The notes below the pieces were generated by a model that had not been told where the DNA came from, ran no database searches, and worked only from the letters and a program-made list of their open reading frames with translations. This document shows positions 1 through 64,000 of a stretch of 64,000 bases of DNA, in pieces. A program made the translations under genes and the position numbers. Within the stretch, counting starts at the first letter, position 1, and every line of letters begins with the position of its first letter. Source of the DNA: an uncultured cyanobacterium (GTDB taxonomy: Bacteria > Cyanobacteriota > Cyanobacteriia > CAKZMO01); assembly GCA_963719515.1 (NCBI GenBank), contig CAVRCJ010000008.1, forward strand, positions 90,911 through 154,910, in the 5' to 3' direction.

Positions 1-1438
1 CTAGCTCGGCGAGGGTTTGGGTGTCGATGCCGTTAGCGGCCAGCTCGCTCTGCAGGGCCTTATCTTCTGCTAGTAGAGCCACCTGAACTAGCGGCTGCCG
101 GTTTTGCCCCCGCCGCCGATAGCGCCCCAGCGGGTCGATATCTCCCATGGAGATCAGGCCGTCCTGCAGCATCCGGCCCAGCAGATAAAGGCTCTGTGCC
201 CACACCAGGGGCAGATTTTCGTTGGGCAGACGCTTTTGGCTGCTGGGCTGCTCGCGCTCCGCCTCGATGGCCTCTTCGGGCACGTAGTACAGCTCTGGCA
301 GCACCCGAAATCCATCTTGCTCGACAGTGATCTCGTCGAGCCGCTGCCGGTAGCGCTTAGCCGTAGGGCGATCGCCTCGGGCAATGGCGTCTAGCAGCAA
401 ATAGGTAAAAAACAGGGGCCACTCGCACTCGATATGCTCAAACTGCTTGAGTTCCGCCGGCTCGTAGTGCAGGCGCGTCACGTCCTCAATCGCGGCCTGG
501 TGGCCGTCCCGCAAAAAGCGCTTGCAGCCGTAGTAGCCCTCTAGCTTGCCCGTGATGGTATCGCGGGTCTTGTCCACTAGCTCAACGTTTTCAATAGCAA
601 AAGCCGGATAGCCGATGATGCTCAACACCGAAGCGTCGACCTCCTTGGATCCCGATTCTCTGGGCAGCAGCGACTCTAGGGTGATGCGGGCGCGGGCAAT
701 CTCATCGGGCAGCACGTAGACCACTGAAGCCGCCCCGCCCTGGATTCCAAATAGGTTAAACCCATTTAAAGCTTCCAGCGCGGCTTTGGCCATGCCCACG
801 GAGCTAGCGTTTAGCTCGGGTTTGCCGTGGTTGATTTTGTTGCCCCGCTCCCAAATACCGTAATCCGGCGTCCGATAGGCGCGCCCGATGTAGTACAGCA
901 GGTTTTGGACAAAGTTAACCTCGTCTAGGGTTTGAATGATGCTCAGCCCCGAGGCAATCATTTGGGCCAGCATCAGCAGATAAATTGAGGTGGCGTCAAT
1001 CTGCAGGTGGCCCCACTCATCGTCACCCACCACAGGATTAGCCGATAGGGGGTGGTATTTGGCGTGGAGCGAATCGATGGGGGCTTGGGTGACCTTGAAC
1101 TGCTCGACCTTGTCGGCCTGCTTCATCATGGCGTACAGCAGGCCGCGCATCAGCTTGATGGTGCTGTGCTCTAGCTCGTATCTCCGCCCTTGGTCGTTGT
1201 CGAGCTTGCGGTAGGCTAGCGCCAGCCCCCACACCGCCAGAATGCTATAGACGTTATCGCGGACCCAGGCATCGGTGTAGTCACCGTGGACCGTAACGGC
1301 GGTGCTGGCCGGAAGCAGCCCCACTAGAGGCGTCTGCTTCGCTAGTATGATCGCCTGAACCTCAGCGTAGTAGGCCTCTAGACGGTCTTGAGACGGAAAT
1401 ACTGTCGGCCAGAACTCAGATCGACGTGCGTCAGCCAT
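1..1438 (-). CDS. Glycoside hydrolase family 15 / phosphorylase kinase alpha-beta-like protein (3' end runs off the window)
   Basis: Manual translation from ATG at 1438: MADARRSEF...GLLPASTAVTVHGDYTDAWVRDNVYSILAVWGL...WGHLQIDATS, typical of cyanobacterial PhK-like GH15 proteins. It is absent from the ORF track, presumably because no stop is reached in the window. Confidence 0.88.
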   Translation of the reverse strand, partial: MADARRSEFWPTVFPSQDRLEAYYAEVQAIILAKQTPLVGLLPASTAVTVHGDYTDAWVRDNVYSILAVWGLALAYRKLDNDQGRRYELEHSTIKLMRGLLYAMMKQADKVEQFKVTQAPIDSLHAKYHPLSANPVVGDDEWGHLQIDATSIYLLMLAQMIASGLSIIQTLDEVNFVQNLLYYIGRAYRTPDYGIWERGNKINHGKPELNASSVGMAKAALEALNGFNLFGIQGGAASVVYVLPDEIARARITLESLLPRESGSKEVDASVLSIIGYPAFAIENVELVDKTRDTITGKLEGYYGCKRFLRDGHQAAIEDVTRLHYEPAELKQFEHIECEWPLFFTYLLLDAIARGDRPTAKRYRQRLDEITVEQDGFRVLPELYYVPEEAIEAEREQPSSQKRLPNENLPLVWAQSLYLLGRMLQDGLISMGDIDPLGRYRRRGQNRQPLVQVALLAEDKALQSELAANGIDTQTLAEL

Positions 1439-1797
1439 AGTGGTTGCCTAATGATACTTACACCAATGCAGTGGGTCCCTGCCTCGCCAATATGCCCAGA
1501 TGGGGTCACCAAATTTTGGCCACCCTCGAACCGAACCCTCGAACCGACGGTGCAATCTAACCCGACGAAGCGCGATCGCCTCGGGGATGTACACCGCTAG
1601 CGGACGTTTGGCAAACCAAGTGTAACCTAAAGTTATATTTGTGCAGATATTCTCTCGCAAAGAGCCGCCTGCAGAATGCTGAGGGGACGGGCACTGACGA
1701 GGTTCACGAGATTCACTGTTGCTGATGGTGTTTCGGGGGCTGAGCCCGTGTAATATGAGCGGTGAACACCGGCACCGCTGGGGCACTCTCAAATTCG

Positions 1798-2577
1798 ATG
1801 ACTAAACGACTGGAGCAACCGAGATATCTGGACGCTAGGCTGGAAATGCGGGTATTAGGACTGCCGGTGCATGTGCTTGACGACTATGCTGGCTGGCTCC
1901 TGCAGCAGATTCAGCGGGACAGCTCGGTCCATGTCGTTACCCTGAACGCTGAAATGGCGATGCAGGCCGAGGGCGATCGCGACTCTCCTGCAGGTCAACG
2001 CAATCTAGCCGACATTATCTGCGGCGCTGAGCTAGTTGTTCCTGATGGCTCTGGGGTGGTGCTCTACCTCCGACTGCGCAACCAGCGCATTCAGCGCTGC
2101 CCTGGTATCGAGCTGTCAGAGTCCCTTATCCGGCGGCTGGGGGCGTCTCCCGACCACAGCATCTTTTTCTACGGTGGCGAACCCGGCGTGGCTCAGGGGG
2201 CAGCTCAGCGCTGGCAAGCTCGCTGCCCCCAGCTCAATGTTGCTGGCGCTGAGCACGGCTACATCTCCCCCGAGGAGCAAGAGGCTCTGTGCGATCGCCT
2301 TCGCCGCGAGCAACCCGCCGTAATTTTCGTAGGCCTGGGCGTTCCTCGTCAGGAGTTTTGGATTGACCGCCACCGGCATCTATGCCCCCGCTCCATCTGG
2401 GTTGGCGTGGGGGGGAGTCTAGATATCTGGGCCGGAACTAAGGTGCGGGCACCAGCTTGGCTACGCAACAACCATTTGGAATGGAGTTACCGACTGTATA
2501 AAGAGCCCTGGCGCTGGCGACGGATGCTGGTGCTGCCTCAGTTTGCCTGGCGGGCGCTAACTGCGCCAAGACGTTAA
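1798..2577 (+). CDS. WecB/TagA/CpsF family glycosyltransferase
   Basis: Motifs VVTLNAE, PDGSG, GLGVPRQEFWI, GVGGSLD, RAPAW...LEWSYRL...P.RWRR. The ORF track starts at 1762; ATG 1798 is more likely. Confidence 0.92.
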   Translation: MTKRLEQPRYLDARLEMRVLGLPVHVLDDYAGWLLQQIQRDSSVHVVTLNAEMAMQAEGDRDSPAGQRNLADIICGAELVVPDGSGVVLYLRLRNQRIQRCPGIELSESLIRRLGASPDHSIFFYGGEPGVAQGAAQRWQARCPQLNVAGAEHGYISPEEQEALCDRLRREQPAVIFVGLGVPRQEFWIDRHRHLCPRSIWVGVGGSLDIWAGTKVRAPAWLRNNHLEWSYRLYKEPWRWRRMLVLPQFAWRALTAPRR

Positions 2578-2732
2578 GATTACCGGCCAAGTTTGGCGGC
2601 TGAGGCAGGTTGGGTACGCAATTTGCAATTAAATTGTGTAAGTGCTTGGTTATTTAACGTGCATAGTTTAAGATTCCAGAGTCAGTATCACAATCCGCTG
2701 CTGCCCAAATCGATCCATAGGTTGATTCGCCC

Positions 2733-3644
2733 ATGCCGCTCAAGACTGCCGCTGATATCCCCTCATCTGAATCCTCTGATACGGTATCTCGCTCCCGTCG
2801 GGCGGCATTTCGCCCAGCGCCTCCCATTCCTCCGCTAGCTGCGCGGCCCGAGCAATCAGCGACGCAGCCTTCCTCGGATCAAGCCTCAGAGTCGGCGCGA
2901 GGCTCAGAAGAGCGGCCCGCATCTCGGCAGGCGGCTCAACCGGTCATTCGCCTAGAGCAAGTCACCAAAACCTACGCCAACGGCAGCCTGGCGCTCAATA
3001 ACGTCAACTGGCAAATCCGCAAAGGAGACTTTTGGTTCGTTACCGGACCCTCCGGGGCCGGAAAGTCTACCCTGCTGAAGCTGCTCTACGGCGCTGAGCA
3101 ATGCTGCAGCGGCAACATCACCGTCAATGACCAATCTGTGTGCGGTCTTCGGGGCAACCGGCTATCGAAGCTGCGCCGGCAGATCGGCGTTGTCTTTCAA
3201 GATTACAAGCTAATTTCCCGGCGCACGGTGTCTGAAAACGTGGCGTTTGTACTGTGGGCGCAGGGCTTTACCCGCAAAGAGATCCGGCGGCGGCTGGTGC
3301 CTACTCTAAAAATGGTGGGCCTGCAGGATAAAGCAGACTGCTTTCCTCACGAGCTGTCGGGGGGCGAACAGCAGCGGGTGAGCATTGCCCGCGCCATCGT
3401 CAACACGCCATCCGTACTGCTGGCGGATGAGCCGACGGGTAATTTAGACGCCTACAACTCCTGGCAGGTGGTCAAAATTCTCAAGAAGCTGAATGCGGTA
3501 GGCATCACGGTGATTATTACGACCCACGATGAGCATTTGGTGCGCCTATCGGATTTCCCCGTGATGCAGCTGCGGGACGGGCGACTACATCAGATGCGCG
3601 ATTGGGAGATTGGCCGCAGTCAGTCAGCGCCGTTGTCAATATAA
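2733..3644 (+). CDS. ftsE: Cell division ATP-binding protein FtsE
   Basis: Walker [48 protein letters not shown]; low-complexity N-terminal extension. Confidence 0.88.
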
Positions 3645-3705
3645 ATGCGATACGGACTGCGGCTAGGGTCAAAGGGCTGCTGGCCCCTCCGATGAGCAAA
3701 TGACC

Positions 3706-4107
3706 CTACCGGAGGCGATCGCGCAGTCGATTCAGGTGGTCGGTGGAGCTAATGGGCGATCGCGGCTGGGGAAGGTCAAAGTTTGGCCAGGTGGGCAGGT
3801 CGTTGCAGGGACAGGTTGGGGCTCCGATACCTACGGTTGCCGCTGGGACAGGCATCTCGCAGCGGGCGCAGGACTTAATATCCCAGGTCTCGCTGAGTAG
3901 ATCGGCAACAGTTTGATCCGTGCCGTCTAGGTAACAGGTGTCTTTTGAAGCCAGTGCCGTTTGCCAAAGCGCCTCAAAGGCGTCACTGTAGCGATCGCCA
4001 GAGAACACCGGCTCCGGGCGATCGCAGTCGCCTTGAGGAGAGGTGATTCCCTTACCAGCCTGGAACCAGTAGGCCAAATATTTGCGGACGTCTTGTTCAG
4101 TCGCCAT
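3706..4107 (-). CDS. Conserved cyanobacterial hypothetical protein (CxxC, CPC motifs)
   Basis: MATEQDVRKYLAYWFQAGK...CARCEMP...CPCNDLPTWPN resembles a family I recall from cyanobacteria. Confidence 0.75.
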   Translation of the reverse strand: MATEQDVRKYLAYWFQAGKGITSPQGDCDRPEPVFSGDRYSDAFEALWQTALASKDTCYLDGTDQTVADLLSETWDIKSCARCEMPVPAATVGIGAPTCPCNDLPTWPNFDLPQPRSPISSTDHLNRLRDRLR

Positions 4108-4271
4108 AGTCAGTCATCGTAGTATGGTTCTAGGAAACGTGGTGCGAACTTCTGATGCGTGCCTTCTACAATCCTAAGCATAAGTCTTAGATTTATTGTC
4201 AGGTCCACAGGAACTCTGCAGATTTAAGCTAACTTACTGCTACCCTGACAGGTGTAGCGTGGAGTAAGCCT

Positions 4272-4730
4272 ATGCCCCTGCTGTTGATTGCGGCGCTTGT
4301 CGTGGCGTTTCTCGCCGTTGTGTTTGCCTTGCAAAACTCGATTCCTGTGGAGGTCAGCCTGGGAATTTGGCAGTTTGAGGCGTCGCTGGCTATCATTTTG
4401 CTGGTTACGCTGGCGCTGGGCTTTTTCGTAGGGCTGTGCGTTGCCGTGCCCTCTTTGATTCGGCGCAATCTGCGTATCTCTCGCCAAAAGAAGCAGATTG
4501 CTCAGCTGCAAAGCGAGCTGGTGGACGCTAAGACTTCTGCCCCCAGCGAGTTTCCTGCCTCACCGATGCTGATGCCGTCCACATCGCCGCGCGCCGAAGA
4601 GCGCAGTACGACTACCCTACGAGATGCTCGGGCAACGGATATGAGAGATTCAGAGCGGGGATCAACTTGGGAGGATGCTTCCACGGATGCTCCGATTGAT
4701 GATCCAGCGGGTTCCCAGGGCTACTCTTAG
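4272..4730 (+). CDS. LapA (DUF1049) family membrane protein
   Basis: Two N-terminal TM segments with FALQN..V.V.L..W, then a coiled coil. Confidence 0.8.
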   Translation: MPLLLIAALVVAFLAVVFALQNSIPVEVSLGIWQFEASLAIILLVTLALGFFVGLCVAVPSLIRRNLRISRQKKQIAQLQSELVDAKTSAPSEFPASPMLMPSTSPRAEERSTTTLRDARATDMRDSERGSTWEDASTDAPIDDPAGSQGYS

Positions 4731-4942
4731 CCGTTTTAGTCGGGCAGTCTATGCTGTATGCAAAAAATTGAACCGCTGCAGCGTCAGGATTTGGAGGTGA
4801 TGTGCAATAGTTGTTGAAGGCATACCAATGTTGAAGGCGTACGAATTACGTAGACTTTTTAGAGCTTGACTGGGCTCTCAAGTCATTCAGCCTTTAGGGT
4901 CCACTTCACACGGCCAGCTAGCTGAGAATAGGAGTTTCCGAT

Positions 4943-5158
4943 ATGGCTTTAGATCAACTCAAGGCGTTTCTGAAGAAGATGCAGTCTGAGCCTGCGCTTA
5001 AGAGTGAGGTGCTTGCAGCATCAACTGCGGATGATATTGCGCGAATAGCGCTAAAGCTTGGTTATGAATTTTCAGGCGATGAATTATTGAGAATATCAGG
5101 CCAAAAAGTTGACGGGGTTACTGTTGTGAAAAAGCCTACTCCTGGAGAGTACAATTAA
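4943..5158 (+). CDS. Nif11-like leader-domain small protein
   Basis: QLKAFLKKMQSEPALK...IALKLGYEFSGDEL; RBS AGGAG upstream. Confidence 0.82.
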   Translation: MALDQLKAFLKKMQSEPALKSEVLAASTADDIARIALKLGYEFSGDELLRISGQKVDGVTVVKKPTPGEYN

Positions 5159-5578
5159 GCATCTCTTGAGCGTCAGATTCTAGTTCGTACTAACGTTAAG
5201 GCATAGGGGTAAAGCACAAATTTCCTAGAACATGCTGCACATCACCACGATTACTGTGGATGTACGTCCTTCCAGCCTAAATGCCGACCATCCAGCTTTC
5301 ACCGCTGGCTAGAGTTGAGCTTCGGCCTACTACGATTCCGTTGACCCGACCCTTAATAGAATTAGATCGAACCTTGGAAGTTCGAAGCAGCTCAACAACG
5401 AGTCACAAGTGTCTTGAAGTTCTTCGAAGGGCTGCTCAACAAGCAGTTGGCTGAAAGCATATCCAGACGGCCAATTATTTGCATTTTTCCAAATTGAGAA
5501 TTGCTGGCTTGCGTAAGCTTTGATGCCGTGAGGCGGGCAGAAAACGCTAAAATAGGCTCTGAAGCGACGGTACTACTC

Positions 5579-5914
5579 GTGGGTAAAAAGAAGGCTAAAG
5601 GTAAGCAGCAGTTTGGCCATCAACCGCCTCAGCACGACTTTTTTCTTAATCCTTACAGCGATGTTCGGTTCACCCGCTGCCCGAAATGCGACGGCACCAC
5701 CAAACTGAGTAAGAAGCCGCCGCTCATAGAGATGACGTGTCTGCAGCACTACCCACAGCTAATCGGTCACGATTATCTTATCGTGGGCACAATGGAGCGC
5801 AAGTCTTGGCGCGAGGGGCACCACAAAGCGTCGGACCTTTTCGAAACGCTTCACGACTTCAAGCAACATCTAGAGTTCAAGCCCGCTCGCTACAGTTGGG
5901 CTAAGGAAGGCTGA
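5579..5914 (+). pseudogene. Hypothetical CxxC protein, apparently internally deleted
   Basis: FFLNPYSDVRFTRCPKC...HDYLIVGTMERKSWRE. It seems to lack the second CxxC segment I recall in this family. Confidence 0.45.
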
Positions 5915-5918
5915 CGCC

Positions 5919-6530
5919 ATGGTTCAAGCGCAGACAACAGGTCCAATGAGCTTCGAGACATTTTTGGGGTGGTATCCCAACGATGGCCGTCGATACCAGC
6001 TAATCGAGGGAGCAGTCGTTGAAATGTTGCCAACAGGTCCCCACGAAGATGTCAGCGGTTTCTTGGCGGCAGAACTCAGCATTGCAATTCGGCAACAGGG
6101 GCTGCCCTACTCAATTCCGCGAACCTGTTTGGTCAGACCTCGTGCCGCAGGCTCTGGCTATATCCCGGATGTAGTCGTTTTAGATCGCGAAGCCTTGGGT
6201 CGTGAACCTCTTTGGCCGACAGCATCAGTAATTCAGTATGGGGGGACGGCTCCCCTAGTCATCGAGGTCGTCAGCATAAACTGGCGGGACGATTATGGTC
6301 ACAAGCTGGTCGAGTACGAAGCTATGGGAATCGCGGAATACTGGCTGGTCGATTTCCACGCCCTTGGAGCCGTACGCCACATCGGCAAGCCGAAGCAGCC
6401 CACGATTACGGTCTGCCAGCTTGAAGAAGAGTATCAGATGCGCCGCTTTGTGGCGGGCGATCGCCTGATATCGCCCGCCTTCCCTCAGCTGGATTTAGCC
6501 GTAGACGCCGTGTTTGCAGCGGCAGGCTGA
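5919..6530 (+). CDS. Uma2 family (PD-(D/E)XK) endonuclease
   Basis: RYQLIEG, PDVVV, PLVIEVVS, DYGHKLVEYEAMGIAEYWLVD, SPAFPQL. Confidence 0.92.
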   Translation: MVQAQTTGPMSFETFLGWYPNDGRRYQLIEGAVVEMLPTGPHEDVSGFLAAELSIAIRQQGLPYSIPRTCLVRPRAAGSGYIPDVVVLDREALGREPLWPTASVIQYGGTAPLVIEVVSINWRDDYGHKLVEYEAMGIAEYWLVDFHALGAVRHIGKPKQPTITVCQLEEEYQMRRFVAGDRLISPAFPQLDLAVDAVFAAAG

Positions 6531-8818
6531 TAGACCAGCACCGGCACCCGCTTATAGGCTGGCGTCTGCGATCGCGGGTCGATGTGGCCCTTCATCAGCA
6601 CGTTGGCTTCGGGGTAGAACATCAGCGCCGCCCCCTGACGCACCGCGCCGCAGATGATTTCGATGTTCTCTAGCTCGCCCGCGTCCCCCTGCACCGTCAC
6701 CCGCTGGTGGTCTTCCAGCCCCGCTTCGGCCACGTCGTCGGGGTGCATGAGGATGCAGTGGCGGTGGGGCATGCCGCGATACTTATCTGCGGTGCGGTAG
6801 ACCACGGTGTTGTGCTGGCCGTAGCCCCGGCCCGTGACCAGCGCCACCACAGCGCCTCGCGTCTCCGCTGCTGCGCCAAAATCCTGCTTGGCGGGCAGGG
6901 TGAGGGTGGGCAGCTCGGGGGTCTGCATCTGCGCTTTGCCGGAGGGGGTGGGGAAGTGGGGCTCGGTGATGATCCTGCCGCCAATGGTGAACTCCTCTAG
7001 GGTCTCGTCGATGGTGGCGATCGCCTCGTAGCCGGGCACCGTTTGGGCGATCAGCTGGCGCACGTAGTGGGTATCTTTGAGCCGCCGCCAGTCCACGGGA
7101 GAATCGCCGTGGAGACGGTGGGCGATTTCGGTGATAAAGTCCACCTCGGCCACTAAATCCGCGTCTTTGAGGTGGGTTTCCCCCGCGTCGTTGAGGCGCA
7201 CAAAGTTGTTGCCCGACTCGACGGTGGTCTGGTGGGGGTTCTCGAAGCGGTTGAACACCGGCAGCACTAGAGTATTTTGGCGGGCCAGCCCGTGGAAGTG
7301 GCCTAGGTTGGGCTTGGTGGCCAGGTAGGCGATGGTGTCGATATTGCCCAGGGCGCGCTTGGCCTGGGTGAGGTCCGGGTTGGCGGCGTAGAAGTTGCCC
7401 CCCAGGCACAGCAGGGTATCTACCTTACCGGCGTCGGCAGCCTCCACCAGCGATCGCGAGTCGTAGCCCGGATCTCGGTTGAGCGATCGCTCCAGGATTT
7501 TCTCCAGGGCTCCCCGCAGCTCTTCTTTGAGCTTGTTGAATACCCCCATGGAGCCAAAGCCCTGCACGTTGGAATGGCCACGAATCGGCATTAGGCCGGT
7601 GCCCTCGCGGCCTGCGTTGCCGCTCAGCAGGGCCGTGTTGGCGATGCCAAAGATATTGTCGACGCCATTGGTTTGGTGAGTGATGCCCATGGCCCAGGCA
7701 AACACCACGCGAGACGACTGGGCGATGATTGTGGCTGCGGCCTCGAGGTCCGCCTGCGAGACGCCGCAGGTGCTGGTGATCTCCTCCCAGCGGGTTGTCT
7801 GCACCTGCTCCACCACCGCTTCCCAGTTCTCCGTGTGGGCCTGCAGGAAGGGCTTATCGATGCGATCGCGCTCCACCAGAGCCTTTTGAATGCCCATCAG
7901 CAGCGCCAGATCGCTGCCGGGCACAGGCTGCAAAAACAGATTAGCGATGTCTGACCCCGGCACTAGGGATTTGAGGGGAAAGGCCGGGGAGCCGAACTTC
8001 ACAAGGCCAATCTCTTTGACGGGGTTGACGACAATGACTTTTCCGCCCCGGTCCCGTAGCTTGATCAGCTCGTTTAGCAGGCGGGGATGGTTGGCGGGGG
8101 CGTTGGACCCCAGCAGCACCACGCAGTCCGACTGCCGCAGACTAGCCAGGCTGACCATAGAGGTGCCGCTGCCGAAGACCTCTTTGAGGGCTATTGAGGA
8201 GGGGCGATGGCAAAGGTCAGAGCAGTCCGCTAGGTTGTTGGTGCCCAAGGCCCGCATCATCAGCTGCAGCAAAAACGCCGCCTCGTTAGAAGAGCGCCCC
8301 GAGCTGTAGGAGGCGACCCGCTCTGCGGGCTTGCGAAAGGACTCTGCCACGAGGTCATACACTTCAGGCCAGGAAAGCCGCTCGTAATGAGACTGGCCCG
8401 CCCGCAAAATCATCGGCACGGTCAAGCGCCCCAGCCGGTCTGCCTCGCGGGAGGTCAGCTGCTGCAGTTCGTCAATGCTCCGCTGCTCGAAGAACTGCGG
8501 CTCCACTCCCGCCATCAGCTCGGCTTTGATGGCCTCCATACTTTTGGCGCACCGCTGCAGCCCTTCGTCCAGCTCGTTTTTAAACCCACCCTTTTGTCCA
8601 CCGGTGCCCCAGGCGCAGGAGAGGCAGGCGCTTTTCTTGAAGATCACCTCCCAGGCTCTGGGTCCCTGAGTATCCAGCGTGTATTTGGCCCATTGTTTGA
8701 TCACGGGCAGGCCGCCGCCAATGTCGCGACCGGGGTGCTCGTCGCTGGCGTGGTCTGCGTCGGTTCCGGTTGCGTCAGCTGGGGTTGCGTTCGGAGTGTT
8801 TACAGGGTCGAGGTCCAT
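6485..8818 (-). CDS. FdhF/YdeP family molybdopterin oxidoreductase
   Basis: CLSCAWG, YSSGRSSNEA, NNLADCSDLCH, PIRGHSNVQG, C-terminal YPEANVL...DPRSQTPAYK. Convergent 46-bp overlap with the Uma2 gene. Confidence 0.92.
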   Translation of the reverse strand: MDLDPVNTPNATPADATGTDADHASDEHPGRDIGGGLPVIKQWAKYTLDTQGPRAWEVIFKKSACLSCAWGTGGQKGGFKNELDEGLQRCAKSMEAIKAELMAGVEPQFFEQRSIDELQQLTSREADRLGRLTVPMILRAGQSHYERLSWPEVYDLVAESFRKPAERVASYSSGRSSNEAAFLLQLMMRALGTNNLADCSDLCHRPSSIALKEVFGSGTSMVSLASLRQSDCVVLLGSNAPANHPRLLNELIKLRDRGGKVIVVNPVKEIGLVKFGSPAFPLKSLVPGSDIANLFLQPVPGSDLALLMGIQKALVERDRIDKPFLQAHTENWEAVVEQVQTTRWEEITSTCGVSQADLEAAATIIAQSSRVVFAWAMGITHQTNGVDNIFGIANTALLSGNAGREGTGLMPIRGHSNVQGFGSMGVFNKLKEELRGALEKILERSLNRDPGYDSRSLVEAADAGKVDTLLCLGGNFYAANPDLTQAKRALGNIDTIAYLATKPNLGHFHGLARQNTLVLPVFNRFENPHQTTVESGNNFVRLNDAGETHLKDADLVAEVDFITEIAHRLHGDSPVDWRRLKDTHYVRQLIAQTVPGYEAIATIDETLEEFTIGGRIITEPHFPTPSGKAQMQTPELPTLTLPAKQDFGAAAETRGAVVALVTGRGYGQHNTVVYRTADKYRGMPHRHCILMHPDDVAEAGLEDHQRVTVQGDAGELENIEIICGAVRQGAALMFYPEANVLMKGHIDPRSQTPAYKRVPVLVYQPAAANTASTAKSS

Positions 8819-9170
8819 GAGGGTTGCGGTGTCCTAACGGCAGAGCGGTCGAGCGCTATAGGGCTAGAGGTTCACTTTCCGGGCGCGGGGACGCGAATCT
8901 GCCCAGCTTTATCCAGAGTTACCTTAGCCTAGCTCTCTTTATTGCAGCATTATCCCTATCAAAACGACTCCTGCGCATCGTTCGCGGTGATGAGGCCCTA
9001 CGCAATATTCGGCAATACAGCGTTCAGCGATACAGCGTTCAGCGATACAGTCGGGCAAATTCGCGATCGCGGTGGAGGTACCGATTCCGTGTGGGCGATC
9101 CATAAGTTCTCGTGAAGCCAAGGGGCGTCTCTGTTACAACAAAGAGGTTGAGGTTTGCTGAGCGTGCCCT

Positions 9171-12100
9171 ATGGCGATGACCCGTGATGAGCTGCTGGCG
9201 CTGATTGACCGTGCGGAGCGGGAGGACTGGGAGGAGCTGGATTTAGCGGGGAATGGCTTGGAGGAGCTGCCGCCGGAGATTGGACGGTTGACGGGGTTGA
9301 AGCGGCTGATTTTGGGTAGGTGGGATGAAGAGAGATTTGAGACTCTCGGCAACCAGCTGAGCAGCCTGCCGCCTGAAATTGGCCAGCTCACCACCCTGCA
9401 ATCGCTTGACCTCCGCGGTAACCAGCTGAGCAGCCTGCCGCCTCAAATTGCCCAGCTCACCACCCTACAATCGCTTAACCTCTTCAATAACCAGCTGAGC
9501 AGCCTGCCGCCTGAAATTGGCCAGCTCACCACCCTGCAATCGCTTAACCTCAGCGGTAACCAGCTGAGCAGCCTGCCGCCTGAAATTGTCCAGCTCACCA
9601 CCCTGCAATCGCTTGACCTCAGCGGTAACCAGCTGAGCAGCCTGCCGCCTCAAATTGTCCAGCTCACCACCCTGCAATCGCTTGACCTCCGCTTCAACCA
9701 GCTGAGCAGCCTGCCGCCTGAAATTGTCCAGCTCACCACCCTGCAATCGCTTGACCTCCGCTACAACCAGCTGAGCAGCCTGCCGCCTGAAATTGTCCAG
9801 CTCACCACCCTGCAATCGCTTTACCTCCGCTTCAACCAGCTGAGCAGCCTGCCGCCTGAAATTGTCCAGCTCACCACCCTGCAATCGCTTTACCTCGGCT
9901 ACAACCAGCTGAGCAGCCTGCCGCCTGAAATTGTCCAGCTCACCACCCTGCAATCGCTTTACCTCAGCTCCAACCAGCTGAGCAGCCTGCCGCCTGAAAT
10001 TGTCCAGCTCACCACCCTACAATCGCTCGACCTCAGCGGCAACCAGCTGAGCAGCCTGCCGCCTGAAATTGTCCAGCTCACCACCCTACAATCGCTCGAC
10101 CTCCGCGGTAACCAGCTGAGCAGCCTGCCGCCTGAAATTGTCCAGCTCACCACCCTGCAATCGCTTGACCTCAGCTACAACCAGCTGAGCAGCCTGCCGC
10201 CTGAAATTGGCCTGCTCACCAGCCTGGAAAAGCTTGACCTTCGGGGCAACCCGGTTCCCATTCCCCTCGAGATTCTTGGACCCAAAGAATCCTACGAAGA
10301 TCCAGGAAGCTCAAAAGAAATCCTAGATTTCTACTTCCAAGCTCAAGACCCCAACCAGCAAGAATACCTCTACGAAGCCAAACTGCTCATCGTCGGCGAA
10401 GGCGGCGCAGGCAAAACCTCCCTCGCTAAAAAGGTCGAAAATGAAGCCTACGACCTTAACCCCGACGAAAAAACCACCGAAGGCATCGACGTCATCCGCT
10501 GGGACTTTCCCCTCCCAGACGAGCGCACCTTCCGCGTCAACGTCTGGGACTTTGGCGGTCAAGAAATCTACCACCAAACCCACCAGTTCTTCCTCACCGA
10601 GCGATCCCTCTACGCCCTCGTGGTCGACGAGCGCCGCGAAAGCGCTAACTTTTACTACTGGCTAGAAGTGGTGAAGCTGCTTAGCGGCAACAGCCCCGTC
10701 CTGCTCATCAAAAACGAAAAGCAAGACCGCCAGTGCCAGGTAAACGATCGCCAGCTGCAGCGCGACTTCCCCAGCATCCAGAAAATTCTGCCCGCCAACC
10801 TCAAGACCAATCGTGGTCTGGCCAACATCAAAGCCGCCGTCCAGCAGCACATTTCTAAGCTGGACCACGTCGGCAACCCCCTGCCCAAATACTGGGTGCG
10901 CATTCGCTCCGCGCTCGAAAACTACGCCCAGCATTGCAACCACATCTCTCTCGAAAAATACTTTGACCTGTGCCAGCAGTTCGGCTTCACCGACAAAACC
11001 AATATGCTGCGGGCCAGCAAATATCTGCACGACCTGGGCATCTGCCTCCACTTTCAAAAAGACGACCTGCTGAAGAAGACCGTCATTCTCAAGCCCGACT
11101 GGGCCACCACAGCAGTATATAAGGTGTGCGATACCGACAAAGTAAAAGAGAACCAGGGCCGCTTCACCCGTGACGACCTAAAAGAGATCTGGCAGGACTC
11201 TCAGTACCGCGAGATGCAAGGCGAGCTGCTGCAGCTCATGAAGCAGTTCAAGCTCTGCTACGAAATTCCCGGCCTCAACAACACCTTCATTGCCCCTCAC
11301 CTGCTGCCGCTGGACCAACCAGAATACGACTGGGACGCCGCCGACAATCTGATCATCCGCTACGAATACGAGTTCATGCCCAAGGGAATGCTGACTCAGT
11401 TCATCGTCGAGATGCACAGGCTGATTGAGCGGCAGGTGCTGGTGTGGAAGACCGGCGTGGTTGTCACCGACGGGCAAGGCCCGAGTAGAGGTGACATGAA
11501 GTCCTACCGGCCCCACAAGGGCGAGATTAAGGTGACGGCCTCCGGCACCAATAAAAAGCTGCTGCTAGAGCGGGTACGCCACGAGCTGTGGAAAATCCAC
11601 GAGTCCTACGACGACTTACCCTACAAAGAGCTGATCCCCTGCAACTGCTCTCAGTGCAAAAGCGATCGCAAACCCGAATCCTATCCTTACGACCTGCTGC
11701 AAAAGTACCTCAACGATCGCAGATACAGCATCGAGTGCCGTCGCAGCTACGAAGATGTAGACGTGCGTAAGCTCATGGCCGACGTTGTGCAGAGCTACGC
11801 CGCTGCTGAGGACTCCTACAAAGTTCAGCGTTCTGAGTTTGACCGCTTTAATAGCGATCGCGCCCACAGCGGACAAACGACTCCTATCAATCACGTTGAG
11901 ACGTACTCCAACAAAGAAATCTTCATCTCCTACGCCTGGGGCGGCGACAGCGAAGCTATGGCCGACAAGATCGAAGCAGTCTGCCAACAGCGCAAAATTC
12001 CTCTCATTCGAGACAAACGTGACCTTGGTTTCAAAGGACTAATCAAAGACTTCATGCGCCGCATCGGTCGCGGTAAGGCCGTAATCGTCATCATCAGCGA

Positions 12101-12461
12101 AAAGTACTTGAAATCGGAAAACTGCATGTTTGAGCTGCTAGAACTCTTGAAAAACGGAAGCTTCCTCGATAGGATTTTCCCCATTGTTCTCAGCGATGCC
12201 AAAATCTACAAAGCTCGTCCACGGCTTCAATACGTCAAGCATTGGGAAGCAGAGATTAAAGCATTAGACGAAGATCTAAAAACTGTCGATGCCGCCAACC
12301 TTCAGGGGTTCCGAGAAGACATCGACCTCTACACCGAAATTCGAGGGGCGATCGCCGAACTCACCAACACCCTCAAAGACATGAACACCCTCACCGCCGA
12401 GATTCACCAAGATTCAGACTTTGAAGCATTGATCGAGGCAATAGAGAAACAGCTAGAGTAA
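9171..12461 (+). CDS. LRR-Roc-COR-TIR (Roco family) protein
   Basis: N-terminal cap and 23-aa LRRs; Roc G-motifs GEGGAGKTS and WDFGGQ; COR region; C-terminal TIR (EIFISYAW...SENCMFEL). Confidence 0.92.
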   Translation: MAMTRDELLALIDRAEREDWEELDLAGNGLEELPPEIGRLTGLKRLILGRWDEERFETLGNQLSSLPPEIGQLTTLQSLDLRGNQLSSLPPQIAQLTTLQSLNLFNNQLSSLPPEIGQLTTLQSLNLSGNQLSSLPPEIVQLTTLQSLDLSGNQLSSLPPQIVQLTTLQSLDLRFNQLSSLPPEIVQLTTLQSLDLRYNQLSSLPPEIVQLTTLQSLYLRFNQLSSLPPEIVQLTTLQSLYLGYNQLSSLPPEIVQLTTLQSLYLSSNQLSSLPPEIVQLTTLQSLDLSGNQLSSLPPEIVQLTTLQSLDLRGNQLSSLPPEIVQLTTLQSLDLSYNQLSSLPPEIGLLTSLEKLDLRGNPVPIPLEILGPKESYEDPGSSKEILDFYFQAQDPNQQEYLYEAKLLIVGEGGAGKTSLAKKVENEAYDLNPDEKTTEGIDVIRWDFPLPDERTFRVNVWDFGGQEIYHQTHQFFLTERSLYALVVDERRESANFYYWLEVVKLLSGNSPVLLIKNEKQDRQCQVNDRQLQRDFPSIQKILPANLKTNRGLANIKAAVQQHISKLDHVGNPLPKYWVRIRSALENYAQHCNHISLEKYFDLCQQFGFTDKTNMLRASKYLHDLGICLHFQKDDLLKKTVILKPDWATTAVYKVCDTDKVKENQGRFTRDDLKEIWQDSQYREMQGELLQLMKQFKLCYEIPGLNNTFIAPHLLPLDQPEYDWDAADNLIIRYEYEFMPKGMLTQFIVEMHRLIERQVLVWKTGVVVTDGQGPSRGDMKSYRPHKGEIKVTASGTNKKLLLERVRHELWKIHESYDDLPYKELIPCNCSQCKSDRKPESYPYDLLQKYLNDRRYSIECRRSYEDVDVRKLMADVVQSYAAAEDSYKVQRSEFDRFNSDRAHSGQTTPINHVETYSNKEIFISYAWGGDSEAMADKIEAVCQQRKIPLIRDKRDLGFKGLIKDFMRRIGRGKAVIVIISEKYLKSENCMFELLELLKNGSFLDRIFPIVLSDAKIYKARPRLQYVKHWEAEIKALDEDLKTVDAANLQGFREDIDLYTEIRGAIAELTNTLKDMNTLTAEIHQDSDFEALIEAIEKQLE
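9351..10210 (+). repeat. 69-bp coding tandem repeat, 12 full units plus one partial (LRR)
   Basis: AACCAGCTGAGCAGCCTGCCGCCT recurs at 9351, 9420, 9489 ... 10179. Confidence 0.95.
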
Positions 12462-12544
12462 ACCCCAGCCTCACCCAGCTTGCGATCGCCACCACAGACG
12501 ATCGCCACCACAAAGCCCATCCAAGCCAAAGAAAAAATTTGCCC

Positions 12545-12573
12545 TTGCCCCCAGCGCCCCAAGACGCTACACT
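12545..12573 (+). promoter_or_regulatory. Putative sigma70 promoter, cassette copy 1
   Basis: TTGCCC-N17-TACACT; the homologous copy reads TTGCCT-N17-TACATT at 39682-39654. Confidence 0.6.
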
Positions 12574-12578
12574 CATCT

Positions 12579-12802
12579 GCTAGAAGCTGTGACCCAATGC
12601 AGCTTGACGACAACCCCAAAAATTTGGTCAAACGGCCACGATCGTCGATGTCAGCGGCGATCGCGGCCTGACCCTTGGACAGACATAGGCTGTCTTCGAG
12701 CTGCAACCATTGTATTTCAATGGTTGCAGCCATCCCAGACGCCCAAAACCAGGGATCGACCTGATTTTTGGGTTTTCTTACCTACTTAAACGGAGAAAAC
12801 CC
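12579..12802 (+). ncRNA. Structured RNA leader, copy 1 (multi-hairpin, RBS-occluding)
   Basis: Six stem-loops; stems are conserved and loops diverged relative to copy 2 at 39421-39650. Confidence 0.6.
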
Positions 12803-13177
12803 ATGACATTTTTATACCCCGAGCGGCCTCAACCCGAGGCCGCACCCGACGCGCTGGCCGCAGAATCAGCGCCCGCTCTGTACGGGCAGGTTTCGCGAGA
12901 ACACCCACAGTCGCCGCCGAAACCGCTCGACCAAACCTACCCCAACACCATCCCCGACCCTGGCCCCAGCGGCGAAGTGGTCCACCACATCATCATCGGC
13001 TCCCCCGAAGCCGTCCGCGAGACCATCCACCGGCTGCACCTGAAGCGCTATGTCGAGCAGGCCATGTGGACCGGCCCCATCGAGATTGGCCCCGACGGCA
13101 TCAACATCACCCAAAGCCAGGGACAGATCCTGTTCTACTTGATGCGGCTGCGTTCGCTCGACGTACCCGCCGGGTAA
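12803..13177 (+). CDS. Small unknown cyanobacterial protein, copy 1 (HIIIGSPEAVRETIH.LH...Y.E...W.GP)
   Basis: RBS GGAG before ATG 12803; clear paralog at 39109-39420. Confidence 0.82.
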   Translation: MTFLYPERPQPEAAPDALAAESAPALYGQVSREHPQSPPKPLDQTYPNTIPDPGPSGEVVHHIIIGSPEAVRETIHRLHLKRYVEQAMWTGPIEIGPDGINITQSQGQILFYLMRLRSLDVPAG

Positions 13178-13196
13178 CCGCTCGACATGGGCTAAT

Positions 13197-13245
13197 TCCT
13201 TCTAAATCCCCCTTGGCCCTCGGCGTGAGGGGGATTTAGAAGGGA
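13197..13245 (+). terminator. Long hairpin after cassette copy 1
   Basis: TCCTTCTAAATCCCCCT ... AGGGGGATTTAGAAGGGA, ~17-bp stem. There is no strong U-tract, so it may be a REP-like element instead. Confidence 0.55.
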
Positions 13246-13360
13246 CTGATCGTAACCCTAGGCGACAAAGGGGCCTTCACGGTGCGATCGCTTTTCACTG
13301 CCGCAGTATGCGGTGCGTCTGCCCGACGGCAACACCCCCCTACCTGGCTTTCGCATCGCC

Positions 13361-13714
13361 TCAGCGCCCTCCGTCTAGCTCAATCCCCTTTTGCTGCAAA
13401 CACTCGCGATAGGCAATCTCAGCCTCACTCAGCTTGCGATCGCTGTAGGTGCCTTTGAAGTTCAGCAGCACCCGCTCCAAAAAGTCATTCCCCGACTCCT
13501 TCAGCGCTCGGGAAAAATTGGACTCGCTCAGCTGCTTAGGCAGACAGGCGGCCATTGCCGTCAGGTCGGTGCCATCGGCAGCCACGAAGCGCTTTGAAGC
13601 CGGGGCATCATCGGCGTAGGCGGGCTGAACTAGGCAGCTGACAGCAGCCACCATCAAAAGCGTGACGACAAGCCGCCGGGTCAGCGCACGAAGCGCTTTC
13701 AGCATTTTGGACAT
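13361..13714 (-). CDS. Secreted hypothetical protein
   Basis: Signal peptide ending QPAYA; two Cys (CLPKQLS, YRECL). Confidence 0.7.
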   Translation of the reverse strand: MSKMLKALRALTRRLVVTLLMVAAVSCLVQPAYADDAPASKRFVAADGTDLTAMAACLPKQLSESNFSRALKESGNDFLERVLLNFKGTYSDRKLSEAEIAYRECLQQKGIELDGGR

Positions 13715-13901
13715 GGAAATACCGGGTAAAAACTACGCAGACGGGCCTATTCTAGTTCAAACCGCACTGCGTCGGCCCTATCGCTGAAGGCCAATGCTGG
13801 CGGCAAAAGCACGACGTCACCCAAGCGACAAGGCCCGATTGCACCCAGAGAAACCGCGCCAAAAGAGATAATGTATCGATTGACGGCTAGACGATAGAAC
13901 C

Positions 13902-15758
13902 ATGGCTGCAGCGCCTCCCAACTCCGACCCCGACCTCTCCCCCACCAAACGCGCCCTGATCGCCCTCAAGCAGCTCCAGGCCAAGCTCGACACCCTCGAA
14001 GCCGCCCAGCACGAGCCGATCGCCATCGTGGGCATGAGCTGCCGCTTTCCGGGCGGCGTCGAAACCCCAGACGCCTTTTGGACCCTGCTAGAGCAGCAAA
14101 CCGACGCCATCACCGAAGTTCCAGGCGATCGCTGGCCCATCGAAGACTACTACAGCCCCGACCGCGACGCCCCCGGCAAAATGGTCTCCCGCCACGGCGG
14201 CTTCGTGCCCCACCTCTACGACTTCGACGCCCCCTTCTTCCGCATCGCCCCCCGAGAAGCGATCGCCCTCGACCCGCAGCAGCGGCTGTGGCTAGAGCTG
14301 GGGTGGGAAGCGCTAGAGCATGCGGGCATTGCCCCCGACAGCGTAGCGGGCCAGCCCGTCGGCGTATTCCTCGGCATCAGCAGCGTAGACTACTGGCAGC
14401 GACTGTTGGCCCAGCACCCCGAGGCCATCAACGCCTACCTGGCCACAGGAAACACCCACAGCGTCGCCGCCGGACGGCTGTCTTTTCTCCTTGACGTCAC
14501 TGGCCCTAGCCTCGCGGTAGATACCGCCTGCGCCTCATCCCTAGTCGCTGTACATCTGGCCTGCCAAAGCCTGCGTCAGCAAGAGTGCACCCTGGCGATC
14601 GCAGGCGGCGTCAACCGCATCATTACCCCAGAGGCCAGCATCAACTTTTCTAAGGCACGGATGCTCTCGGCGGACGGGCGCTGCCGCACCTTTGACCAAA
14701 CCGCCAGCGGATTTGGCCGGGCAGAGGGGGGCGGTGCGGTGGTGCTCAAGCGGCTCAGCGATGCCGAGGCGGCGGGCGATCGCATTGAGGCGGTGATTCT
14801 CGGCTCGGCGGTAAACCACGACGGGCGCACCAGTGGACTGACGGTCCCCAATGGGCCCGCTCAGCAGGCGGTAATTCGTCAAGCGCTGCAGGCCAGCCGC
14901 ATCGAGCCGGATGCGGTGGGCTACATAGAGACCCACGGGACGGGGACGGCCCTAGGCGACCCGATTGAAGTGGGGGCACTGGGAGCGGTTTTTGGAGCGC
15001 GATCGCCCGAGCACCCGCTTATTCTCGGGGCCGTCAAGACCAACGTCGGCCATCTAGAATCTGCTGCGGGCATGGCGGGCCTCATCAAAGCGGTGCTAAC
15101 CACCCAGCAAGACAGAATCCCCGCCAACCTACACCTGTCCGCCCCCAACGCCCATGTCGACTGGGCTACGTTCCCCTTCAAACTGCCCGCAGCCCCCACT
15201 CCTTGGCCATCGGGCCGCACCGCTGGGGTCAGCGCCTTTGGCTTTAGCGGCACCAACGCCCACATTGTTCTCACGTCGCCCGATCTGGCAGAGGGTCCAG
15301 CCGCCGCGCCGCCCAATCCATCGCCGCCCAACCTGTTGCCGCCCGACCTATCGCCGCCCAAACTCCTGCCGCTCTCCGCCCGCACCCCCGCAGCTCTTAA
15401 ACAGCTCGTGGCAAGGTACGCCCAGCATCTGACAGCCCACCCCGAGCTAAACCTGGCCGATCTCTGCTTCACCGCCAGCGTAGGGCGATCGCACTTCCCC
15501 TGCCGTTTGGCGATCGTGACCTCGACGCAGGCCGAACTCCGCCGCGCCCTCATCGACGTCCTAGCGGAGCGGCCCAACGCGACCTGCTGGACCTCCGACA
15601 GCGCTTCCCCAGAACCCGGCTCAGATCTAGAGCGGCTGGCACAGAGCTATACCCAAGGGGAGGCGATCGTCTGGGGAGAGAGATACGGTGCGGCGCACCG
15701 GAAGGTTGTCCTCCCCACTTACCCCTTTCAGCGGCAGCGGCACGAAGTAACGGGATAA
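13902..15758 (+). CDS. Type I PKS protein: docking domain + KS + linker, no AT or ACP
   Basis: [15 protein letters not shown] docking helix; KS triad DTACASS / HGTGT / VGHLE; ends [10 protein letters not shown] with no GHSxG. Confidence 0.9.
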
Positions 15759-15792
15759 AATTGGACGTGAATTCAAACGGACCTCAACCGCC

Positions 15793-16656
15793 TTGAACCA
15801 AAAGCCATCAGGTCAAAACTCAGAGCATGATACGAGGGCTGTACAGACCCGCCCCCACGCCATCATCACCGGTGGCTCCAGCGGCATTGGCCGCGCGATC
15901 GCCCTACGCCTAGCCCGCCAGGGCGCAAATATCTCCATCCTCGCTCGCCGCCCCGACCAGCTAGACACAGCCCAAAAGGACATCCAGCAGGCGGGCAGCG
16001 CGGCGCAGCAGGTGCTGGCGCTGTCCGCAGACGTCAGCGATCGCCCCCAGGCGGAAAAGGCCATCCAGCAGGCGATCGCCCAGCTCGGCCCACCCCAATG
16101 GCTGATCACCTGCGCCGGTATCGCCCGCCCCGGCCACTTCCAGGAGATTCCCATTGAAGTATTTGAGCAGACGATGGCCATCAACTACTTCGGCACTCTG
16201 TACTGCATCCGCGCCGCGCTGCCCGCCATGGCGCAGGGACATATTGCCCTAGTGTCGTCAGGGGCCGGGCTAGTGGGTCTGTATGGCTACAGCGCCTACT
16301 GCCCCAGCAAATTTGCCCTCCGGGGTCTGGCCGAAGGGCTGCGGGCGGAGCTAAAGCCCATGGGCATCAAGGTGGCGATCGCCTATCCCCCGGATACCGA
16401 CACGCCCCAGCTGGCCGAAGAAAACAAGACCAAACCCCCCGCCACCAAGGCCATCACCGCCACAGCAGACGTCTGGTCCGCCGACGGGGTAGCCCGCGTC
16501 ATTTTAGAAGGCATGGATCGCGGTAGATTCGCCATCACTCCGGGCGTCGAGATGGGCGTGCTCAACCAGCTGCACAGCCTCATTGCCCCGCTGCTCAACC
16601 GCTACTTCGATCGCATCGTCGCCCGCCACCCCGGCCCAACTAAGGTCAGCGGGTAG
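15793..16656 (+). CDS. SDR, 3-ketodihydrosphingosine reductase (KDSR/TSC10)-like
   Basis: TGGSSGIG, YSAYCPSKFALRGLAE, AYPPDTDTPQLAEENKTKP; the last matches my recollection of the KDSR signature. Confidence 0.8.
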   Translation: MNQKPSGQNSEHDTRAVQTRPHAIITGGSSGIGRAIALRLARQGANISILARRPDQLDTAQKDIQQAGSAAQQVLALSADVSDRPQAEKAIQQAIAQLGPPQWLITCAGIARPGHFQEIPIEVFEQTMAINYFGTLYCIRAALPAMAQGHIALVSSGAGLVGLYGYSAYCPSKFALRGLAEGLRAELKPMGIKVAIAYPPDTDTPQLAEENKTKPPATKAITATADVWSADGVARVILEGMDRGRFAITPGVEMGVLNQLHSLIAPLLNRYFDRIVARHPGPTKVSG

Positions 16657-16660
16657 GGAC

Positions 16661-18385
16661 GTGGCGCTGCCCCCCGACAAAATATCTACCCCGCCCCGCC
16701 CGGCACGCCATTGGCCTTATCTAGCGCTTAGCCTAGCGGCCCCGCTGTACTACGGCGCGGTCACCCTGCATCACGTATTCAGCCACGAGTTCATCGTCCA
16801 AGACGACATGCGGCAGCACGTGGTGTGGTTTCAGCAGTTCCTCGACCCGGCGCTGTTTAACGGAGACGCGATCGCCCAATATTTTCGCAGCGTTGCGCCG
16901 CCCGGCGTCACTGCGGTCTACTGGCTGGGGGTGCAGATGGGCATTGAACCGCTGCTGCTGGCCAAGCTGCTGCCCTTGCCCCTGGCGCTAATCGCCACCG
17001 TTTTCTTGTTTTACACCACCCTGGCGATCGCCCCTCTGCCCCGCGCCGCCTGGATAGCCACACTCATCTTTAATCAGCACCTGTGGCTCAACGACGACCT
17101 AGTGTCCGCCACGCCGCGGGCGTTCGTCTATCCTCTATTCGCGGCCTTTCTCTACTACGCCGTGCGGCCAGCCCTAATCCCCATGCTGGTGTCGTTGGCC
17201 CTGCTAGGGCTGTGCTTCCCGCAGATGATGCTGGTGGCAGTCGCGACCCTGGTGGTGGGGCTGGTGGGGCGAGGCCCTTCAACCCGATGGCGCAATTGGA
17301 TGTGCCTGACGCGGGACCGCCGCCGCTGGCTCGCGGCCATTCTAGGGCTGGGGGTGGCGATCGCCGTCGCCTTGCCCTTTGCCGCTGGCCTATCCGACTA
17401 CGGGGAGGCTGTGACGGCGGCGCAGATGCGATCGCTGCCGGAGTACAGGGCTGGGGGCCGCAACGAATACTTCGGGATGTCCCCAGCTAGTTTCCTGCTG
17501 CACGGCTCAAGCGGCGTGCGCATTCCCGTCTTTCCCTCGATTATCTGGGCGGGATTTGCGCTGCCCTTTGTCCTCCGGCGTAAGTCTTCTTCGACCCCTT
17601 TTGTCACATCCCAGAAAATCCTGCAGGATTTAATGGTAGGGTCTTTCGGCCTTTATCTTTTGGCCCACTTGCTGCTGCTGCGTCTGCATTTTCCGAGCCG
17701 CTACCTCTACCACAGCTGGCGGTTTGTGCTGCCCATTGCGGCGGGGATTGTGCTGGCGGCGCTGATGGCGCGGGGAAGGTCCCCTAAGCCCCCCCCACAG
17801 GCCATCAAGGCTAGCGCCTTCGCTAGCGCGGCCAAACCCCTCTATGCCCTAGCCGCCGTATTGCTCATCGGCGTGCCTATGCTGCCCCCGCTCATGCTGG
17901 CATTTCAGGGCTGGGTCGTAGGCGAAATCCCAGCCGTCTATCGCTATCTCGAAACCCAACCCACCAATATTCAAGTCGCGTCCCTAGCCCCGGAAGGCAA
18001 TAACCTCCCCGCCTTCGCCCACCGCAGCGCCTGGGTCGGACGAGAGTTCGCCCTGCCCCACCACCCGCAGTACTACGCCATTGTCCGGCAGCGCACCGCT
18101 GATCTGCTTCGGGCCCTCTACAGCCCCGAGCCCTCAGACCTGCTGCAGTGGCTTGACCAAACAGGGGTTAACTTTCTCCTAGTTGAAGGCGCGACCTTTG
18201 AGCCGGGCTACCTACGCCAAGACTGGCTTGCCAATAGCAGTCTACGGCCCCAGGTCAAAGACATCATGGCGCAGCGGGGCAGCCAGCCGGCAATTCTCAG
18301 TGCCCTGTCCGCCTGCAGCGTCATCACCACAGCGCGATATGACCTAGTCGACACCGCCTGCCTCCGGACCCAGCTAGCGCGGTAG
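16661..18385 (+). CDS. Polytopic membrane protein, possibly a GT-C-type transferase
   Basis: About 10 hydrophobic segments, acidic QDD and NDD loop motifs, soluble C-terminal domain; GTG start 4 bp after the SDR stop. Confidence 0.6.
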   Translation: MALPPDKISTPPRPARHWPYLALSLAAPLYYGAVTLHHVFSHEFIVQDDMRQHVVWFQQFLDPALFNGDAIAQYFRSVAPPGVTAVYWLGVQMGIEPLLLAKLLPLPLALIATVFLFYTTLAIAPLPRAAWIATLIFNQHLWLNDDLVSATPRAFVYPLFAAFLYYAVRPALIPMLVSLALLGLCFPQMMLVAVATLVVGLVGRGPSTRWRNWMCLTRDRRRWLAAILGLGVAIAVALPFAAGLSDYGEAVTAAQMRSLPEYRAGGRNEYFGMSPASFLLHGSSGVRIPVFPSIIWAGFALPFVLRRKSSSTPFVTSQKILQDLMVGSFGLYLLAHLLLLRLHFPSRYLYHSWRFVLPIAAGIVLAALMARGRSPKPPPQAIKASAFASAAKPLYALAAVLLIGVPMLPPLMLAFQGWVVGEIPAVYRYLETQPTNIQVASLAPEGNNLPAFAHRSAWVGREFALPHHPQYYAIVRQRTADLLRALYSPEPSDLLQWLDQTGVNFLLVEGATFEPGYLRQDWLANSSLRPQVKDIMAQRGSQPAILSALSACSVITTARYDLVDTACLRTQLAR

Positions 18386-19231
18386 GTTGAGGCCCACGTA
18401 GCCCATGACGCTGTCCCGCCCCGGATTGCTGTCGAAGGTGTTGGCATTAGAGATGTGGTGCCAGCGTAGCCCCACCATCAGCCGCTCCTCATCGCTGAGG
18501 CGAATGGTCGCGCCACCGCCCGCTTGGGGGGTGAAGTTGAAGCTCGACCCGCCGCTGGGCACGTTGTCGGTGGTGCCCAATATCCCAGCGCCGCCGTCAA
18601 CGTACAGGGACCAGTTTTCCTGGCGCACAAAGTGGTAGCGCAGCAGCAGGTTCAAGTTCGCGCCCACCGCGTCATCTCCGTCCTGGCTAAAGGCCATGCC
18701 GTTTAGCTCAGCGTTGATGCTGTGACCCTTGGCAAAAAAGTGAGACGCCCCGACCCCAACCAGCGCGAACTCATTGTCGAAGGTGGTGGCGGCTCCGCTC
18801 TGGATATACCAACGGTCAGAGCCTCTGGCCCCGAACGCCTCAGGGCGATTTTCGCGGGTCTCAGCGCTATTGGGGGTACCGTTGGGAGCGCTATCAGAGG
18901 CGCTGTTTGGGGGCGCTGCCGTCTGCGCCACTAGGTCTAGCGCTTCGGTCAGATCAATGGCCTCGGGGGGCGCTATGGTCACCACTTCCTGGCTTGCCGG
19001 GGAGGCGATCGCGGTCGGCGTAGCGGCAGCTGCCTCAGAGATTCCTAATCCGGCCTCGGGTGGCCCTCCTGCCCAGGCAGCGTCAGCCCCAGGCGCGACC
19101 GTAGCCGCCGTCAAGCAGGCTGCGGTGTAGGCCCACCGCTTGGCAGTTCGGGAGGCCGAGAGCCTTTGAACAGTTGAGGACAGCGATGCTGTATTGTGAC
19201 CGCTGGGGCGAGGAAGTCCTGAATAAGTCAT
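18374..19231 (-). CDS. Acyloxyacyl hydrolase / PagL-like outer-membrane beta-barrel
   Basis: FNFTPQAGGG, RWHHISNA, NPGRDS motifs. Confidence 0.8.
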   Translation of the reverse strand: MTYSGLPRPSGHNTASLSSTVQRLSASRTAKRWAYTAACLTAATVAPGADAAWAGGPPEAGLGISEAAAATPTAIASPASQEVVTIAPPEAIDLTEALDLVAQTAAPPNSASDSAPNGTPNSAETRENRPEAFGARGSDRWYIQSGAATTFDNEFALVGVGASHFFAKGHSINAELNGMAFSQDGDDAVGANLNLLLRYHFVRQENWSLYVDGGAGILGTTDNVPSGGSSFNFTPQAGGGATIRLSDEERLMVGLRWHHISNANTFDSNPGRDSVMGYVGLNLPR

Positions 19232-19337
19232 GTGGTGTGTCGAGCAGTAGTTAAACGGCGCTGAGGGCGTGACGGCAACAAAGCAGCCTATATGTTCTCA
19301 TTTCCAGCGGTTGACTTCCCTCATCCGGCTAACCACT

Positions 19338-20396
19338 TCATAGGGCTGCAGTGAAGTGGTCCACCAGCTCCGCTGTAGTGACGAGCTTCGTTCGAGGCTG
19401 CCCCTCCTGATACAGATCAGCGGTGCGATCGCCCTCAGCTAAAAGCCGCTCCTGAATTGCCATCAGCCGCCGCGCGGCCTGCTTTTCTCCCCACTGCTCC
19501 AGCATCAGCGCCACGGCGGCCAGCGTCCCCAGCGGGTTGGCGATGCCCTTGCCCGCAATATCAGGGGCGGTGCCGTGGACCGGCTCGTAAAGCCCGAAGC
19601 CCTCGGCGTTGAGGCTGGCCGACCCCAGCAGCCCGATAGAGCCAGCGATCGCGCCTCCAAGGTCACTCAAGATATCGCCAAATAGGTTTCCCGCCAAGAT
19701 CACGTCGAAGGTCTGGGGGCGCATAACGAGCTGCATCGCCAGGTTGTCCACCAGCATTGGCAGTACGGTCACCTCAGGAAAGCCCTGGGCCTCTTCTCGA
19801 ACCAGCCGCGTCCAGGGGATGTGGGGCAGAGCGTTTTCCTTATGGGCGACGGTGAGGTGCTGACGGCGCGACTGGGCATGGCGCAGGGCCACCCTGGCGA
19901 TGCGGCGAATTTCGGCGTCGGCGTAGCGCATGGTGTGGAAGCCATAGCCCCCCTCACCGCTTTTATCGCCTCGCCCCGAGGGGCCAAAGTAAAGGCCACT
20001 CACCAGCTCTCGCACAAACAGCAGGTCTACGCCTTTGAGTAAATTCGGCTTTAGGGGAGAAGTCTGCAGCAGGCTGGGAGACGGGCGCACCGGACGCAGG
20101 TTAGTAAAGAGGTCAAAATGCCGCCGCAGCGCCAGCAGACCGCCCTGGGTCACTGCCCCAAACAGGATGCCGTCTGCCCCCTCGCACAGATGCAGGGTTT
20201 CCTGAGGGAGGGCGACCCCGAACCGCTGCCGCGCCGGTTCGCCAATCCAGCCCCGCTCGACGGTGACCGTAAAGCCCTCGGCAGAGGCGATCGCCGCCAG
20301 CACGGTCAGGCTCCCCTCGACCACCTCCGGGCCGATGCCCTCCCCAGGCAGCGCCGCCAGCCGGTAGCGTCGCGGAGACCGCTCAGGGACGCTCAC
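19338..20396 (-). CDS. Isocitrate/isopropylmalate dehydrogenase family enzyme
   Basis: GEGIGPEV, NLRPV, RELVSGLYFG, HKENAL, NLFGDILSD, EPVHGTAPDIAGKG; GTGA overlap with the PKS stop. Confidence 0.9.
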   Translation of the reverse strand: MSVPERSPRRYRLAALPGEGIGPEVVEGSLTVLAAIASAEGFTVTVERGWIGEPARQRFGVALPQETLHLCEGADGILFGAVTQGGLLALRRHFDLFTNLRPVRPSPSLLQTSPLKPNLLKGVDLLFVRELVSGLYFGPSGRGDKSGEGGYGFHTMRYADAEIRRIARVALRHAQSRRQHLTVAHKENALPHIPWTRLVREEAQGFPEVTVLPMLVDNLAMQLVMRPQTFDVILAGNLFGDILSDLGGAIAGSIGLLGSASLNAEGFGLYEPVHGTAPDIAGKGIANPLGTLAAVALMLEQWGEKQAARRLMAIQERLLAEGDRTADLYQEGQPRTKLVTTAELVDHFTAAL

Positions 20397-23300
20397 AGCG
20401 CTGCGGCCTGCAAAATCAGCAGCTCGTCGGCCAAGACCTGCAGCGTCTGGCGAATCTGCGCTTCGGTATGCAGGCAGCTAATGAAGAACCGCAGTCGGGC
20501 CGCATCGTAGGGCACCGAGGGGTAGACCATCGGCTGCACGTTGATGCCCTGCTGGAACAGAATGTGGGAGAGCTGTACCGCCTTGCGGGGTTCGCCCACG
20601 ATGATGGGCACCACGGGGGAGTCCTGACTAGCCCCAGTGTTGAGACCGTGGGACTGGGCCAACGACAAAAACAGCTGCGAGTTCGCCTGCACCTGGGCCA
20701 CTCGTTCAGGTTCGGCCTGCAGCACCGCCAAGGCGGTCAGCGCCGCAGCGGCATTGGCAGGAGACATGCCGACGCTGAAGATAAATCCCGGAGCCGTGTA
20801 TTTGAGGTACTCCACCAGGGCAGAGCAGCCCGCGATATAGCCGCCGCAGCTGGCAAAAGACTTGCTGAGGGTGCCCATCCACAGGTCTACTGACCCAGGC
20901 GGGACGCCAAAGTGCTCGCCAATGCCCCGCCCTCGCGCCCCCAGCACCCCGATGGAGTGGGCCTCATCCACCAGCAAAAAGGCGTGGTGCTTCGCCTTGA
21001 CCCGCACCATGTCGGGCAGGGGCGACAGGTCGCCATCGGTGCTGTACACGCCTTCGATCGCCACCAGCACTTTTTCGTAGTGGCGGCGGTGCTCATGGAG
21101 CAGCTGGTCCAAGGCTTGCCAGTCGTTGTGAGGGAACTCAATGGCGGTAGCCCCAGACAGGTTGCACCCCTCGCGGATGCTGTTGTGGCTGAGGGCATCG
21201 TAGAGAATTAGGTCTTTTTCTTGGAACAGGTGGCCAATGGTCGTGACGTTGGTGGCGTGGCCGCCGATGTAGGCAATGGAAGATTCGGTGCCCAGGAACT
21301 GGGCGATCGCCTGCTCTAGGGCTAAGTGGACCGGGCGCTCCCCTGACACCACGCGGCTGGCGGACACAGAAGTCCCGTACTGGGCGATCGCGGCCTGGGC
21401 GGCGGCATTGACCCTGGGGTCGCCCGACAGTCCTAGGTAGTTGTAGCTGGCGTAGCTGATCAGCGATCGCCCCTGGACCTGGGTGGTGTCGCGGGCGGTG
21501 CCTTCGTGGACCGTGAAGAAGGGATTGCCCAGCAGGCTGAGGCGATCGAGATCTTGGCGGAGGCCGAGGTATTCGGGGGTTTGGTGAAACTGGTAGTGGG
21601 CTGGAGGGGGCGTATAGGAAGGCGCTGGTTGCAGGGGCGATTTGGGCGCTGCGCCGTTTGTCCCTTGATTGGTGGGGTGGGCAGAGGAGCCGTTGGCCGG
21701 CGGTGGAGTTTTGGGCTGCGGTTGAGGAGTGGGCGGGGCGGTAGGGCGGGGCTCTGAGGCTAAAGGCTCTGAGGCTAAAGGCTCTGAGGCCGAGGGCGTT
21801 GGGGCCGAGGGCAGTGGGGCCGCCGGGAGGTCCAGCGTCGTCGCCAAATGGGCCGCCAGGGCATTGACGGTGGGATAGTCAAAGGCCTGGGTCTGGGGCA
21901 CCGGGCGTCCCAGGCTTTTCTGCAGGCGGTTGCTGAACTCCACCGCCATTAGAGAATCCATCCCCAGGTCCCCAAATCGCTCGTTTGGGTCAATTTGGTT
22001 CGGGGCGCTGAAGCCCATGACTTTGGCGAGCTGGGCCTGCAGGTGGGTAGCCAGCAGGGCGACGCGATCTGAGCTGTGGATGAGCTGGTTGAGAAATTCT
22101 GTCGCCCCAGGCGAGTCGGGTCGAATTGGTTTAAGCCCTTTGAGCAGGGATGTTGAGCCGCTCAAGGGACTAGAAGCTACAGTGCGATCGACGGGAAGAA
22201 TGCCGATTTGAGGTTGACCCTGCCCCATGGCGTCTTCAAGCAGCGCCAAGCCGGTCTCAACCGGAATCGCCGTCAGTCCCTGGGCCGCAAACCGCCGCTG
22301 CTGCTGCTCGCCTAGCCGCGCTGCCATACCCACCTCAGCCCAAGGCCCCCAGTCGAGGCTGAGGGCCGGCAGGCCCAAGCTGGCGCGGTGGTGGGCGATC
22401 GCATCGAGAAAGGCGTTGGCGGCGGCGTAGCTGCCCTGACCGGGGGAGCCGACGAGGGCAGCCATGGAGGAAAAGCAGACGAAGTGGTCCAAGTCCACGG
22501 CCTGGGTGAGCTGGTGCAGATTCCAGGCTCCCGCCACTTTAGGGGCCATTACCGCCGCCATCCGCTCCCAAGACTGGTTGACCAGCAGGCCGTCATCTAA
22601 GGTACCCGCCAGGTGGAATACGCCCTTGAGCGGCGGCGCTACCGCAGCTAGGCAGGGCGCGATCGCCGCTTTTAGGGCGCTCAAATCCGCTACGTCGGCC
22701 TGAAGGATTTGAACGCTAACGCCCTGGCCCTCTAGCCGCTGAATAGTCTGCTGTGCGTCTTCTGAGGGCGATGGCCCTGACGGACCGGTCCGAGACCCAC
22801 GCCGTCCCAGCAGCGTCAGATGGCGCGCCCCCTGTTCCGCCAGCCACTCCGCCAGCCGCAGCCCCAACGATCCTAGCCCCCCAGTAACCAGGTAGGCGGC
22901 ATCAGCGCGAATCAGCGGAGCAGCGGGGGGAACCGCCGGCAGCATCAGCACCACCTTACCCACATGCCTCGCCTGGGCCATGTAGCGAAAGGCGTCTGGA
23001 GCCGACTGAATGGGGAACACCGTTTTAGGCAGCGGGGAGAGCGTCCCGGACTTAAACTGCGCCATTAGGGCTTTGAGAATGTCTGCAATTAGGGGGGGGT
23101 TGTCTCGGGAGACCTCCAGCAGGTCAAAGGGGAAGTAGGCCACATCGGGCCGTACCTGCCCCATCTGCTCGGCGTCCCAGATGCCAATCTTGCCAATTTC
23201 AACAAACCGTCCCTCGGAGGCCAGGGCCGCCAGGCTTTTGGCGATCGCCTCTCCGTTGAGGCTGTTGAGCACCACGTCGACCCCCTTTCCCGCCGTTGCC

Positions 23301-26300
23301 GCCAGCAGCTCGTCGGCGAAGTCTAGGGTGCGGGAGTTCATGACCGGCACCCCCATAGCCCGCAGCACGGGCCACTTCGGCGGACTTGCGGTGGCAAACA
23401 CCTCCGCCCCCAGGGAGTGGGCCACCTGGACCGCCGCCTGCCCGACTCCCCCCGCCGCCGCATGAATGAGGACGCGATCGCCTGCCTTTAGCTGCGCCAG
23501 GTGAACCAGCCCGTAGTAGGCCGTGAGGAACGTCGTGGGTAGGGTCGCCGCTTCTGCAAAGCTCAGAGTATCGGGCTTGGCGATGACGAAGTCGGTGGAC
23601 GTCGTCACAAACTGACTCAGGCTGCCCATGGTTTGGGCGACAATTACCGCCTCCCCAACCTCTAGGGTGGTGACGCCTGCGCCAACCGCCGTCACAACGC
23701 CCGCACATTCGCCGCCAAACGGAACGTCAGCAGCGGTGGCAAACCCCATTGCCTCCGCCACAGTCTGCAGCAGCCCCAGGGCGTTTAGCACATCTCTAAA
23801 GTTGAGCCCTGACGCCTTCACCTGAACCTCCACCTCCCCGGCTTGAGGCGATCGCCGCTGGCTGGGTACTAGCGCTAAGTTATCGAGGACGCCGTAGCTA
23901 GACAGCCCCAGGCGAAACGACGCGGCGTCAGGAATTGCGGCTTTGGGGGGAGTGCAGGGCAGCAGCCGCGCTACAAAGCGCTTGTCCTGGCGGTAGGCGA
24001 TCTCGTCCTCCCCGTCACCATGCTGCAGGTCTGCCAGCAGCAGCGCCATCGTCTCCGGCGTGAGCAAGTCGGGCAAGTCGACGCTGGTGCAGCCCCAGCT
24101 GGGGTGCTCTTGGCGCAGGGTGCGGGCCAGCCCCCAGAGGGTTGTCTGAGACAGATGCAGCGGCGACGGGGCTTCTACGGCCTGGGCGGCTTGGGTGACC
24201 AGCCATAGGCGCAGAGGCTGGTCATTCTGGTCATTCTGATAATTAGAGAAAAGGCCAGCCATCGACTGCAGGAGGCGCATCAGGCTGCCGCAGCTTTGCT
24301 CCTGGGCGGCCAAGCTTCCCGGCGACTCTGGGCTGCGGCCCAGTCCCCAAAGGTAAAGCAGTCGAATCGGCTGGCCGGCGCTCACGGGTTCAATGCGCGC
24401 CTGCAGCTGCTGAAAGGCATCAGGCGCTTTAGGGTCGAGGCTGTAGATATCCTCCGACGGCTGAGCGCCCCCCGGCATCACCACCAGGCAGCGATCGCCC
24501 TGTGCCTCTAAGGCCGCGCCAATTTGCGCCCCAACGCTCTTGCGGCCCGCTTGCGGCGCATCGGCAAAAATGAGCCAGGTGTGTGCCTTTATTGGAGGCT
24601 TGGTTGGACTGGCTGAAGACAGGTTGGGCTGCAGCTGCCATAAAAGCTGGTAGCGCCAGTCTGCATGGGATGGAGCGGTAGGTGCGGTGGGTGACGAGGT
24701 CGTGGGCGATACCGTCGTGGGTGATACCGTCGTGAGCGGTGGCGTCGTGGGCCATGGGGCCGTCGGTGCCAATAGCCGAGCCAAGGACTCCCGACTGACG
24801 TACCTCAGGGTTAACCCCGTCACCTGAGCGGCGATCGCCCCGCTGTCATCCCAAAGCGCCAGGTCAGCCTTCAGCACCTTGGGGGGAGACCCGTTAGCGC
24901 CGCCGCTAAGTTCACCACGCGTCGCCCCAAGCCAGACGCCGCACCAGCCCGACGCCCCCAAAGCGTGATGGACCTGAAGCGCCTCAACGCCAATAGGCAA
25001 GTAGGTTCCCGATAGATTCGACCCGACCGACCCAATCGTCTGAAAGGCCGCGTCGAGCAGCACAGGATGCAGGCAATAGCCCTGAACCTCAACGCCCTGT
25101 GGACAGCAAATTTGGCTTAGGGCCTGGCTGCCGCGCTGCCAGAGCTGCTGAATGCCGCGAAAGGCGGGTCCGTAGTGCAGCCCCTGGTCCGCAAGGGCCT
25201 GGTAGTAGGCCGCTGGGTCTATGGGGTAGGGCTGTAGGGCGGCCTGAAGGCTGGCGAGGGGTGCGGCATTAAAAGCGGCATCGCGGCTCAGGGTGGCGGC
25301 GCTGTGGCGCGTGTGGCTCTCCGCAGAAAAACTTTTTTCAGAGAAGCTGTAGATCTGCAGCGTCGCCGCGTCGCCGTCGGGCGTCAGCACCAGCTGCAGG
25401 TCCGTTGGCTGCTCAGATAGGCGCAGCGGCTGCTCAATAGTCACATCCCGCAGCGAGAGCGGAGTGGATGACCATTGCAGTCCAGCGGCGATCGCCATCT
25501 CTAAGTAGGCCGCGCCGGGAAAGATAGCCTGACCCGCCACGCAGTGGTCGGCCAAATAGCGGGGAGACTGCACGCTGAGCTGGGCTTGAAAGCGCTGCTG
25601 CTGGGTCCCTGCCAAAGGAAGGCGGCTGCCCAAAAGGGGATGCCCGGCGCTGAGCAAAGATAGCCCCGGCGAGGCCGCCCCGGAAGTCTTTGCCCCAGCC
25701 CACCAGTAGCGCTGCCGCTGAAAGGGATAGGGGGGCAGCGACACAGGCGGGCAATTGGCCACCACTGCCGCCCAGTCCAGCATCGCCCCCCGCTCGTACA
25801 GCTTCGCTAAGCTGCTTAACATCATTGCGTCCTCGGGCAGTTCCGGCCGCAGGCTTGGCAGCCACGCAGCGTCTGACTGCGGCAGACACCCCAGCCCCAT
25901 GCCGAGCAAGATAGGCTTGGCCCCCAGCTCCAGGAAGCAAGGCCTGGTCTTGGTCTGCTCGTGGAGGGCGGTCATCGCCTCTAGAAACCGCACCGGCTCC
26001 CGCACATGGCGCACCCAGTAGTCAGGCGTGGCGATTTCGTCAGTGATTAATGTGCCGGTTAACGTGGAAAATAGCGGCACCTCGGGAGTGCTATAGCGCA
26101 CTGACTCCGCGACCTCGCGAAATGCCCCTACCATCGGCTCCATCAGGGGAGAGTGAAAGGCGTGGGAGACCCGCAGCGGCCTGCAGTCTAGCCCCTTAGC
26201 CTCTAGCACTTCCACCGCCGCGTCAAACGCCGCTGGCTCGCCCGATATCACCGTATTTTCAGGGCCGTTGGTGGCCGCAATGGCCACTACACCCTCGAAG

Positions 26301-28393
26301 GGCGCGATCGCCGCCGCCACAGCCTGCGCCGCGGCCCGCACCGCCGCCATCTTGCCCCCCGGCAGCGCCTGCATCAGCCGTCCCCGCGTTGCCACCAGCT
26401 TCAGGGCATCTTCCAGGCTAAATACCCCCGCTACGCAGGCCGCCACGTACTCCCCCACGCTGTGCCCCAAAACCGCAGATGGGCGAATGCCCCAAGAGAG
26501 CCACAGCTGCGCTAGGGCGTACTCCAGGGCAAAGAGAGACGGCTGGGTGTTGAGGGTTTGCTCCAGCTGCTTCTCCGCAGCGGCAGCATGGCTGTCTGGA
26601 TACAGAATCTCCAGCAGCGGCACGGGCAGCAGGTCGGCGCACCGCTGCAGCGCTTTGCGGAAGACCGGCTGGCTATTGTAGAGTTCGCGGCCCATACCGA
26701 CGGACTGGGAGCCCTGGCCCGTGAACAGGAACGCGATAGCGGGCGTTGTCGCGGCTGTCGCGAGAGGGACCTCCTCAGCCGGCCAAGCCTGCAGCTGCTG
26801 CCGCAGAACTGCGGCAGACTCGGCGACAAAAGCCGCCCGGTGGGCAAAGTGCGATCGCCTGCGGGCTGCCGTGGCGCACGCCGCCGCTAGCGCTGTATCG
26901 GGGACGTCTTTGAGCCAGGTTTCGTACCGTTGAATCAGAGCTTTTAGCCCAGTCCGGCTCTTTGCAGAGAGGGGCAGAATCTGGGCTGCAGGCGGCTGAG
27001 AGGGGGGCAATTCGCCTTCGAATGAGCCTCCACCCAGCTCTCGCTCCCCCTTATCCGACTGAGCGCTGGCCAGCACGACGTGGGCGTTCGTGCCCCCAAA
27101 GCCAAAGGAGTTTACCCCAATGTAGGTCTGAGGGCAGGGTAGTGTTTCTTGAGGTAAAGGCTCTAGCCCCGTCTGCACCCTTAGCCCTAGCCGCTCGAAG
27201 TCGATGGCCGGATTGGGCTGGCTGAAGTGCAGGTTGGGGGGAATCTGGCGGTGGTGCAGCATCAGCGCCGCTTTGATTACTCCGGCGACCCCGGCAGCGG
27301 TTTCCGTATGGCCAATGTTGGTCTTCACCGAGCCGATGCGGCAGGGACTGTCGGGCGATCGCCCTTCTGAGAGCACCGCCCCCAGCGCCTGGGCCTCCAC
27401 GGGGTCTCCTATTTTGGTACCGGTGCCGTGGGCCTCTACATAGGCGACCTGGGCCGGGTCCACCCCCGCCCGCCGGTAGGCTTCCCGCAGCACGGCTTCC
27501 TGGGCCTTGGGGTTGGGAGCCGCCATCCCCTGGCTAAATCCGTCTTGGTTGACGGCGCTGCCCTGAATCACCGCATAGACCCGGTCACCATCGGCCACCG
27601 CCTGGGCCAAAGGCTTGAGTACCACCAGCCCCGCCCCCTCGCCGCGCACGTAGCCATCAGCGCTGGCGTCAAAGCTCTTACAGCGCCCGCTGCCCGACAT
27701 AAAGCCACCCTTAGAGAAGCCCATGGTGACGGTGGAGAGCAGCAGCGCGTTCACCCCTCCGGCGATCGCCATATCAGACTCCCCATTCCACAGGCTCTGG
27801 CAGGCCAGATGCAGGGCTACTAGGGACGAGGAGCAAGCGGTGTCAACGGCGAGGCTCGGCCCTTTGAAGTCAAATAAGTAGGAGATACGGTTGGCGGCGA
27901 TGCAGTTGCCGGTGCCCGTGGTGGCGTAAGGCTCGTTCACCGGCTGCTGCCACAGCATGATGGAGTAGTCGTGGGTGCCAATGCCGATAAAGACCCCGGT
28001 TTTTGAGCCTCGCAGGCGATCGGGCACTTCCCCCGCGTCCTCCAGCGCTTCCCAGGTCACCTCTAGCAGCAGCCGCTGCTGCGGGTCCATGGTGGCCGCT
28101 TCTCGAGGGGCGATGCCGAAGAACTGCGGGTCGAACTGGTCGATCTGCTCGAGGAAGCCGCCCCAGCGCGTGTTCATCTTGTTGGGCACCGCGGGGTCTG
28201 GGTCGTAAACCGAATCTACGGCCCAGCGGGAGGGGGGCACCTCGCTTACCCCGTCGACGCCATTGCAGAGCAGCTGCCAAAAAGCGTCGGGCGCGTCAGC
28301 CCCCCCCGGATAGCGACACCCGATACCAGTGATTGCGATGGGTGCGGGTGGTGTGGGCTGTTGCAGGGTCATAGGTGGATAACTTGACGTCAA
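20393..28393 (-). CDS. Type I PKS KS-AT-DH-ER-KR-ACP fused to a PLP alpha-oxoamine synthase (AONS/SPT-like) domain
   Basis: KS DTACSSS; AT GHSVG and SHAFH (malonyl type); DH HCVAGQAIFP; ER LIHAAAGGVG; KR LDD and YAAAN; ACP LGMDSLM; AOS SYNYLGL, SHNS, DEAHS, GTLSKS. Confidence 0.93.
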   Translation of the reverse strand: MTSSYPPMTLQQPTPPAPIAITGIGCRYPGGADAPDAFWQLLCNGVDGVSEVPPSRWAVDSVYDPDPAVPNKMNTRWGGFLEQIDQFDPQFFGIAPREAATMDPQQRLLLEVTWEALEDAGEVPDRLRGSKTGVFIGIGTHDYSIMLWQQPVNEPYATTGTGNCIAANRISYLFDFKGPSLAVDTACSSSLVALHLACQSLWNGESDMAIAGGVNALLLSTVTMGFSKGGFMSGSGRCKSFDASADGYVRGEGAGLVVLKPLAQAVADGDRVYAVIQGSAVNQDGFSQGMAAPNPKAQEAVLREAYRRAGVDPAQVAYVEAHGTGTKIGDPVEAQALGAVLSEGRSPDSPCRIGSVKTNIGHTETAAGVAGVIKAALMLHHRQIPPNLHFSQPNPAIDFERLGLRVQTGLEPLPQETLPCPQTYIGVNSFGFGGTNAHVVLASAQSDKGERELGGGSFEGELPPSQPPAAQILPLSAKSRTGLKALIQRYETWLKDVPDTALAAACATAARRRSHFAHRAAFVAESAAVLRQQLQAWPAEEVPLATAATTPAIAFLFTGQGSQSVGMGRELYNSQPVFRKALQRCADLLPVPLLEILYPDSHAAAAEKQLEQTLNTQPSLFALEYALAQLWLSWGIRPSAVLGHSVGEYVAACVAGVFSLEDALKLVATRGRLMQALPGGKMAAVRAAAQAVAAAIAPFEGVVAIAATNGPENTVISGEPAAFDAAVEVLEAKGLDCRPLRVSHAFHSPLMEPMVGAFREVAESVRYSTPEVPLFSTLTGTLITDEIATPDYWVRHVREPVRFLEAMTALHEQTKTRPCFLELGAKPILLGMGLGCLPQSDAAWLPSLRPELPEDAMMLSSLAKLYERGAMLDWAAVVANCPPVSLPPYPFQRQRYWWAGAKTSGAASPGLSLLSAGHPLLGSRLPLAGTQQQRFQAQLSVQSPRYLADHCVAGQAIFPGAAYLEMAIAAGLQWSSTPLSLRDVTIEQPLRLSEQPTDLQLVLTPDGDAATLQIYSFSEKSFSAESHTRHSAATLSRDAAFNAAPLASLQAALQPYPIDPAAYYQALADQGLHYGPAFRGIQQLWQRGSQALSQICCPQGVEVQGYCLHPVLLDAAFQTIGSVGSNLSGTYLPIGVEALQVHHALGASGWCGVWLGATRGELSGGANGSPPKVLKADLALWDDSGAIAAQVTGLTLRYVSRESLARLLAPTAPWPTTPPLTTVSPTTVSPTTSSPTAPTAPSHADWRYQLLWQLQPNLSSASPTKPPIKAHTWLIFADAPQAGRKSVGAQIGAALEAQGDRCLVVMPGGAQPSEDIYSLDPKAPDAFQQLQARIEPVSAGQPIRLLYLWGLGRSPESPGSLAAQEQSCGSLMRLLQSMAGLFSNYQNDQNDQPLRLWLVTQAAQAVEAPSPLHLSQTTLWGLARTLRQEHPSWGCTSVDLPDLLTPETMALLLADLQHGDGEDEIAYRQDKRFVARLLPCTPPKAAIPDAASFRLGLSSYGVLDNLALVPSQRRSPQAGEVEVQVKASGLNFRDVLNALGLLQTVAEAMGFATAADVPFGGECAGVVTAVGAGVTTLEVGEAVIVAQTMGSLSQFVTTSTDFVIAKPDTLSFAEAATLPTTFLTAYYGLVHLAQLKAGDRVLIHAAAGGVGQAAVQVAHSLGAEVFATASPPKWPVLRAMGVPVMNSRTLDFADELLAATAGKGVDVVLNSLNGEAIAKSLAALASEGRFVEIGKIGIWDAEQMGQVRPDVAYFPFDLLEVSRDNPPLIADILKALMAQFKSGTLSPLPKTVFPIQSAPDAFRYMAQARHVGKVVLMLPAVPPAAPLIRADAAYLVTGGLGSLGLRLAEWLAEQGARHLTLLGRRGSRTGPSGPSPSEDAQQTIQRLEGQGVSVQILQADVADLSALKAAIAPCLAAVAPPLKGVFHLAGTLDDGLLVNQSWERMAAVMAPKVAGAWNLHQLTQAVDLDHFVCFSSMAALVGSPGQGSYAAANAFLDAIAHHRASLGLPALSLDWGPWAEVGMAARLGEQQQRRFAAQGLTAIPVETGLALLEDAMGQGQPQIGILPVDRTVASSPLSGSTSLLKGLKPIRPDSPGATEFLNQLIHSSDRVALLATHLQAQLAKVMGFSAPNQIDPNERFGDLGMDSLMAVEFSNRLQKSLGRPVPQTQAFDYPTVNALAAHLATTLDLPAAPLPSAPTPSASEPLASEPLASEPRPTAPPTPQPQPKTPPPANGSSAHPTNQGTNGAAPKSPLQPAPSYTPPPAHYQFHQTPEYLGLRQDLDRLSLLGNPFFTVHEGTARDTTQVQGRSLISYASYNYLGLSGDPRVNAAAQAAIAQYGTSVSASRVVSGERPVHLALEQAIAQFLGTESSIAYIGGHATNVTTIGHLFQEKDLILYDALSHNSIREGCNLSGATAIEFPHNDWQALDQLLHEHRRHYEKVLVAIEGVYSTDGDLSPLPDMVRVKAKHHAFLLVDEAHSIGVLGARGRGIGEHFGVPPGSVDLWMGTLSKSFASCGGYIAGCSALVEYLKYTAPGFIFSVGMSPANAAAALTALAVLQAEPERVAQVQANSQLFLSLAQSHGLNTGASQDSPVVPIIVGEPRKAVQLSHILFQQGINVQPMVYPSVPYDAARLRFFISCLHTEAQIRQTLQVLADELLILQAAAL

Positions 28394-28596
28394 CGCTGTG
28401 TTAGTCGTGTTAAGTGTTAGTTGTGTTAAGTCCCGCGTTTCGTTCCGCGCTGGCTTAATCAGTGTGAATCGCTATCGATTGGGCTTTTAAGTAATTAAAC
28501 TGAAACTTCGGGTGTGTCAAGCTACGGCAAGACCCCGCCGACCACAGCACCCCGTTCCAAGCCAATTCTTGCTCCCAGCTAATCTCCCAGCTAATC

Positions 28597-29901
28597 ATGT
28601 TTCAAGCCACCCGCAGGCGGCTCGCCCTTTGGTATACCGGCGTCACCGCCGTACTCCTCCTCCTGTTCGCCACCGGCTTTTACCTCTACGTCCGCCACAC
28701 CCTCGTCGAGCGGGTCGATGATACCCTCAACCACGTCATCGAAGTCGTCCAGCGATCGCTCGTCATTGAGCCCGACGGGCCCCTAGAGGCCTCCCAGCTG
28801 CACATCAACATCGACGCTAGCTTTCGCAACAAGGCTCAGTCCGTGGAGGATGACCGCATTGACCTTGAGTGGTTCGGCCCTACCGGAACGCTAGAGTGGT
28901 CTACCCTAGAGCAGCCCCTGGCTGTCCCCATCCACCTAAACCCCAACGGCGAAACGGTGTACATCACCGACGACCTGCTGCTGCGGCAGATTACCCAGCG
29001 CATTCAGGTGGGCCGACAGGTGCTGGGCTATCTGCGGGTGAGCCACCCCTGGTTTGAGGTCACCAAGCCCATCCGCCAGCTGACTGTAGACTTAGCGATT
29101 GGCACCACGCTGACCCTAGGGGTTGTCGCCGGCATTGGCTGGCTTCTTTCCGGCCTCGCCATGCAGCCCATCCGCCATTCCTACCACCAGCTTAAGCAGT
29201 TCACCGCCGACGCCTCCCACGAGCTGCGCAACCCCATCGCCGTGATTCAAACCAATGTCCAGGTGGCCCTCGCCGACCCGGACCCGGACCCGCAGCAGCA
29301 GGAGGCCCAGTTTCGGGTGGTTGAGCGCGTTACCCGGCGGCTGGGTCGCCTAGTGGACGACCTGCTGTTTTTGGCCCGGCAGGAAAGTGGTATCGACCAG
29401 CAGGCGGCGCAGCCCGTCTCCCTCTACGCCCTGCTCAACGACGTGCTGGACGAGCAGCAGGCGATCGCCGTTGAGCAAGGAGTCACCCTGACGCTAGCGC
29501 CCAATGAAGAGAGCCCCTATCCCGCGACGCCGCTGTGCTGGGTGGAGGGCGATCGCGACCAGCTAGCGCGGCTGTTCACTAACCTGATTGGCAACGGGCT
29601 GCAGTACACGCCAGCAGGGGGAGCGGTGGCGGTGCAGCTAGACCTGCTCTCCGATGCGGTGCGGGTTGAGGTGAGCGATACGGGCATCGGCATCTCTGCG
29701 GAAGACCTGCCCCATATCTTTGACCGGTTTTACCGGGCTAGCGTCCGAGCCAGTCAGCTGTCCCGCAGTGCCCAAACGGGAACCGGACTCGGTCTGGCGA
29801 TCGCCAAGGCCATTGTGGAAAACCATCGCGGCCAGATTGACGTTGGCAACAGCGCCAAGGGAGCGATGTTTACCGTCAAGCTGCCTTTGAGCGATCGCTA
29901 A
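28597..29901 (+). CDS. Two-component sensor histidine kinase
   Basis: Two TM segments, H-box FTADASHELRNP, N-box NLIGNGLQY, DTGIG, GTGLGLAI. Confidence 0.92.
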   Translation: MFQATRRRLALWYTGVTAVLLLLFATGFYLYVRHTLVERVDDTLNHVIEVVQRSLVIEPDGPLEASQLHINIDASFRNKAQSVEDDRIDLEWFGPTGTLEWSTLEQPLAVPIHLNPNGETVYITDDLLLRQITQRIQVGRQVLGYLRVSHPWFEVTKPIRQLTVDLAIGTTLTLGVVAGIGWLLSGLAMQPIRHSYHQLKQFTADASHELRNPIAVIQTNVQVALADPDPDPQQQEAQFRVVERVTRRLGRLVDDLLFLARQESGIDQQAAQPVSLYALLNDVLDEQQAIAVEQGVTLTLAPNEESPYPATPLCWVEGDRDQLARLFTNLIGNGLQYTPAGGAVAVQLDLLSDAVRVEVSDTGIGISAEDLPHIFDRFYRASVRASQLSRSAQTGTGLGLAIAKAIVENHRGQIDVGNSAKGAMFTVKLPLSDR

Positions 29902-29914
29902 AGGGGTTCGCCCC

Positions 29915-31447
29915 CTACGAGCGCGCCTGAATGACGCGCACAAACTCAGACCCAACGATGCGCGGCTCACCCTCCACTAGCTGCACCGTGAAGGTTCGCG
30001 CCTCGCGCTGCCTCGAGCCATCGCTGTAGGTGTAAATGTTTTCTCCCACCAGCGTCAGCGCGTCTGCGTCCTGCTCACGCACCTGCAGATTTTCTACCGC
30101 GACCCGCTGAAAATTTTGAAAGAAGCCGGGGTCAAACTGCGCAGCAAGGACCCCTGCAGTCAGCGATCGCGCCTCTGCCCAAGATTGGGATGAGACCTGG
30201 TCGTAAAACTCGGTGACCGTTGCCTGGGCGACAGCTGGGGTCAATTCGTCCGCCGGGTTAGCCTGGGTCGCCGTTGGGGAAATTGGCGGGGGCGCGCAGG
30301 CTCGCCAAGCGAAAGCTCCCGCACCGAAGACGGCGGCGATCGCCATCAGGGTAGGGAGCAGGCGGCCTGAAGGTCTACGGTTCGGTCTCAGGGGAGAGGC
30401 GGCCGCAATCTCTGTGTGACCCCGGCTGAAGCTTTCAGAGGCTCTGGGGCGACCCACCACGGCCACCGTCTGCTGGTCTGGGTCGGGCTGGGGCGGTGGC
30501 GGCGCGGGCTGCGGAGAGGACGCGTTGTCCCTCGCAGGATCTCCGCTGGCGCTGGACTCGCTGAGGGCGGCAGGAAGATGCTGGCTGAGGGCAGCAGGCA
30601 AAGACTGCAGGGCGGCGATCGCCTCTCGGGCTGTGGGGTAGCGGGTACGAAAGTCGTAGCGCACCATGACGTCTAGCACAGACACAAGACCGGCAGGCGC
30701 GCCGGGGGCATAGCGGTGCCAGTCAATTTCCCCAGTGCTGGAATTGTGGGTGAGCTGCTCAGTCTGCTGCCCCGTAAGGGCCTGAATACCCATGATGCCC
30801 ACCGCATAGATATCGCTGCTAAAGCGCGGCTGTCCCGAGAGCTGCTCGCTGGGCATGTAGCCCTGGGTGCCGACGGCCACGGTGTTGGCCGTACCGGGCT
30901 CCAAGTTGACAAGCTGGGTACCGACTTGCTTCACCGCGCCAAAATCTATGGTTACGATCCGGGAATCGCGGTCTCTACGAATGAGGTTGGAGGGCTTTAG
31001 GTCGCGGTGAATGACCCGGTGGTCATGGACGAAGGTCAGCGTGCCCAAAACGTCCCCCAAAAAAGCCACCACATGGGCCGCGTCCCAGGACAATCCATTG
31101 AATTCTTCTGTCAGGGAGTGGCCGTCAATCAACTCCTGGGCCAGATAAAATTCGCCGTTTTCTTCGAAGTGAGCCAGCAGACGGGGAATTTGGGGGTGAT
31201 TGCCGAGTTCGTAGAGGGCGCGGGCCTCGGTGTCAAACAGTCGCCGGGCCACCTGCAGCTGTTGAGCGCCGCGATCGTGAGGTTTGAGCTGCTTGATGAC
31301 GCACTGGGGCTGCCCAGGGAGATGCAGGTCTTGAGCCAAAAAGGTCTGCCCAAATCCGCCCGCCCCAAGCTGCTTGAGGATGCTGTAGCGGCCCCCTAGA
31401 GCTGGCCCGGAGTCCGAGCGGAAAGATCGAAGAAAATTTAGCGCCAT
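29915..31447 (-). CDS. Ser/Thr protein kinase (Hanks type) with TM segment and C-terminal extracytoplasmic domain
   Basis: LGAGGFG, VIKQL, HRDLKPSN, DFG, GTQGYMP. Start is uncertain; the ORF extends to 31552. Confidence 0.92.
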   Translation of the reverse strand: MALNFLRSFRSDSGPALGGRYSILKQLGAGGFGQTFLAQDLHLPGQPQCVIKQLKPHDRGAQQLQVARRLFDTEARALYELGNHPQIPRLLAHFEENGEFYLAQELIDGHSLTEEFNGLSWDAAHVVAFLGDVLGTLTFVHDHRVIHRDLKPSNLIRRDRDSRIVTIDFGAVKQVGTQLVNLEPGTANTVAVGTQGYMPSEQLSGQPRFSSDIYAVGIMGIQALTGQQTEQLTHNSSTGEIDWHRYAPGAPAGLVSVLDVMVRYDFRTRYPTAREAIAALQSLPAALSQHLPAALSESSASGDPARDNASSPQPAPPPPQPDPDQQTVAVVGRPRASESFSRGHTEIAAASPLRPNRRPSGRLLPTLMAIAAVFGAGAFAWRACAPPPISPTATQANPADELTPAVAQATVTEFYDQVSSQSWAEARSLTAGVLAAQFDPGFFQNFQRVAVENLQVREQDADALTLVGENIYTYSDGSRQREARTFTVQLVEGEPRIVGSEFVRVIQARS

Positions 31448-31657
31448 GCTCGCTATTGTATCTGGACTCGACTTTGTGAGTGATACAGCATTTTCCATGC
31501 TGGTGGAGTACGGGTGGTAGTGGCGCGGTGCGCCACTACCACCCAAATCCATACCTCACGCGACTGGAAATCGCTATATGCCGATCTAAAGTGTGGAGTG
31601 TGGGGTATAAGATCAACTGTGGAATCACTGCAGCATTCATCATACGGAGAACTGTCA

Positions 31658-32191
31658 ATGGGACTTTTCGATCAGGTCATTGGGGCAATCGACAACCCGA
31701 AACAGCAGGCTAGCAGCAGCGACCTGGGCGCTATTTTGGGCACGGTGCAGCAGCTCGGCGGAAGTCAGGGCGCTAGCTCAGACAACATTCAAACGCTGAT
31801 GTCGATCGTAGGCCAGTACGCCCGCTCTTCGCTTAAAGAAACGAGCCAGACTGCCGGTCGCGGCCAAGCCGAGGAAATGGTCGATCGCTTCGCCGGTACG
31901 GGCCCCAGCACGGATGCGATGCAGGCTCTATTTTCTCCTCGTCAGCGAGATGAAATTGCCAACACTGCCGCACAGCGCACCGGTCTCAATCGAGACACCA
32001 TCATGACCCTCCTGCCGATTGTGGTTCCCCTGGTGCTTAAGTTCCTCAAAACGGGATCCAGCGCGTCTGGAGTGCCCCGTCAAAATCAGTCCAACTCAGT
32101 GCTGAGCATGTTCCTAGATTCCGACAATGATGGTGATGTGGATATGGGGGATGCCATCGCCATGGCGGGGCGCTTTTTGAGCAACCGGTAG
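31658..32191 (+). CDS. DUF937-like protein
   Basis: MGLFDQVIGAI...LLPIVVPLVL...FLDSDNDGDVDMGD; RBS GGAG upstream. Confidence 0.75.
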   Translation: MGLFDQVIGAIDNPKQQASSSDLGAILGTVQQLGGSQGASSDNIQTLMSIVGQYARSSLKETSQTAGRGQAEEMVDRFAGTGPSTDAMQALFSPRQRDEIANTAAQRTGLNRDTIMTLLPIVVPLVLKFLKTGSSASGVPRQNQSNSVLSMFLDSDNDGDVDMGDAIAMAGRFLSNR

Positions 32192-32232
32192 CCTCCCGCC
32201 ATAAGCCCCCGCCACAAGCTGTAAGCCCGCCC

Positions 32233-33027
32233 TCAATCCTTTAGTGTCGGCGGGCGGAACAGCTTCTCGACCGCCGAGACGATCGCCTGGCGGGGCAAAA
32301 ATCTCGGCAGGTTGGCGGTGAATTGGTTCATGACGCTGCCGCTGACGACTACAGAATCGTCCGAATCGATCGCCTTCAGGATGTCTTCTACGACCGTTTT
32401 AGGAGAGGTGGTTTGCTGCATACCCCCCCCTGAGAGCGAGTCGGGAAATCCTGCCTCATCAAAGAACTTTGTGTCTGTGGGGCCTGGGCAGATGCAGGAG
32501 ACCTGAACGCCGTCTGTCTTTACCTCCGCCCAGAGCGCTTCGCTAAAGCTGAGAACAAAAGACTTAGAGGCTGCGTATATCGACAGGTAAGGAATGGGCT
32601 GAAACGCCGCAATGGAGGCGATGTTGATGATGCTGCCGCGCTGGCGCGATCGCATCCCTGGCAAAAACTGATAGGTCAGGTCCACCAGCGCCAGAACGTT
32701 GAGCCGTACCATATCCAGGTGGCGCTCTCGGGGGCGATCGCCAAAGGCCCCGTATTCCCCGAATCCGGCGTTGTTTACCAAAATATCCACCGCCAGCCCC
32801 TGCTGCTCCGTGGCGGCATAGACGGCTTGAGCTGCGTCAGGCTCCGTCAAGTCCTGGACCACCACGTCAGCGCGAATGCCGTGGCGCTGCTTGAGCTCCT
32901 CGGCGAGCGCATAGAGGACGTCTTCTGAGCGGGCCACCAAAACAAGATTGATGCCCTTTGCGGCCATCTCCTCGGCCAGGGTTTTCCCAATGCCCGAAGA
33001 TGCGCCTGTGACTAACGCTGTTCGCAT
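32233..33027 (-). CDS. Short-chain dehydrogenase/reductase (DltE-like)
   Basis: TGASSGIG, NNAGFG, YAASK, CPGPT. Confidence 0.9.
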   Translation of the reverse strand: MRTALVTGASSGIGKTLAEEMAAKGINLVLVARSEDVLYALAEELKQRHGIRADVVVQDLTEPDAAQAVYAATEQQGLAVDILVNNAGFGEYGAFGDRPRERHLDMVRLNVLALVDLTYQFLPGMRSRQRGSIINIASIAAFQPIPYLSIYAASKSFVLSFSEALWAEVKTDGVQVSCICPGPTDTKFFDEAGFPDSLSGGGMQQTTSPKTVVEDILKAIDSDDSVVVSGSVMNQFTANLPRFLPRQAIVSAVEKLFRPPTLKD

Positions 33028-33064
33028 GCTGCTGTTCCGTAAACGCCATCCAAATTCTAGCGAT

Positions 33065-33745
33065 CTACAGCCTGTCCATGCCGCGACGGAGCTTTTTGGG
33101 TAAAGACAATCCTAAGTTCTGATGGAAATCCTGCTGCACCTTACGGGTCAACCGGCGAGAGACCTGACGCACAATTTGGGTGATGAGGCGATCGCCCGTC
33201 GACTGGATGAGCCCTAGCGGTAGCGCGTGGATAAAGCCCGGAAACTGGATCAGTACGGTGAGATCTAGCGCCCACTTGACCTCCGTCACCAACTGCGCGC
33301 CTTGAGCAACCTCAAAGAGCTCTAGCGCCGCCTGAAAGTCAACTTCGTAGCCCAGGTATTGGGCCTCCGGAATCGGAATGGTTTGAATGCGGTACACTCC
33401 GGACTGCTGCGGCAGCAGCTCTAGGCCGATACGGGGCTCTACGTCGTAACCGAACGCGCCGAATCGACCAATTCTAAGGTCGTAGCCGTTTTTGCCAATG
33501 GCTTCAACCGACATGGGGTGAGCGCACCGATGGAACCAATCGCTGTGGTCATCAAGGTAGTGCGCGACAACCTCTGACGAGGCGTTCATCACCATACTGC
33601 TCGACGAGTGGCTGTGAAATGCGATTGGTTCGTGGGTCTCAACCGATTCCAAGGCGAAATCTCCAGCATCCGGTGACACTAACTCTGAGGCCATTTGTAG
33701 AAGGTTGTCTGGCACTGTCTGTTGGTTCCGAGAGTTGGCCTGCAT
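33065..33745 (-). CDS. DUF1997 family protein
   Basis: WFHRCAHPM, GRFGAFGYDVEPRIGL, QIVRQVSRRLTRKVQQDFH. Confidence 0.8.
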   Translation of the reverse strand: MQANSRNQQTVPDNLLQMASELVSPDAGDFALESVETHEPIAFHSHSSSSMVMNASSEVVAHYLDDHSDWFHRCAHPMSVEAIGKNGYDLRIGRFGAFGYDVEPRIGLELLPQQSGVYRIQTIPIPEAQYLGYEVDFQAALELFEVAQGAQLVTEVKWALDLTVLIQFPGFIHALPLGLIQSTGDRLITQIVRQVSRRLTRKVQQDFHQNLGLSLPKKLRRGMDRL

Positions 33746-34207
33746 AAGCGACGGGGACTCGAGTAGGTCTATACAACAACGTGAGATAGGGCAATCAGCC
33801 GCAAGTCCTGGTAGGGATAGCAGAATATCCTGCTTACAGGAGATGCCGCTAATGTGACCAAGCTCGACAATGGGTACTCGGGACGAAGCTGTGAACCGAT
33901 GGCGTTGTCTAGCAAGCCATCGCCTCGGTGGTGTAACCGAATCATAGCGCCATCGCTAGGGTCGAGGTCAATACCCAATGTCTTTAAATGCCCGTGTCTT
34001 TGATGCCCGTGTCTTTGATGCCCAGGGTCTTTAATCAAGATACATAGGGCTACGCTATGATTCCTCATAACTTAGAAAAAGAATCAGCTTACGATAGCTC
34101 GATTTTATGTAGTTTGATTGTGATCGTCGACAGCAGCAGCCGTAATCTGGCTCAACTGGGCGATCGCCGTCGCAGCCGCACCCAAGTTATCTCAATACCA
34201 AAAACCA

Positions 34208-34867
34208 ATGAAAGCATTTGTCGCAGGGGCTACAGGAGAAACCGGTCGTCGCATCGTCCAGGCGCTCGTTGAGCGTCAGATTCCGGTGAGAGCCCTAGTT
34301 CGAGACTTGGACAAAGGCCGCAGCATTTTGCCCGCAGCGGTAGAGCTAGTGGTGGGCGACGTGCTCAAACCCGACACCCTAGCCGACGCGATCGCCGACA
34401 GCACCGTGCTGCTGAGCGCCACGGGAGCCGCCCCTAGCTTTGATCCCACCGGTCCCTACAAAGTCGACTACGAGGGCAATAAGAACCTGGTGGATGCGGC
34501 TAAAGCGGCAGGCCTAGAGCAGTTTGTGATGGTGTCTTCGATGTGCGTCTCCCGCTTTTTCCATCCGCTCAACCTGTTCTGGCTGATTCTTTACTGGAAG
34601 AAGCAGGCCGAAGACTACCTCCAAAGCAGCGGCATGCCCTACACCATTGTTCGCCCCGGCGGGCTGAAGAACGAAGACGGCAGCGATCCCATCGTCATGG
34701 GCGAAGCCGACACCCTGTTCGAGGGGAGCATCCCGCGATCGCAGGTGGCTCAGGTGTGCGTGGAGGCGCTGTTTGAGTCTGAGGCGAAGAACAAAGTCGT
34801 GGAGATTGTCGCCAGCGCTGAGGCTCCCAAAAAGCCGATAGAAGAGCTGTTTGCCCAAGTGGGATAG
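34208..34867 (+). CDS. NAD(P)-binding atypical SDR (Tic62/Ycf39-like)
   Basis: AGATGETG, VDYEG, FFHPLNLFWLILYWK, IVRPGGL. Confidence 0.88.
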   Translation: MKAFVAGATGETGRRIVQALVERQIPVRALVRDLDKGRSILPAAVELVVGDVLKPDTLADAIADSTVLLSATGAAPSFDPTGPYKVDYEGNKNLVDAAKAAGLEQFVMVSSMCVSRFFHPLNLFWLILYWKKQAEDYLQSSGMPYTIVRPGGLKNEDGSDPIVMGEADTLFEGSIPRSQVAQVCVEALFESEAKNKVVEIVASAEAPKKPIEELFAQVG

Positions 34868-34976
34868 GTTTTCTGCAGGCAACAGGCGGCGGGGGAACAA
34901 CCGTCCCCTTCGTAGCCGCCTCATCTTTAGAAATCGTTACCATAAAAGGAGCTTCTCTTTAGGCAAGCTTTACCCC

Positions 34977-36329
34977 ATGCAGGTTCCCCTAGTCGGAAAA
35001 GTTCGTCGCCCAGGCCTAATTGCCCTTGCCGTCGCTGGCATTCTCAGCATCGGCGGCCTAGCGGCCTACGTCGCCTACCAGCGCCAAACCCGCCAGGTCG
35101 ACACCGAGGCGCTCACGGTGCCTGTGGAGTCGCAGCCCTTAGCGGTGCGGATTACCGCCAGCGGCACTGTTGAAGCGGTGGACAGCGTCAACCTCAGCCC
35201 CCGCACCTCAGACGTGCTGATCGAGGTTTTTGTTGAGCAGGGCGATCGCGTCGCTGAGGGGCAGGTGGTGGCCCGCATGAAGAGCAGCGGCATTGAGGCC
35301 GAGATGGCCCAGGCGGAGGCCCGTATCGCTCAGCTAGAGGCCAGCTTAGCGGCGCTAAGCTCAGGGAGCAGGCCAGAAGAAATTGCCCGAGCTGAGGCCC
35401 AGGTGCGGCAGGCCCAGGCCCAGGTGGCCGACGCCGAGGCCCGGCTACAGCTGGCCGAAGCGCGCGTCGAACGCAATCGCGCGCTGGAAGCTGAGGGTGC
35501 GGTAGCGCTTGACGACCTCGACAACGCCATTCAAGAGCAGCAGCGATCGCAGGCCGGTTTGGCTCAGGTCCAGGCCGGCGTCCAGGAGGCCGAGGACAAT
35601 CTGCGGCTGTTGCGAAACGGCAGCCGCGCCGAAGACATCACCGTCGCCGAGGCCCAGCTGCAGGAGGCCCGCGCCCAAAAGCAGGGCACTCAGGTACGCC
35701 TTGAAGATACGTTTATTCGCGCACCCTTTGCGGGCATCATTACCCAGAAGTTCGCTACCGAAGGGGCGTTTGTGACCCCCACCACCTCCGCTTCAGACGC
35801 CTCATCAGCGACCTCCTCGGCCATCGTCGCCTTGGCCAAGGGGCTGCAGGTGGTGGCAGAGGTGCCTGAGGTCGACATCGGCGAAATCACGCCGGGGCAG
35901 CAGGTGGAGGTGGTGGCCGATGCCTACCCCGATCAGACTTTTGAAGGGCGGGTGGAGCGGGTGGCGCCAGAGGCTATCCAGGACCGCAGCCGGGGAGACT
36001 TTACCTACTTCGAGGTGGTGATTGAGCTGGTGAGCGGGCAGGAGGAGCTCAAGTCGGGGATGAAGACTGACGTGACCTTTGTCGGCGACAACCTGCAGGA
36101 GGCGCTGGTGGTGCCTTCGGTGGCTATTGTCAGCCAGGACGGCCAGCCCGGGGTGCTGGTGACGGATGAGGCGGGGGAGATTCGCTTTCGGCGGGTGACC
36201 CTGGGCTCCCAAGTGGGCAACCAAATCCAGATTTTAGAAGGGGTAGCGTCGGGCGATCGCATTTTCCTAGAGCTGCCCCCCGGTAAGACTTTGGATAACT
36301 TGAACTTTGGCCAAGGGGAAGAAGACTAG
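34977..36329 (+). CDS. Efflux transporter periplasmic adaptor (MacA/HlyD-like)
   Basis: TM anchor, ITASGTV, coiled coil, IRAPFAG, LKSGM. Confidence 0.9.
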   Translation: MQVPLVGKVRRPGLIALAVAGILSIGGLAAYVAYQRQTRQVDTEALTVPVESQPLAVRITASGTVEAVDSVNLSPRTSDVLIEVFVEQGDRVAEGQVVARMKSSGIEAEMAQAEARIAQLEASLAALSSGSRPEEIARAEAQVRQAQAQVADAEARLQLAEARVERNRALEAEGAVALDDLDNAIQEQQRSQAGLAQVQAGVQEAEDNLRLLRNGSRAEDITVAEAQLQEARAQKQGTQVRLEDTFIRAPFAGIITQKFATEGAFVTPTTSASDASSATSSAIVALAKGLQVVAEVPEVDIGEITPGQQVEVVADAYPDQTFEGRVERVAPEAIQDRSRGDFTYFEVVIELVSGQEELKSGMKTDVTFVGDNLQEALVVPSVAIVSQDGQPGVLVTDEAGEIRFRRVTLGSQVGNQIQILEGVASGDRIFLELPPGKTLDNLNFGQGEED

Positions 36330-36331
36330 CC

Positions 36332-37549
36332 ATGAACTTTTTAGAGAGCGTCAAAATGGCCAGCAAGGCGCTGGCCGCCAATAAGCTGCGCAGCACCCTG
36401 ACCATGCTGGGGATCATTATTGGCAACGCCTCGGTGATTGCCATGGTGGGGGTGGGAGAGGGGGCCCAGGACTATATCACAGACGAGATTGAAGGCCTCG
36501 GCCCCAACGTGATGTTCGTCGTCCCCGGCAGCCGCGACACCCAGCGGGCCACCTTCAACGTCCCCAAAACCCTGGTGCTAGAGGATGCGGAGGCGATCGC
36601 TGAGCAGGTGCCCTCAGTGGCGGCGGTGGCCCCCGAATATAACACCCGGGGCCTGATTACCCGAGGCAACCGCAACGTCAACGCTACGGTGGTGGGCACC
36701 ACCGATGGATTCTTGTCGGTGCGCAACTTTGACATGGGCCAGGGTCAGTTCTTTGGAGAGCTGGACGCCCGCCGCAGCAACCCCGTAGCCGTGCTGGGGG
36801 CGGACCTAGCAGAGCGACTGATGGACAGCCGCGACCCCATCGGCCAGACCATCCGCATTGACGACGTTAGCTTTCGGGTGATTGGGGTGCTGGATGAGAA
36901 GGGGACTAACCTGGGGCTGAACTACGATGACGCCGTGGTGATTCCTCTGCTAACGATGACCAATCGGCTGGTAGGGCGCACCTCCCCCTACGGCATTGAG
37001 CTAACCTACATCAGCGCCTCGGTGTCTGACCCCGAGCGTATGGACGCCGCCAAGTTTCAGATTGCCAACCTGCTGCGGCTGCGGCACCAGGTGGTTAGTG
37101 AGGACGACTTTACTATCAACAGCCAGCAGGACATTCTAGAGACGAGCGAGACGATCACCGGAGCGCTGACAACGATGTTGGCTTCGATTGCCAGCATCTC
37201 TCTACTAGTTGGGGGGATTGGCATCATGAACATCATGCTGGTGTCGGTGCGGGAGCGCACTCAGGAAATCGGGCTGCGCAAGGCGGTGGGGGCTTCTCAG
37301 CGAGATGTCCTCAGCCAGTTCATGATCGAGGCGGTAATTTTGTCGGCGGCAGGAGGGGTCATTGGTACGGCCTTGGGGGTGGGCGGAGCGATGCTCATCG
37401 GTTTGGCGACGCCGTTTACCCCAGGCGTATCGGTGACGGCGGCGGTGGTGGCGGTGGTGGTTTCCGGCGGCATTGGCCTCTTCTTTGGCGTCTTTCCGGC
37501 CCGGCAGGCCTCTCGATTGGACCCCATCGTGGCGCTGCGCAGCGCCTAG
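36332..37549 (+). CDS. ABC transporter permease (MacB/FtsX family)
   Basis: NKLRSTLTMLGIIIG, VGGIGIMNIMLVSVRERTQEIGLRKAVGA, PARQASRLDPIVALR. Confidence 0.93.
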   Translation: MNFLESVKMASKALAANKLRSTLTMLGIIIGNASVIAMVGVGEGAQDYITDEIEGLGPNVMFVVPGSRDTQRATFNVPKTLVLEDAEAIAEQVPSVAAVAPEYNTRGLITRGNRNVNATVVGTTDGFLSVRNFDMGQGQFFGELDARRSNPVAVLGADLAERLMDSRDPIGQTIRIDDVSFRVIGVLDEKGTNLGLNYDDAVVIPLLTMTNRLVGRTSPYGIELTYISASVSDPERMDAAKFQIANLLRLRHQVVSEDDFTINSQQDILETSETITGALTTMLASIASISLLVGGIGIMNIMLVSVRERTQEIGLRKAVGASQRDVLSQFMIEAVILSAAGGVIGTALGVGGAMLIGLATPFTPGVSVTAAVVAVVVSGGIGLFFGVFPARQASRLDPIVALRSA

Positions 37550-37625
37550 AGCAGCCTGATAAACTTCGTCTAGGTTGGGAACTGGTTTTGGTTTAAGGTT
37601 GTTGCAGACCCAACTTCCCCCAGCT

Positions 37626-37919
37626 ATGGAACAGCTCCCCCCCAACAACACCATCACTATCACCTACTGCACCCAGTGCCGCTGGCTGTTGCGGACCGCC
37701 TGGATGGCTCAAGAGCTGCTGACCACCTTTGAGCAAGAGATTTCTGAGCTGGCCCTCAAGCCGGGCAGCGGCGGTATCTTCGAGGTGAGCGCCAACGGCA
37801 GGCTGGTGTGGTCCCGGAAGCAGGAGGGGGGCTTTCCAGAGATCACGGAATTAAAGCGGCGGGTGCGCGATGAGATTGCCCCCGAGCGAGACCTGGGTCA
37901 TATTGACAGGACGTCGTAA
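37626..37919 (+). CDS. SelT/SelW/SelH (Rdx) family protein, Cys form
   Basis: ITYCTQCRWLLRTAWMAQELLTTF, GGIFEV, GGFPE. Confidence 0.9.
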   Translation: MEQLPPNNTITITYCTQCRWLLRTAWMAQELLTTFEQEISELALKPGSGGIFEVSANGRLVWSRKQEGGFPEITELKRRVRDEIAPERDLGHIDRTS

Positions 37920-38016
37920 GTTCCCAAGACTTAAACAAAATTTGAATAGATCTGAACTTTTCTAAACGGGCTGCGATCGCCCCCTCAAAAATCTGGTTAA
38001 GTAAAAATTAACGTGC

Positions 38017-38319
38017 ATGGTATTGAGGGACAACGTCATGGAATCCCGTATGTTCGATTTTTACATTCCCCACGAGCTTCGAGACACAGAACATCTAGTC
38101 TCTGAAGCGTTATCCGACGAAGACATCGCGCTCAGCTCGGAGGACCGCAGCGACGGTATTCTCACCACCGCGATCGCCGTTGTGCTGCTGAGCATCAACT
38201 GCTTCGTGATTGCCGCGGCGGTCGCTGAGTTTAGCCGCTCGGCAAAGGTGCTCCCCGTTCCGCAGGCAGAGGTTCAGCAGACGATGGGCCAGTGGCTGGC
38301 GAGCCAAAAGCTGCTCTAG
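38017..38319 (+). CDS. Small hypothetical membrane protein
   Basis: One TM segment; AT-rich upstream region. Confidence 0.55.
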   Translation: MVLRDNVMESRMFDFYIPHELRDTEHLVSEALSDEDIALSSEDRSDGILTTAIAVVLLSINCFVIAAAVAEFSRSAKVLPVPQAEVQQTMGQWLASQKLL

Positions 38320-38796
38320 TTCAAATGTCTGCCTGCATTGAGCCGCTGGAGGTTCTTTTTTTGGGCGGCCTGCAGGACATAGAACGTATAGCCATAGAAG
38401 TCGCTGAATTGCTCGAATAGAATTTCTTCTCAGTTTCCGAATAGCGAGCTGAGTACTTGGTGTGAGTCGATCTCTGCATCCCCTCGGATTTTAGCTCCCG
38501 GCAGAGGCCCCGTGAATCCCCCAGGTCTGGGACTTGGACGAGGTTAGCTTCAAATCTCCTCAGCGGCCAATGGTATAGCGAGCCTGGGTCCTAGGTGTGA
38601 TGTCGTCGGCTTTCATGCCTTGTTACATCTCGGCTATTTTGCCCTGGAGAAGGCCCCCTTTTCTGGTATGCCCGAAGGGCTTTAAGCCCCCAATTCTGGG
38701 GGACTTCAGAGAGGATAGAACTCCTCAAAGTCAATCAGAGCGTGCAGCTCAATTATGAGATAGTTCGCCAGCGGTATCAGCAGAGCGTTGAGGGGT

Positions 38797-39027
38797 GCAA
38801 TTTGAGCTGTAGGCGGTGATCTTTAAAGTTGCGCGGGTGATCTTTTAAAGATCGTGGTCTGTATTTGAGAGTTGAGGGGGCGATCTTTAGAGATCGAGAC
38901 CTACATTTGAGAGTTTAGGCGTCACGCTTTAAAGATCGAGACCTACATTTGAGAGTTGAGGGGTCACGCTTTAAAGATCGAGCGCTGCATTTAAAGCGTA
39001 GGCGGCGATCGCTCAAGATCGCGGCGT
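38797..39027. repeat. Degenerate 21-bp tandem repeat with 42-bp higher-order unit (about 11 units)
   Basis: Alternating units such as acgctttaaagatcgagacct and acatttgagagttgaggggtc. Confidence 0.75.
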
Positions 39028-39108
39028 TGTTTTGACGATGGCGGGCGAGCCGGGGTGGCTCCCACCGTTGGCGTCCCCCTGAGTCGGGGGACTATGTGCT
39101 CGGTTCAG

Positions 39109-39420
39109 CTAGACAATGACGTCTAGGGAACGCAGCCGCGTGAGGTAGAACAACACCTGACCATGGCTATGGGGGATGTTGACGCCGTTGGGGCCAATCT
39201 CGATGGGGCCGGACCACCGGGTGGGTTCCACGTAGCGCTTTAGGTGCAGCAGGTGGATGGTTTCCCGCAGGGCTTCGGGGGAGCCGATGATCACATGGCG
39301 GACGACTTCGCCGCTGGGGCCGGGGTCGAGGGTAGTCAGCATGGTGGGTGCTGCTTCGCTGGCCAGCACGTTAGGTGCTGCCTCGCTATAGGCAGGCTGC
39401 TCGGGGTATAAAAATGTCAT
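39109..39420 (-). CDS. Small unknown cyanobacterial protein, copy 2
   Basis: MTFLYPEQP...DPGPSGEVVRHVIIGSPEALRETIHLLHLKRYVE, paralog of 12803-13177. Confidence 0.82.
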   Translation of the reverse strand: MTFLYPEQPAYSEAAPNVLASEAAPTMLTTLDPGPSGEVVRHVIIGSPEALRETIHLLHLKRYVEPTRWSGPIEIGPNGVNIPHSHGQVLFYLTRLRSLDVIV

Positions 39421-39650
39421 GGGTTTTCTCCGTTTTAGTAGGTAAGAAAACCCAAAAACCTGATCCGTCCCTGGTTTGGGCGTGTCTAGGATGGCTGCAA
39501 CCATTGAAATTACAATAGTTGCAGCTCGAAGACAGGTACGCTCTGTCCAAGGGTCAGGGCGCGATCGTCACTGACGATGACGATCGCGTCCGTTTTGACC
39601 AAATTTTTGGGTGTTGGGCAAGCTGCTATCAGGGAAACAGCTTCTAGCGG
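39421..39650 (-). ncRNA. Structured RNA leader, copy 2
   Basis: Reverse complement aligns with 12579-12802, with compensatory stem changes. Confidence 0.6.
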
Positions 39651-39653
39651 TCT

Positions 39654-39682
39654 AATGTACCCTATTGGGGGGCGAGAGGCAA
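39654..39682 (-). promoter_or_regulatory. Putative sigma70 promoter, cassette copy 2
   Basis: TTGCCT-N17-TACATT on the minus strand. Confidence 0.6.
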
Positions 39683-40043
39683 GGGGTTGTTTGGATGGGG
39701 CGATGGAGGCTTTGCGATCGCACAGCGATGAAGGCTTTGCTCTCGCTGCGCGATCGCCTTGCGTTGCGGTCCGTGTTGCTGATGTCCTGCATGGCGTCGA
39801 TCTTCAGCAATGCAGACCGCTGGGTTTCGGCATCCTCAATCAGCTTAACCAGGGAGTTGGGCTGCTGTGGCCTACTGTCCACTGTAACAGCGTCTGTCTG
39901 GGTGAGCTGAGAGGCGATCGGTTCCTGCATGGGCTCGAGCAGAAAAGACAGTTAATTCCTTAGAATAGCTCACCATGCTTTGGCTGATAAGACAAGCATC
40001 GGCTTCGAGTAGCTTGAAGCCTAGCAATTTGAACTCACCATCC

Positions 40044-40232
40044 CTCAGTGGTGCAGAAAACTCAAGGAGAGAATATTTGCTCCCAGGATGAGGCCGGATA
40101 AACTCAAAATCATGCCCTCAAATCACGCAAATTCGTGGAGGGTAGCCTCGCTGCACTTGCGTTCGCAGAAACTGACACTTTTTCAACAATCCTTTAGCCA
40201 TAGGGGTTTCAGGAGTTTTTTGCACCACCAAG
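40044..40232. mobile_element. MITE related to the IS4-family element at 47793-49108
   Basis: Ends CTCAGTGGTGCAGAAAACTC and TTCAGGAGTTTTTTGCACCACCAAG match the two IS ends; no ORF; no clear TSD. Confidence 0.7.
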
Positions 40233-40330
40233 CCTTAGAGCCTTGGTCGATATACTGAGGCTAATTCTAGAATAAATAAAAAATAGATTTTCAGTGTCGA
40301 TATCAATTAGTAAGTAGCAACCACAGTCAG

Positions 40331-41398
40331 ATGTATAGCAGCTATTTTTCACTACTAAAGTCAAGTGCAGTATTGTTGGTTGGCGGCTTAGCCATACTAG
40401 GATGCCAATACACTCGTCTGAAAGCTCCCCAGGTATCCTCTTCTGACAATGAGTCTACTGTTGTTGATGAAGCTCCGAATACAGCCGCCACAGTTGAGAC
40501 GACTTCTGTCACTGGAGCAGGCACTCAACTGAGTCTCTGCGGAATGCCGCTCTCTCAGAGAAGTAATGCCTATCCCCTAGAGGTATATCCCCTTTATTTA
40601 GAGTCTTCTAGCCATGAGTGGTCCTGGTCACAAGCAGCAGCTCCAGAGCTGATTGAAGTACGGGAGCTGCTTTGTCCCAATGCCCACATGGGCTATATCC
40701 GGGGAGGACCGGAAGGCTCTGAAAACTATCTAGTTTCTGCAGTTATTCTGGGGTATGTCGCGGGGGAACTACAGGCTAACAAAGCGTTAGAAATGCTAAA
40801 TGCGCAGTTGCCGATACTAAAATCCCAGGAAATTATAGCTGCTACGGTAGGGCCAGCAATCTCCCTCGAAAGTCTACCCTCGCCTCTTGAGGTAGTCGCT
40901 CAGCGGGCCAAGCTCAGTATAGACCAAGCGCAAGCGTTGCTAGAGCCTGACCAATACAGAGAGATAGGACTAACATTTGACGTAATTGTTCCGACATATA
41001 TCCCAGAAGGATATGAAGTTCAGTCAATCGAAGCCGTGACTAGACCTGCTAACGGCTATCTAGCTTTCGCCCCCGAATACTCAATTACATATCAATCAGC
41101 AAACGATTCCTGCTTTCGAATTTACGGCGCAACTGGCCAAGGCGGTGCGGCTGCCGAAGATGTGCAATATGCTACAGCTGACTCTGCTTTACTGGGAGCA
41201 GTGACACTGATTTATATCAATTTTGTTCAAGAGAGAGATGGCTCATTCCTGAGCTTTGAGGGATTTCAACTACCAACTAAATGGGGAGGAAGCCAGCTCT
41301 ATTCCTTTGGCGATGCTGAATGTTCCAAAACGGTCTCTTTAAATGAAGCCGTCAAAATTGTGGAATCCTTTGAATATTTGAATCATCCAGCGTATTAA
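40331..41398 (+). CDS. Putative lipoprotein
   Basis: Lipobox-like AILGC; C-terminal domain VPTYIPEGY...CF...VKIVESFEYL is shared with 45842-46615. Confidence 0.75.
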   Translation: MYSSYFSLLKSSAVLLVGGLAILGCQYTRLKAPQVSSSDNESTVVDEAPNTAATVETTSVTGAGTQLSLCGMPLSQRSNAYPLEVYPLYLESSSHEWSWSQAAAPELIEVRELLCPNAHMGYIRGGPEGSENYLVSAVILGYVAGELQANKALEMLNAQLPILKSQEIIAATVGPAISLESLPSPLEVVAQRAKLSIDQAQALLEPDQYREIGLTFDVIVPTYIPEGYEVQSIEAVTRPANGYLAFAPEYSITYQSANDSCFRIYGATGQGGAAAEDVQYATADSALLGAVTLIYINFVQERDGSFLSFEGFQLPTKWGGSQLYSFGDAECSKTVSLNEAVKIVESFEYLNHPAY

Positions 41399-41428
41399 AA
41401 TCATCGCTTCCAAAGGCGTTGCGACGAC

Positions 41429-44400
41429 TCAATTCGTATCCCTCATTTGAGCAGGACACAGATCTTCAGCCCCGAGAACGTCATTGCTGGTGAAATAATC
41501 CTGGAGCCAGTCACATCCCTGCTCGATCGATTCCCTTAAAGAGCGAATGTTCCAGAGCTGCACTTCTCCATTCGCTCCCCCAGCCAAAATATGCTTGCCG
41601 TCTAGCGCCGGGCTTATTCCCCAGATGGCTCCTTGGGAATGTAGATACTGAGTAATTTGCCGACCAGTTAAATCCCACAGGCGAACGCTACCATCCATTC
41701 CACCAGTCGCTAAGAGAGAAGTATTGGGAATGAATGCCAGTGCATTGATACCGCTCTGGTAAGTATAGAAATTTAGTGTTTCTCGCCCACTAGTATCCCA
41801 GAGCCGGACGGTACCGCCTTTATCGGCCGAAGCGATCGCCTGACCATCGGGCCCGAAAGCCAAGCCACTAATTTTGCCCTGGTGTCCCTGCCAGGCTTGC
41901 ACCGAGTTGCCGGTAGTATCCCACAGTCGAATCCAACCGTCCCACCCTGCCGTTGCTAATGTCGAGGTATCAGGGCTGAAAGTGACCACACTGACAATGT
42001 CTCCGTGACCTGTCAAAGTGGCAACCTGCTCTCCACCCGCAGTCCATAATCGGGCTTGTTTATCGGCTCCGGCGGTGGCAAAAAATTGTCCATCGGGGCT
42101 AAAAGCGAGACTGCTAGTAAAGGGCCTGTGACCTTCAAATTGTGTAATCCTTTCTCCCGATGGAGTCCAGAGGTTAACAGTCCTGCCATATCCTGCAGTC
42201 GCGATTCGACCGCCATCAGGGCTAAGGGCAACAGTAAAGATATGTCCGGAGGGGTTGGCTGTCCAGGAGTTGAGCAATTGGCCGCTGGCATCCCAAACGG
42301 TTAAGACACCTTCGTTCCCGGCTGCCGCCAACAGCTCGCCATCAGGACTAATGCTGACGGCATTAGCATCGTCAGTCAACCCTGTTAGGCTGAGCGCTCC
42401 TAGTCGCTCTAAGCTCCACAAGCGAGCGGTGCCATCTCGTCCAGTGGTCACCAAATATCGACCATCGGGACTGAAGTTTGCCTGCCAAACCGTGCCGCGA
42501 TGGCCCTGAAAGTGCGCCAATGATTCTCCCTCTAGATTCCATAAGCGGGCGGTGCCATCATCGGAGGCCGTGGTCAACCTAACACCATCTGCGTGAAAAC
42601 TGGCACTGGTTATCAGACCCGTATGACCTTCTAGATTTTGGACTTGTTGGGCAGACAGCGTCCAGATTCTGGCGGTGCGATCTTTTCCAGCAGAGACCAG
42701 ACGCTGACCATTGGGACTAAAACTAACTGCATAAATCGGTTCTCCCCCATGGCCGCTCCAAGCAATTTGCTGCTGGCCTGCTGCATTCCAAATGCGAATG
42801 GTGCCATCCATCCCAGCGGTGGCTAGTCTTTGACTATCAGGACTAAATTGGGCTTGAGATACGCGCCCTTTATGACCAGTAAGCTGTCCTGTTTGCCTGC
42901 CAGAGGTATCCCAGATTAAGACTTCGCCATAGCTATCCGCTGAAACAATGCGTTTGCTATCCGGGCTAAAGCTGACCGTTGCTACTTCGCCAGCGTGCTC
43001 AGAAAAAGTAGCTATCAGTTCGCCAGCACGGCTCCAAAGCTTAGCAGTGCCATCGGTACTTGCCGAGGCGATGTAGACTCCATCGGGGCTGATGCTGACC
43101 GCATTGATGTCCGCCAACGGACCGCCTGCATGAGCTTGAAATTCCTGTACCTGGCTACCTGATAGGTTCCAGATTTGAATCTTCCCGTCGCTGCCGCCTG
43201 TTGTGATGAGCTCACTATCCGGGCTAAAGGCAGCGGCTTTGATGTTTTTCTGCTGAGTGGGGAAGCGGTTTTTTTCATCAATGCCGTTCAAGATCGTCTC
43301 TAACGCCACTATCGGGCTGTAGAAAGGATATTTTCCTAGCGCGGTGTTTGGTGCAACCATACTCTGGCCAGCTTTGGCATTTTGAAGTGCTGCGATAAGA
43401 GCATCAATTTCACTCACGCCGAGTTCGGCTTGCTGAAGCAAACTAATACCGTTCTGTTCGAGTCGGCTTAGGATAAACTGTCGTCTCAAAGCCCAAGCTC
43501 CCAAAAGAGAAATAGCTAGAGCTGTTGGGACAGCAATTGCCAGGAAAACTACCCCCTTGCGGATAATTTTCCTGGCCTTATGGTTAGCTGCGGTCAGTAG
43601 CTGAGTACGTTCTCTCTCAGTCTCTAGCTCAGCTCGACGACGTCTCTGCACCGTTTGCCACTCTTGACTGGCATCGATGAATTGAGTTTCCAGCGGAGTT
43701 AATCCCCCCAAGCGTGCAAAGGCTTTATTTGCGCTCAACTCAATAACGCGATCGAGTTGAGCTCCCTTCAGCAATTCTTCGTTTGCATGGTCACTGTTTT
43801 CGTCTCCATCAGCAACGCTCCTCGCTTTTGCCGCCTCCCACCGCCTCATACTATCCGTTAAAAGAGGTCTGAAGATGATGGCGTCTTTAGCCTCTTCCAT
43901 CCAGTTTTTGAGGACGTCCCAGGAGCTTAAGATAATCTCGTGGGCGACTTCGTAAGTTGCGCTTTGCCGCCTGACATTGCCCCCATCCATGAGAAAGAGA
44001 GATTCTTGGCCAGAGTAGTCATAACTACCAACCACCATTTTTTCATCAACAAACCTTTGCAGCGTATGTTCAAGGGTCGTACCTTGAAATTCTGCGCGGT
44101 AGGCTTTGCGGCTAACAGGTTGAGAAACAGAGTCTGTAATGTGGACCAGGCGCAGAAAAATCTGCCGGGTGGCGTCTCGTTCGGCCTGATTAAGCTGTGT
44201 ATAGATTTGATTAATCCGCAATTGCAAGGCCCCCCGAACTCCCTCCAGTTCTGTATAGATAGAGCGATTCAGAGTACGATCGGCAATGTGAGGCTGACCG
44301 TCTTGACCCAGGGTTCGACATTCTGTTTCCCAAAGAAGGTCTAAGGTGAACTGCAGCAGAGGCAAATACCCACTTTGCCCCTGGACGTCTTTAGTAATCT

Positions 44401-45268
44401 GCTCAACAAGGCCTTCTTCAAAGACTACTCCATGCCTCGCTGCTGGCTGCTCAATGGCTAACCGTAGCTCATCGGGATGCATGTCGGTGACTAGATGAAT
44501 AGTGTTGTTGTTAGCAACCTGGCCCAACTGAGGATACGCACTGAAGTATTCCAGAAATTCAGCCCGCATGGTGAGAATAATGCGCACTGAATCATCCGTG
44601 TGTTGCTGTAGATGTACTAAAGCATCGATAAAACTAGTACGAGTAGATTCATCACAACAGTTGGTAAAGATTTCCTCAAACTGATCGATAAAGAGAAGCC
44701 AACGTTCCTCGCCCTGCTGAAGAGTTTGAATAACAGTAGTAAGTGTTTCTGGGGAAACTGGTCTAGCAGGCTCAACTTGTTCTTCAGTAAATCGATACTC
44801 TTTACCATTGGCGCGCAAGTTGGAATAAAAACTTTCGAAGGGATAACGTCCTGGTGAGAACGAAACGATCTTTAGCTTGCTGATACCCAAGGTCTTTCTT
44901 AACTCTGGAATAAGCCCCGCCTTTACTACTGATGACTTACCACATCCGGACGCCCCAACCACTAACAAGCATTTATTCTGGTTAGTGGCCTCGAAGAGAC
45001 GGGCAATTAAGGCATCACGACCGAAAAAATATTCTCGCTCTGCTTCTGTGAATTGGTACAGTCCTTTGTAGGGAGATGTAGGGTTGAGTTCTCGCTGTGT
45101 AACAACACTAGTCGATTTGTAGGTAATCTGGGTTTGAATTTGTGTGCCAATTTGAGTAGGTGCAAACGTAAAGGCAGCACTATCGCCTTGGATACTGACA
45201 TCACCCAAGGTATTGTCCATTTGTTGAGATGGTAAGTTACCCTGCTCGTCACCATCGCTCGTTGCCAT
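41429..45268 (-). CDS. nSTAND1-type NTPase + TM segment + 14 WD40 repeats (NLR-like receptor)
   Basis: SPYKGL..F, FFGR, Walker A GASGCGKSS, Walker B FIDQFEE, LPLLQFTL..LW, EVAHE; 14 WD repeats counted. ATG 45268 overlaps the upstream stop (TAATG). Confidence 0.92.
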   Translation of the reverse strand: MATSDGDEQGNLPSQQMDNTLGDVSIQGDSAAFTFAPTQIGTQIQTQITYKSTSVVTQRELNPTSPYKGLYQFTEAEREYFFGRDALIARLFEATNQNKCLLVVGASGCGKSSVVKAGLIPELRKTLGISKLKIVSFSPGRYPFESFYSNLRANGKEYRFTEEQVEPARPVSPETLTTVIQTLQQGEERWLLFIDQFEEIFTNCCDESTRTSFIDALVHLQQHTDDSVRIILTMRAEFLEYFSAYPQLGQVANNNTIHLVTDMHPDELRLAIEQPAARHGVVFEEGLVEQITKDVQGQSGYLPLLQFTLDLLWETECRTLGQDGQPHIADRTLNRSIYTELEGVRGALQLRINQIYTQLNQAERDATRQIFLRLVHITDSVSQPVSRKAYRAEFQGTTLEHTLQRFVDEKMVVGSYDYSGQESLFLMDGGNVRRQSATYEVAHEIILSSWDVLKNWMEEAKDAIIFRPLLTDSMRRWEAAKARSVADGDENSDHANEELLKGAQLDRVIELSANKAFARLGGLTPLETQFIDASQEWQTVQRRRRAELETERERTQLLTAANHKARKIIRKGVVFLAIAVPTALAISLLGAWALRRQFILSRLEQNGISLLQQAELGVSEIDALIAALQNAKAGQSMVAPNTALGKYPFYSPIVALETILNGIDEKNRFPTQQKNIKAAAFSPDSELITTGGSDGKIQIWNLSGSQVQEFQAHAGGPLADINAVSISPDGVYIASASTDGTAKLWSRAGELIATFSEHAGEVATVSFSPDSKRIVSADSYGEVLIWDTSGRQTGQLTGHKGRVSQAQFSPDSQRLATAGMDGTIRIWNAAGQQQIAWSGHGGEPIYAVSFSPNGQRLVSAGKDRTARIWTLSAQQVQNLEGHTGLITSASFHADGVRLTTASDDGTARLWNLEGESLAHFQGHRGTVWQANFSPDGRYLVTTGRDGTARLWSLERLGALSLTGLTDDANAVSISPDGELLAAAGNEGVLTVWDASGQLLNSWTANPSGHIFTVALSPDGGRIATAGYGRTVNLWTPSGERITQFEGHRPFTSSLAFSPDGQFFATAGADKQARLWTAGGEQVATLTGHGDIVSVVTFSPDTSTLATAGWDGWIRLWDTTGNSVQAWQGHQGKISGLAFGPDGQAIASADKGGTVRLWDTSGRETLNFYTYQSGINALAFIPNTSLLATGGMDGSVRLWDLTGRQITQYLHSQGAIWGISPALDGKHILAGGANGEVQLWNIRSLRESIEQGCDWLQDYFTSNDVLGAEDLCPAQMRDTN

Positions 45269-45786
45269 TACACTGGAATGCTCCATACCTTAGCGACTAT
45301 GGAAGCCACTGCCATCACTGGTCCAGCCAAGTCCTGAACCCCTTGTAATCCCTGCTTTAGCGCTAACACGGTTCGGCCAATCAAGTTTTGGTCAGGATTG
45401 TCTTTTTTGGCTTCATCGGCAAGCTGCTCAACTTGGTTCTCAGCTCCAATTTTGGAAAGCTCGGGCAGAGCTTCGGAAGTGCGAATGGCTTTCTGTAAAG
45501 AGGACAAAGCTTGAAGTAGTTCTCTGTGGCCAGAGGATCCCTGAGCAAAGGTGGTAGAGGTGTTGACGTCTCTCCCGCCCTGCTCCGGCTGAAAGTTAAA
45601 AGTAGAGTTACCACCGCTGAGCTGTACATCGCCAAGGGTATTTGTCATCGACTGTCCCTTTTCAGGTTGATTGACCCAATTTTGACCACTAAGCACAGTG
45701 GTCAAGCGAGCAACAAGTTCATCTTTCTCAGTAGCACTCAGCATCTCAATACTTGAAATAACTTGTTCAACAGTAAGTTTAATCAT
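45268..45786 (-). CDS. Small putative effector: helical N-terminus, polar amyloid-like motif, helical/hydrophobic C-terminal domain
   Basis: Contains QSMTNTLGDVQLSGGNSTFNFQPEQGG, matching the NTPase N-terminus. Confidence 0.75.
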   Translation of the reverse strand: MIKLTVEQVISSIEMLSATEKDELVARLTTVLSGQNWVNQPEKGQSMTNTLGDVQLSGGNSTFNFQPEQGGRDVNTSTTFAQGSSGHRELLQALSSLQKAIRTSEALPELSKIGAENQVEQLADEAKKDNPDQNLIGRTVLALKQGLQGVQDLAGPVMAVASIVAKVWSIPV

Positions 45787-45841
45787 AAGAAAAGTGAGCG
45801 ACAAAAACAGCAAGAAGATAGTAGTGAAACAATACTAAAAC

Positions 45842-46615
45842 TTACGACACTACACCATTGTCATATTGAAGTTTACTTGTTTCGGCTGGATCTAGGTATT
45901 GTAGAGACTCAAGTATTTTAACCATTTCCCCAGCAGAGATTATTTGACTACACAATTCTCGATCCGGCGAACCGAAAGCGTAATCAGAAGATTCAAACTC
46001 GCCTTGTCCACCAAGTGTCGTGATAGAAAACCCTTGATCCCCTGACTGATCAAATCCAATGAGCCCCATATCTATCTCTATACCAAGCTTTTCCACCTTC
46101 ACTTTCTCAATTTCTTCCACTTCTGTTGGACCAGCCCCTGCGCCTTCCGTATCAAGCGCAGATGCACTGACAAAGAAACAGGCATCAGTGCTACTACTTT
46201 TGTAGACGATGTAGTAGTACTCATAGAAGTAGTCTGTGCCTTCCAAAAACGATGATGTTTTGAAGTATTCGACTTCAAAGCCAGGAGGAATATACGAAGG
46301 TACGACAACAGCCTGCAATTTTCGCTTGAACTTCGGGGTTTCAAGTTCAGCATTGAGCAGCTCTTTGGTCTGCTCCGAAGACAACTTAGCCGTCTTTCCC
46401 CTAGCTTCAGCCGAATCTACCGGCAAAGATGTTTTAGATTCTGTATCGCCAATATCTAATGAAGTAGCTTCTGGTGATGCTGTTTCTAGAGGGGGAGGGC
46501 TATTTGTACTTGTGCAGCTCGTTAAGATAGATAGTCCGACACAAGCTATTGTCAGTGCTTTTCCTTTTTGCCAAGACACGCTGCCTAAGCCTCCTTCACG
46601 TATAGTACTTTTCAC
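45842..46615 (-). CDS. Putative lipoprotein, paralogous domain to 40331-41398
   Basis: Lipobox-like ILTSC; VVPSYIPPGF...CF...VKILESLQYL. Confidence 0.75.
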   Translation of the reverse strand: MKSTIREGGLGSVSWQKGKALTIACVGLSILTSCTSTNSPPPLETASPEATSLDIGDTESKTSLPVDSAEARGKTAKLSSEQTKELLNAELETPKFKRKLQAVVVPSYIPPGFEVEYFKTSSFLEGTDYFYEYYYIVYKSSSTDACFFVSASALDTEGAGAGPTEVEEIEKVKVEKLGIEIDMGLIGFDQSGDQGFSITTLGGQGEFESSDYAFGSPDRELCSQIISAGEMVKILESLQYLDPAETSKLQYDNGVVS

Positions 46616-46717
46616 GGCTTAACCCTGGTTAACTATGGTGGCATTCAAAGAATAACGGCTGCAATCACATTCTGGTCCTATTGTGTCGTTATCTTACAGT
46701 TGATAGCCCAACACTAA

Positions 46718-46867
46718 GAGAGCATTTGGAAAGCCTGCTGAGCCGAGCTTGACAGCTTGACAGCTTGAGGCATCTGCGAATTGCACAAGACTGAAGAGAT
46801 TTGAGACGACCTCAAACTCAATCGAGGTATCTATTCCTACGTAAGTCAGATCATTTCAAACGCTCTC
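46718..46867. mobile_element. MITE with IS5-like ends
   Basis: TIR GAGAGCATTTG ... CAAACGCTCTC, 150 bp, sitting between palindrome arms GATAGCCCAACA / TGTTGGGCTATC. Confidence 0.65.
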
Positions 46868-47792
46868 CTACTGTTGGGCTATCCCTGTTACGTGGGTAAT
46901 CACCGTCTGTTAGCATGTAAAGCCCAACAGTTTAGAAATGTCGCTGCCAATTTATCAGCACCTAGAGCAATGGACTTGACGCTCGCACAGTTCAGTTTTG
47001 CGCGGCAATAGGTTTTGACCTCAGTACAAGACAAAAAGATTTAAAAGTAAGTGAGGGTGGGGTTTCATCAGAATTACGACACCCATCAGAAACCCCATGA
47101 GCCACGATAGTGAATTGAAGCATGACCTCCAAGAGCAGCTGGGCTGGCTTATGGCTTCATCAGCTCAAGCCTATACTTATCAAAACTCATGGCCGCAAGG
47201 CTAAGGGCATTTTTCGTCTAGGATCTGACCATCTATGAGACATCGTCCCCAATCCCGCTTGCTTAGACGACAACGCGTTTCAGCAATCCTTAGAGGATGT
47301 TTGAGAAAGGGGTAGGGCTGTAAAAAAAGCTCTCCGGGCATAGGCTGGATGTGAAAGCATACCAGCACCCGAAAGAGCGATGAGTAAAGCATATCCCAGC
47401 AACCTTACCCAAGACCAGTACGAGCTCCTAGCCAGTCTTTTGCCCGCTGATAGCGATCGCGGACGCCCCAGAACAACCTGCTTGTGGGCCGTGCTCAACG
47501 CCATCTTCTATGTGCTGTGCGAGGGGTGTACCTGGCGCGGCTTACCGGGGGAGCTTCCCGCTTGGCAAACGGTGTACACCTACTTCCGTCGCTGGAAAAA
47601 GGACGGTACTTGGCTTTTGATGCATGACCGGTTCTACAAGATGAGCCGACTGTGTGCAGGACGCGATGCTAGCCCATCAGAGCTGATTGTTGACAGTCAA
47701 AGTGTGCCGACGGTTACCATGATTAGCCACGAGGTTGGCTATGACGCAGCCAAACGTATCAAAGGACGCAAGCGCCATCTGACAGTCGATAC

Positions 47793-49108
47793 CTTAGTGG
47801 TGCAGGGAAGTCCTGAAAGTATTGGTATACATAAAGTCTCAGCCTAGGACAGGGGTTAACGGTAGGGGTGTTCCATGAGAAGCTTAAGTTCCCCAACTCA
47901 AAGCTAAATCAATGGAAACACCCCTGCTTTATCGTCAGCTGATGGACCAACTACGTCAATGGGTCAACCCAAAAGACGAGCGTCACCTGCAAGGCGTTGC
48001 AGAAGCAGTCGCTGCTATCCTGCAATCTCAAAGCGCCTGTCTGGGGAAATGGGTCACCTACCTGAGCCATCGAAACTGCGAGGCTAGAGCACACATGGAG
48101 CGCCTAAGCTACTTGGTTCACAACCAGCACATCAGCGCTGAGCGCTTCTACGTACCGCTCCTACGCCATGCTCTGCAAGCATTTGACGGCAGCGAGATTA
48201 CCCTAACTTTAGACACCAGCATGCTGTGGGAGCAGTTCTGTTTGGTGGAAGTCTGTCTGGTGTGGGGTGGGCGCTCGTTTGCCTTGGCTCAGGTGGTGCT
48301 AGAGCACAAGAGTGCTAGTGTCGCCTTCAAGGACTACAAACACGTTCTTGAGGCAGCCAAAGCGCTGGTGCCCTCCGGTTGCGGGGTGACGCTATTGGCT
48401 GACCGAGGCTTTGCCCACAGAGAACTGCTGGTCTGGCTCGAGGAGTGCCAATGGCAGTGGGCGGTTCGGGTCAAGTGTGACATGCAGGTCCGCCTTGCTA
48501 CTGGAGCGACTCGTTCGGTGCAATATCTATTCCCCCCAGAGCAGCAAGCTTATCTATTACACAATGTCACTGTCTTAGAGGACATTGAGGCGCACCTCGT
48601 CACAGGCCACCTTCCCAACGCCAGCGAGCCCTGGGCGGTTCTATCAAGCACGCCCCCCTCCCTGCAAACCTTCGCGCTCTACGGCAAGCGCTTTGGCGGC
48701 ATAGAGCCGCACTTCAAAGACTACAAGTCGGCGGCCTTCAATGTTGTCGCTTCCGGTCTAAGGGATGCTCAAGCCCTGACGTGTCTATTCATGCTGTTGG
48801 ACACGGCCTATCTGATTGCGCTAATTGTTGGCATGATCCTTGTTCAGAGCGGTCAACGCTCAAAGCTCGACTGGCATGGCGATAGGGGACTGAGTTTTCT
48901 GCAGCTTGGTCTGAGAAATATAGGACGGTGCTGCTACAGGCGAGTGCTACTGCCAACGCTGATTGCCCTACCACCCAAAAGTCCACCTAAAGCCTGTGCC
49001 TCGAAGCGCAAGCGAGCCGCTTTAGACTGCCAAATTGAGTTCTCAAGGGTGGTCGTCTTCTCATGATGAGTCCGCTTAAGCATCCTTTGAGATTTCTGCA
49101 CCACTAAG
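47793..49108 (+). mobile_element. Complete IS4-family element (1316 bp) with 10-bp target duplication
   Basis: TIR CTTAGTGGTGCAG / CTGCACCACTAAG; TSD CAGTCGATAC at 47783-47792 and 49109-49118. Confidence 0.88.
47912..49066 (+). CDS. DDE transposase (IS4 family)
   Basis: LTLDTS, LLADRGF, Y.KRF..IE..FKDYKS (YREK-like). Confidence 0.88.
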   Translation: METPLLYRQLMDQLRQWVNPKDERHLQGVAEAVAAILQSQSACLGKWVTYLSHRNCEARAHMERLSYLVHNQHISAERFYVPLLRHALQAFDGSEITLTLDTSMLWEQFCLVEVCLVWGGRSFALAQVVLEHKSASVAFKDYKHVLEAAKALVPSGCGVTLLADRGFAHRELLVWLEECQWQWAVRVKCDMQVRLATGATRSVQYLFPPEQQAYLLHNVTVLEDIEAHLVTGHLPNASEPWAVLSSTPPSLQTFALYGKRFGGIEPHFKDYKSAAFNVVASGLRDAQALTCLFMLLDTAYLIALIVGMILVQSGQRSKLDWHGDRGLSFLQLGLRNIGRCCYRRVLLPTLIALPPKSPPKACASKRKRAALDCQIEFSRVVVFS

Positions 49109-49128
49109 CAGTCGATACCCTGGGGCTA

Positions 49129-49600
49129 TAGCAGTCCTGTTTGATTTATGAGGAGGAGCATACATGTGCAGTTTGTGGAAATCGAAGGTGTCCAGCCTGA
49201 AGAACTGCTCAAACAGGGCTTTAAGTGCCGGAAACGATGGACACAACCCAGACATCCGCCTAAGCCACGTCTTGCCTTGAAGCAAAGCATCTTCAATAGG
49301 ATTCTGAGTCGGGTCATTCGGGGCGAACTGAACACAGTGAATCTTCCATTGTTCTTGCGTGAGTCCCGCGTTCACCTGGGCTAGATACTCCTTAAGTTCG
49401 CCAGAGCGATAATAGCTGGCCCCATCCCACAGAATGAGTAGCCGCTGGTGGGGAAACTGAGCTTGCAAAGACTTCAGGTAATCAATAGTACAAGCAGTGT
49501 TGCCCTTCTCGTGCGCTTCGATAAACAACCGCTTGCTCACTAGGTCCACTGCCCCGTAGTAGGTTTGGCGCTCTCGCTCATTGACAACCGGCACTACCGC
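49129..49600 (-). mobile_element. IS630-family transposase, 3' fragment
   Basis: End TAGCAGTCC after a TA site; NERERQTYYGA, LWDGASY, APNDPTQNPIE; 5' part missing. Confidence 0.82.
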
Positions 49601-50244
49601 CCATAAAGCGGCGATCGCTCCACCACTACGAAAAGCAGCTCCGCCACACCAAAACTCAGATCCAAGACCTGATGCGCCTGCAGGCCAGCCAGTCCCCCAC
49701 AAGACATCTACTGGAAAAGCAAACCCAGCTCGACTACCAGCGCCGCTGGCTCCCCTCCCAAACCCAGTCTCTAATGCCCACCCAGCTAGGCAACATCCTC
49801 CACGCCGCCGAACTGCGCCCCGAGGCCAAATACGGCCTTAACGCCATCGTCTGCTGGCCCCACCTGTGGATGCTGCTGCCCGACCACCCCAGAAGCGACC
49901 TGCAAGAGACCAGAGCCAGCCTCAACACCGCCGCCCGCGTTTGGCTTTGGGGTCTGCTGCTCTGGTTCTGGGCATTCTTCGGCCCCTGGACACCCTGGGC
50001 ACTCTTGGCCCTCCCCCTCGGATTCGCCACCATGGTCTTCGCCTATCGTTGGGCGCTATCCACCGCCCGCAGCTACGGCGACCTCCTAGACGCCGCCTTC
50101 GACCTCTACCGAGGCGAACTGTACAAAGCCCTCAGATGGCCCCTGCCAGAAAGCTCAGATACCGAAAAAGCCATGGGCCAGCAGCTCAGCCAATATCTGT
50201 GGCGCGGCCCCGTGCATCCAATTTCTTATCACGACTACGAATAA
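49601..50244 (+). pseudogene. 5'-truncated membrane protein
   Basis: The frame is open from the IS630 junction (IKRRSLHHYEKQL...); PTQLGNILHAAE.RP..KYGL...CWP.LW, YGDLLDAAFDLYR..LY. Confidence 0.65.
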
Positions 50245-50340
50245 CTGCGATTGAGTCAGCCGAAACCGATAAGAAAAGACAACTAACTCCTTTCTCCTAA
50301 GCACGGTCTGCATCACCAAGGCCCGCTTGAGTCGTTTGCC

Positions 50341-51765
50341 TTAAGCGGGCTGAATCTCTAGAACTCCCATCATGCCCTGGTCCTCGTGGTCGAGAATGTG
50401 GCAGTGGTACACCGTGCGCCCAGCAAAGTCATCAAATCGGACTCGAATGGTGACACTTTCATAGCCCTTCAGGCCCACGGTATCTTTCCAGGCGCGCGTC
50501 GGTTCAGGGCGGCCATTGCGCTCTAGAACCTGAAAGCGATTGGTGTGCAAGTGAAACGGATGATCGATGCTGGCCTTGTTGATGATGCGCCAATCTTCCA
50601 CATCGTTGAGGCGAACGCGGGTGTTGACGCGGCCCATGGTAAAAGACTGACCATTGATCGTGAAGCCGGTCGATGGAGCGGTAGCATCGAGGCCATGGTC
50701 TAGCAAAAATTCGCGGGTTGCTTGAGGCTCGGGCAGCGGCTCTACCGGAATAAGCTGCTTCGGCAGCGGCAGCGGGTCAGGGCGATCGCCTTCCCCATAC
50801 CGCAGGGTAGCGACCGTGGTTTGGGTCGGCTGCACCACCCCCACCATTTGCTTGGCGGCATCCCCCAATGCTGAGCGGCTCTCAGCCAGACCGCGATCGT
50901 AGGGCAAGCTGATTAGTGGGTATTCTCCTGGCTCCCGCTTCCCTGAAATCAGCACCTCAGCGCGTTCTCCAGGCGAAAGGAGCAGCGTCTCAAGTTCAGT
51001 AGGTTCAGCGATCGCCCCTCGGTCCGTTGCTATTAGATACCAGGGATGGTCCTGGAGCCGAAGCTGGTAGATGCGAGAGGTCGAGGCATTGATCAGTCGC
51101 AGCCGCAACAGGCCGTTGCGTGGCAAATCGAGGGTAGGGTTCTGTTGACCATTGGCCAGGATAAGACTCCCCTCTCGTCCCCACCGCTTGGCCAGTGGAT
51201 GCGGATCTTGGAGCGCTTGCGGCGAATCAAGTACGTCCTGCAGCAGTAGCAGCGCCTCGTCAGCCTGCTGAATTTCAGGAATCTCATCCAACTCCCCTCG
51301 AATGATCAGCGGCCCGGCTAAACCGCCGAAGACCTGCGGGGCGACGTTAAGGTGATAGTGGGGATGATACCAAGCGGTCACGGCGGGGTGGTTGTCTGGT
51401 ATCTGAAACTCGTAGGTGTACTGCTCTCCAGGGGCGACCTCTCGAAACACATCATCGATTTGAGGAGAGATATGGAGGCCGTGGTAGTGGAGGTTGGTGG
51501 CGGTGTCGAGGGCGTTGCTGAGGGTCAAGCGCACTGTATCGCCCCCGCGGGCTTCGAGCAAAGGGCCAGGCAATTGACGGTTGTAGGACAGCAGATTAAC
51601 AGATTTTCCAGATAGAGTTTGCCTGCTGGGCTGAGCTGCAAGCGAAACCTCTAGCAGGCCCTCGGTGCTCGCCACAGAACTAATGACGGGGGTACGAGCA
51701 CACCGAGATATCACCGGCGCACTTGATGCCGCAGCCATGAGCCAGAGAAATTGACGACGTTGCAT
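50341..51765 (-). CDS. Multicopper oxidase (CueO/SufI-like), Tat-exported
   Basis: QRRQFL signal; NLHYHG, WYHPH, HPFHLH, YHCHILDHEDQGMM. Confidence 0.93.
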   Translation of the reverse strand: MQRRQFLWLMAAASSAPVISRCARTPVISSVASTEGLLEVSLAAQPSRQTLSGKSVNLLSYNRQLPGPLLEARGGDTVRLTLSNALDTATNLHYHGLHISPQIDDVFREVAPGEQYTYEFQIPDNHPAVTAWYHPHYHLNVAPQVFGGLAGPLIIRGELDEIPEIQQADEALLLLQDVLDSPQALQDPHPLAKRWGREGSLILANGQQNPTLDLPRNGLLRLRLINASTSRIYQLRLQDHPWYLIATDRGAIAEPTELETLLLSPGERAEVLISGKREPGEYPLISLPYDRGLAESRSALGDAAKQMVGVVQPTQTTVATLRYGEGDRPDPLPLPKQLIPVEPLPEPQATREFLLDHGLDATAPSTGFTINGQSFTMGRVNTRVRLNDVEDWRIINKASIDHPFHLHTNRFQVLERNGRPEPTRAWKDTVGLKGYESVTIRVRFDDFAGRTVYHCHILDHEDQGMMGVLEIQPA

Positions 51766-51770
51766 AAACT

Positions 51771-51945
51771 CTAATCGGCCTTAATCTCTAGGACTCCCAT
51801 CATGCCACGGTCTTCGTGGTCCAGGACATGGCAGTGATAGACGGTTCTCCCGACATAGTCGCGGCAGGGAATGCGAATGCGGACGCGATCGCCTGGGCTG
51901 ACGGAGACAATATCTTTCCAGGCTGCATAGGGCGCGACCGTTGAT
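51771..51945 (-). pseudogene. C-terminal remnant of a second multicopper oxidase
   Basis: Manual translation AAWKDIVSVSPGDRVRIRIPCRDYVGRTVYHCHVLDHEDRGMMGVLEIKAD*; no upstream body. Confidence 0.85.
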
Positions 51946-52040
51946 TGCTTTCATAGGTGAGTTATAGCAATTTCCACTTACCTGAGGCGCGGATTTGGGG
52001 GATGGTGGCGCGGTGCGCCGCAGGGTTTAGCGCCCTGGAA

Positions 52041-52243
52041 GCCCCTATCCCTATCCCTTCCCCCAATTATGAGCTACTAAGTACACACATCTTGGCTATG
52101 CGGCTCAAGCATTGCTTTACCCCCCTCAATCTCCCCTGCGTCCTGCGGACACGCTCCGCGAAAGGAAAGGGGGAGATTGAGGGGGTTTTCCGAGACGCTA
52201 AACATATACCCCAAGATTGGGAGAGGCGTCGGGGGTGAGGGCC
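52041..52243. repeat. Nested REP-like palindromic elements
   Basis: Outer GCCCCTATCCC...GGGAGAGGCGTCGGGGGTGAGGGC; inner CCCCCTCAATCTCCCC ... GGGGAGATTGAGGGGG. Confidence 0.6.
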
Positions 52244-52429
52244 TTCGACACGCTAAACAGATACGGTGCGCCACCACCCCCTGTCCTCCACCAGCGTGAA
52301 AAACGCTGCAGATAAGCCAATTGGGTCTGCTCAATAATTTCATTTTGGCGTTTTTAGGTCAGGGAGACGAGCGAGAGGGTGACAGTTTTTAAATAACAAA
52401 GGCGCTAATCTTGTTTCTACCAGACCCAA

Positions 52430-52446
52430 ATGAAATCAAAATGAAA
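52430..52446 (-). promoter_or_regulatory. CopR-type direct repeat TTTCAT-N5-TTTCAT
   Basis: ATGAAA-TCAAA-ATGAAA on +; faces the multicopper oxidase genes. Confidence 0.65.
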
Positions 52447-52580
52447 TTTCCCTACTTCCTATGACAGAAACTCTAATTCTCTCTATTGGTAGGTGCTGCG
52501 GCGTGTAATTTTTCGCTAATTCTTTACTACACAGCAGCTTGAGAAACGTTCATCACATCAACTCTCATACGAAAATCCCA

Positions 52581-53159
52581 ATGACAACTAGCGACAGCGC
52601 CATCGACGACCGCACAGATGCTAAGCACCACAAAGGTATGCAAAGCAGCTACATCAAATTCTTTGCAATGATTGGCACCTCAATCATTACGATGTTTTTC
52701 TTAATGTATCTGCACTCCTATCAAATATTAGACCATGCCTGGTTTAGCGAAACGCGGGTTTTTATGGCCCTGATTATGGGTGCTGCGATGATGGTTATCA
52801 TGCTGTCGTACATGCTGCACATGTATAAAAGTCGTACCGTAAACGTTGCTATCTACGTGGGCGCAATTATCTTGTTTGGAGCTTCGCTATGGCTCGTTCG
52901 TAGCCAAATCACGGTCAGCGATGTGGACTACATGGAAGGTATGATTCCGCACCATTCCATTGCTATTTTGACGAGCGAGCGAGCTCAAATTGAGGATCTA
53001 CGGGTTCGAGAGCTGGCGGATGAAATCATCGACGCCCAACGACGCGAGATTAAAGAAATGGAGTGGCTGATTTCTGATATCCGAGAAAATGGCCTGGTCA
53101 CCATGCAATCCGAATTGGCGGGAAGATCGGTGCCGGACTTTGCTCCTACGCCCGAATAA
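52581..53159 (+). CDS. DUF305 domain membrane protein
   Basis: TM segments, then YMEGMIPHHSIAILTS...IIDAQRREIKEM. Confidence 0.85.
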   Translation: MTTSDSAIDDRTDAKHHKGMQSSYIKFFAMIGTSIITMFFLMYLHSYQILDHAWFSETRVFMALIMGAAMMVIMLSYMLHMYKSRTVNVAIYVGAIILFGASLWLVRSQITVSDVDYMEGMIPHHSIAILTSERAQIEDLRVRELADEIIDAQRREIKEMEWLISDIRENGLVTMQSELAGRSVPDFAPTPE

Positions 53160-53603
53160 ACCAAAACCATTGTGGAAAGCGAAGTTTTCCCTACAAAGAA
53201 AACTCCACTTCGTGACATCCTCCCGACGCTGGCAGCAAGCTGTACAGCGCGAGCTTCCTCAGTGACTCCCAGCTATTGCCGGGACATATCCTGAGATAGG
53301 TTTATACTCCGCCTGATGCCCCACGGCAGAGTTTTGAATTTTCATCTCCGCGAGGGAGGATACGCACTATGTGTCGCAGATACATTTGCAAACTGAGGAA
53401 CGGGTGACTTGCAGCTTTCGCCTACGGGCCCGTCACACTCTTTGCGGGGTGTATCATCTTGCTATCTCTAGTATACCAACTGCTAGCCTCAGCGCTGCCC
53501 GCACCATCCGCTGTGCATCATTTTGCGGGCGCACTTCGGCTAGCGCGACTCTCATCCCGACGCACACCCTAACGGTTAGAGCGCGGGGCTTCTCGTCTAG
53601 TCG

Positions 53604-53945
53604 CTAAGCGGCCATCTGGCGGCAGGATTCTGCACAGCGGCGGCAGGACTCAGCGCAGCGCTGACAGTGGTCGGAATCGTGCTTGCCGCATTCCTCAGCA
53701 CAGCGATCGCAGGCTTCGGCGCAGGCCCGACAGAGGTAGGTGTGGATTTCGGACTGGCGCATCATGAACCGAGCGCAGATGGCGCAGGTGTCGGCGCAGT
53801 CGCGGCAGCGCTTGATGCACTCGGCCATCATCTGCACGCTGTCGCTGCTAAGACAAGATGTCACGCAGTTTTCGCAGTCCTGTAGGCACGCGAGGCAAGC
53901 TTCAATGCATGCGGCCATGTCGCTGCTAGATTGAGTGGCGACCAT
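53604..53945 (-). CDS. Four-helix-bundle copper storage protein (Csp3/DUF326)
   Basis: Repeated CxxxCxxC; HCQRCAESCRRCAESC. Confidence 0.9.
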   Translation of the reverse strand: MVATQSSSDMAACIEACLACLQDCENCVTSCLSSDSVQMMAECIKRCRDCADTCAICARFMMRQSEIHTYLCRACAEACDRCAEECGKHDSDHCQRCAESCRRCAESCRQMAA

Positions 53946-54101
53946 AGATCAACTCCTTGCATTCAAAATTATACGACAATAAGAATCTAGCTTGAGCGTC
54001 GCCGTCGGTTCATCTATCAACAAGCGGAGTCCGAAACTAAGGCAAGGAAGATTAGCAGCTCAAGCCAAAAACATCACAGCTTAGCGCGCTATCGCCAAAC
54101 T

Positions 54102-54118
54102 GTGAAATCAGAATGAAA
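54102..54118 (-). promoter_or_regulatory. CopR-type direct repeat
   Basis: Minus strand TTTCAT-TCTGA-TTTCAC, followed after 18 nt by TAAGCT; faces the Csp gene. Confidence 0.65.
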
Positions 54119-54358
54119 TTAGACTATCTCTTAAGGTACAAACTTTTATTGACTCCTTGGGTGGGGCTCAGGGAACGTGCAGTTTGTTACGCTTAGATTG
54201 TTCAACGCTATCAATTGAGCAGGTGTTAAATAAAATAACCACTGCATAGATACTGAAGTAGTCGAGTGTTATATAGAGCGGAGCTAAACGATACGTTGTT
54301 ACACCGAACTACTTAGAAGAAACAGGCAGTCTTGAAGCCAGATCAGGAGGAGATACAG

Positions 54359-55183
54359 GTGACCGCTACTAATACCGACACTAAGGGGCCAAAGGCTGGC
54401 CAATCCGTCCAGGTATACCGCATGTCGATGCCAGAGCACGAATGCCCCTGGGGACTGCGGGCCATCAACCTGCTTAATGAGCAGGGAATCGAATTTGAAG
54501 ACCACAGGCTCACCTCTAAAGAAGAGGTGGAGGCATTTAAGGCAAAGCACAACGTGCCCACGACGCCGCAAATCTTCTTTGGCAGCGATCGCATCGGTGG
54601 CTATTCCGACCTAGCAGAGCGTTTCGACGTCGAGGCGGAAGAATCTGAGTACTCCTATACCCCCGTCGTAGCAATCTTTTCAACCGCCGGTCTGATTGCC
54701 CTAGCAGCATCACTGGGAATGACCGGTTTCATGGGGGTAGCGCTCTCGATGCTGGCATCGCTAAAGCTGATGGACCTGGAGTCGTTCACCGAGAGCTTTG
54801 AGAAATACGACCTGATTACCCAGCGGGTAAAGCCCTACGGCAAAGCCTTCCCGTTTCTAGAACTGCTGCTGGGGCTGGGGTATCTTTCCGGGATTGCTCC
54901 AATTGCAACCGGCATTGGGTCACTGGTTATTGGTACTAGCGGGGCGGCGTCTGTTTTTAAGGCGGTTTACATCGATAAGAAGGAGCTAAACTGCGCCTGC
55001 GTGGGCGGCAATTCTAGCGCACCGCTGGGCGTGGTTAGTTTTCTTGAGAACGCCATTATGATCGTGATGGGTGTGGTGCTGCTGGTGTCGGCGGCGACCT
55101 CCGATACGGCTAGGCTCAACGAGCACCCCGAAGTGGCATTGGAGCCTGAACGGCTTGAACTCCTGCGGCCCAGCGCTGACTAG
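54359..55183 (+). CDS. Glutaredoxin-MauE/DoxX fusion membrane protein
   Basis: HECPWG, TTPQIF...IGGY, LKLMDLESF...YDL, LNCACVGG...PLG.VSFLEN; RBS AGGAGG before GTG. Confidence 0.85.
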   Translation: MTATNTDTKGPKAGQSVQVYRMSMPEHECPWGLRAINLLNEQGIEFEDHRLTSKEEVEAFKAKHNVPTTPQIFFGSDRIGGYSDLAERFDVEAEESEYSYTPVVAIFSTAGLIALAASLGMTGFMGVALSMLASLKLMDLESFTESFEKYDLITQRVKPYGKAFPFLELLLGLGYLSGIAPIATGIGSLVIGTSGAASVFKAVYIDKKELNCACVGGNSSAPLGVVSFLENAIMIVMGVVLLVSAATSDTARLNEHPEVALEPERLELLRPSAD

Positions 55184-55198
55184 CTCCATGTCGGTGCC

Positions 55199-55540
55199 TC
55201 AACTGGCTATCGGCAGCGTAATTGTAAATGTGCTGCCTTGACCAACTTGGCTCTGCACCTGGATCTTACCGCCATGAGACGCCGCGATCGCTTGGGCAAT
55301 AGAAAGCCCTAGCCCAGAGCCACCGCTCTGGCGCGATCGCCCCTTGTTGACTCGGTAGAAGCGATCGAAAATGTGGCGCTGGTCCTTAGGGTCAATGCCA
55401 ATGCTGGCATCCTCCACCACCACGAGCGCTTGTCCCTCCATCTGCTTTAGACGAATGGCAACCTTGCCATTTTCGGGCGTGTGCTGCAGAGCATTGCTGA
55501 CGACGTTCAGCATCAGCCGGTAGAGGTGAGCTTCATTCCC
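55199..55540 (-). pseudogene. Histidine kinase remnant (HATPase_c only; CopS/RppB-like)
   Basis: NVVSNALQHT, IFDRFYRV, GGSGLGLSIA; no H-box or sensor region upstream. Confidence 0.75.
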
Positions 55541-55553
55541 GGGGAGTGAGCTT

Positions 55554-55570
55554 TTTCACTTCCATTTCAC
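55554..55570 (+). promoter_or_regulatory. CopR-type direct repeat
   Basis: TTTCAC-TTCCA-TTTCAC, followed after 18 nt by TAAGCT; faces the DUF411 gene. Confidence 0.62.
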
Positions 55571-55630
55571 AATCGTCTGTAAGTCTCGTAAGCTAAGGGC
55601 AACCTGTCAAAACCACGTCCAGTATAAAAT

Positions 55631-55887
55631 ATGATGAATCGCCGCTTGTTTACATCCGGACTGCTTTTTTCGGGACTAATTGCTACCACTATTGCCGTGG
55701 CAGGATGTTCCGCTGCCGATGATCCAGCAGCTCAAACCACCGCCGACTCGGTTCAGCACGTTGCTGCGGACACCGAACTCATCGTGTTTCGCAGCCCGAC
55801 CTGCGGCTGCTGCGGCAAGTGGATTGAGCATATGGAAGCGGCAGGCTTTCGGGTGAAGGATGAAGTCACCGAGGATATGACGGCGAT
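55631..55887 (+). pseudogene. DUF411 metal-binding protein, truncated at the junction
   Basis: Signal peptide, VFRSPTCGCCGKWIEHMEAAGF...EDMTA, then unrelated sequence; the SCHT/EGHVP half is missing. Confidence 0.82.
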
Positions 55888-55919
55888 GAGTTTTGGATTT
55901 TCGATTTTCGGCGGGCGGC

Positions 55920-56258
55920 TTAAGCGCGTCCGAACTTCCTCAGAATGGCGATGGATTTTTTGTCCCAACCCGCGGCAGCAACGACGTAGATGCCGGCGAG
56001 GATCCAGGCCATGGCGAATTGAGAAAGCGCGAACAGGTAGGCCGCGTTCACGTCGCCCCAGACCGGTCGGCTCATCATCTCGGGAAACCAGCCGACCAGG
56101 ATCGGGAGCGTGAAGTAGTAGACGATGAAGAAAATCGTCGCCGGAACGACGAAGGCAGCTTTCTGCTTGAGGAGCGCTCGGAAGTCGGCGTCGGCTTCGA
56201 TGGCATTCCAATCAGCGGTCACTGGGTCGCCTGGCGGCGGAGGGGTCGGGGAGGACAT
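55920..56258 (-). CDS. DUF485 (YjcH-like) membrane protein
   Basis: WNAIEADADFRALLK...FVVPATIFF...YLFALSQF.MAW..A..YV..A..WD. Confidence 0.85.
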   Translation of the reverse strand: MSSPTPPPPGDPVTADWNAIEADADFRALLKQKAAFVVPATIFFIVYYFTLPILVGWFPEMMSRPVWGDVNAAYLFALSQFAMAWILAGIYVVAAAGWDKKSIAILRKFGRA

Positions 56259-56327
56259 TGGGGGCAAGCTAGGTAGCGGCAAGGGAAGTGTCGAGTCTCA
56301 CAACAATTCGCGCGGGGGCATTGCATA

Positions 56328-57134
56328 ATGTTGGAGATTCAGCGTTTATTTCGCGCGATGTTGCGATTCTTTGGCCGGCCGGGCCTCGAAATTATTGGCG
56401 GACTTGGCGACTACGCGCTCTTTACCGGGCGAGCGTTTGGTGCTGCCGTCGGATCGCGGCGGCTATCCCGACGAGTGGCGCGCGCCATTTACGAGCAGGG
56501 TACGCTGTGTCTACCGGTGATTCTGATCGTGGGGGTTTTCACGGGGCTGGTCTTGGGTCTGCAGGGATATTACGTGCTGAATCGCTTCGGGTCGGAGGGA
56601 TTGCTCGGCGCGTTGGTGTCTCTCAGTCTCGTGCGAGAAATGGCCCCCGTGCTGGCGGCCTTGATGTTGGTCGGGCAAGCCGGATCCGCTCTGGCGGCGG
56701 AGCTCGGGATGCAGCGGAACACGGAACAGATTGTCGCACTGGAGACGATGGGCGTCAGTAGTCACGGTTACCTCGTGGCGCCGCGTTTGATCGCGGCCGT
56801 GATCACGTTCCCGATTCAGACCGCGCTGTTTGTGGCGATCGGGTTGTGGGGCGGGAGTTTGTCGGGGTCGTTGCTGTTGGGCGTCGAGCCGGGAGTTTAC
56901 TGGTCGTCCGTCGAGCGGGCGGTGGGGTCGCGCGACGTTTGGGAGTGTTTCTTGAAGGCGACGGCCTTCGGGATCCTCACCATGAGTGTCTGCGCCTATC
57001 ACGGTTTTAATTCCCACCGCTTCCGCGGCGAGATCGGTGCGCGGGCGGTCAGCGCGGCGACCACCCGGGCCGTTGTGCAGGCGAGCATTATCGTCCTGGC
57101 TGCGGACTACATCATCACTTCGTTTTTGGTCTAA
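56328..57134 (+). CDS. mlaE: Phospholipid ABC transporter permease MlaE
   Basis: VREMAPVLAALMLVGQAGSALAAELG.Q...EQIVALETMG, YLVAPR, ATTRAVV. Confidence 0.92.
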   Translation: MLEIQRLFRAMLRFFGRPGLEIIGGLGDYALFTGRAFGAAVGSRRLSRRVARAIYEQGTLCLPVILIVGVFTGLVLGLQGYYVLNRFGSEGLLGALVSLSLVREMAPVLAALMLVGQAGSALAAELGMQRNTEQIVALETMGVSSHGYLVAPRLIAAVITFPIQTALFVAIGLWGGSLSGSLLLGVEPGVYWSSVERAVGSRDVWECFLKATAFGILTMSVCAYHGFNSHRFRGEIGARAVSAATTRAVVQASIIVLAADYIITSFLV

Positions 57135-57940
57135 TGGAGAATGTCGCCCCAACGACTCCGCTACTTCAAGTGGACGGTCTGCAGAAACGCTTCGGCGAGA
57201 AGGTCGTGTTGGCGGGCGTCGGGCTGGAAGTCGCTCGCGGCAGTGTCTCCACGGTGCTGGGGCCGAGCGGTGCCGGGAAATCGGTGCTCCTGAAATGCCT
57301 GGCTGACATCGAGCGGCCGGACGCGGGGACGATCACTTTTGACGGGCGGGAATTGAGGTCGAGCGATCCGCAAACGATTCAGGATTTCCGGCGGCGTTGC
57401 AGTTTCCTCTTTCAAGGCAACGCGTTGTTCGACTCGATGACAGCGCTTGAGAACGTGGCGTTGCCGTTGGAGCAGACGTCGGAGGCTCCGACGGAGGAAA
57501 TCAGGGAGCGCAGCTTGGAAGCACTGAGGCAGCTTGAGCTGCAAGAGCACGCGGCGAAGTTTCCCGGGCAGCTTTCCGGCGGCATGCAGAAGCGTTTGGC
57601 ACTTGCGAGGGCGATCGTCACGAGACCGGAGTTGGTCTTTTTCGATGAACCCACGGCCGGTCTCGATCCGCTGAGGCGCAACGCCGTCTTTGCTATGATC
57701 GCAAAGTATCAGCTTCAGTTTGGCTTCACCGCCTTGATCGTGACCCACGATGTGGTCGAAGCCTTGGTCGTGAGCGATCGGGTGGCGTTGCTGCAAAAAG
57801 GGAGAATGTGCTTCGAAGGCACACCCGCGGAGTTCTCGGCGAGCGATCATCCCATCGTTCGGGGATTCCGCGACAGCGCGGAGGCACTTGGCAGCGCGCT
57901 TGCATCAATCCGCGCTGGCGAGGACACTCCGACCGAATAA
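57134..57940 (+). CDS. mlaF: Phospholipid ABC transporter ATPase MlaF
   Basis: [37 protein letters not shown]. Confidence 0.9.
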   Translation: MENVAPTTPLLQVDGLQKRFGEKVVLAGVGLEVARGSVSTVLGPSGAGKSVLLKCLADIERPDAGTITFDGRELRSSDPQTIQDFRRRCSFLFQGNALFDSMTALENVALPLEQTSEAPTEEIRERSLEALRQLELQEHAAKFPGQLSGGMQKRLALARAIVTRPELVFFDEPTAGLDPLRRNAVFAMIAKYQLQFGFTALIVTHDVVEALVVSDRVALLQKGRMCFEGTPAEFSASDHPIVRGFRDSAEALGSALASIRAGEDTPTE

Positions 57941-57944
57941 TTTC

Positions 57945-58421
57945 ATGAATCAATCCAAACTCGAACTCCTCGTCGGCTTTTTCGTTCTGCTTGGGATCGT
58001 CGCCATTGGCTACCTAGCGATCAAGCTTGGGACGGGATCGTTGCTCGGCGGTGGGACCTACGAGCTTGAAGCGCGGTTTGCGAATGCGGGCGGGTTAAAC
58101 GTGGGCAGCAGCGTGATGCTGGCTGGTGTCGCGGTCGGACGGGTCGAGGCGATCGAAATTGATCCCGAGGACTACAGCGCGATTGCGACCCTGCGGGTGC
58201 GCGACGCCATCGAGTTTTCCACCGACACCATGGCTTCGATCAAGACCACCGGACTGATCGGAGACAAATACGTCGCGCTGGCTCCCGGTGCGGACGAAGC
58301 GATGATGGTCGAGGGCGACCGGATCACGATGACGGAGTCGTCGGTGGATCTGGAATCCTTGATCGGCAAGATGGCTTTCGGCAATGTTGACGCCGAAAGC
58401 GAAACTGAAACGACCCCATGA
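57945..58421 (+). CDS. mlaD: MCE-domain protein MlaD
   Basis: ELLVGFFV, FANAGGL, AGVAVGRV, TTGLIGDKYV, DLESLIGK. Confidence 0.92.
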   Translation: MNQSKLELLVGFFVLLGIVAIGYLAIKLGTGSLLGGGTYELEARFANAGGLNVGSSVMLAGVAVGRVEAIEIDPEDYSAIATLRVRDAIEFSTDTMASIKTTGLIGDKYVALAPGADEAMMVEGDRITMTESSVDLESLIGKMAFGNVDAESETETTP

Positions 58422-58999
58422 AACTACGTGCTCTCTTACTCCTCCTGTCCACACTGCTGATCTGCGGATCGGCACTGGCTGCCTCGAATGTCGCGACCGC
58501 CGAGTCGAAGCTGAAAAAATCCATCGACGATGTGTTGGCGGTGGCACAAAGGAGTTCCGGCGGTGATCTGGCTGAAAAGCTTCGCCCAACGTTGACGCGG
58601 GCGATCAGCTTCGACGCGATGACCCGGCGGGCGGTTGGGCCGGGCTGGCGGAAGTTTTCCAGCGGTCAGCGTAGCGAGGCTACGAAGCTCTTCACGACAC
58701 TGATCATTCGGACCTACAGCGCGAAGCTGACGCCAGGCGAGACTCCTCAGATCAAGATCAAATCCGCATCGGAGACTGCTGCGGGTCGAGTCGAAGTGCC
58801 GACTACGCTTTTTTACAAGGGAAGTGATTACAATGTGGCTTATCGGCTCGAGAAAGCTGAGGGTTGGAAGATAACCGACGTTGTGATCGAGGGAGTGAGT
58901 CTGATCGCGAACTACCGAACTCAATTCGATAACGAATACAAACAAGGAGGGGCCGACGCGGTGATCTCCGCACTGAAGCAATCCGTCGCCCGACCCTAA
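58418..58999 (+). CDS. mlaC: Phospholipid-binding protein MlaC (Ttg2D)
   Basis: FDAMTRRAVG..W, WKITDVVIEGVSLIANYRTQF. Confidence 0.9.
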   Translation: MKLRALLLLLSTLLICGSALAASNVATAESKLKKSIDDVLAVAQRSSGGDLAEKLRPTLTRAISFDAMTRRAVGPGWRKFSSGQRSEATKLFTTLIIRTYSAKLTPGETPQIKIKSASETAAGRVEVPTTLFYKGSDYNVAYRLEKAEGWKITDVVIEGVSLIANYRTQFDNEYKQGGADAVISALKQSVARP

Positions 59000-59826
59000 T
59001 GAAAATCCTCCGCAGACCCCTTTTCCTGATCCTATCGGCCGCATTGCTTGGCGGTTGTGCCACCACTTCCCGAACGGATCGCGACGATCTTGCAAGTGGT
59101 GAGAGTGTCCTGATTGAAGACGAGTTCGACGGTAAGTCGGTCGTGGCGAGCGATGGCGAATACGATGACCTTGATGAATACGATGCGGTCACGGTGCCGG
59201 ATCCGCTCGAACCTCTGAACCGGGCGACGTTCATGCTGAACGAAGGCGTCTACATCGTTCTTTTGCGTCCGATTACCAAGGGCTACGAGTTCATCATCCC
59301 GACTCCCGGCCGCACGGCGTTGTCGAACGTGTTCGAAAACGTGAAGTATCCCGTTCGGTTCGTGAATAGCCTGCTCCAGGGGAAATTCGAACGGATGGCG
59401 CAGGAGACCGGAAAATTTCTGCTGAACAGTTCGGTCGGCGTGGGTGGTATCTGGAAACCATCTGACAAGGTGGCGGATCTGCGGAACCTTCCGACGGTCG
59501 ACACCGCGCAGACCTTCGCGAAGTGGGGGATTCCGCACGGCGCGTATTTGGTTTTGCCCGTGCTTGGGCCCAATAGCATCCGCGACGCGGTCGGCTGGGC
59601 GGGCGACGCGGCGTTGAATCCGGTGACTTACGTCGGGTTTTTCTACAACGGGAAATTCTTTAGCGATACGTATGACTGGACGGTCGCCATCCCGGCGGCC
59701 AACGCTCTGCGGGCTCTGCCGGAGGCAATGGACACCTACGATGCCGCGACGGAGAACGCGCTCGACCCCTACGTCTCGGCGCGGACGTTCTACATTCAGT
59801 ATCGTGAGCAAGTCGCCGCGAAGTAG
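58999..59826 (+). CDS. mlaA: VacJ/MlaA lipoprotein
   Basis: Lipobox LGGC, DPLEPLNRATF, QTFAKWG...YLVLPVLGP.S.RD, DPY...R..Y.QYR. Confidence 0.92.
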   Translation: MKILRRPLFLILSAALLGGCATTSRTDRDDLASGESVLIEDEFDGKSVVASDGEYDDLDEYDAVTVPDPLEPLNRATFMLNEGVYIVLLRPITKGYEFIIPTPGRTALSNVFENVKYPVRFVNSLLQGKFERMAQETGKFLLNSSVGVGGIWKPSDKVADLRNLPTVDTAQTFAKWGIPHGAYLVLPVLGPNSIRDAVGWAGDAALNPVTYVGFFYNGKFFSDTYDWTVAIPAANALRALPEAMDTYDAATENALDPYVSARTFYIQYREQVAAK

Positions 59827-59879
59827 CGGACGCGGCTGACTTAAGCGCTCCCACAGGGGGAGCCTCGCTCTGGACCGTT

Positions 59880-60102
59880 TGTCGGCCAGCAGGTCGGCCG
59901 TCACGGGGACGTCTTTGATGATCTGTCTTCGCTGGGGGACGACGCCAATGTAGCGAAGATTGGTCGGATTCGGTTCCACTGCGGCGACGGCGACGGTCGC
60001 CCGGAGGAGCGCGGTGACGTAGCGCCGGGCGTTGGTTGGGAGGTCGGCGTGGTGGCGGACGGTGGAGATGTCTTCGGACCAACCGGGGTGCCATTCGTAA
60101 TG
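59880..60102 (-). pseudogene. purA: Adenylosuccinate synthetase (PurA) C-terminal remnant
   Basis: Manual translation HYEWHPGWSEDISTVRHHADLPTNARRYV...NLRYIGVVPQRRQIIKDVP; no start or upstream body. Confidence 0.7.
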
Positions 60103-60389
60103 GGTTTCAGGGAAAGGGGGCAGGGGGGGAAGAGCTGAGTGTGCAAAAAGCCCTCGTCCGCCCCTCCCGCCGCACGCCTCCCGCGACCGAGGCCTGATCC
60201 CGTCACCCTCCGCGCCTCAGCGTCTCTGCGCGAGACCCCTTACCGCATCCTTTCGCAGCTTCGCGTGATAATCCGGACCCCGGCGAGCCTTCGGCGCTTA
60301 TCCTGTGCCGGCCTTCGCCACGATCCCGCCACCGATCAGCGCCTGACCGCACGCCGGTGAACGACTTCGCAAAATTGCCTCACTCCGCC

Positions 60390-62534
60390 CTACCGCGTCG
60401 CCCGCAGCCGCAGCGTCGTGCGTGCCGTCGCTGTCGCCGATGGCTCCACCTCGCTCGTCGCGTGCAGGCGCACCTTCACCGTGCGCCGCACCGCGATCCG
60501 CCGCCGCGTCCGGGCCTCCACGACCACCCGCGCGCTCCCGCCCGCTGGCAGCGCGATCACCGCGTTACCCGAGCGCACCGCGTTCGTAATCGTCTGGCCG
60601 TCCAGCGTCGTCACCACCTTCACCGGCGGCTTGCGCCGCGGCTTCGACGGCCGCGGCGGGCGTGGCCCCGGATTGTGCGGCTGCACGCTCTTGCTCTGCG
60701 CCAGCCGGAATGTCGTCGTCGTGCTCCCCGTATTCGTCACGAAAAACACCGCCCGATCCCCGCGATTGCGCACCGACAGCGTCACACCGTAGTTCGGCTC
60801 CGGCGGCGCTGGCGGCGCGGGCGCTGGCACCATGAACGTGAGCGCATTCCCCGACAGAGCGACCTGACCGGCGATCCCCGTCACCGTAAAGTCCCCTGCC
60901 GAAAATCCCGCGACGCTTCCAAACGTCATCAGCGTGTAGACCCGCCCGATCTCCACACCCCCATCCGTCAGCGCGATCTCGTAGCTTCCCGCCGTCCCCT
61001 TCGTCAGCGCTCCGCTCACCACCGCCGGCGAGAGCGTGTCGTGAATCGTCGTCGCAAAGACGCCGCCCCCATCCCACGTGAGCCCGCCCATCGCCAGCGC
61101 CCCGTCGTCACCCGTCAGCGTCCCGCCCAGCGCCACCTCGCCCGCCAGCCCGCGCATGCCACCCAGCGTCGCAGCCGGAGCTACCGCAACCGTGCCCGAC
61201 CCGAGCGTCCCATCCACCAGCAGCGTTCCGGACTGCAAATCAAAAGTCCCGCTCACCGTGTTCGTCCCCTCGAGAATCAGCAATCCCTCACCGGTCTTGA
61301 CCAGCGCCCCGGCTCCCGCATTGCCTCCCGAACCGCCGCTTCCCGTCTGGTCGGCGATGTCATCGCCGATCGTCTGCGTCTCCCCGTCCCCCACCGCGAA
61401 GGTCACCGTGTTGTCTCCCTGAATGAAAATTCCGCTGCCGAAAGCCGAGCCAGGCTGCCCCACGCTGGAACCGATAGTGCCCCCAGCTCCACCACTCACG
61501 CTCCCATTCGCGGTCGAGCTCGTGCCCGACACCGTCACCCTGCCGCCCGCCATCACGAAGACAGCTCCGCCAGCCCCAAGACCCCCACCAGCGGCGGCAT
61601 TGCCGATGCCTCCTCCGAAGCCGCCTGCGCCCGCGGTGCCCCCGAACGATCCACCGCCGCCACCACCGAAGCCGCCGGCCCCGCCGGAATATCCCGCGCC
61701 ACCACCACCGCCGAAACCTCCAGCACCACCGACGAGTGCGGAGATATTGCTCGTACGGACGCCACCACCGCCGCCACCGAAGCCGCCCGCGGTCCCCAAG
61801 GTACCAAGGCCGCCGCCCGCCGCTTGCGCGAAATAATCCGCCGAGGCTGCCCCGCCGTCCGCGCCCGCGACGATCGTGCTAGCTCCCGCCGTGCCGTTCG
61901 CTCCGCCGCCATTCGCGCTGGCACCCAGCCCGCCACCGCCCCCGTTGGGACCGCCATTCGTAGTGCTACCATCCCCTCCCGCGCCGCCCATGCCACCGCC
62001 GCCGCCCGTCGGGCTCGTACCTCCCGAGTAGGCAGGGTTGGAATCCTCGCCGCCAGCGCCACCCACGGCGGAATTCGTGTCGAAAATCACGTTATCAAGC
62101 GCCAGATCGACATTCGCGTGCACGAAAACGCCGCCGCCCAGTCCCGCTCCCCCGCCGCCGCCCGTCTTTCCATCCGAGCTGCCGCCGGCACCGCCCGCCG
62201 CCACCGCGTTGCGAATCATCAGGTTCGCGATCCCCACCGCGATCCGCCCCGAGGCCGAGTAGGTGAAAAATCCCCGATACATCCCCGCCCCATCCAACGC
62301 ATATCCCGCCCCATCGATCGTCACATCCGCCTGCACCGCGGGCAGGTCGCCCGCCAGCGTGATGTCGTTCGCGAAAGTGATGATGTCGCCATCCTCCACG
62401 GCGATGAGCGCGGAGCGCAGCTCGGCGTCATTCGAGACCGTGAAAGTCTGCGTCGCGGCCTGCGCCCAGGGAGCGACAGCGCTCAGCTGGAGAATTGCGA
62501 GCGAAACGCACAGGAGGAAACGGGATGTTTTCAT
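60390..62534 (-). CDS. Secreted Gly-rich protein with an autotransporter-associated beta-strand repeat
   Basis: Signal peptide (AQA), GGGAGLGGG repeats, LVKTGEGLLILEGTNT..G, Pro linker, basic C-terminal domain. Confidence 0.8.
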   Translation of the reverse strand: MKTSRFLLCVSLAILQLSAVAPWAQAATQTFTVSNDAELRSALIAVEDGDIITFANDITLAGDLPAVQADVTIDGAGYALDGAGMYRGFFTYSASGRIAVGIANLMIRNAVAAGGAGGSSDGKTGGGGGAGLGGGVFVHANVDLALDNVIFDTNSAVGGAGGEDSNPAYSGGTSPTGGGGGMGGAGGDGSTTNGGPNGGGGGLGASANGGGANGTAGASTIVAGADGGAASADYFAQAAGGGLGTLGTAGGFGGGGGGVRTSNISALVGGAGGFGGGGGAGYSGGAGGFGGGGGGSFGGTAGAGGFGGGIGNAAAGGGLGAGGAVFVMAGGRVTVSGTSSTANGSVSGGAGGTIGSSVGQPGSAFGSGIFIQGDNTVTFAVGDGETQTIGDDIADQTGSGGSGGNAGAGALVKTGEGLLILEGTNTVSGTFDLQSGTLLVDGTLGSGTVAVAPAATLGGMRGLAGEVALGGTLTGDDGALAMGGLTWDGGGVFATTIHDTLSPAVVSGALTKGTAGSYEIALTDGGVEIGRVYTLMTFGSVAGFSAGDFTVTGIAGQVALSGNALTFMVPAPAPPAPPEPNYGVTLSVRNRGDRAVFFVTNTGSTTTTFRLAQSKSVQPHNPGPRPPRPSKPRRKPPVKVVTTLDGQTITNAVRSGNAVIALPAGGSARVVVEARTRRRIAVRRTVKVRLHATSEVEPSATATARTTLRLRATR

Positions 62535-62838
62535 GCGATAAATTGCGAAGCCGTCAGACGTTGGCTCAAGCGTTGGAGTTGTAGTGCACCCTGATCATTA
62601 GGCGTAAATTCGTTTTCCGGCAAGCGGGCAAAATAGCTCCCCTACCGCCGCGCGAGGAAGGAATACGCGCGCATCAGTTTCCCAAACTGCACCCGCGAGT
62701 CGAACCACCGCCGGATCTCCGCCCGGTCCGGCAGTATTTACGGAAGGGGTCAGCCGATGAATTCGGATCAAGACCATTGGGACTGGGGTCAAAAAAGCTG
62801 GGGGTCAGAAATGGGGTCAAAATGGGGGAAAGGAGTCA

Positions 62839-63987
62839 TACCATCTCTCGCGGATAAGCTTTCATTCTGCGTGAGGGTTAGTAAGGTATGGCATGGCAGG
62901 AAGAAAATTGAGACTGTGTCAGCCTGAGGTGGCCGCAGTGGTAGCAGAGCTTTACCGCAAGGAGCAGGATGGGCGGCGGAAAAATCGGCTCTTGGCCGTT
63001 AAGTTGGTGGCTGGAGGAGAGCATACTTCACAACAGATTGCGGATCTGTGCGGCATCGCCCGGCCACATCTTTTCGAGTGGTTGAGGACGCTGCGAGATC
63101 GGGGACTTGAAGGGCTATTGAACTACGGCAAACCCGGGCCAAAAGCCGGGACTCGCAAAGGCCTGAGCGCCGAAATAGAGGCTGAATTTGAAGCCAAATT
63201 GGCGGCTGGTGAGTTCGTTACAGCGGTAGCGGCTCAACGGTGGCTCAAAAAGGCCCACGGGGTGGATCGGCCCTACCAAACGGTGTGGCGATGGTTAAAA
63301 AAAGCCGGAGGAGTGCTGTTGGTGCCGCGACCCAGCCACTCCAAAAAGGACCCCGCGGAGCAAGCCAAGTTCCGTGAAGAGCTTGCGGAAAAACTTCTCG
63401 GCTTGGAACTTCCTGCCGGCAGCCGGGTCAAGCTCTGGATGAGCGACGAAGCCCGCTTTGGCCTACACACAGAAATGCGGCGGCTCTGGGCATTGAAAGG
63501 TCAACGTCCAGTGGTGACTCGACAGATCAAATACCAATGGGACTACCTCTACGGATCGCTCGATCTCACTAGCGGCCAGGCCCACTTCTGCCAATTTCCT
63601 TCGGTCAACCAGCAATGGGATCGGGTCTATCTCGAAAACCTTGCCGCCAGCGACACCGAGGCCATCCACGTCGTGATCCGCGATCAGGCTGGGTTCCATC
63701 TCAAAGACGGTGATGCTCGTCTACCTGATCGAGTTCGCCTGATTAACCTCCCGCCTTACTGCCCAGAATTAAATCCATGTGAGCAGCTCTGGGACCTCAT
63801 CAAAGACGAACTCGGCAACCGAGTCTTTGCAACCATCACCGAACTACGCCGGGCGACTCTGCCGGCTTTGGAACGATATTGGGAGGATCCAGGTGCCGTT
63901 CTCTCCCTTATTGGACGCGACTGGCTGCGCGATCAACTAAACTCTTCGCACAAAACTCAAATGTCAGTTTAATCTAGAGAGATGGTA
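62839..63987 (+). mobile_element. Complete IS630-family element
   Basis: Inverted ends (TCA)TACCATCTCTC / GAGAGATGGTA(TGA), consistent with a TA duplication. Confidence 0.88.
62893..63972 (+). CDS. IS630 transposase
   Basis: HTH region, SDEARFG, DQAGFH, LPPYCPELNPCEQLW. Confidence 0.93.
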   Translation: MAGRKLRLCQPEVAAVVAELYRKEQDGRRKNRLLAVKLVAGGEHTSQQIADLCGIARPHLFEWLRTLRDRGLEGLLNYGKPGPKAGTRKGLSAEIEAEFEAKLAAGEFVTAVAAQRWLKKAHGVDRPYQTVWRWLKKAGGVLLVPRPSHSKKDPAEQAKFREELAEKLLGLELPAGSRVKLWMSDEARFGLHTEMRRLWALKGQRPVVTRQIKYQWDYLYGSLDLTSGQAHFCQFPSVNQQWDRVYLENLAASDTEAIHVVIRDQAGFHLKDGDARLPDRVRLINLPPYCPELNPCEQLWDLIKDELGNRVFATITELRRATLPALERYWEDPGAVLSLIGRDWLRDQLNSSHKTQMSV

Positions 63988-64000
63988 TGAGGCCCGCGGG

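Follow-up and report, generated by a model that had tools for sequence, protein, structure and literature searches.

A promoter-like site, a long leader and a small open reading frame (ORF) form a compact unit at positions 12545 to 13245 of the window, the 64,000-nucleotide stretch of cyanobacterial DNA analysed here. A second, inverted copy lies further downstream, and the arrangement raises the question of what controls so small a gene and what its product does. The host is a cyanobacterium, and Elainellaceae genome bins supply the closest named proteins. A direct sequence check found both copies where the original prediction had placed them, each with promoter-like site, leader and ORF, and recovered all the stems named earlier, including a G-C to A-U change in stem P2 and a C-to-U wobble in the 13-bp stem P4. 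The features of the two copies and of the adjoining gene are as follows.

9171 to 12461, plus strand: neighbouring LRR-Roc-COR-TIR gene (Pfam), outside the unit, ending 83 nt 5' of the copy 1 promoter.
12545 to 12573, plus strand: sense promoter-like site of copy 1, TTGCCC-N17-TACACT (-35 at 12545-12550, -10 at 12568-12573), where similarity among copies starts.
12584 to 12605, plus strand: P1 of copy 1, the 5' hairpin; 4 of 7 pairs show two-sided changes and 95% of cells are paired.
12612 to 12629, plus strand: linker X (anti-anti-SD) of copy 1, the 5' strand of the long-range helix P0.
12632 to 12669, plus strand: P2 of copy 1, a long hairpin with a hypervariable loop; 10 of 13 pairs show two-sided changes.
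12677 to 12695, plus strand: P3 hairpin of copy 1; 3 of 5 pairs show two-sided changes and 100% of cells are paired.
12700 to 12730, plus strand: P4 hairpin of copy 1, containing the antisense -10-like hexamer; taken from the direct sequence and the folds of both copies, its pairs being uncounted because the cross-clade alignment is too poor there.
12709 to 12714, minus strand: predicted antisense -10 box of copy 1, TACAAT, without a -35 box.
12580 to 12702, minus strand: predicted cis-antisense RNA of copy 1, about 120 nt long and spanning P3, P2, X and P1, with start and end extrapolated from the hexamer.
12732 to 12756, plus strand: P5 helix, weak in copy 1; 82% of cells are paired across 39 leaders.
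12758 to 12774, plus strand: X' (anti-SD) of copy 1, which forms the 3' strand of P0 and shares positions with the 5' strand of P6.
12770 to 12802, plus strand: P6 hairpin of copy 1, sequestering the ribosome-binding site (RBS; GGAG at 12792-12795) as far as the ATG; both copies have it in their minimum-energy fold.
12803 to 13177, plus strand: ORF of copy 1, 124 aa, with a Pro-rich variable N-terminus and a beta-alpha-beta core of about 65 aa, from an unnamed cyanobacterial family.
13198 to 13243, plus strand: hairpin past the stop codon of copy 1, not common to other copies.
39421 to 39682, minus strand: promoter and leader of copy 2 (-35 TTGCCT at 39682-39677, -10 TACATT at 39659-39654, X at 39597-39614, X' at 39449-39465).
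39511 to 39516, plus strand: predicted antisense -10 box of copy 2, TACAAT.
39109 to 39420, minus strand: ORF of copy 2, 103 aa.
39073 to 39092, minus strand: 3' hairpin of copy 2, unrelated in sequence to that of copy 1.

The two leaders gave folding z-scores of -7.2 (copy 1) and -7.7 (copy 2), and none of 200 shuffles folded equally well. Two of the stems described earlier, GGTCA/TGACC and the local CCCAAA/TTTGGG, are present but are alternatives to the longer helix P0, which had been overlooked. A hairpin does follow each ORF, as had been noted, but the sequences of the two are unrelated, and among copies generally similarity extends from the -35 box to the stop codon or its vicinity, after which nearly every copy has a different hairpin. 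A strict promoter and terminator scan did not call the copy 1 promoter (8 of 12 matches) and did not call its 3' hairpin a terminator. Immune-like genes had been reported beside both copies; the Roco-TIR gene indeed abuts copy 1, but a 355-aa ORF separates copy 2 from the nSTAND1-WD40 gene. The closest match to the LRR-Roc-COR-TIR gene in another genome (G002) has another gene downstream and no leader. This gene contains a 69-nt LRR repeat array, and another unit (L022) has a second Roco gene upstream of it. The flanking ORFs at 13361-13714 (minus strand, 117 aa) and 40331-41398 (plus strand, 355 aa) matched no Pfam family and no NCBIfam family over the cut-off. Beyond the 3' side of copy 2, at 38844-38992, lie three to four tandem 42-nt repeats, with related sequence at three genome sites.

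The unit recurs much more widely than the single inverted copy first described. An iterated profile found 78 ORF pieces at 77 loci of the 5.28-Mb genome, in several clades and spread across 19 contigs among core genes. A leader profile matched upstream of 69 of these loci and at four further sites unpaired with any listed ORF. A predicted promoter of the type TTG..TAnnnT lies 240-275 nt 5' of the start codon at 54 loci, an in-frame ATG or GTG start is missing at 10, and the same type of sense site occurs in 49 of 50 leaders from other genomes. The protein family comprises 433 clusters at 50% identity. At least 31 of the 251 genomes drawn from the phylum contain it, frequently with many copies each (with at most 19 candidates scored per genome), and it occurs on 13 cyanobacterial plasmids; within the same scoring limit it was seen in none of the 107 genomes from the largest family sampled, and phage records and IMG/VR gave no match. 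A DNA pattern for the P2-P3 junction had 64 matches, 50 with the ORF downstream. The other 14 were six records with non-cyanobacterial titles and no ORF, which look like chance, and eight with a promoter in which no ORF was detected. Named hosts of the leader pattern include Nodosilinea, Sphaerothrix, Almyronema, Tildeniella and Leptolyngbya, and the leader is present in cultured strains, for example Nodosilinea nodulosa PCC 7104.

The original prediction held that selection acts on the structure of the RNA, and comparison of paralogues supports this. We counted 43 named pairs (P1, P2, P3, P5 and both parts of P0) in 39 paralogous leaders, which are the two clades with a clear promoter out of the 77 loci. 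Both sides change in 24 of the 43 pairs and 90% of cells are paired, counts that overstate independence, since the leaders are related by descent, and that are not probabilities. None of 500 shuffles reached the covariation score, and slid registers paired at 34-46%. The long-range helix P0, in which X pairs with X' over 12-20 pairs, occurs in 39 of 39 leaders at -15 to -31 kcal/mol and was partly picked by RNAalifold without guidance. X preferred its own X' over the partners of other copies in 10,000 of 10,000 permutations, and cognate P6 pairing was worth -13.0 kcal/mol, against -10.5 for crossed pairs. A first, unanchored test of P0 over wide windows, which forced over-long duplexes, was weak (median z -1.65) and was superseded by an anchored test; P0 reached z below -2 in 48 of 50 leaders from other genomes. 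A third, divergent clade, as read from its sequences, keeps the complementarity among X, X' and the SD although the sequences themselves differ. The loops behave differently from the stems: the P2 loop differs in 39 of 39 copies and P3 has 36 distinct loops in 39 copies, a variability such as copy-specific recognition loops would be expected to show. No Rfam family matched the window at the gathering score, and at E up to 10 only chance rows appeared, none a bacterial family; neither leader nor gene was found described in the openly accessible main texts searched. As far as Rfam and that literature extend, the suggestion of an undescribed cis-regulatory RNA thus stands.

P0 and P6 are mutually exclusive, X' being an anti-Shine-Dalgarno strand that belongs to P0 and overlaps P6. 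In model folds of transcripts ending just past X', P0 had a median probability of 0.90 and reached at least 0.5 in 37 of 39 leaders. Modelled accessibility of the RBS window was 0.60 with P0 and 0.32 with the 5' part blocked, and was higher with P0 in 39 of 39. The full leader favours the RBS-hidden fold in these models, P0 costing a median of 4.3 kcal/mol, and the free full leader is already OFF at equilibrium (accessibility 0.33, against 0.32 when blocked). Any antisense effect would therefore depend on folding kinetics. On these models P0 would be a transient ON fold and P6 the stable OFF fold. We regard a structured leader with an RBS switch as highly probable.

On the opposite strand, a hexamer of the form TAnnnT was found in 60 of 72 leaders (a set that included one non-leader plasmid row) and concentrates 80-95 nt 5' of the ATG, within P4, with 33 of 54 in one 10-nt bin. 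In a shuffle-controlled test of 71 leaders, six windows were scored with a matrix built from sense promoters only; the hexamer window scored 5.0 bits, compared with 2.3 ± 0.3 in dinucleotide shuffles, and was the only one of the six in excess. With 16 dissimilar representatives it scored 4.35 compared with 2.37 ± 0.60 bits, above all 300 shuffles. Fifty leaders from other genomes, picked without reference to P4 and many of them close relatives, all carry nAnnAT at an offset of 13-18 nt from P3, with invariant A, A and T at -11, -8 and -7. The variants are TAAAAT (19), AATAAT (15), TATAAT (4), TACAAT (4), TAACAT (4), CATAAT (2) and TAAGAT (2); the stricter form [T/G]AnnAT occurs in 34 of the 50, with 8.8 expected, and 32 of these 34 have A at +7/+8. 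Sigma-70-type -10 boxes show such a pattern, in which A at -11 and T at -7 are invariant and the first base is freer. The pairing state of the hexamer in the sense RNA varies, with 21 patterns, and conservation of the -10 pattern whatever that state fits a constraint at the DNA level. The sense strand of this AT-rich window also scored above shuffles (3.7 bits), so a motif at the RNA level is possible. An opposite-strand scan of the leaders found no conserved -35 box for the site, and no clear terminator follows the predicted RNA. From these sequence patterns we lean towards a leader controlled by a cis-antisense RNA, which would start near 12702 on the minus strand.

Between the ORFs of copies 1 and 2, dN is 0.14 and dS 0.45 (ratio 0.31), and the median dN/dS over 28 pairs of eight close paralogues is 0.27; the ORF core is evolving under purifying selection. 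In two AlphaFold models (mean pLDDT 72 and 82) the N-terminus is disordered and the core, beta-alpha-(loop)-beta, is confident. Residues G, I, L, H, Y and W are nearly invariant and no acidic, basic or catalytic residue is invariant, which suggests a binding module rather than an enzyme. Neither ORF matched Pfam or NCBIfam. PHROGs held no family, only single weak rows for 2 of 150 members, a sequence search of the PDB returned one chance row at E 1, and ESM Atlas returned unnamed cyanobacterial clusters with no named match. Fold searches (Foldseek for both models, VIA for the first) gave nothing at E of 0.001 or below or Z of 5 or above. With either model the best Foldseek row was MinE (E 0.47 and 0.074), which was also a tied-top VIA row (Z 3.9, rmsd 5.9); this half-ferredoxin (beta-alpha-beta-beta) match is not significant, at 10-12% identity, and reflects a common arrangement that gives no function. 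That the product inhibits growth is a tentative proposal, and we hold it with some doubt.

Family members that lack the leader offer a different view of control. Of 19 leaderless loci in other genomes, 17 had a testable divergent ORF and seven stand head-to-head with a small Xre-HTH or RHH gene (Pfam). The same arrangement occurs at two of the eight leaderless loci of this genome, five of which were looked at. The leaderless gene also faces an HTH gene on one annotated plasmid and ParG on another; the second, ParG-facing member is on a Trichormus plasmid, upstream of a rep gene. Leaderless members facing such repressor genes suggest that the gene needs negative control, which some lineages seem to exert through RNA and others through protein. 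Three leaderless members occur in one further genome (L117-L119 in G154); the ORF of L118 and that of L119 each come directly after a related ORF of about 100 codons, in tandem, which suggests a two-gene operon form.

We scanned 88 neighbouring genes in this genome. On the promoter side, genes of defence-like or mobile type (TIR-NACHT, Roco, HEPN, PIN, Mrr, Uma2, methylases, transposases) are frequent; core genes are frequent on the 3' side, and none of the 88 is a phage gene. GC3 is lower upstream at 50 of 77 loci (p 1e-4), with a GC dip to 0.53 across 1-4 kb upstream. In other genomes, however, defence-like genes flank the unit on either side and the GC difference runs the opposite way (0.542 upstream, 0.513 downstream, n=40), and we rejected a universal cargo polarity on that ground. 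The unit favours the edges of defence islands without fixed polarity, and its link with immune genes is real but loose. Upstream genes are randomly oriented (38 divergent, 39 tandem), and 9 of 77 loci lie within 10 kb of a tRNA gene, with 10.9 expected by chance and thus no excess. No common 3' end was found, and no common upstream end except in an integron-linked group. An element of about 397 bp, with copies 98-99% identical, interrupts the leader of one unit (L013, C1:181203-181992) and adjoins or lies within three others (near C1:96.8 kb, C11:34 kb and C17:114 kb). Four units (L043, L050, L031 and one at C14:275 kb) adjoin psbA-like copies, identified by Pfam in three cases and by a DNA match in one; three of these lie on the units' 3' side. 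A CRISPR-like double-repeat element with all8564 was considered and rejected, since all8564 is named as an HNH endonuclease (PMC9938897).

The same leader could instead sense a ligand or a protein, perhaps the ORF product itself, that stabilises a multibranch fold closed by P0, with the hexamer serving as an RNA motif or nuclease site. P0 does close a P2-P5 junction with conserved joining nucleotides, there are 120 G-U pairs to 80 A-C mismatches, a modest bias towards the sense strand, and a free leader that is OFF in equilibrium models is what an ON switch would show. Hypervariable loops and a divergent clade that retains little sequence speak against such sensing, as does a hexamer that keeps its opposite-strand -10 pattern regardless of pairing state, and the swap to DNA-binding repressors fits gene-dosage control better than metabolite sensing; we judge a riboswitch-like leader rather unlikely. 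In P1 c4 and P4 CI, an inner same-strand RNA is complementary to two repeated targets, upstream and downstream. Here, too, a cut or terminated same-strand small RNA might pair in trans with the leader and control the early gene of a small mobile island, as in P1 c4, P4 CI and Gifsy-1 IsrK. A transcript ending past X would carry the complement of X', there is a weak terminator-like site at 12749-12771, the repressor-facing relatives resemble immunity regions, and promoter, multi-hairpin leader with alternative folds and small gene together resemble IsrK-orf45-anrP (PMC4825925). Yet X and X' pair with each other and do not look like two targets of one inner element, an inner element common to all clades was not apparent by eye, Rfam returned no match, c4 families included, and no phage, IMG/VR or PHROG relative was found. 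The copies are also solitary, with random neighbour orientation and no tRNA gene excess, and we consider control by a same-strand RNA improbable.

Other explanations start from the dispersal of the copies and not from their RNA. The unit might be a non-autonomous mobile element of the MITE or REP kind, its stems being DNA palindromes for movement. The 77 copies have flanks unrelated to one another, the -35 box and the stop codon form sharp limits of similarity, synteny is broken at the unit in three of the four loci tested, and unit positions differ between species of the genus: for eight units in relatives the matching downstream gene here has no unit nearby, and one further position holds a decayed remnant. 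That remnant (C13:41850-42450; the 3' part of a leader and an ORF start) lies where a relative (G004) has an intact unit, so at least one position is common to species. No terminal repeats or target duplication were seen, however, the best unit pairs are only 92-94% identical compared with 98-99% for true mini-elements nearby, the ORF is under purifying selection and the helices are tied to the RBS. Clean empty sites were not found among the relatives compared, which are other species with fragmented assemblies. We think it very improbable that mobility of this kind accounts for the unit, although mobility and the regulatory reading are compatible and can both be true. Equally improbable in our estimate is an accessory gene of cyanobacterial integrons, with copies marking decayed integron platforms. 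At 3 of 77 loci an IntI remnant is found upstream, in tandem (E 2e-9, 0.01 and 0.43), and of 29 newly drawn intI loci 3 have the ORF no more than 1.5 kb from the intI 3' end, as do 3 of 3 from two module-rich genomes; but the other 74 loci have no IntI trace, 1 of 50 independent loci has one, both orientations relative to intI occur, and the upstream genes show no bias to cassette direction. The integron link is real but minor. At one of the remnants (C18:28932-29119, L045) the first approximately 44 codons abut the last approximately 19, upstream of the unit. Repeats resembling attI are common to five or six units of one clade, and of 401 cyanobacterial genomes sampled, 132 had integron integrases scoring above the curated cut-off.

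The reading we prefer is translational attenuation under the control of a cis-antisense RNA, of the kind known from plasmid pSK41. During transcription X would pair with X' to form P0, leaving the SD free (ON), and the finished RNA would relax to P6 (OFF). A counter-transcript of about 120 nt may bind through the variable P2 and P3 loops, mask X and so commit the mRNA to OFF, each copy probably being controlled mainly by its own antisense RNA. The whole proposal, that the unit is one of 77 self-contained small genes with a switching leader that is likely under cis-antisense control and a soluble, possibly growth-inhibitory product, has in our view an even chance of being right. Its most weakly inferred part, offered tentatively, is that the protein binds another protein and harms growth when repression lapses, making the unit an addiction or maintenance module that persists at the edges of variable defence islands. 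A bolder version would have cyanobacteria-wide addiction modules with a new soluble toxin, each paralogue silenced by its own antisense RNA through hypervariable loops that act as an orthogonal address code, swappable in evolution with protein repressors, and stabilising or policing adjacent defence islands and integrons; taken as a whole, we find this unlikely.

The unit represents a real, uncatalogued RNA and protein family, with what is likely a known control logic at an unusual copy number. Toxin–antitoxin (TA) systems of type I had been reported only from Proteobacteria, Firmicutes and Tenericutes, and a first cyanobacterial candidate appeared in 2025, according to PMC12390103. If the product were toxic, 77 copies in one genome and 433 clusters would alter that known distribution; toxic or not, the RNA family is uncatalogued and the protein family unnamed. 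Dozens of diverged switch and antisense pairs in one cell would form a natural series for studying how RNA regulators avoid cross-talk, and a potential source of orthogonal translation switches for cyanobacteria.

Several known systems resemble the unit in part. Gifsy-1 IsrK-orf45-anrP (PMC4825925), P4 CI and P1 c4 share a leader of mobile-element type in which two near-isoenergetic folds gate translation of a small gene; the regulator there is a same-strand RNA, whereas the unit has no Rfam c4 match and no phage context. Type I TA systems such as SymE/SymR and BsrG/SR4 are alike in having a small gene and multiple chromosomal copies, and their cis-antisense RNA with its own promoter and their translation block have predicted counterparts here; SymE is a soluble 113-aa toxin and SR4 induces an RBS hairpin (PMC4147584, PMC12390103). 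The earlier suggestion of a type I TA-like module gains from the predicted antisense promoter and the RBS switch, but the protein is soluble and is not a small hydrophobic peptide. Unlike type I toxins, the products are 103-124 aa long, are not hydrophobic and have no Pfam match to any toxin, SymE and RalR included, and the predicted antisense RNA stops about 100 nt short of the RBS. The cyanobacterial type I candidates treated in PMC12390103 are predicted membrane peptides of 39-81 aa. With no Rep gene, toxin family or phage context, the unit is not assigned to the plasmid-leader, type I TA or IsrK/c4 class. The plasmid leaders of pSK41 and pT181 differ in that the unit is chromosomal, with 77 paralogues in a Gram-negative host, no Rep initiator (Pfam gave no Rep family match for the ORF product) or origin, and an antisense RNA that is here predicted. 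In those plasmids (PMC5703833) the counter-transcript RNAI is complementary to a long leader, at a good distance upstream of the start; when RNAI is lacking, an upstream sequence pairs with the 5' arm of the RBS hairpin, and with RNAI the hairpin forms. Plasmid systems of this type also use small Xre-HTH and RHH repressors, the same kinds that face the leaderless relatives here, and the pre-emptor design is the same, with P0 and P6 mutually exclusive by covariation and modelling.

What the first reader, a model, noticed from the sequence alone, without database searches (positions are those of the whole stretch)
45146..45654. Matched amyloid-like motif in a small protein and the adjacent STAND-WD40 receptor
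Seen: QSMTNTLGDVQLSGGNSTFNFQPEQGG (45654-45574) aligns without gaps to QQMDNTLGDVSIQGDSAAFTFAPTQIG at the NTPase N-terminus (45226-45146), 14 of 27 identical. The motif is N/Q/G/S/T-rich with alternating hydrophobic residues. The genes are coupled by TAATG and the receptor has no enzymatic effector domain. Known: fungal NWD2/HET-S and bacterial BASS systems signal by amyloid templating between an NLR N-terminal motif and a neighbouring effector. Inference: a cyanobacterial amyloid-signalling cell-death or defence pair. It is unusual in that the effector motif is central, followed by a helical hydrophobic-ended domain, and the receptor has a TM segment before its propellers.
Basis: partly seen in the sequence, partly recalled or inferred. 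Interest (0 to 1): 0.82.

Follow-up and report, generated by a model that had tools for sequence, protein, structure and literature searches.

The report
NLR pair with internal amyloid-type motif
A cyanobacterial immune-receptor-like ATPase and the small protein encoded just before it carry the same short peptide, which changes in step in both partners across dozens of genomes; it likely passes a cell-death or defence signal by amyloid templating, in a layout (peptide in the middle, helical bundle behind it) that differs from the described bacterial systems.

Summary
In detail: 14 of 27 residues are identical, far above shuffles. The small gene (172 aa) is a helical hairpin, a disordered motif and a four-helix bundle; the neighbour is nSTAND1-TM-WD40. 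The pairing recurs: in 56 non-redundant loci each small-protein motif scores higher with its own receptor (mean 65) than with others (37), with no DNA-level homogenisation. The motif has BASS-like composition and shares its tail with a cyanobacterial subgroup of the published BASS set. What differs: the motif sits in front of a constant four-helix domain, which is a distant relative of Pfam TCAD2 and of the tail of PADLOC candidate PDC-M14B. The head before the motif is exchangeable (hairpin, CHAT protease, TRADD-N, Bell-like, none). The same genome holds a second such pair with a different, non-cross-matching motif. The receptor's propellers are predicted to lie outside the cytoplasm. Amyloid formation, binding and toxicity are untested; which part is the effector is open. 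Verdict: new variant of BASS-type signalling.

The parts
45268..45786 (-). Small partner gene, 172 aa: hairpin - motif - four-helix domain
   Evidence: ORF; called as 172 aa; relatives share the start; model
45685..45786 (-). N-terminal helical hairpin (aa 1-34), amphipathic, no family match
   Evidence: helices 6-14 and 18-33; no Pfam or Atlas hit; 48 of 49 hairpin ORFs in the fetched loci also carry the C-terminal domain, the 49th is a split gene
45574..45654 (-). Partner-side motif (aa 45-71; match extends to about aa 84)
   Evidence: pLDDT under 50 for aa 35-82
45283..45543 (-). C-terminal four-helix domain (aa 82-168), distant relative of TCAD2 and of the PDC-M14B tail; last helix most conserved and most hydrophobic
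41429..45268 (-). Receptor gene, 1279 aa: motif - nSTAND1 NTPase - TM - WD40 propellers
45146..45226 (-). Receptor-side motif (aa 15-41)
43826..45073 (-). nSTAND1 NTPase (PF20703, E 7e-103), Walker A at aa 105 and Walker B at aa 193
43487..43552 (-). Single predicted transmembrane helix with the basic cluster on the NTPase side
41530..43258 (-). WD40 repeats (13 stretches pass in PF00400), probably two propellers; boundaries approximate
45842..46615 (-). Upstream lipoprotein-like gene, paralogue of 40331-41398; link to the pair uncertain
40331..41398 (+). Downstream convergent lipoprotein-like gene of the same family; link to the pair uncertain

Best explanation
The receptor and the small protein carry matching, co-evolving peptides, and the activated receptor likely stacks its peptides into an amyloid-type template that would convert the partner's peptide and would thereby free the hydrophobic last helix of the partner's four-helix domain to damage the membrane, a predicted cell-death or defence output. 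Shown by calls: the match, the gene coupling, the locus-specific co-variation at protein level, the domain layout, the exchangeable head. Inferred from NWD2/HET-S, BASS and Bab/Agp: ligand-induced oligomerisation, cross-beta templating, cell death. Inferred from sequence only: N-in/C-out topology, so that the cue is sensed outside the cytoplasm; and the four-helix domain as a mirror-image Bell-like effector. My odds by step: motifs mediate specific receptor-partner assembly 0.9; the assembly is amyloid-type 0.75; the four-helix domain is itself the toxic part 0.5-0.6.
For: Co-variation: 56 pairs, own receptor mean 65.0 against 36.5 for others; for the 44 pairs found through the small protein alone 64.6 against 38.3, best of 20,000 permutations 47.3; 11 of 13 motif clusters rank their own receptor first, and a control segment from the helical domain shows no excess, 20.3 against 20.0. 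Fourfold-degenerate sites agree in 85 of 264 own pairs (32%) against 29% in other pairs, so the match is kept as protein. Motifs are rich in Q, N, S and poor in L, P, K, as stated for BASS; beta periodicity exceeds helical periodicity in 48 of 56 and 43 of 56 motifs; the region is unfolded in the monomer model. A protein with a HetE-N (Bell-like) head carries this same motif type and domain (P0076). Two pairs in this genome match only within pair: 88 and 66 against 22 and 26. For the domain as effector: head-less genes (motif plus domain only) lie beside matching receptors (L089, L128, L146, L011; also the C1 pair); its last helix is the most conserved and most hydrophobic part, with hydropathy (median 1.26) in the range of three Bell-like N-termini (1.18-1.56); all 10 members of A3 hit the tail of the defence candidate PDC-M14B. 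Topology: 31 of 32 receptors have more K/R on the NTPase side of the TM.
Against: No experiment; no structure of the assembly. The tail reaches KD 1.6 in only 4 of 57 proteins, and its hydrophobicity can be explained by bundle packing alone. The domain is a generic four-helix bundle with no significant Foldseek match and no profile similarity to four Bell-like domains (probability 0.4). Variants with CHAT (GHG and NAC present in 34 of 35), TRADD-N or Bell-like heads already have a candidate effector. PUASM, HELLF and RHIM motifs placed in front of GFP did not form foci in Podospora (PMC9815663), although BASS11-GFP did in E. coli. Six of 25 CHAT-headed genes have no STAND gene directly downstream, and distant module copies end long pentapeptide-repeat proteins mostly without a P-loop neighbour in 1.5-kb flanks. 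A few pairs match weakly (L085, L019, L183).
Confidence: 0.5

Rival explanations
1. Templating is real, but the four-helix domain is a scaffold or cap, and the hairpin-headed protein is an adaptor, amplifier or brake that links the receptor to an effector encoded elsewhere; only CHAT-, TRADD-N- or Bell-headed versions are effectors.
For: The domain is constant while the head is exchanged (CHAT label needs at least 4 changes on the receptor NTPase tree); CHAT dyad intact in 34 of 35; moderate tail hydropathy; TCAD2 is named as an associated domain, not an effector (Pfam name).
Against: No third gene travels with the hairpin-type pairs in the loci read; this genome has no other close carrier of this motif; head-less pairs exist.
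Confidence: 0.25
2. The motifs dock homotypically as a finite beta-sheet or beta-helix ring on the receptor oligomer, like the effector-associated domains of Kaur et al., without self-propagating fibrils.
For: Co-variation shows matched binding, not polymerisation; the motif is flanked by two folded parts; some amyloid motifs fail in front of a folded domain.
Against: Length, composition and disorder fit BASS and not a folded adaptor; the motif tail is shared with published BASS-set sequences; all BASS motifs tested formed fibrils (abstract).
Confidence: 0.14
3. The N-terminal hairpin is the output: a minimal membrane-binding or protein-binding head in the same slot as CHAT and Bell.
For: It occupies the effector slot, is conserved (mean top-residue frequency 0.53) and amphipathic.
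Against: Not hydrophobic (median best KD 0.51); no likeness to Bell-like N-termini (probability 0.8); absent from head-less pairs.
Confidence: 0.07
4. The match is a relic of local duplication or of low-complexity composition, without function.
For: Short Q/N/S/G-rich stretches align easily (mean non-own score 36.5).
Against: Shuffles keeping composition do not reach the score; silent sites are not homogenised; unrelated motif types each match their own neighbour in cyanobacteria, a Bacteroidales MAG and Anaerolineae.
Confidence: 0.03

Closest known systems
Bell/BASS-NLR gene pairs of multicellular bacteria (Dyrka et al., bioRxiv 10.1101/2020.01.06.895854; parts 1-3 of 10 and passages read, figures and supplements not seen)
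   Same: Adjacent, collinear, overlapping genes; about 25-residue Q/N/G-rich beta-prone motif at the NLR N-terminus and in a small helical partner; filamentous cyanobacteria; CHAT as an alternative head; motif tail shared with cyanobacterial members of cluster C02 of the published set.
   Different: Partner motif is internal, followed by a four-helix domain; no Bell domain; receptor is nSTAND1 with a TM helix, whereas the screen used Bell C-termini and NB-ARC/NACHT only.
Bab/Agp of E. coli (Ibarlosa et al., bioRxiv 10.1101/2024.11.07.622273; parts 1 and 3 of 8 read)
   Same: Two-gene pair with a shared motif; small helical-bundle partner; the only tested bacterial case (abortive infection, membrane alteration).
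   Different: [quoted passage not shown] Here the hydrophobic helix is last and the sensor is a membrane STAND.
NWD2/HET-S and other fungal NLR/effector pairs (as described)
   Same: STAND-WD40 receptor with N-terminal motif next to its partner gene; parallel non-cross-seeding pathways in one genome.
   Different: NACHT, soluble; HeLo domain before a C-terminal double repeat.
RHIM of RIPK1/RIPK3 and cRHIM
   Same: Motif in a central position between folded parts; PMC7889193 names RHIM as possibly the only motif able to do this (passage).
   Different: No RHIM-like sequence here; no kinase.
TCAD2 (Pfam PF19971) and PADLOC candidate PDC-M14B
   Same: Distantly related C-terminal helical domain (probability 95.3, E 2e-8; E to 1e-8); 5 of 13 TCAD2 loci show the same motif-before-domain layout with a matching downstream gene.
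   Different: The Pfam model does not hit this protein; I found no paper describing TCAD2 or PDC-M14.

Membership tests
BASS gene pairs (Dyrka 2020) | Matching motif in products of adjacent collinear genes, recurring in at least 5 non-redundant pairs | tested here: met
   56 pairs
BASS gene pairs (Dyrka 2020) | Motif at the N-terminus of an NLR-like STAND with repeat domain | tested here: met
   aa 15-41 of nSTAND1-WD40; NTPase class differs from NB-ARC/NACHT
BASS gene pairs (Dyrka 2020) | Partner motif at the C-terminus | tested here: not met
   about 90-100 residues of four-helix domain follow it in all family members
BASS gene pairs (Dyrka 2020) | Bell domain with N-terminal hydrophobic helix (or hydrolase, TIR, CHAT, cyclase) | tested here: not met
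   no similarity of hairpin or C-terminal domain to four Bell-like sequences (small profile); met only by CHAT- and HetE-N-headed relatives
BASS gene pairs (Dyrka 2020) | About 25 aa, rich in Q/N/G/V/I, poor in K/P/L, beta-prone | tested here: met
   (G clearly enriched only on the partner side; V near background)
BASS gene pairs (Dyrka 2020) | Fibril and prion formation | not testable with these tools
   needs ThT, EM, diffraction, seeding
BASS2 motif family | Match to the BASS2 profile | tested here: inconclusive
   profile not available; two of six substrings hit cyanobacterial Bell-side sequences, one labelled C02; six substrings of other subtypes: four absent, one only in negatives, one in C09/Ccya03; stand-in L007 tail scores 41 against our receptor motif (2 of 1,000 shuffles) and 37 against the partner motif (17 of 1,000). 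C02 = BASS2 is my inference from counts
nSTAND1 NTPases (PF20703) | Pfam score over cut-off, Walker A and B | tested here: met
   345.6 bits against 27.1; motifs at aa 105 and 193
TCAD2 (PF19971) | Pfam score over cut-off | tested here: not met
   no hit; related only at profile level (reversed control 11.4)
HeLo/MLKL/Bell membrane-targeting folds | Structural match | tested here: inconclusive
   generic four-helix hits only, best Z 11.0, rmsd 1.8, 80 aligned; none at E 0.001
Avs and other catalogued defence systems | PADLOC/NCBIfam model over cut-off | tested here: not met
   only partial hits to PDC-M14B and repeat regions

The most novel reading that the evidence does not exclude
A widespread, undescribed mirror-image branch of bacterial amyloid signalling: a TCAD2-like four-helix domain placed behind interchangeable BASS-type motifs is a membrane-targeting death domain released at its C-terminus, driven by transmembrane STAND receptors that sense outside the cytoplasm, with several insulated pairs per genome, in cyanobacteria, Chloroflexota and Bacteroidota.
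Probability: 0.35. Interest if true: 0.88.

Novelty: new variant of a known kind. Interest (0 to 1): 0.7.

Why it matters
A review names central-position motifs outside RHIM, and the bias of screens towards C-terminal motifs, as open points (PMC7889193). This family gives dozens of natural matched pairs with an internal motif, two non-matching pairs in one genome as a built-in specificity control, and a first functional context for TCAD2-like domains. If the topology holds, it would be an NLR-like receptor relaying a signal across a membrane into an amyloid switch.

Tried and rejected
Pfam, NCBIfam and Atlas scans of the small protein and its hairpin gave no family; the Cupin_6 hit is below cut-off and rejected. 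PDB sequence search gave nothing under E 0.02; the weak L7/L12 N-terminus likeness (E 0.2) was not followed. No HeLo, MLKL or Bell chain was among the listed fold hits; this does not exclude them. A complex prediction of the two motifs was not available, nothing was folded. No RNA holder was listed. Promoter and terminator scan: no more than chance; no tRNA in the window. The flanking lipoprotein family as a fixed third component: rejected for now, since it flanks only this locus and L001 among the loci fetched to that point and 1 of 29 other copies has WD40 within 1.5 kb. Recent duplication or gene conversion: rejected. A tree of the helical domain was not obtained, the script ended after the NTPase tree. 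L171 was dropped from the 57 pairs because its linker was mis-cut; cluster counts still include it. Weak motif hit at 18374-19231 is a PagL-like protein, chance. Literature searches without a description of this layout; the journal version of Dyrka 2020 and bioRxiv supplements were not seen and could list such pairs.

Full report
Observation. The two peptides are present as described and align without gaps at 14 of 27 identities. Shuffling one motif 20,000 times gave at most 9 identities; the best ungapped segment between the small protein and the first 70 receptor residues scores 88 against a maximum of 50 in 1,000 shuffles. At DNA level the motifs agree at 42 of 81 bases and at 9 of 27 third positions. 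The genes are coupled by TAATG.

Anatomy. The small protein is 172 aa from ATG 45786. The model (18-row alignment, mean pLDDT 72.6, pTM 0.48) shows a helical hairpin (6-14, 18-33), a low-confidence stretch 35-82 that holds the motif, and four helices 82-168. No Pfam or NCBIfam family fits. The receptor is nSTAND1 (E 7e-103) plus 13 WD40 stretches with intact Walker motifs and one hydrophobic segment at aa 573-594. The locus has 45-47% GC at 44-47 kb against 52-66% at 30-40 kb and IS transposases follow from 47380.

Recurrence. Loci were collected with the small protein, the receptor N-terminal 291 aa and two alignments. Of 110 hits to a profile of the helical domain, 102 scored 55 bits or more, 93 had an intact linker and 71 remained at 90% identity. 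Hairpin-headed: 36 of 39 have a P-loop gene directly downstream; of the other three, L020 has its matching receptor upstream, L084 has the same linker and a WD40 gene upstream, and L177 ends 47 bases later. CHAT-headed: 17 of 25, six other, two short flanks. Unclassified or head-less: 4 of 7. Twelve of the 36 hairpin pairs (including this locus) came from the receptor query or the own genome; the rest were found through the small protein alone. The family was found in 33 of 401 genomes of the phylum at E 0.001, most of them distant hits; named records are mainly filamentous cyanobacteria, plus one Bacteroidales MAG.

Co-variation. After dropping L171 (mis-cut linker), 56 partner motifs score a mean of 65.0 with their own receptor and 36.5 with the others; the 44 pairs not found through the receptor give 64.6 and 38.3, and the best of 20,000 permutations is 47.3. 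Because kin are not independent I also grouped the 57 pairs into 13 motif clusters: 11 rank their own receptor first and no permutation reached the observed mean. 51 of 57 pairs beat all 200 shuffles; weak ones are L085, L019, L183 and L171. A segment of the helical domain used as control shows no excess (20.3 against 20.0). Fourfold sites agree at 32% in own pairs and 29% in other pairs, so selection on the protein, not copying of DNA, keeps the match.

Motif type. Aligned motifs hold Q 12.9/15.6%, N 13.3/11.4%, L 2.3/2.6%, P 2.5/1.5% (partner/receptor) against 5.3, 3.0, 11.1 and 5.4% in long ORFs of the genome, the bias stated for BASS. Beta periodicity beats helical periodicity in 48 of 56 and 43 of 56 motifs. 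The BASS sequence set in the supplement of PMC8086366 (file cut; parts 1 and 40 read, two term searches) holds cyanobacterial sequences ending in the same F-x-F-x-P-x-Q tail, one labelled C02, which I take to be BASS2 from the counts. L007 carries a near-identical tail upstream of a related receptor; it scores 41 against our receptor motif (2 of 1,000 shuffles) and 37 against the partner motif (17 of 1,000). Most other subtype substrings were absent from the set. So the motif is BASS2-like by resemblance; membership is inconclusive.

The constant part is motif plus four-helix domain. A profile search found 248 clusters at E 0.001, 50 at 1e-30. Of 65 of them scanned, ten carry CHAT over the cut-off, two TRADD-N (one with CHAT), one HetE-N (Bell-like), one an addiction-antidote HTH and three pentapeptide repeats. 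CHAT heads keep GHG and NAC in 34 of 35. On the receptor NTPase tree (53 rows) the CHAT label needs 5 changes, at least 4 forced by well-supported branches. Head-less genes with no trace of CHAT or hairpin upstream lie beside matching receptors in L089, L128, L146 and L011.

Wider family. The same genome has a second pair on contig C1: a 138-aa protein of motif plus distantly related helices (probability 75.6; 92.2 with profiles) before an nSTAND1-WD40 gene. Scores are 88 and 66 within pairs, 22 and 26 across. Its motif resembles cluster C09 of the published set by eye. It has 146 relatives; of seven loci fetched, L231, L233 and L235 show a matching downstream NTPase, L232 ends at the contig edge, L234 has another neighbour, two are chance hits. 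L235 is a TCAD2 protein. Our domain aligns to TCAD2 proteins at probability 95.3, E 2e-8 over 73 columns, against 11.4 for the reversed alignment. In 5 of 13 TCAD2 loci of Anaerolineae the linker before the domain matches the N-terminus of the next gene beyond all 300 shuffles, with different motifs; three of the five next genes show a P-loop within the flank. All 10 members of alignment A3 hit the C-terminal part of PADLOC candidate PDC-M14B; among six loci examined from that search four again show matched motifs (one is L090 again).

Mechanism. By analogy with NWD2/HET-S and Bab/Agp, ligand binding would oligomerise the STAND domains, bring the N-terminal motifs together as a cross-beta template and convert the partner. 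The TM is general (32 of 38 long receptors) and 31 of 32 follow the positive-inside rule with the NTPase inside, so the propellers are predicted to face the periplasm or thylakoid lumen and the template would form at the membrane. For the output I favour release of the last helix: it is the most conserved and hydrophobic part, the layout mirrors Bab, where four helices hold a hydrophobic first helix, and head-less pairs exist. Against this, the tail is only moderately hydrophobic (4 of 57 reach KD 1.6), the fold is a generic bundle, and enzyme-headed versions would not need a second effector. Some motifs lose foci formation in front of GFP while BASS11-GFP keeps it. None of these steps is shown by experiment.

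Known or new. The principle is known. The BASS screen used Bell C-termini and NB-ARC/NACHT neighbours, so an internal motif beside nSTAND1 was outside its reach; a review calls central motifs a possible RHIM speciality and notes this bias. Nine library searches found no description of this layout or of TCAD2; the library lacks most subscription papers. Papers seen: Dyrka 2020 preprint parts 1-3 of 10 and passages; Ibarlosa preprint parts 1 and 3 of 8; PMC8086366 passages and part of supplement 1; PMC12261475 abstract and outline; passages of PMC9815663, PMC8195603, PMC7159879 (supplement search 101), PMC10907252, PMC12881547, PMC13506858, PMC7889193 and 10.1101/2024.01.29.577857 (126). Earlier notes of this scan describe similar layouts in other genomes; I did not check them and do not count them as support.

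Verdict. A real, co-evolving motif pair; works most likely like BASS/NLR amyloid signalling; not a member of the Bell/BASS class as defined; new variant of a known kind; interest 0.7.

Noticed in passing
L200:4779-8941 (G000:C1:263778-267940, +): Second motif-matched pair in the same genome with a different motif, N-terminal in both partners; 146 relatives of the small protein.
   Followed up: partly
window 45842-46615 (-) and 40331-41398 (+); L001 5083-5940, 10634-11452, 11499-12266: Paralogous lipoprotein-like genes flank the pair here (the only two copies in the genome) and in L001 (three copies); L202 has an array of three beside a WD40 gene.
   Followed up: partly
L162:2329 onward: A CHAT-headed partner is followed by a 707-aa protein without P-loop that begins with the matching motif; by eye a trypsin-like domain and a CHASE2-like region (names recalled, not scanned).
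   Followed up: no
L091-L111, L259 (G000:C11:30806-31192): Long pentapeptide-repeat membrane proteins end in a distant copy of motif plus four-helix domain, mostly without an NTPase neighbour; L252 and L254 have a matching downstream gene.
   Followed up: partly
L239-L251: TCAD2 proteins of Anaerolineae carry beta-prone motifs before the domain that match the next gene in 5 of 13 loci.
   Followed up: partly
L024, L054, L061, L077: Ordinary BASS-type pairs (Bell-like or TIR-like protein with C-terminal motif) beside related nSTAND1 receptors.
   Followed up: no
L127, L130, L141, L160, L175: Partner genes split into two frames or by a stop while the receptor gene follows; decay or assembly error.
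   Followed up: no
L004, L020: L004 has the receptor motif but no partner upstream; in L020 the partner lies downstream of the receptor.
   Followed up: partly
window 20393-28393 (-): 2666-aa polyketide synthase ending in an aminotransferase class I/II domain.
   Followed up: no
window 47380-49702 and 62893-63972: IS transposase genes and fragments; multicopper oxidase at 50341-51765.
   Followed up: no
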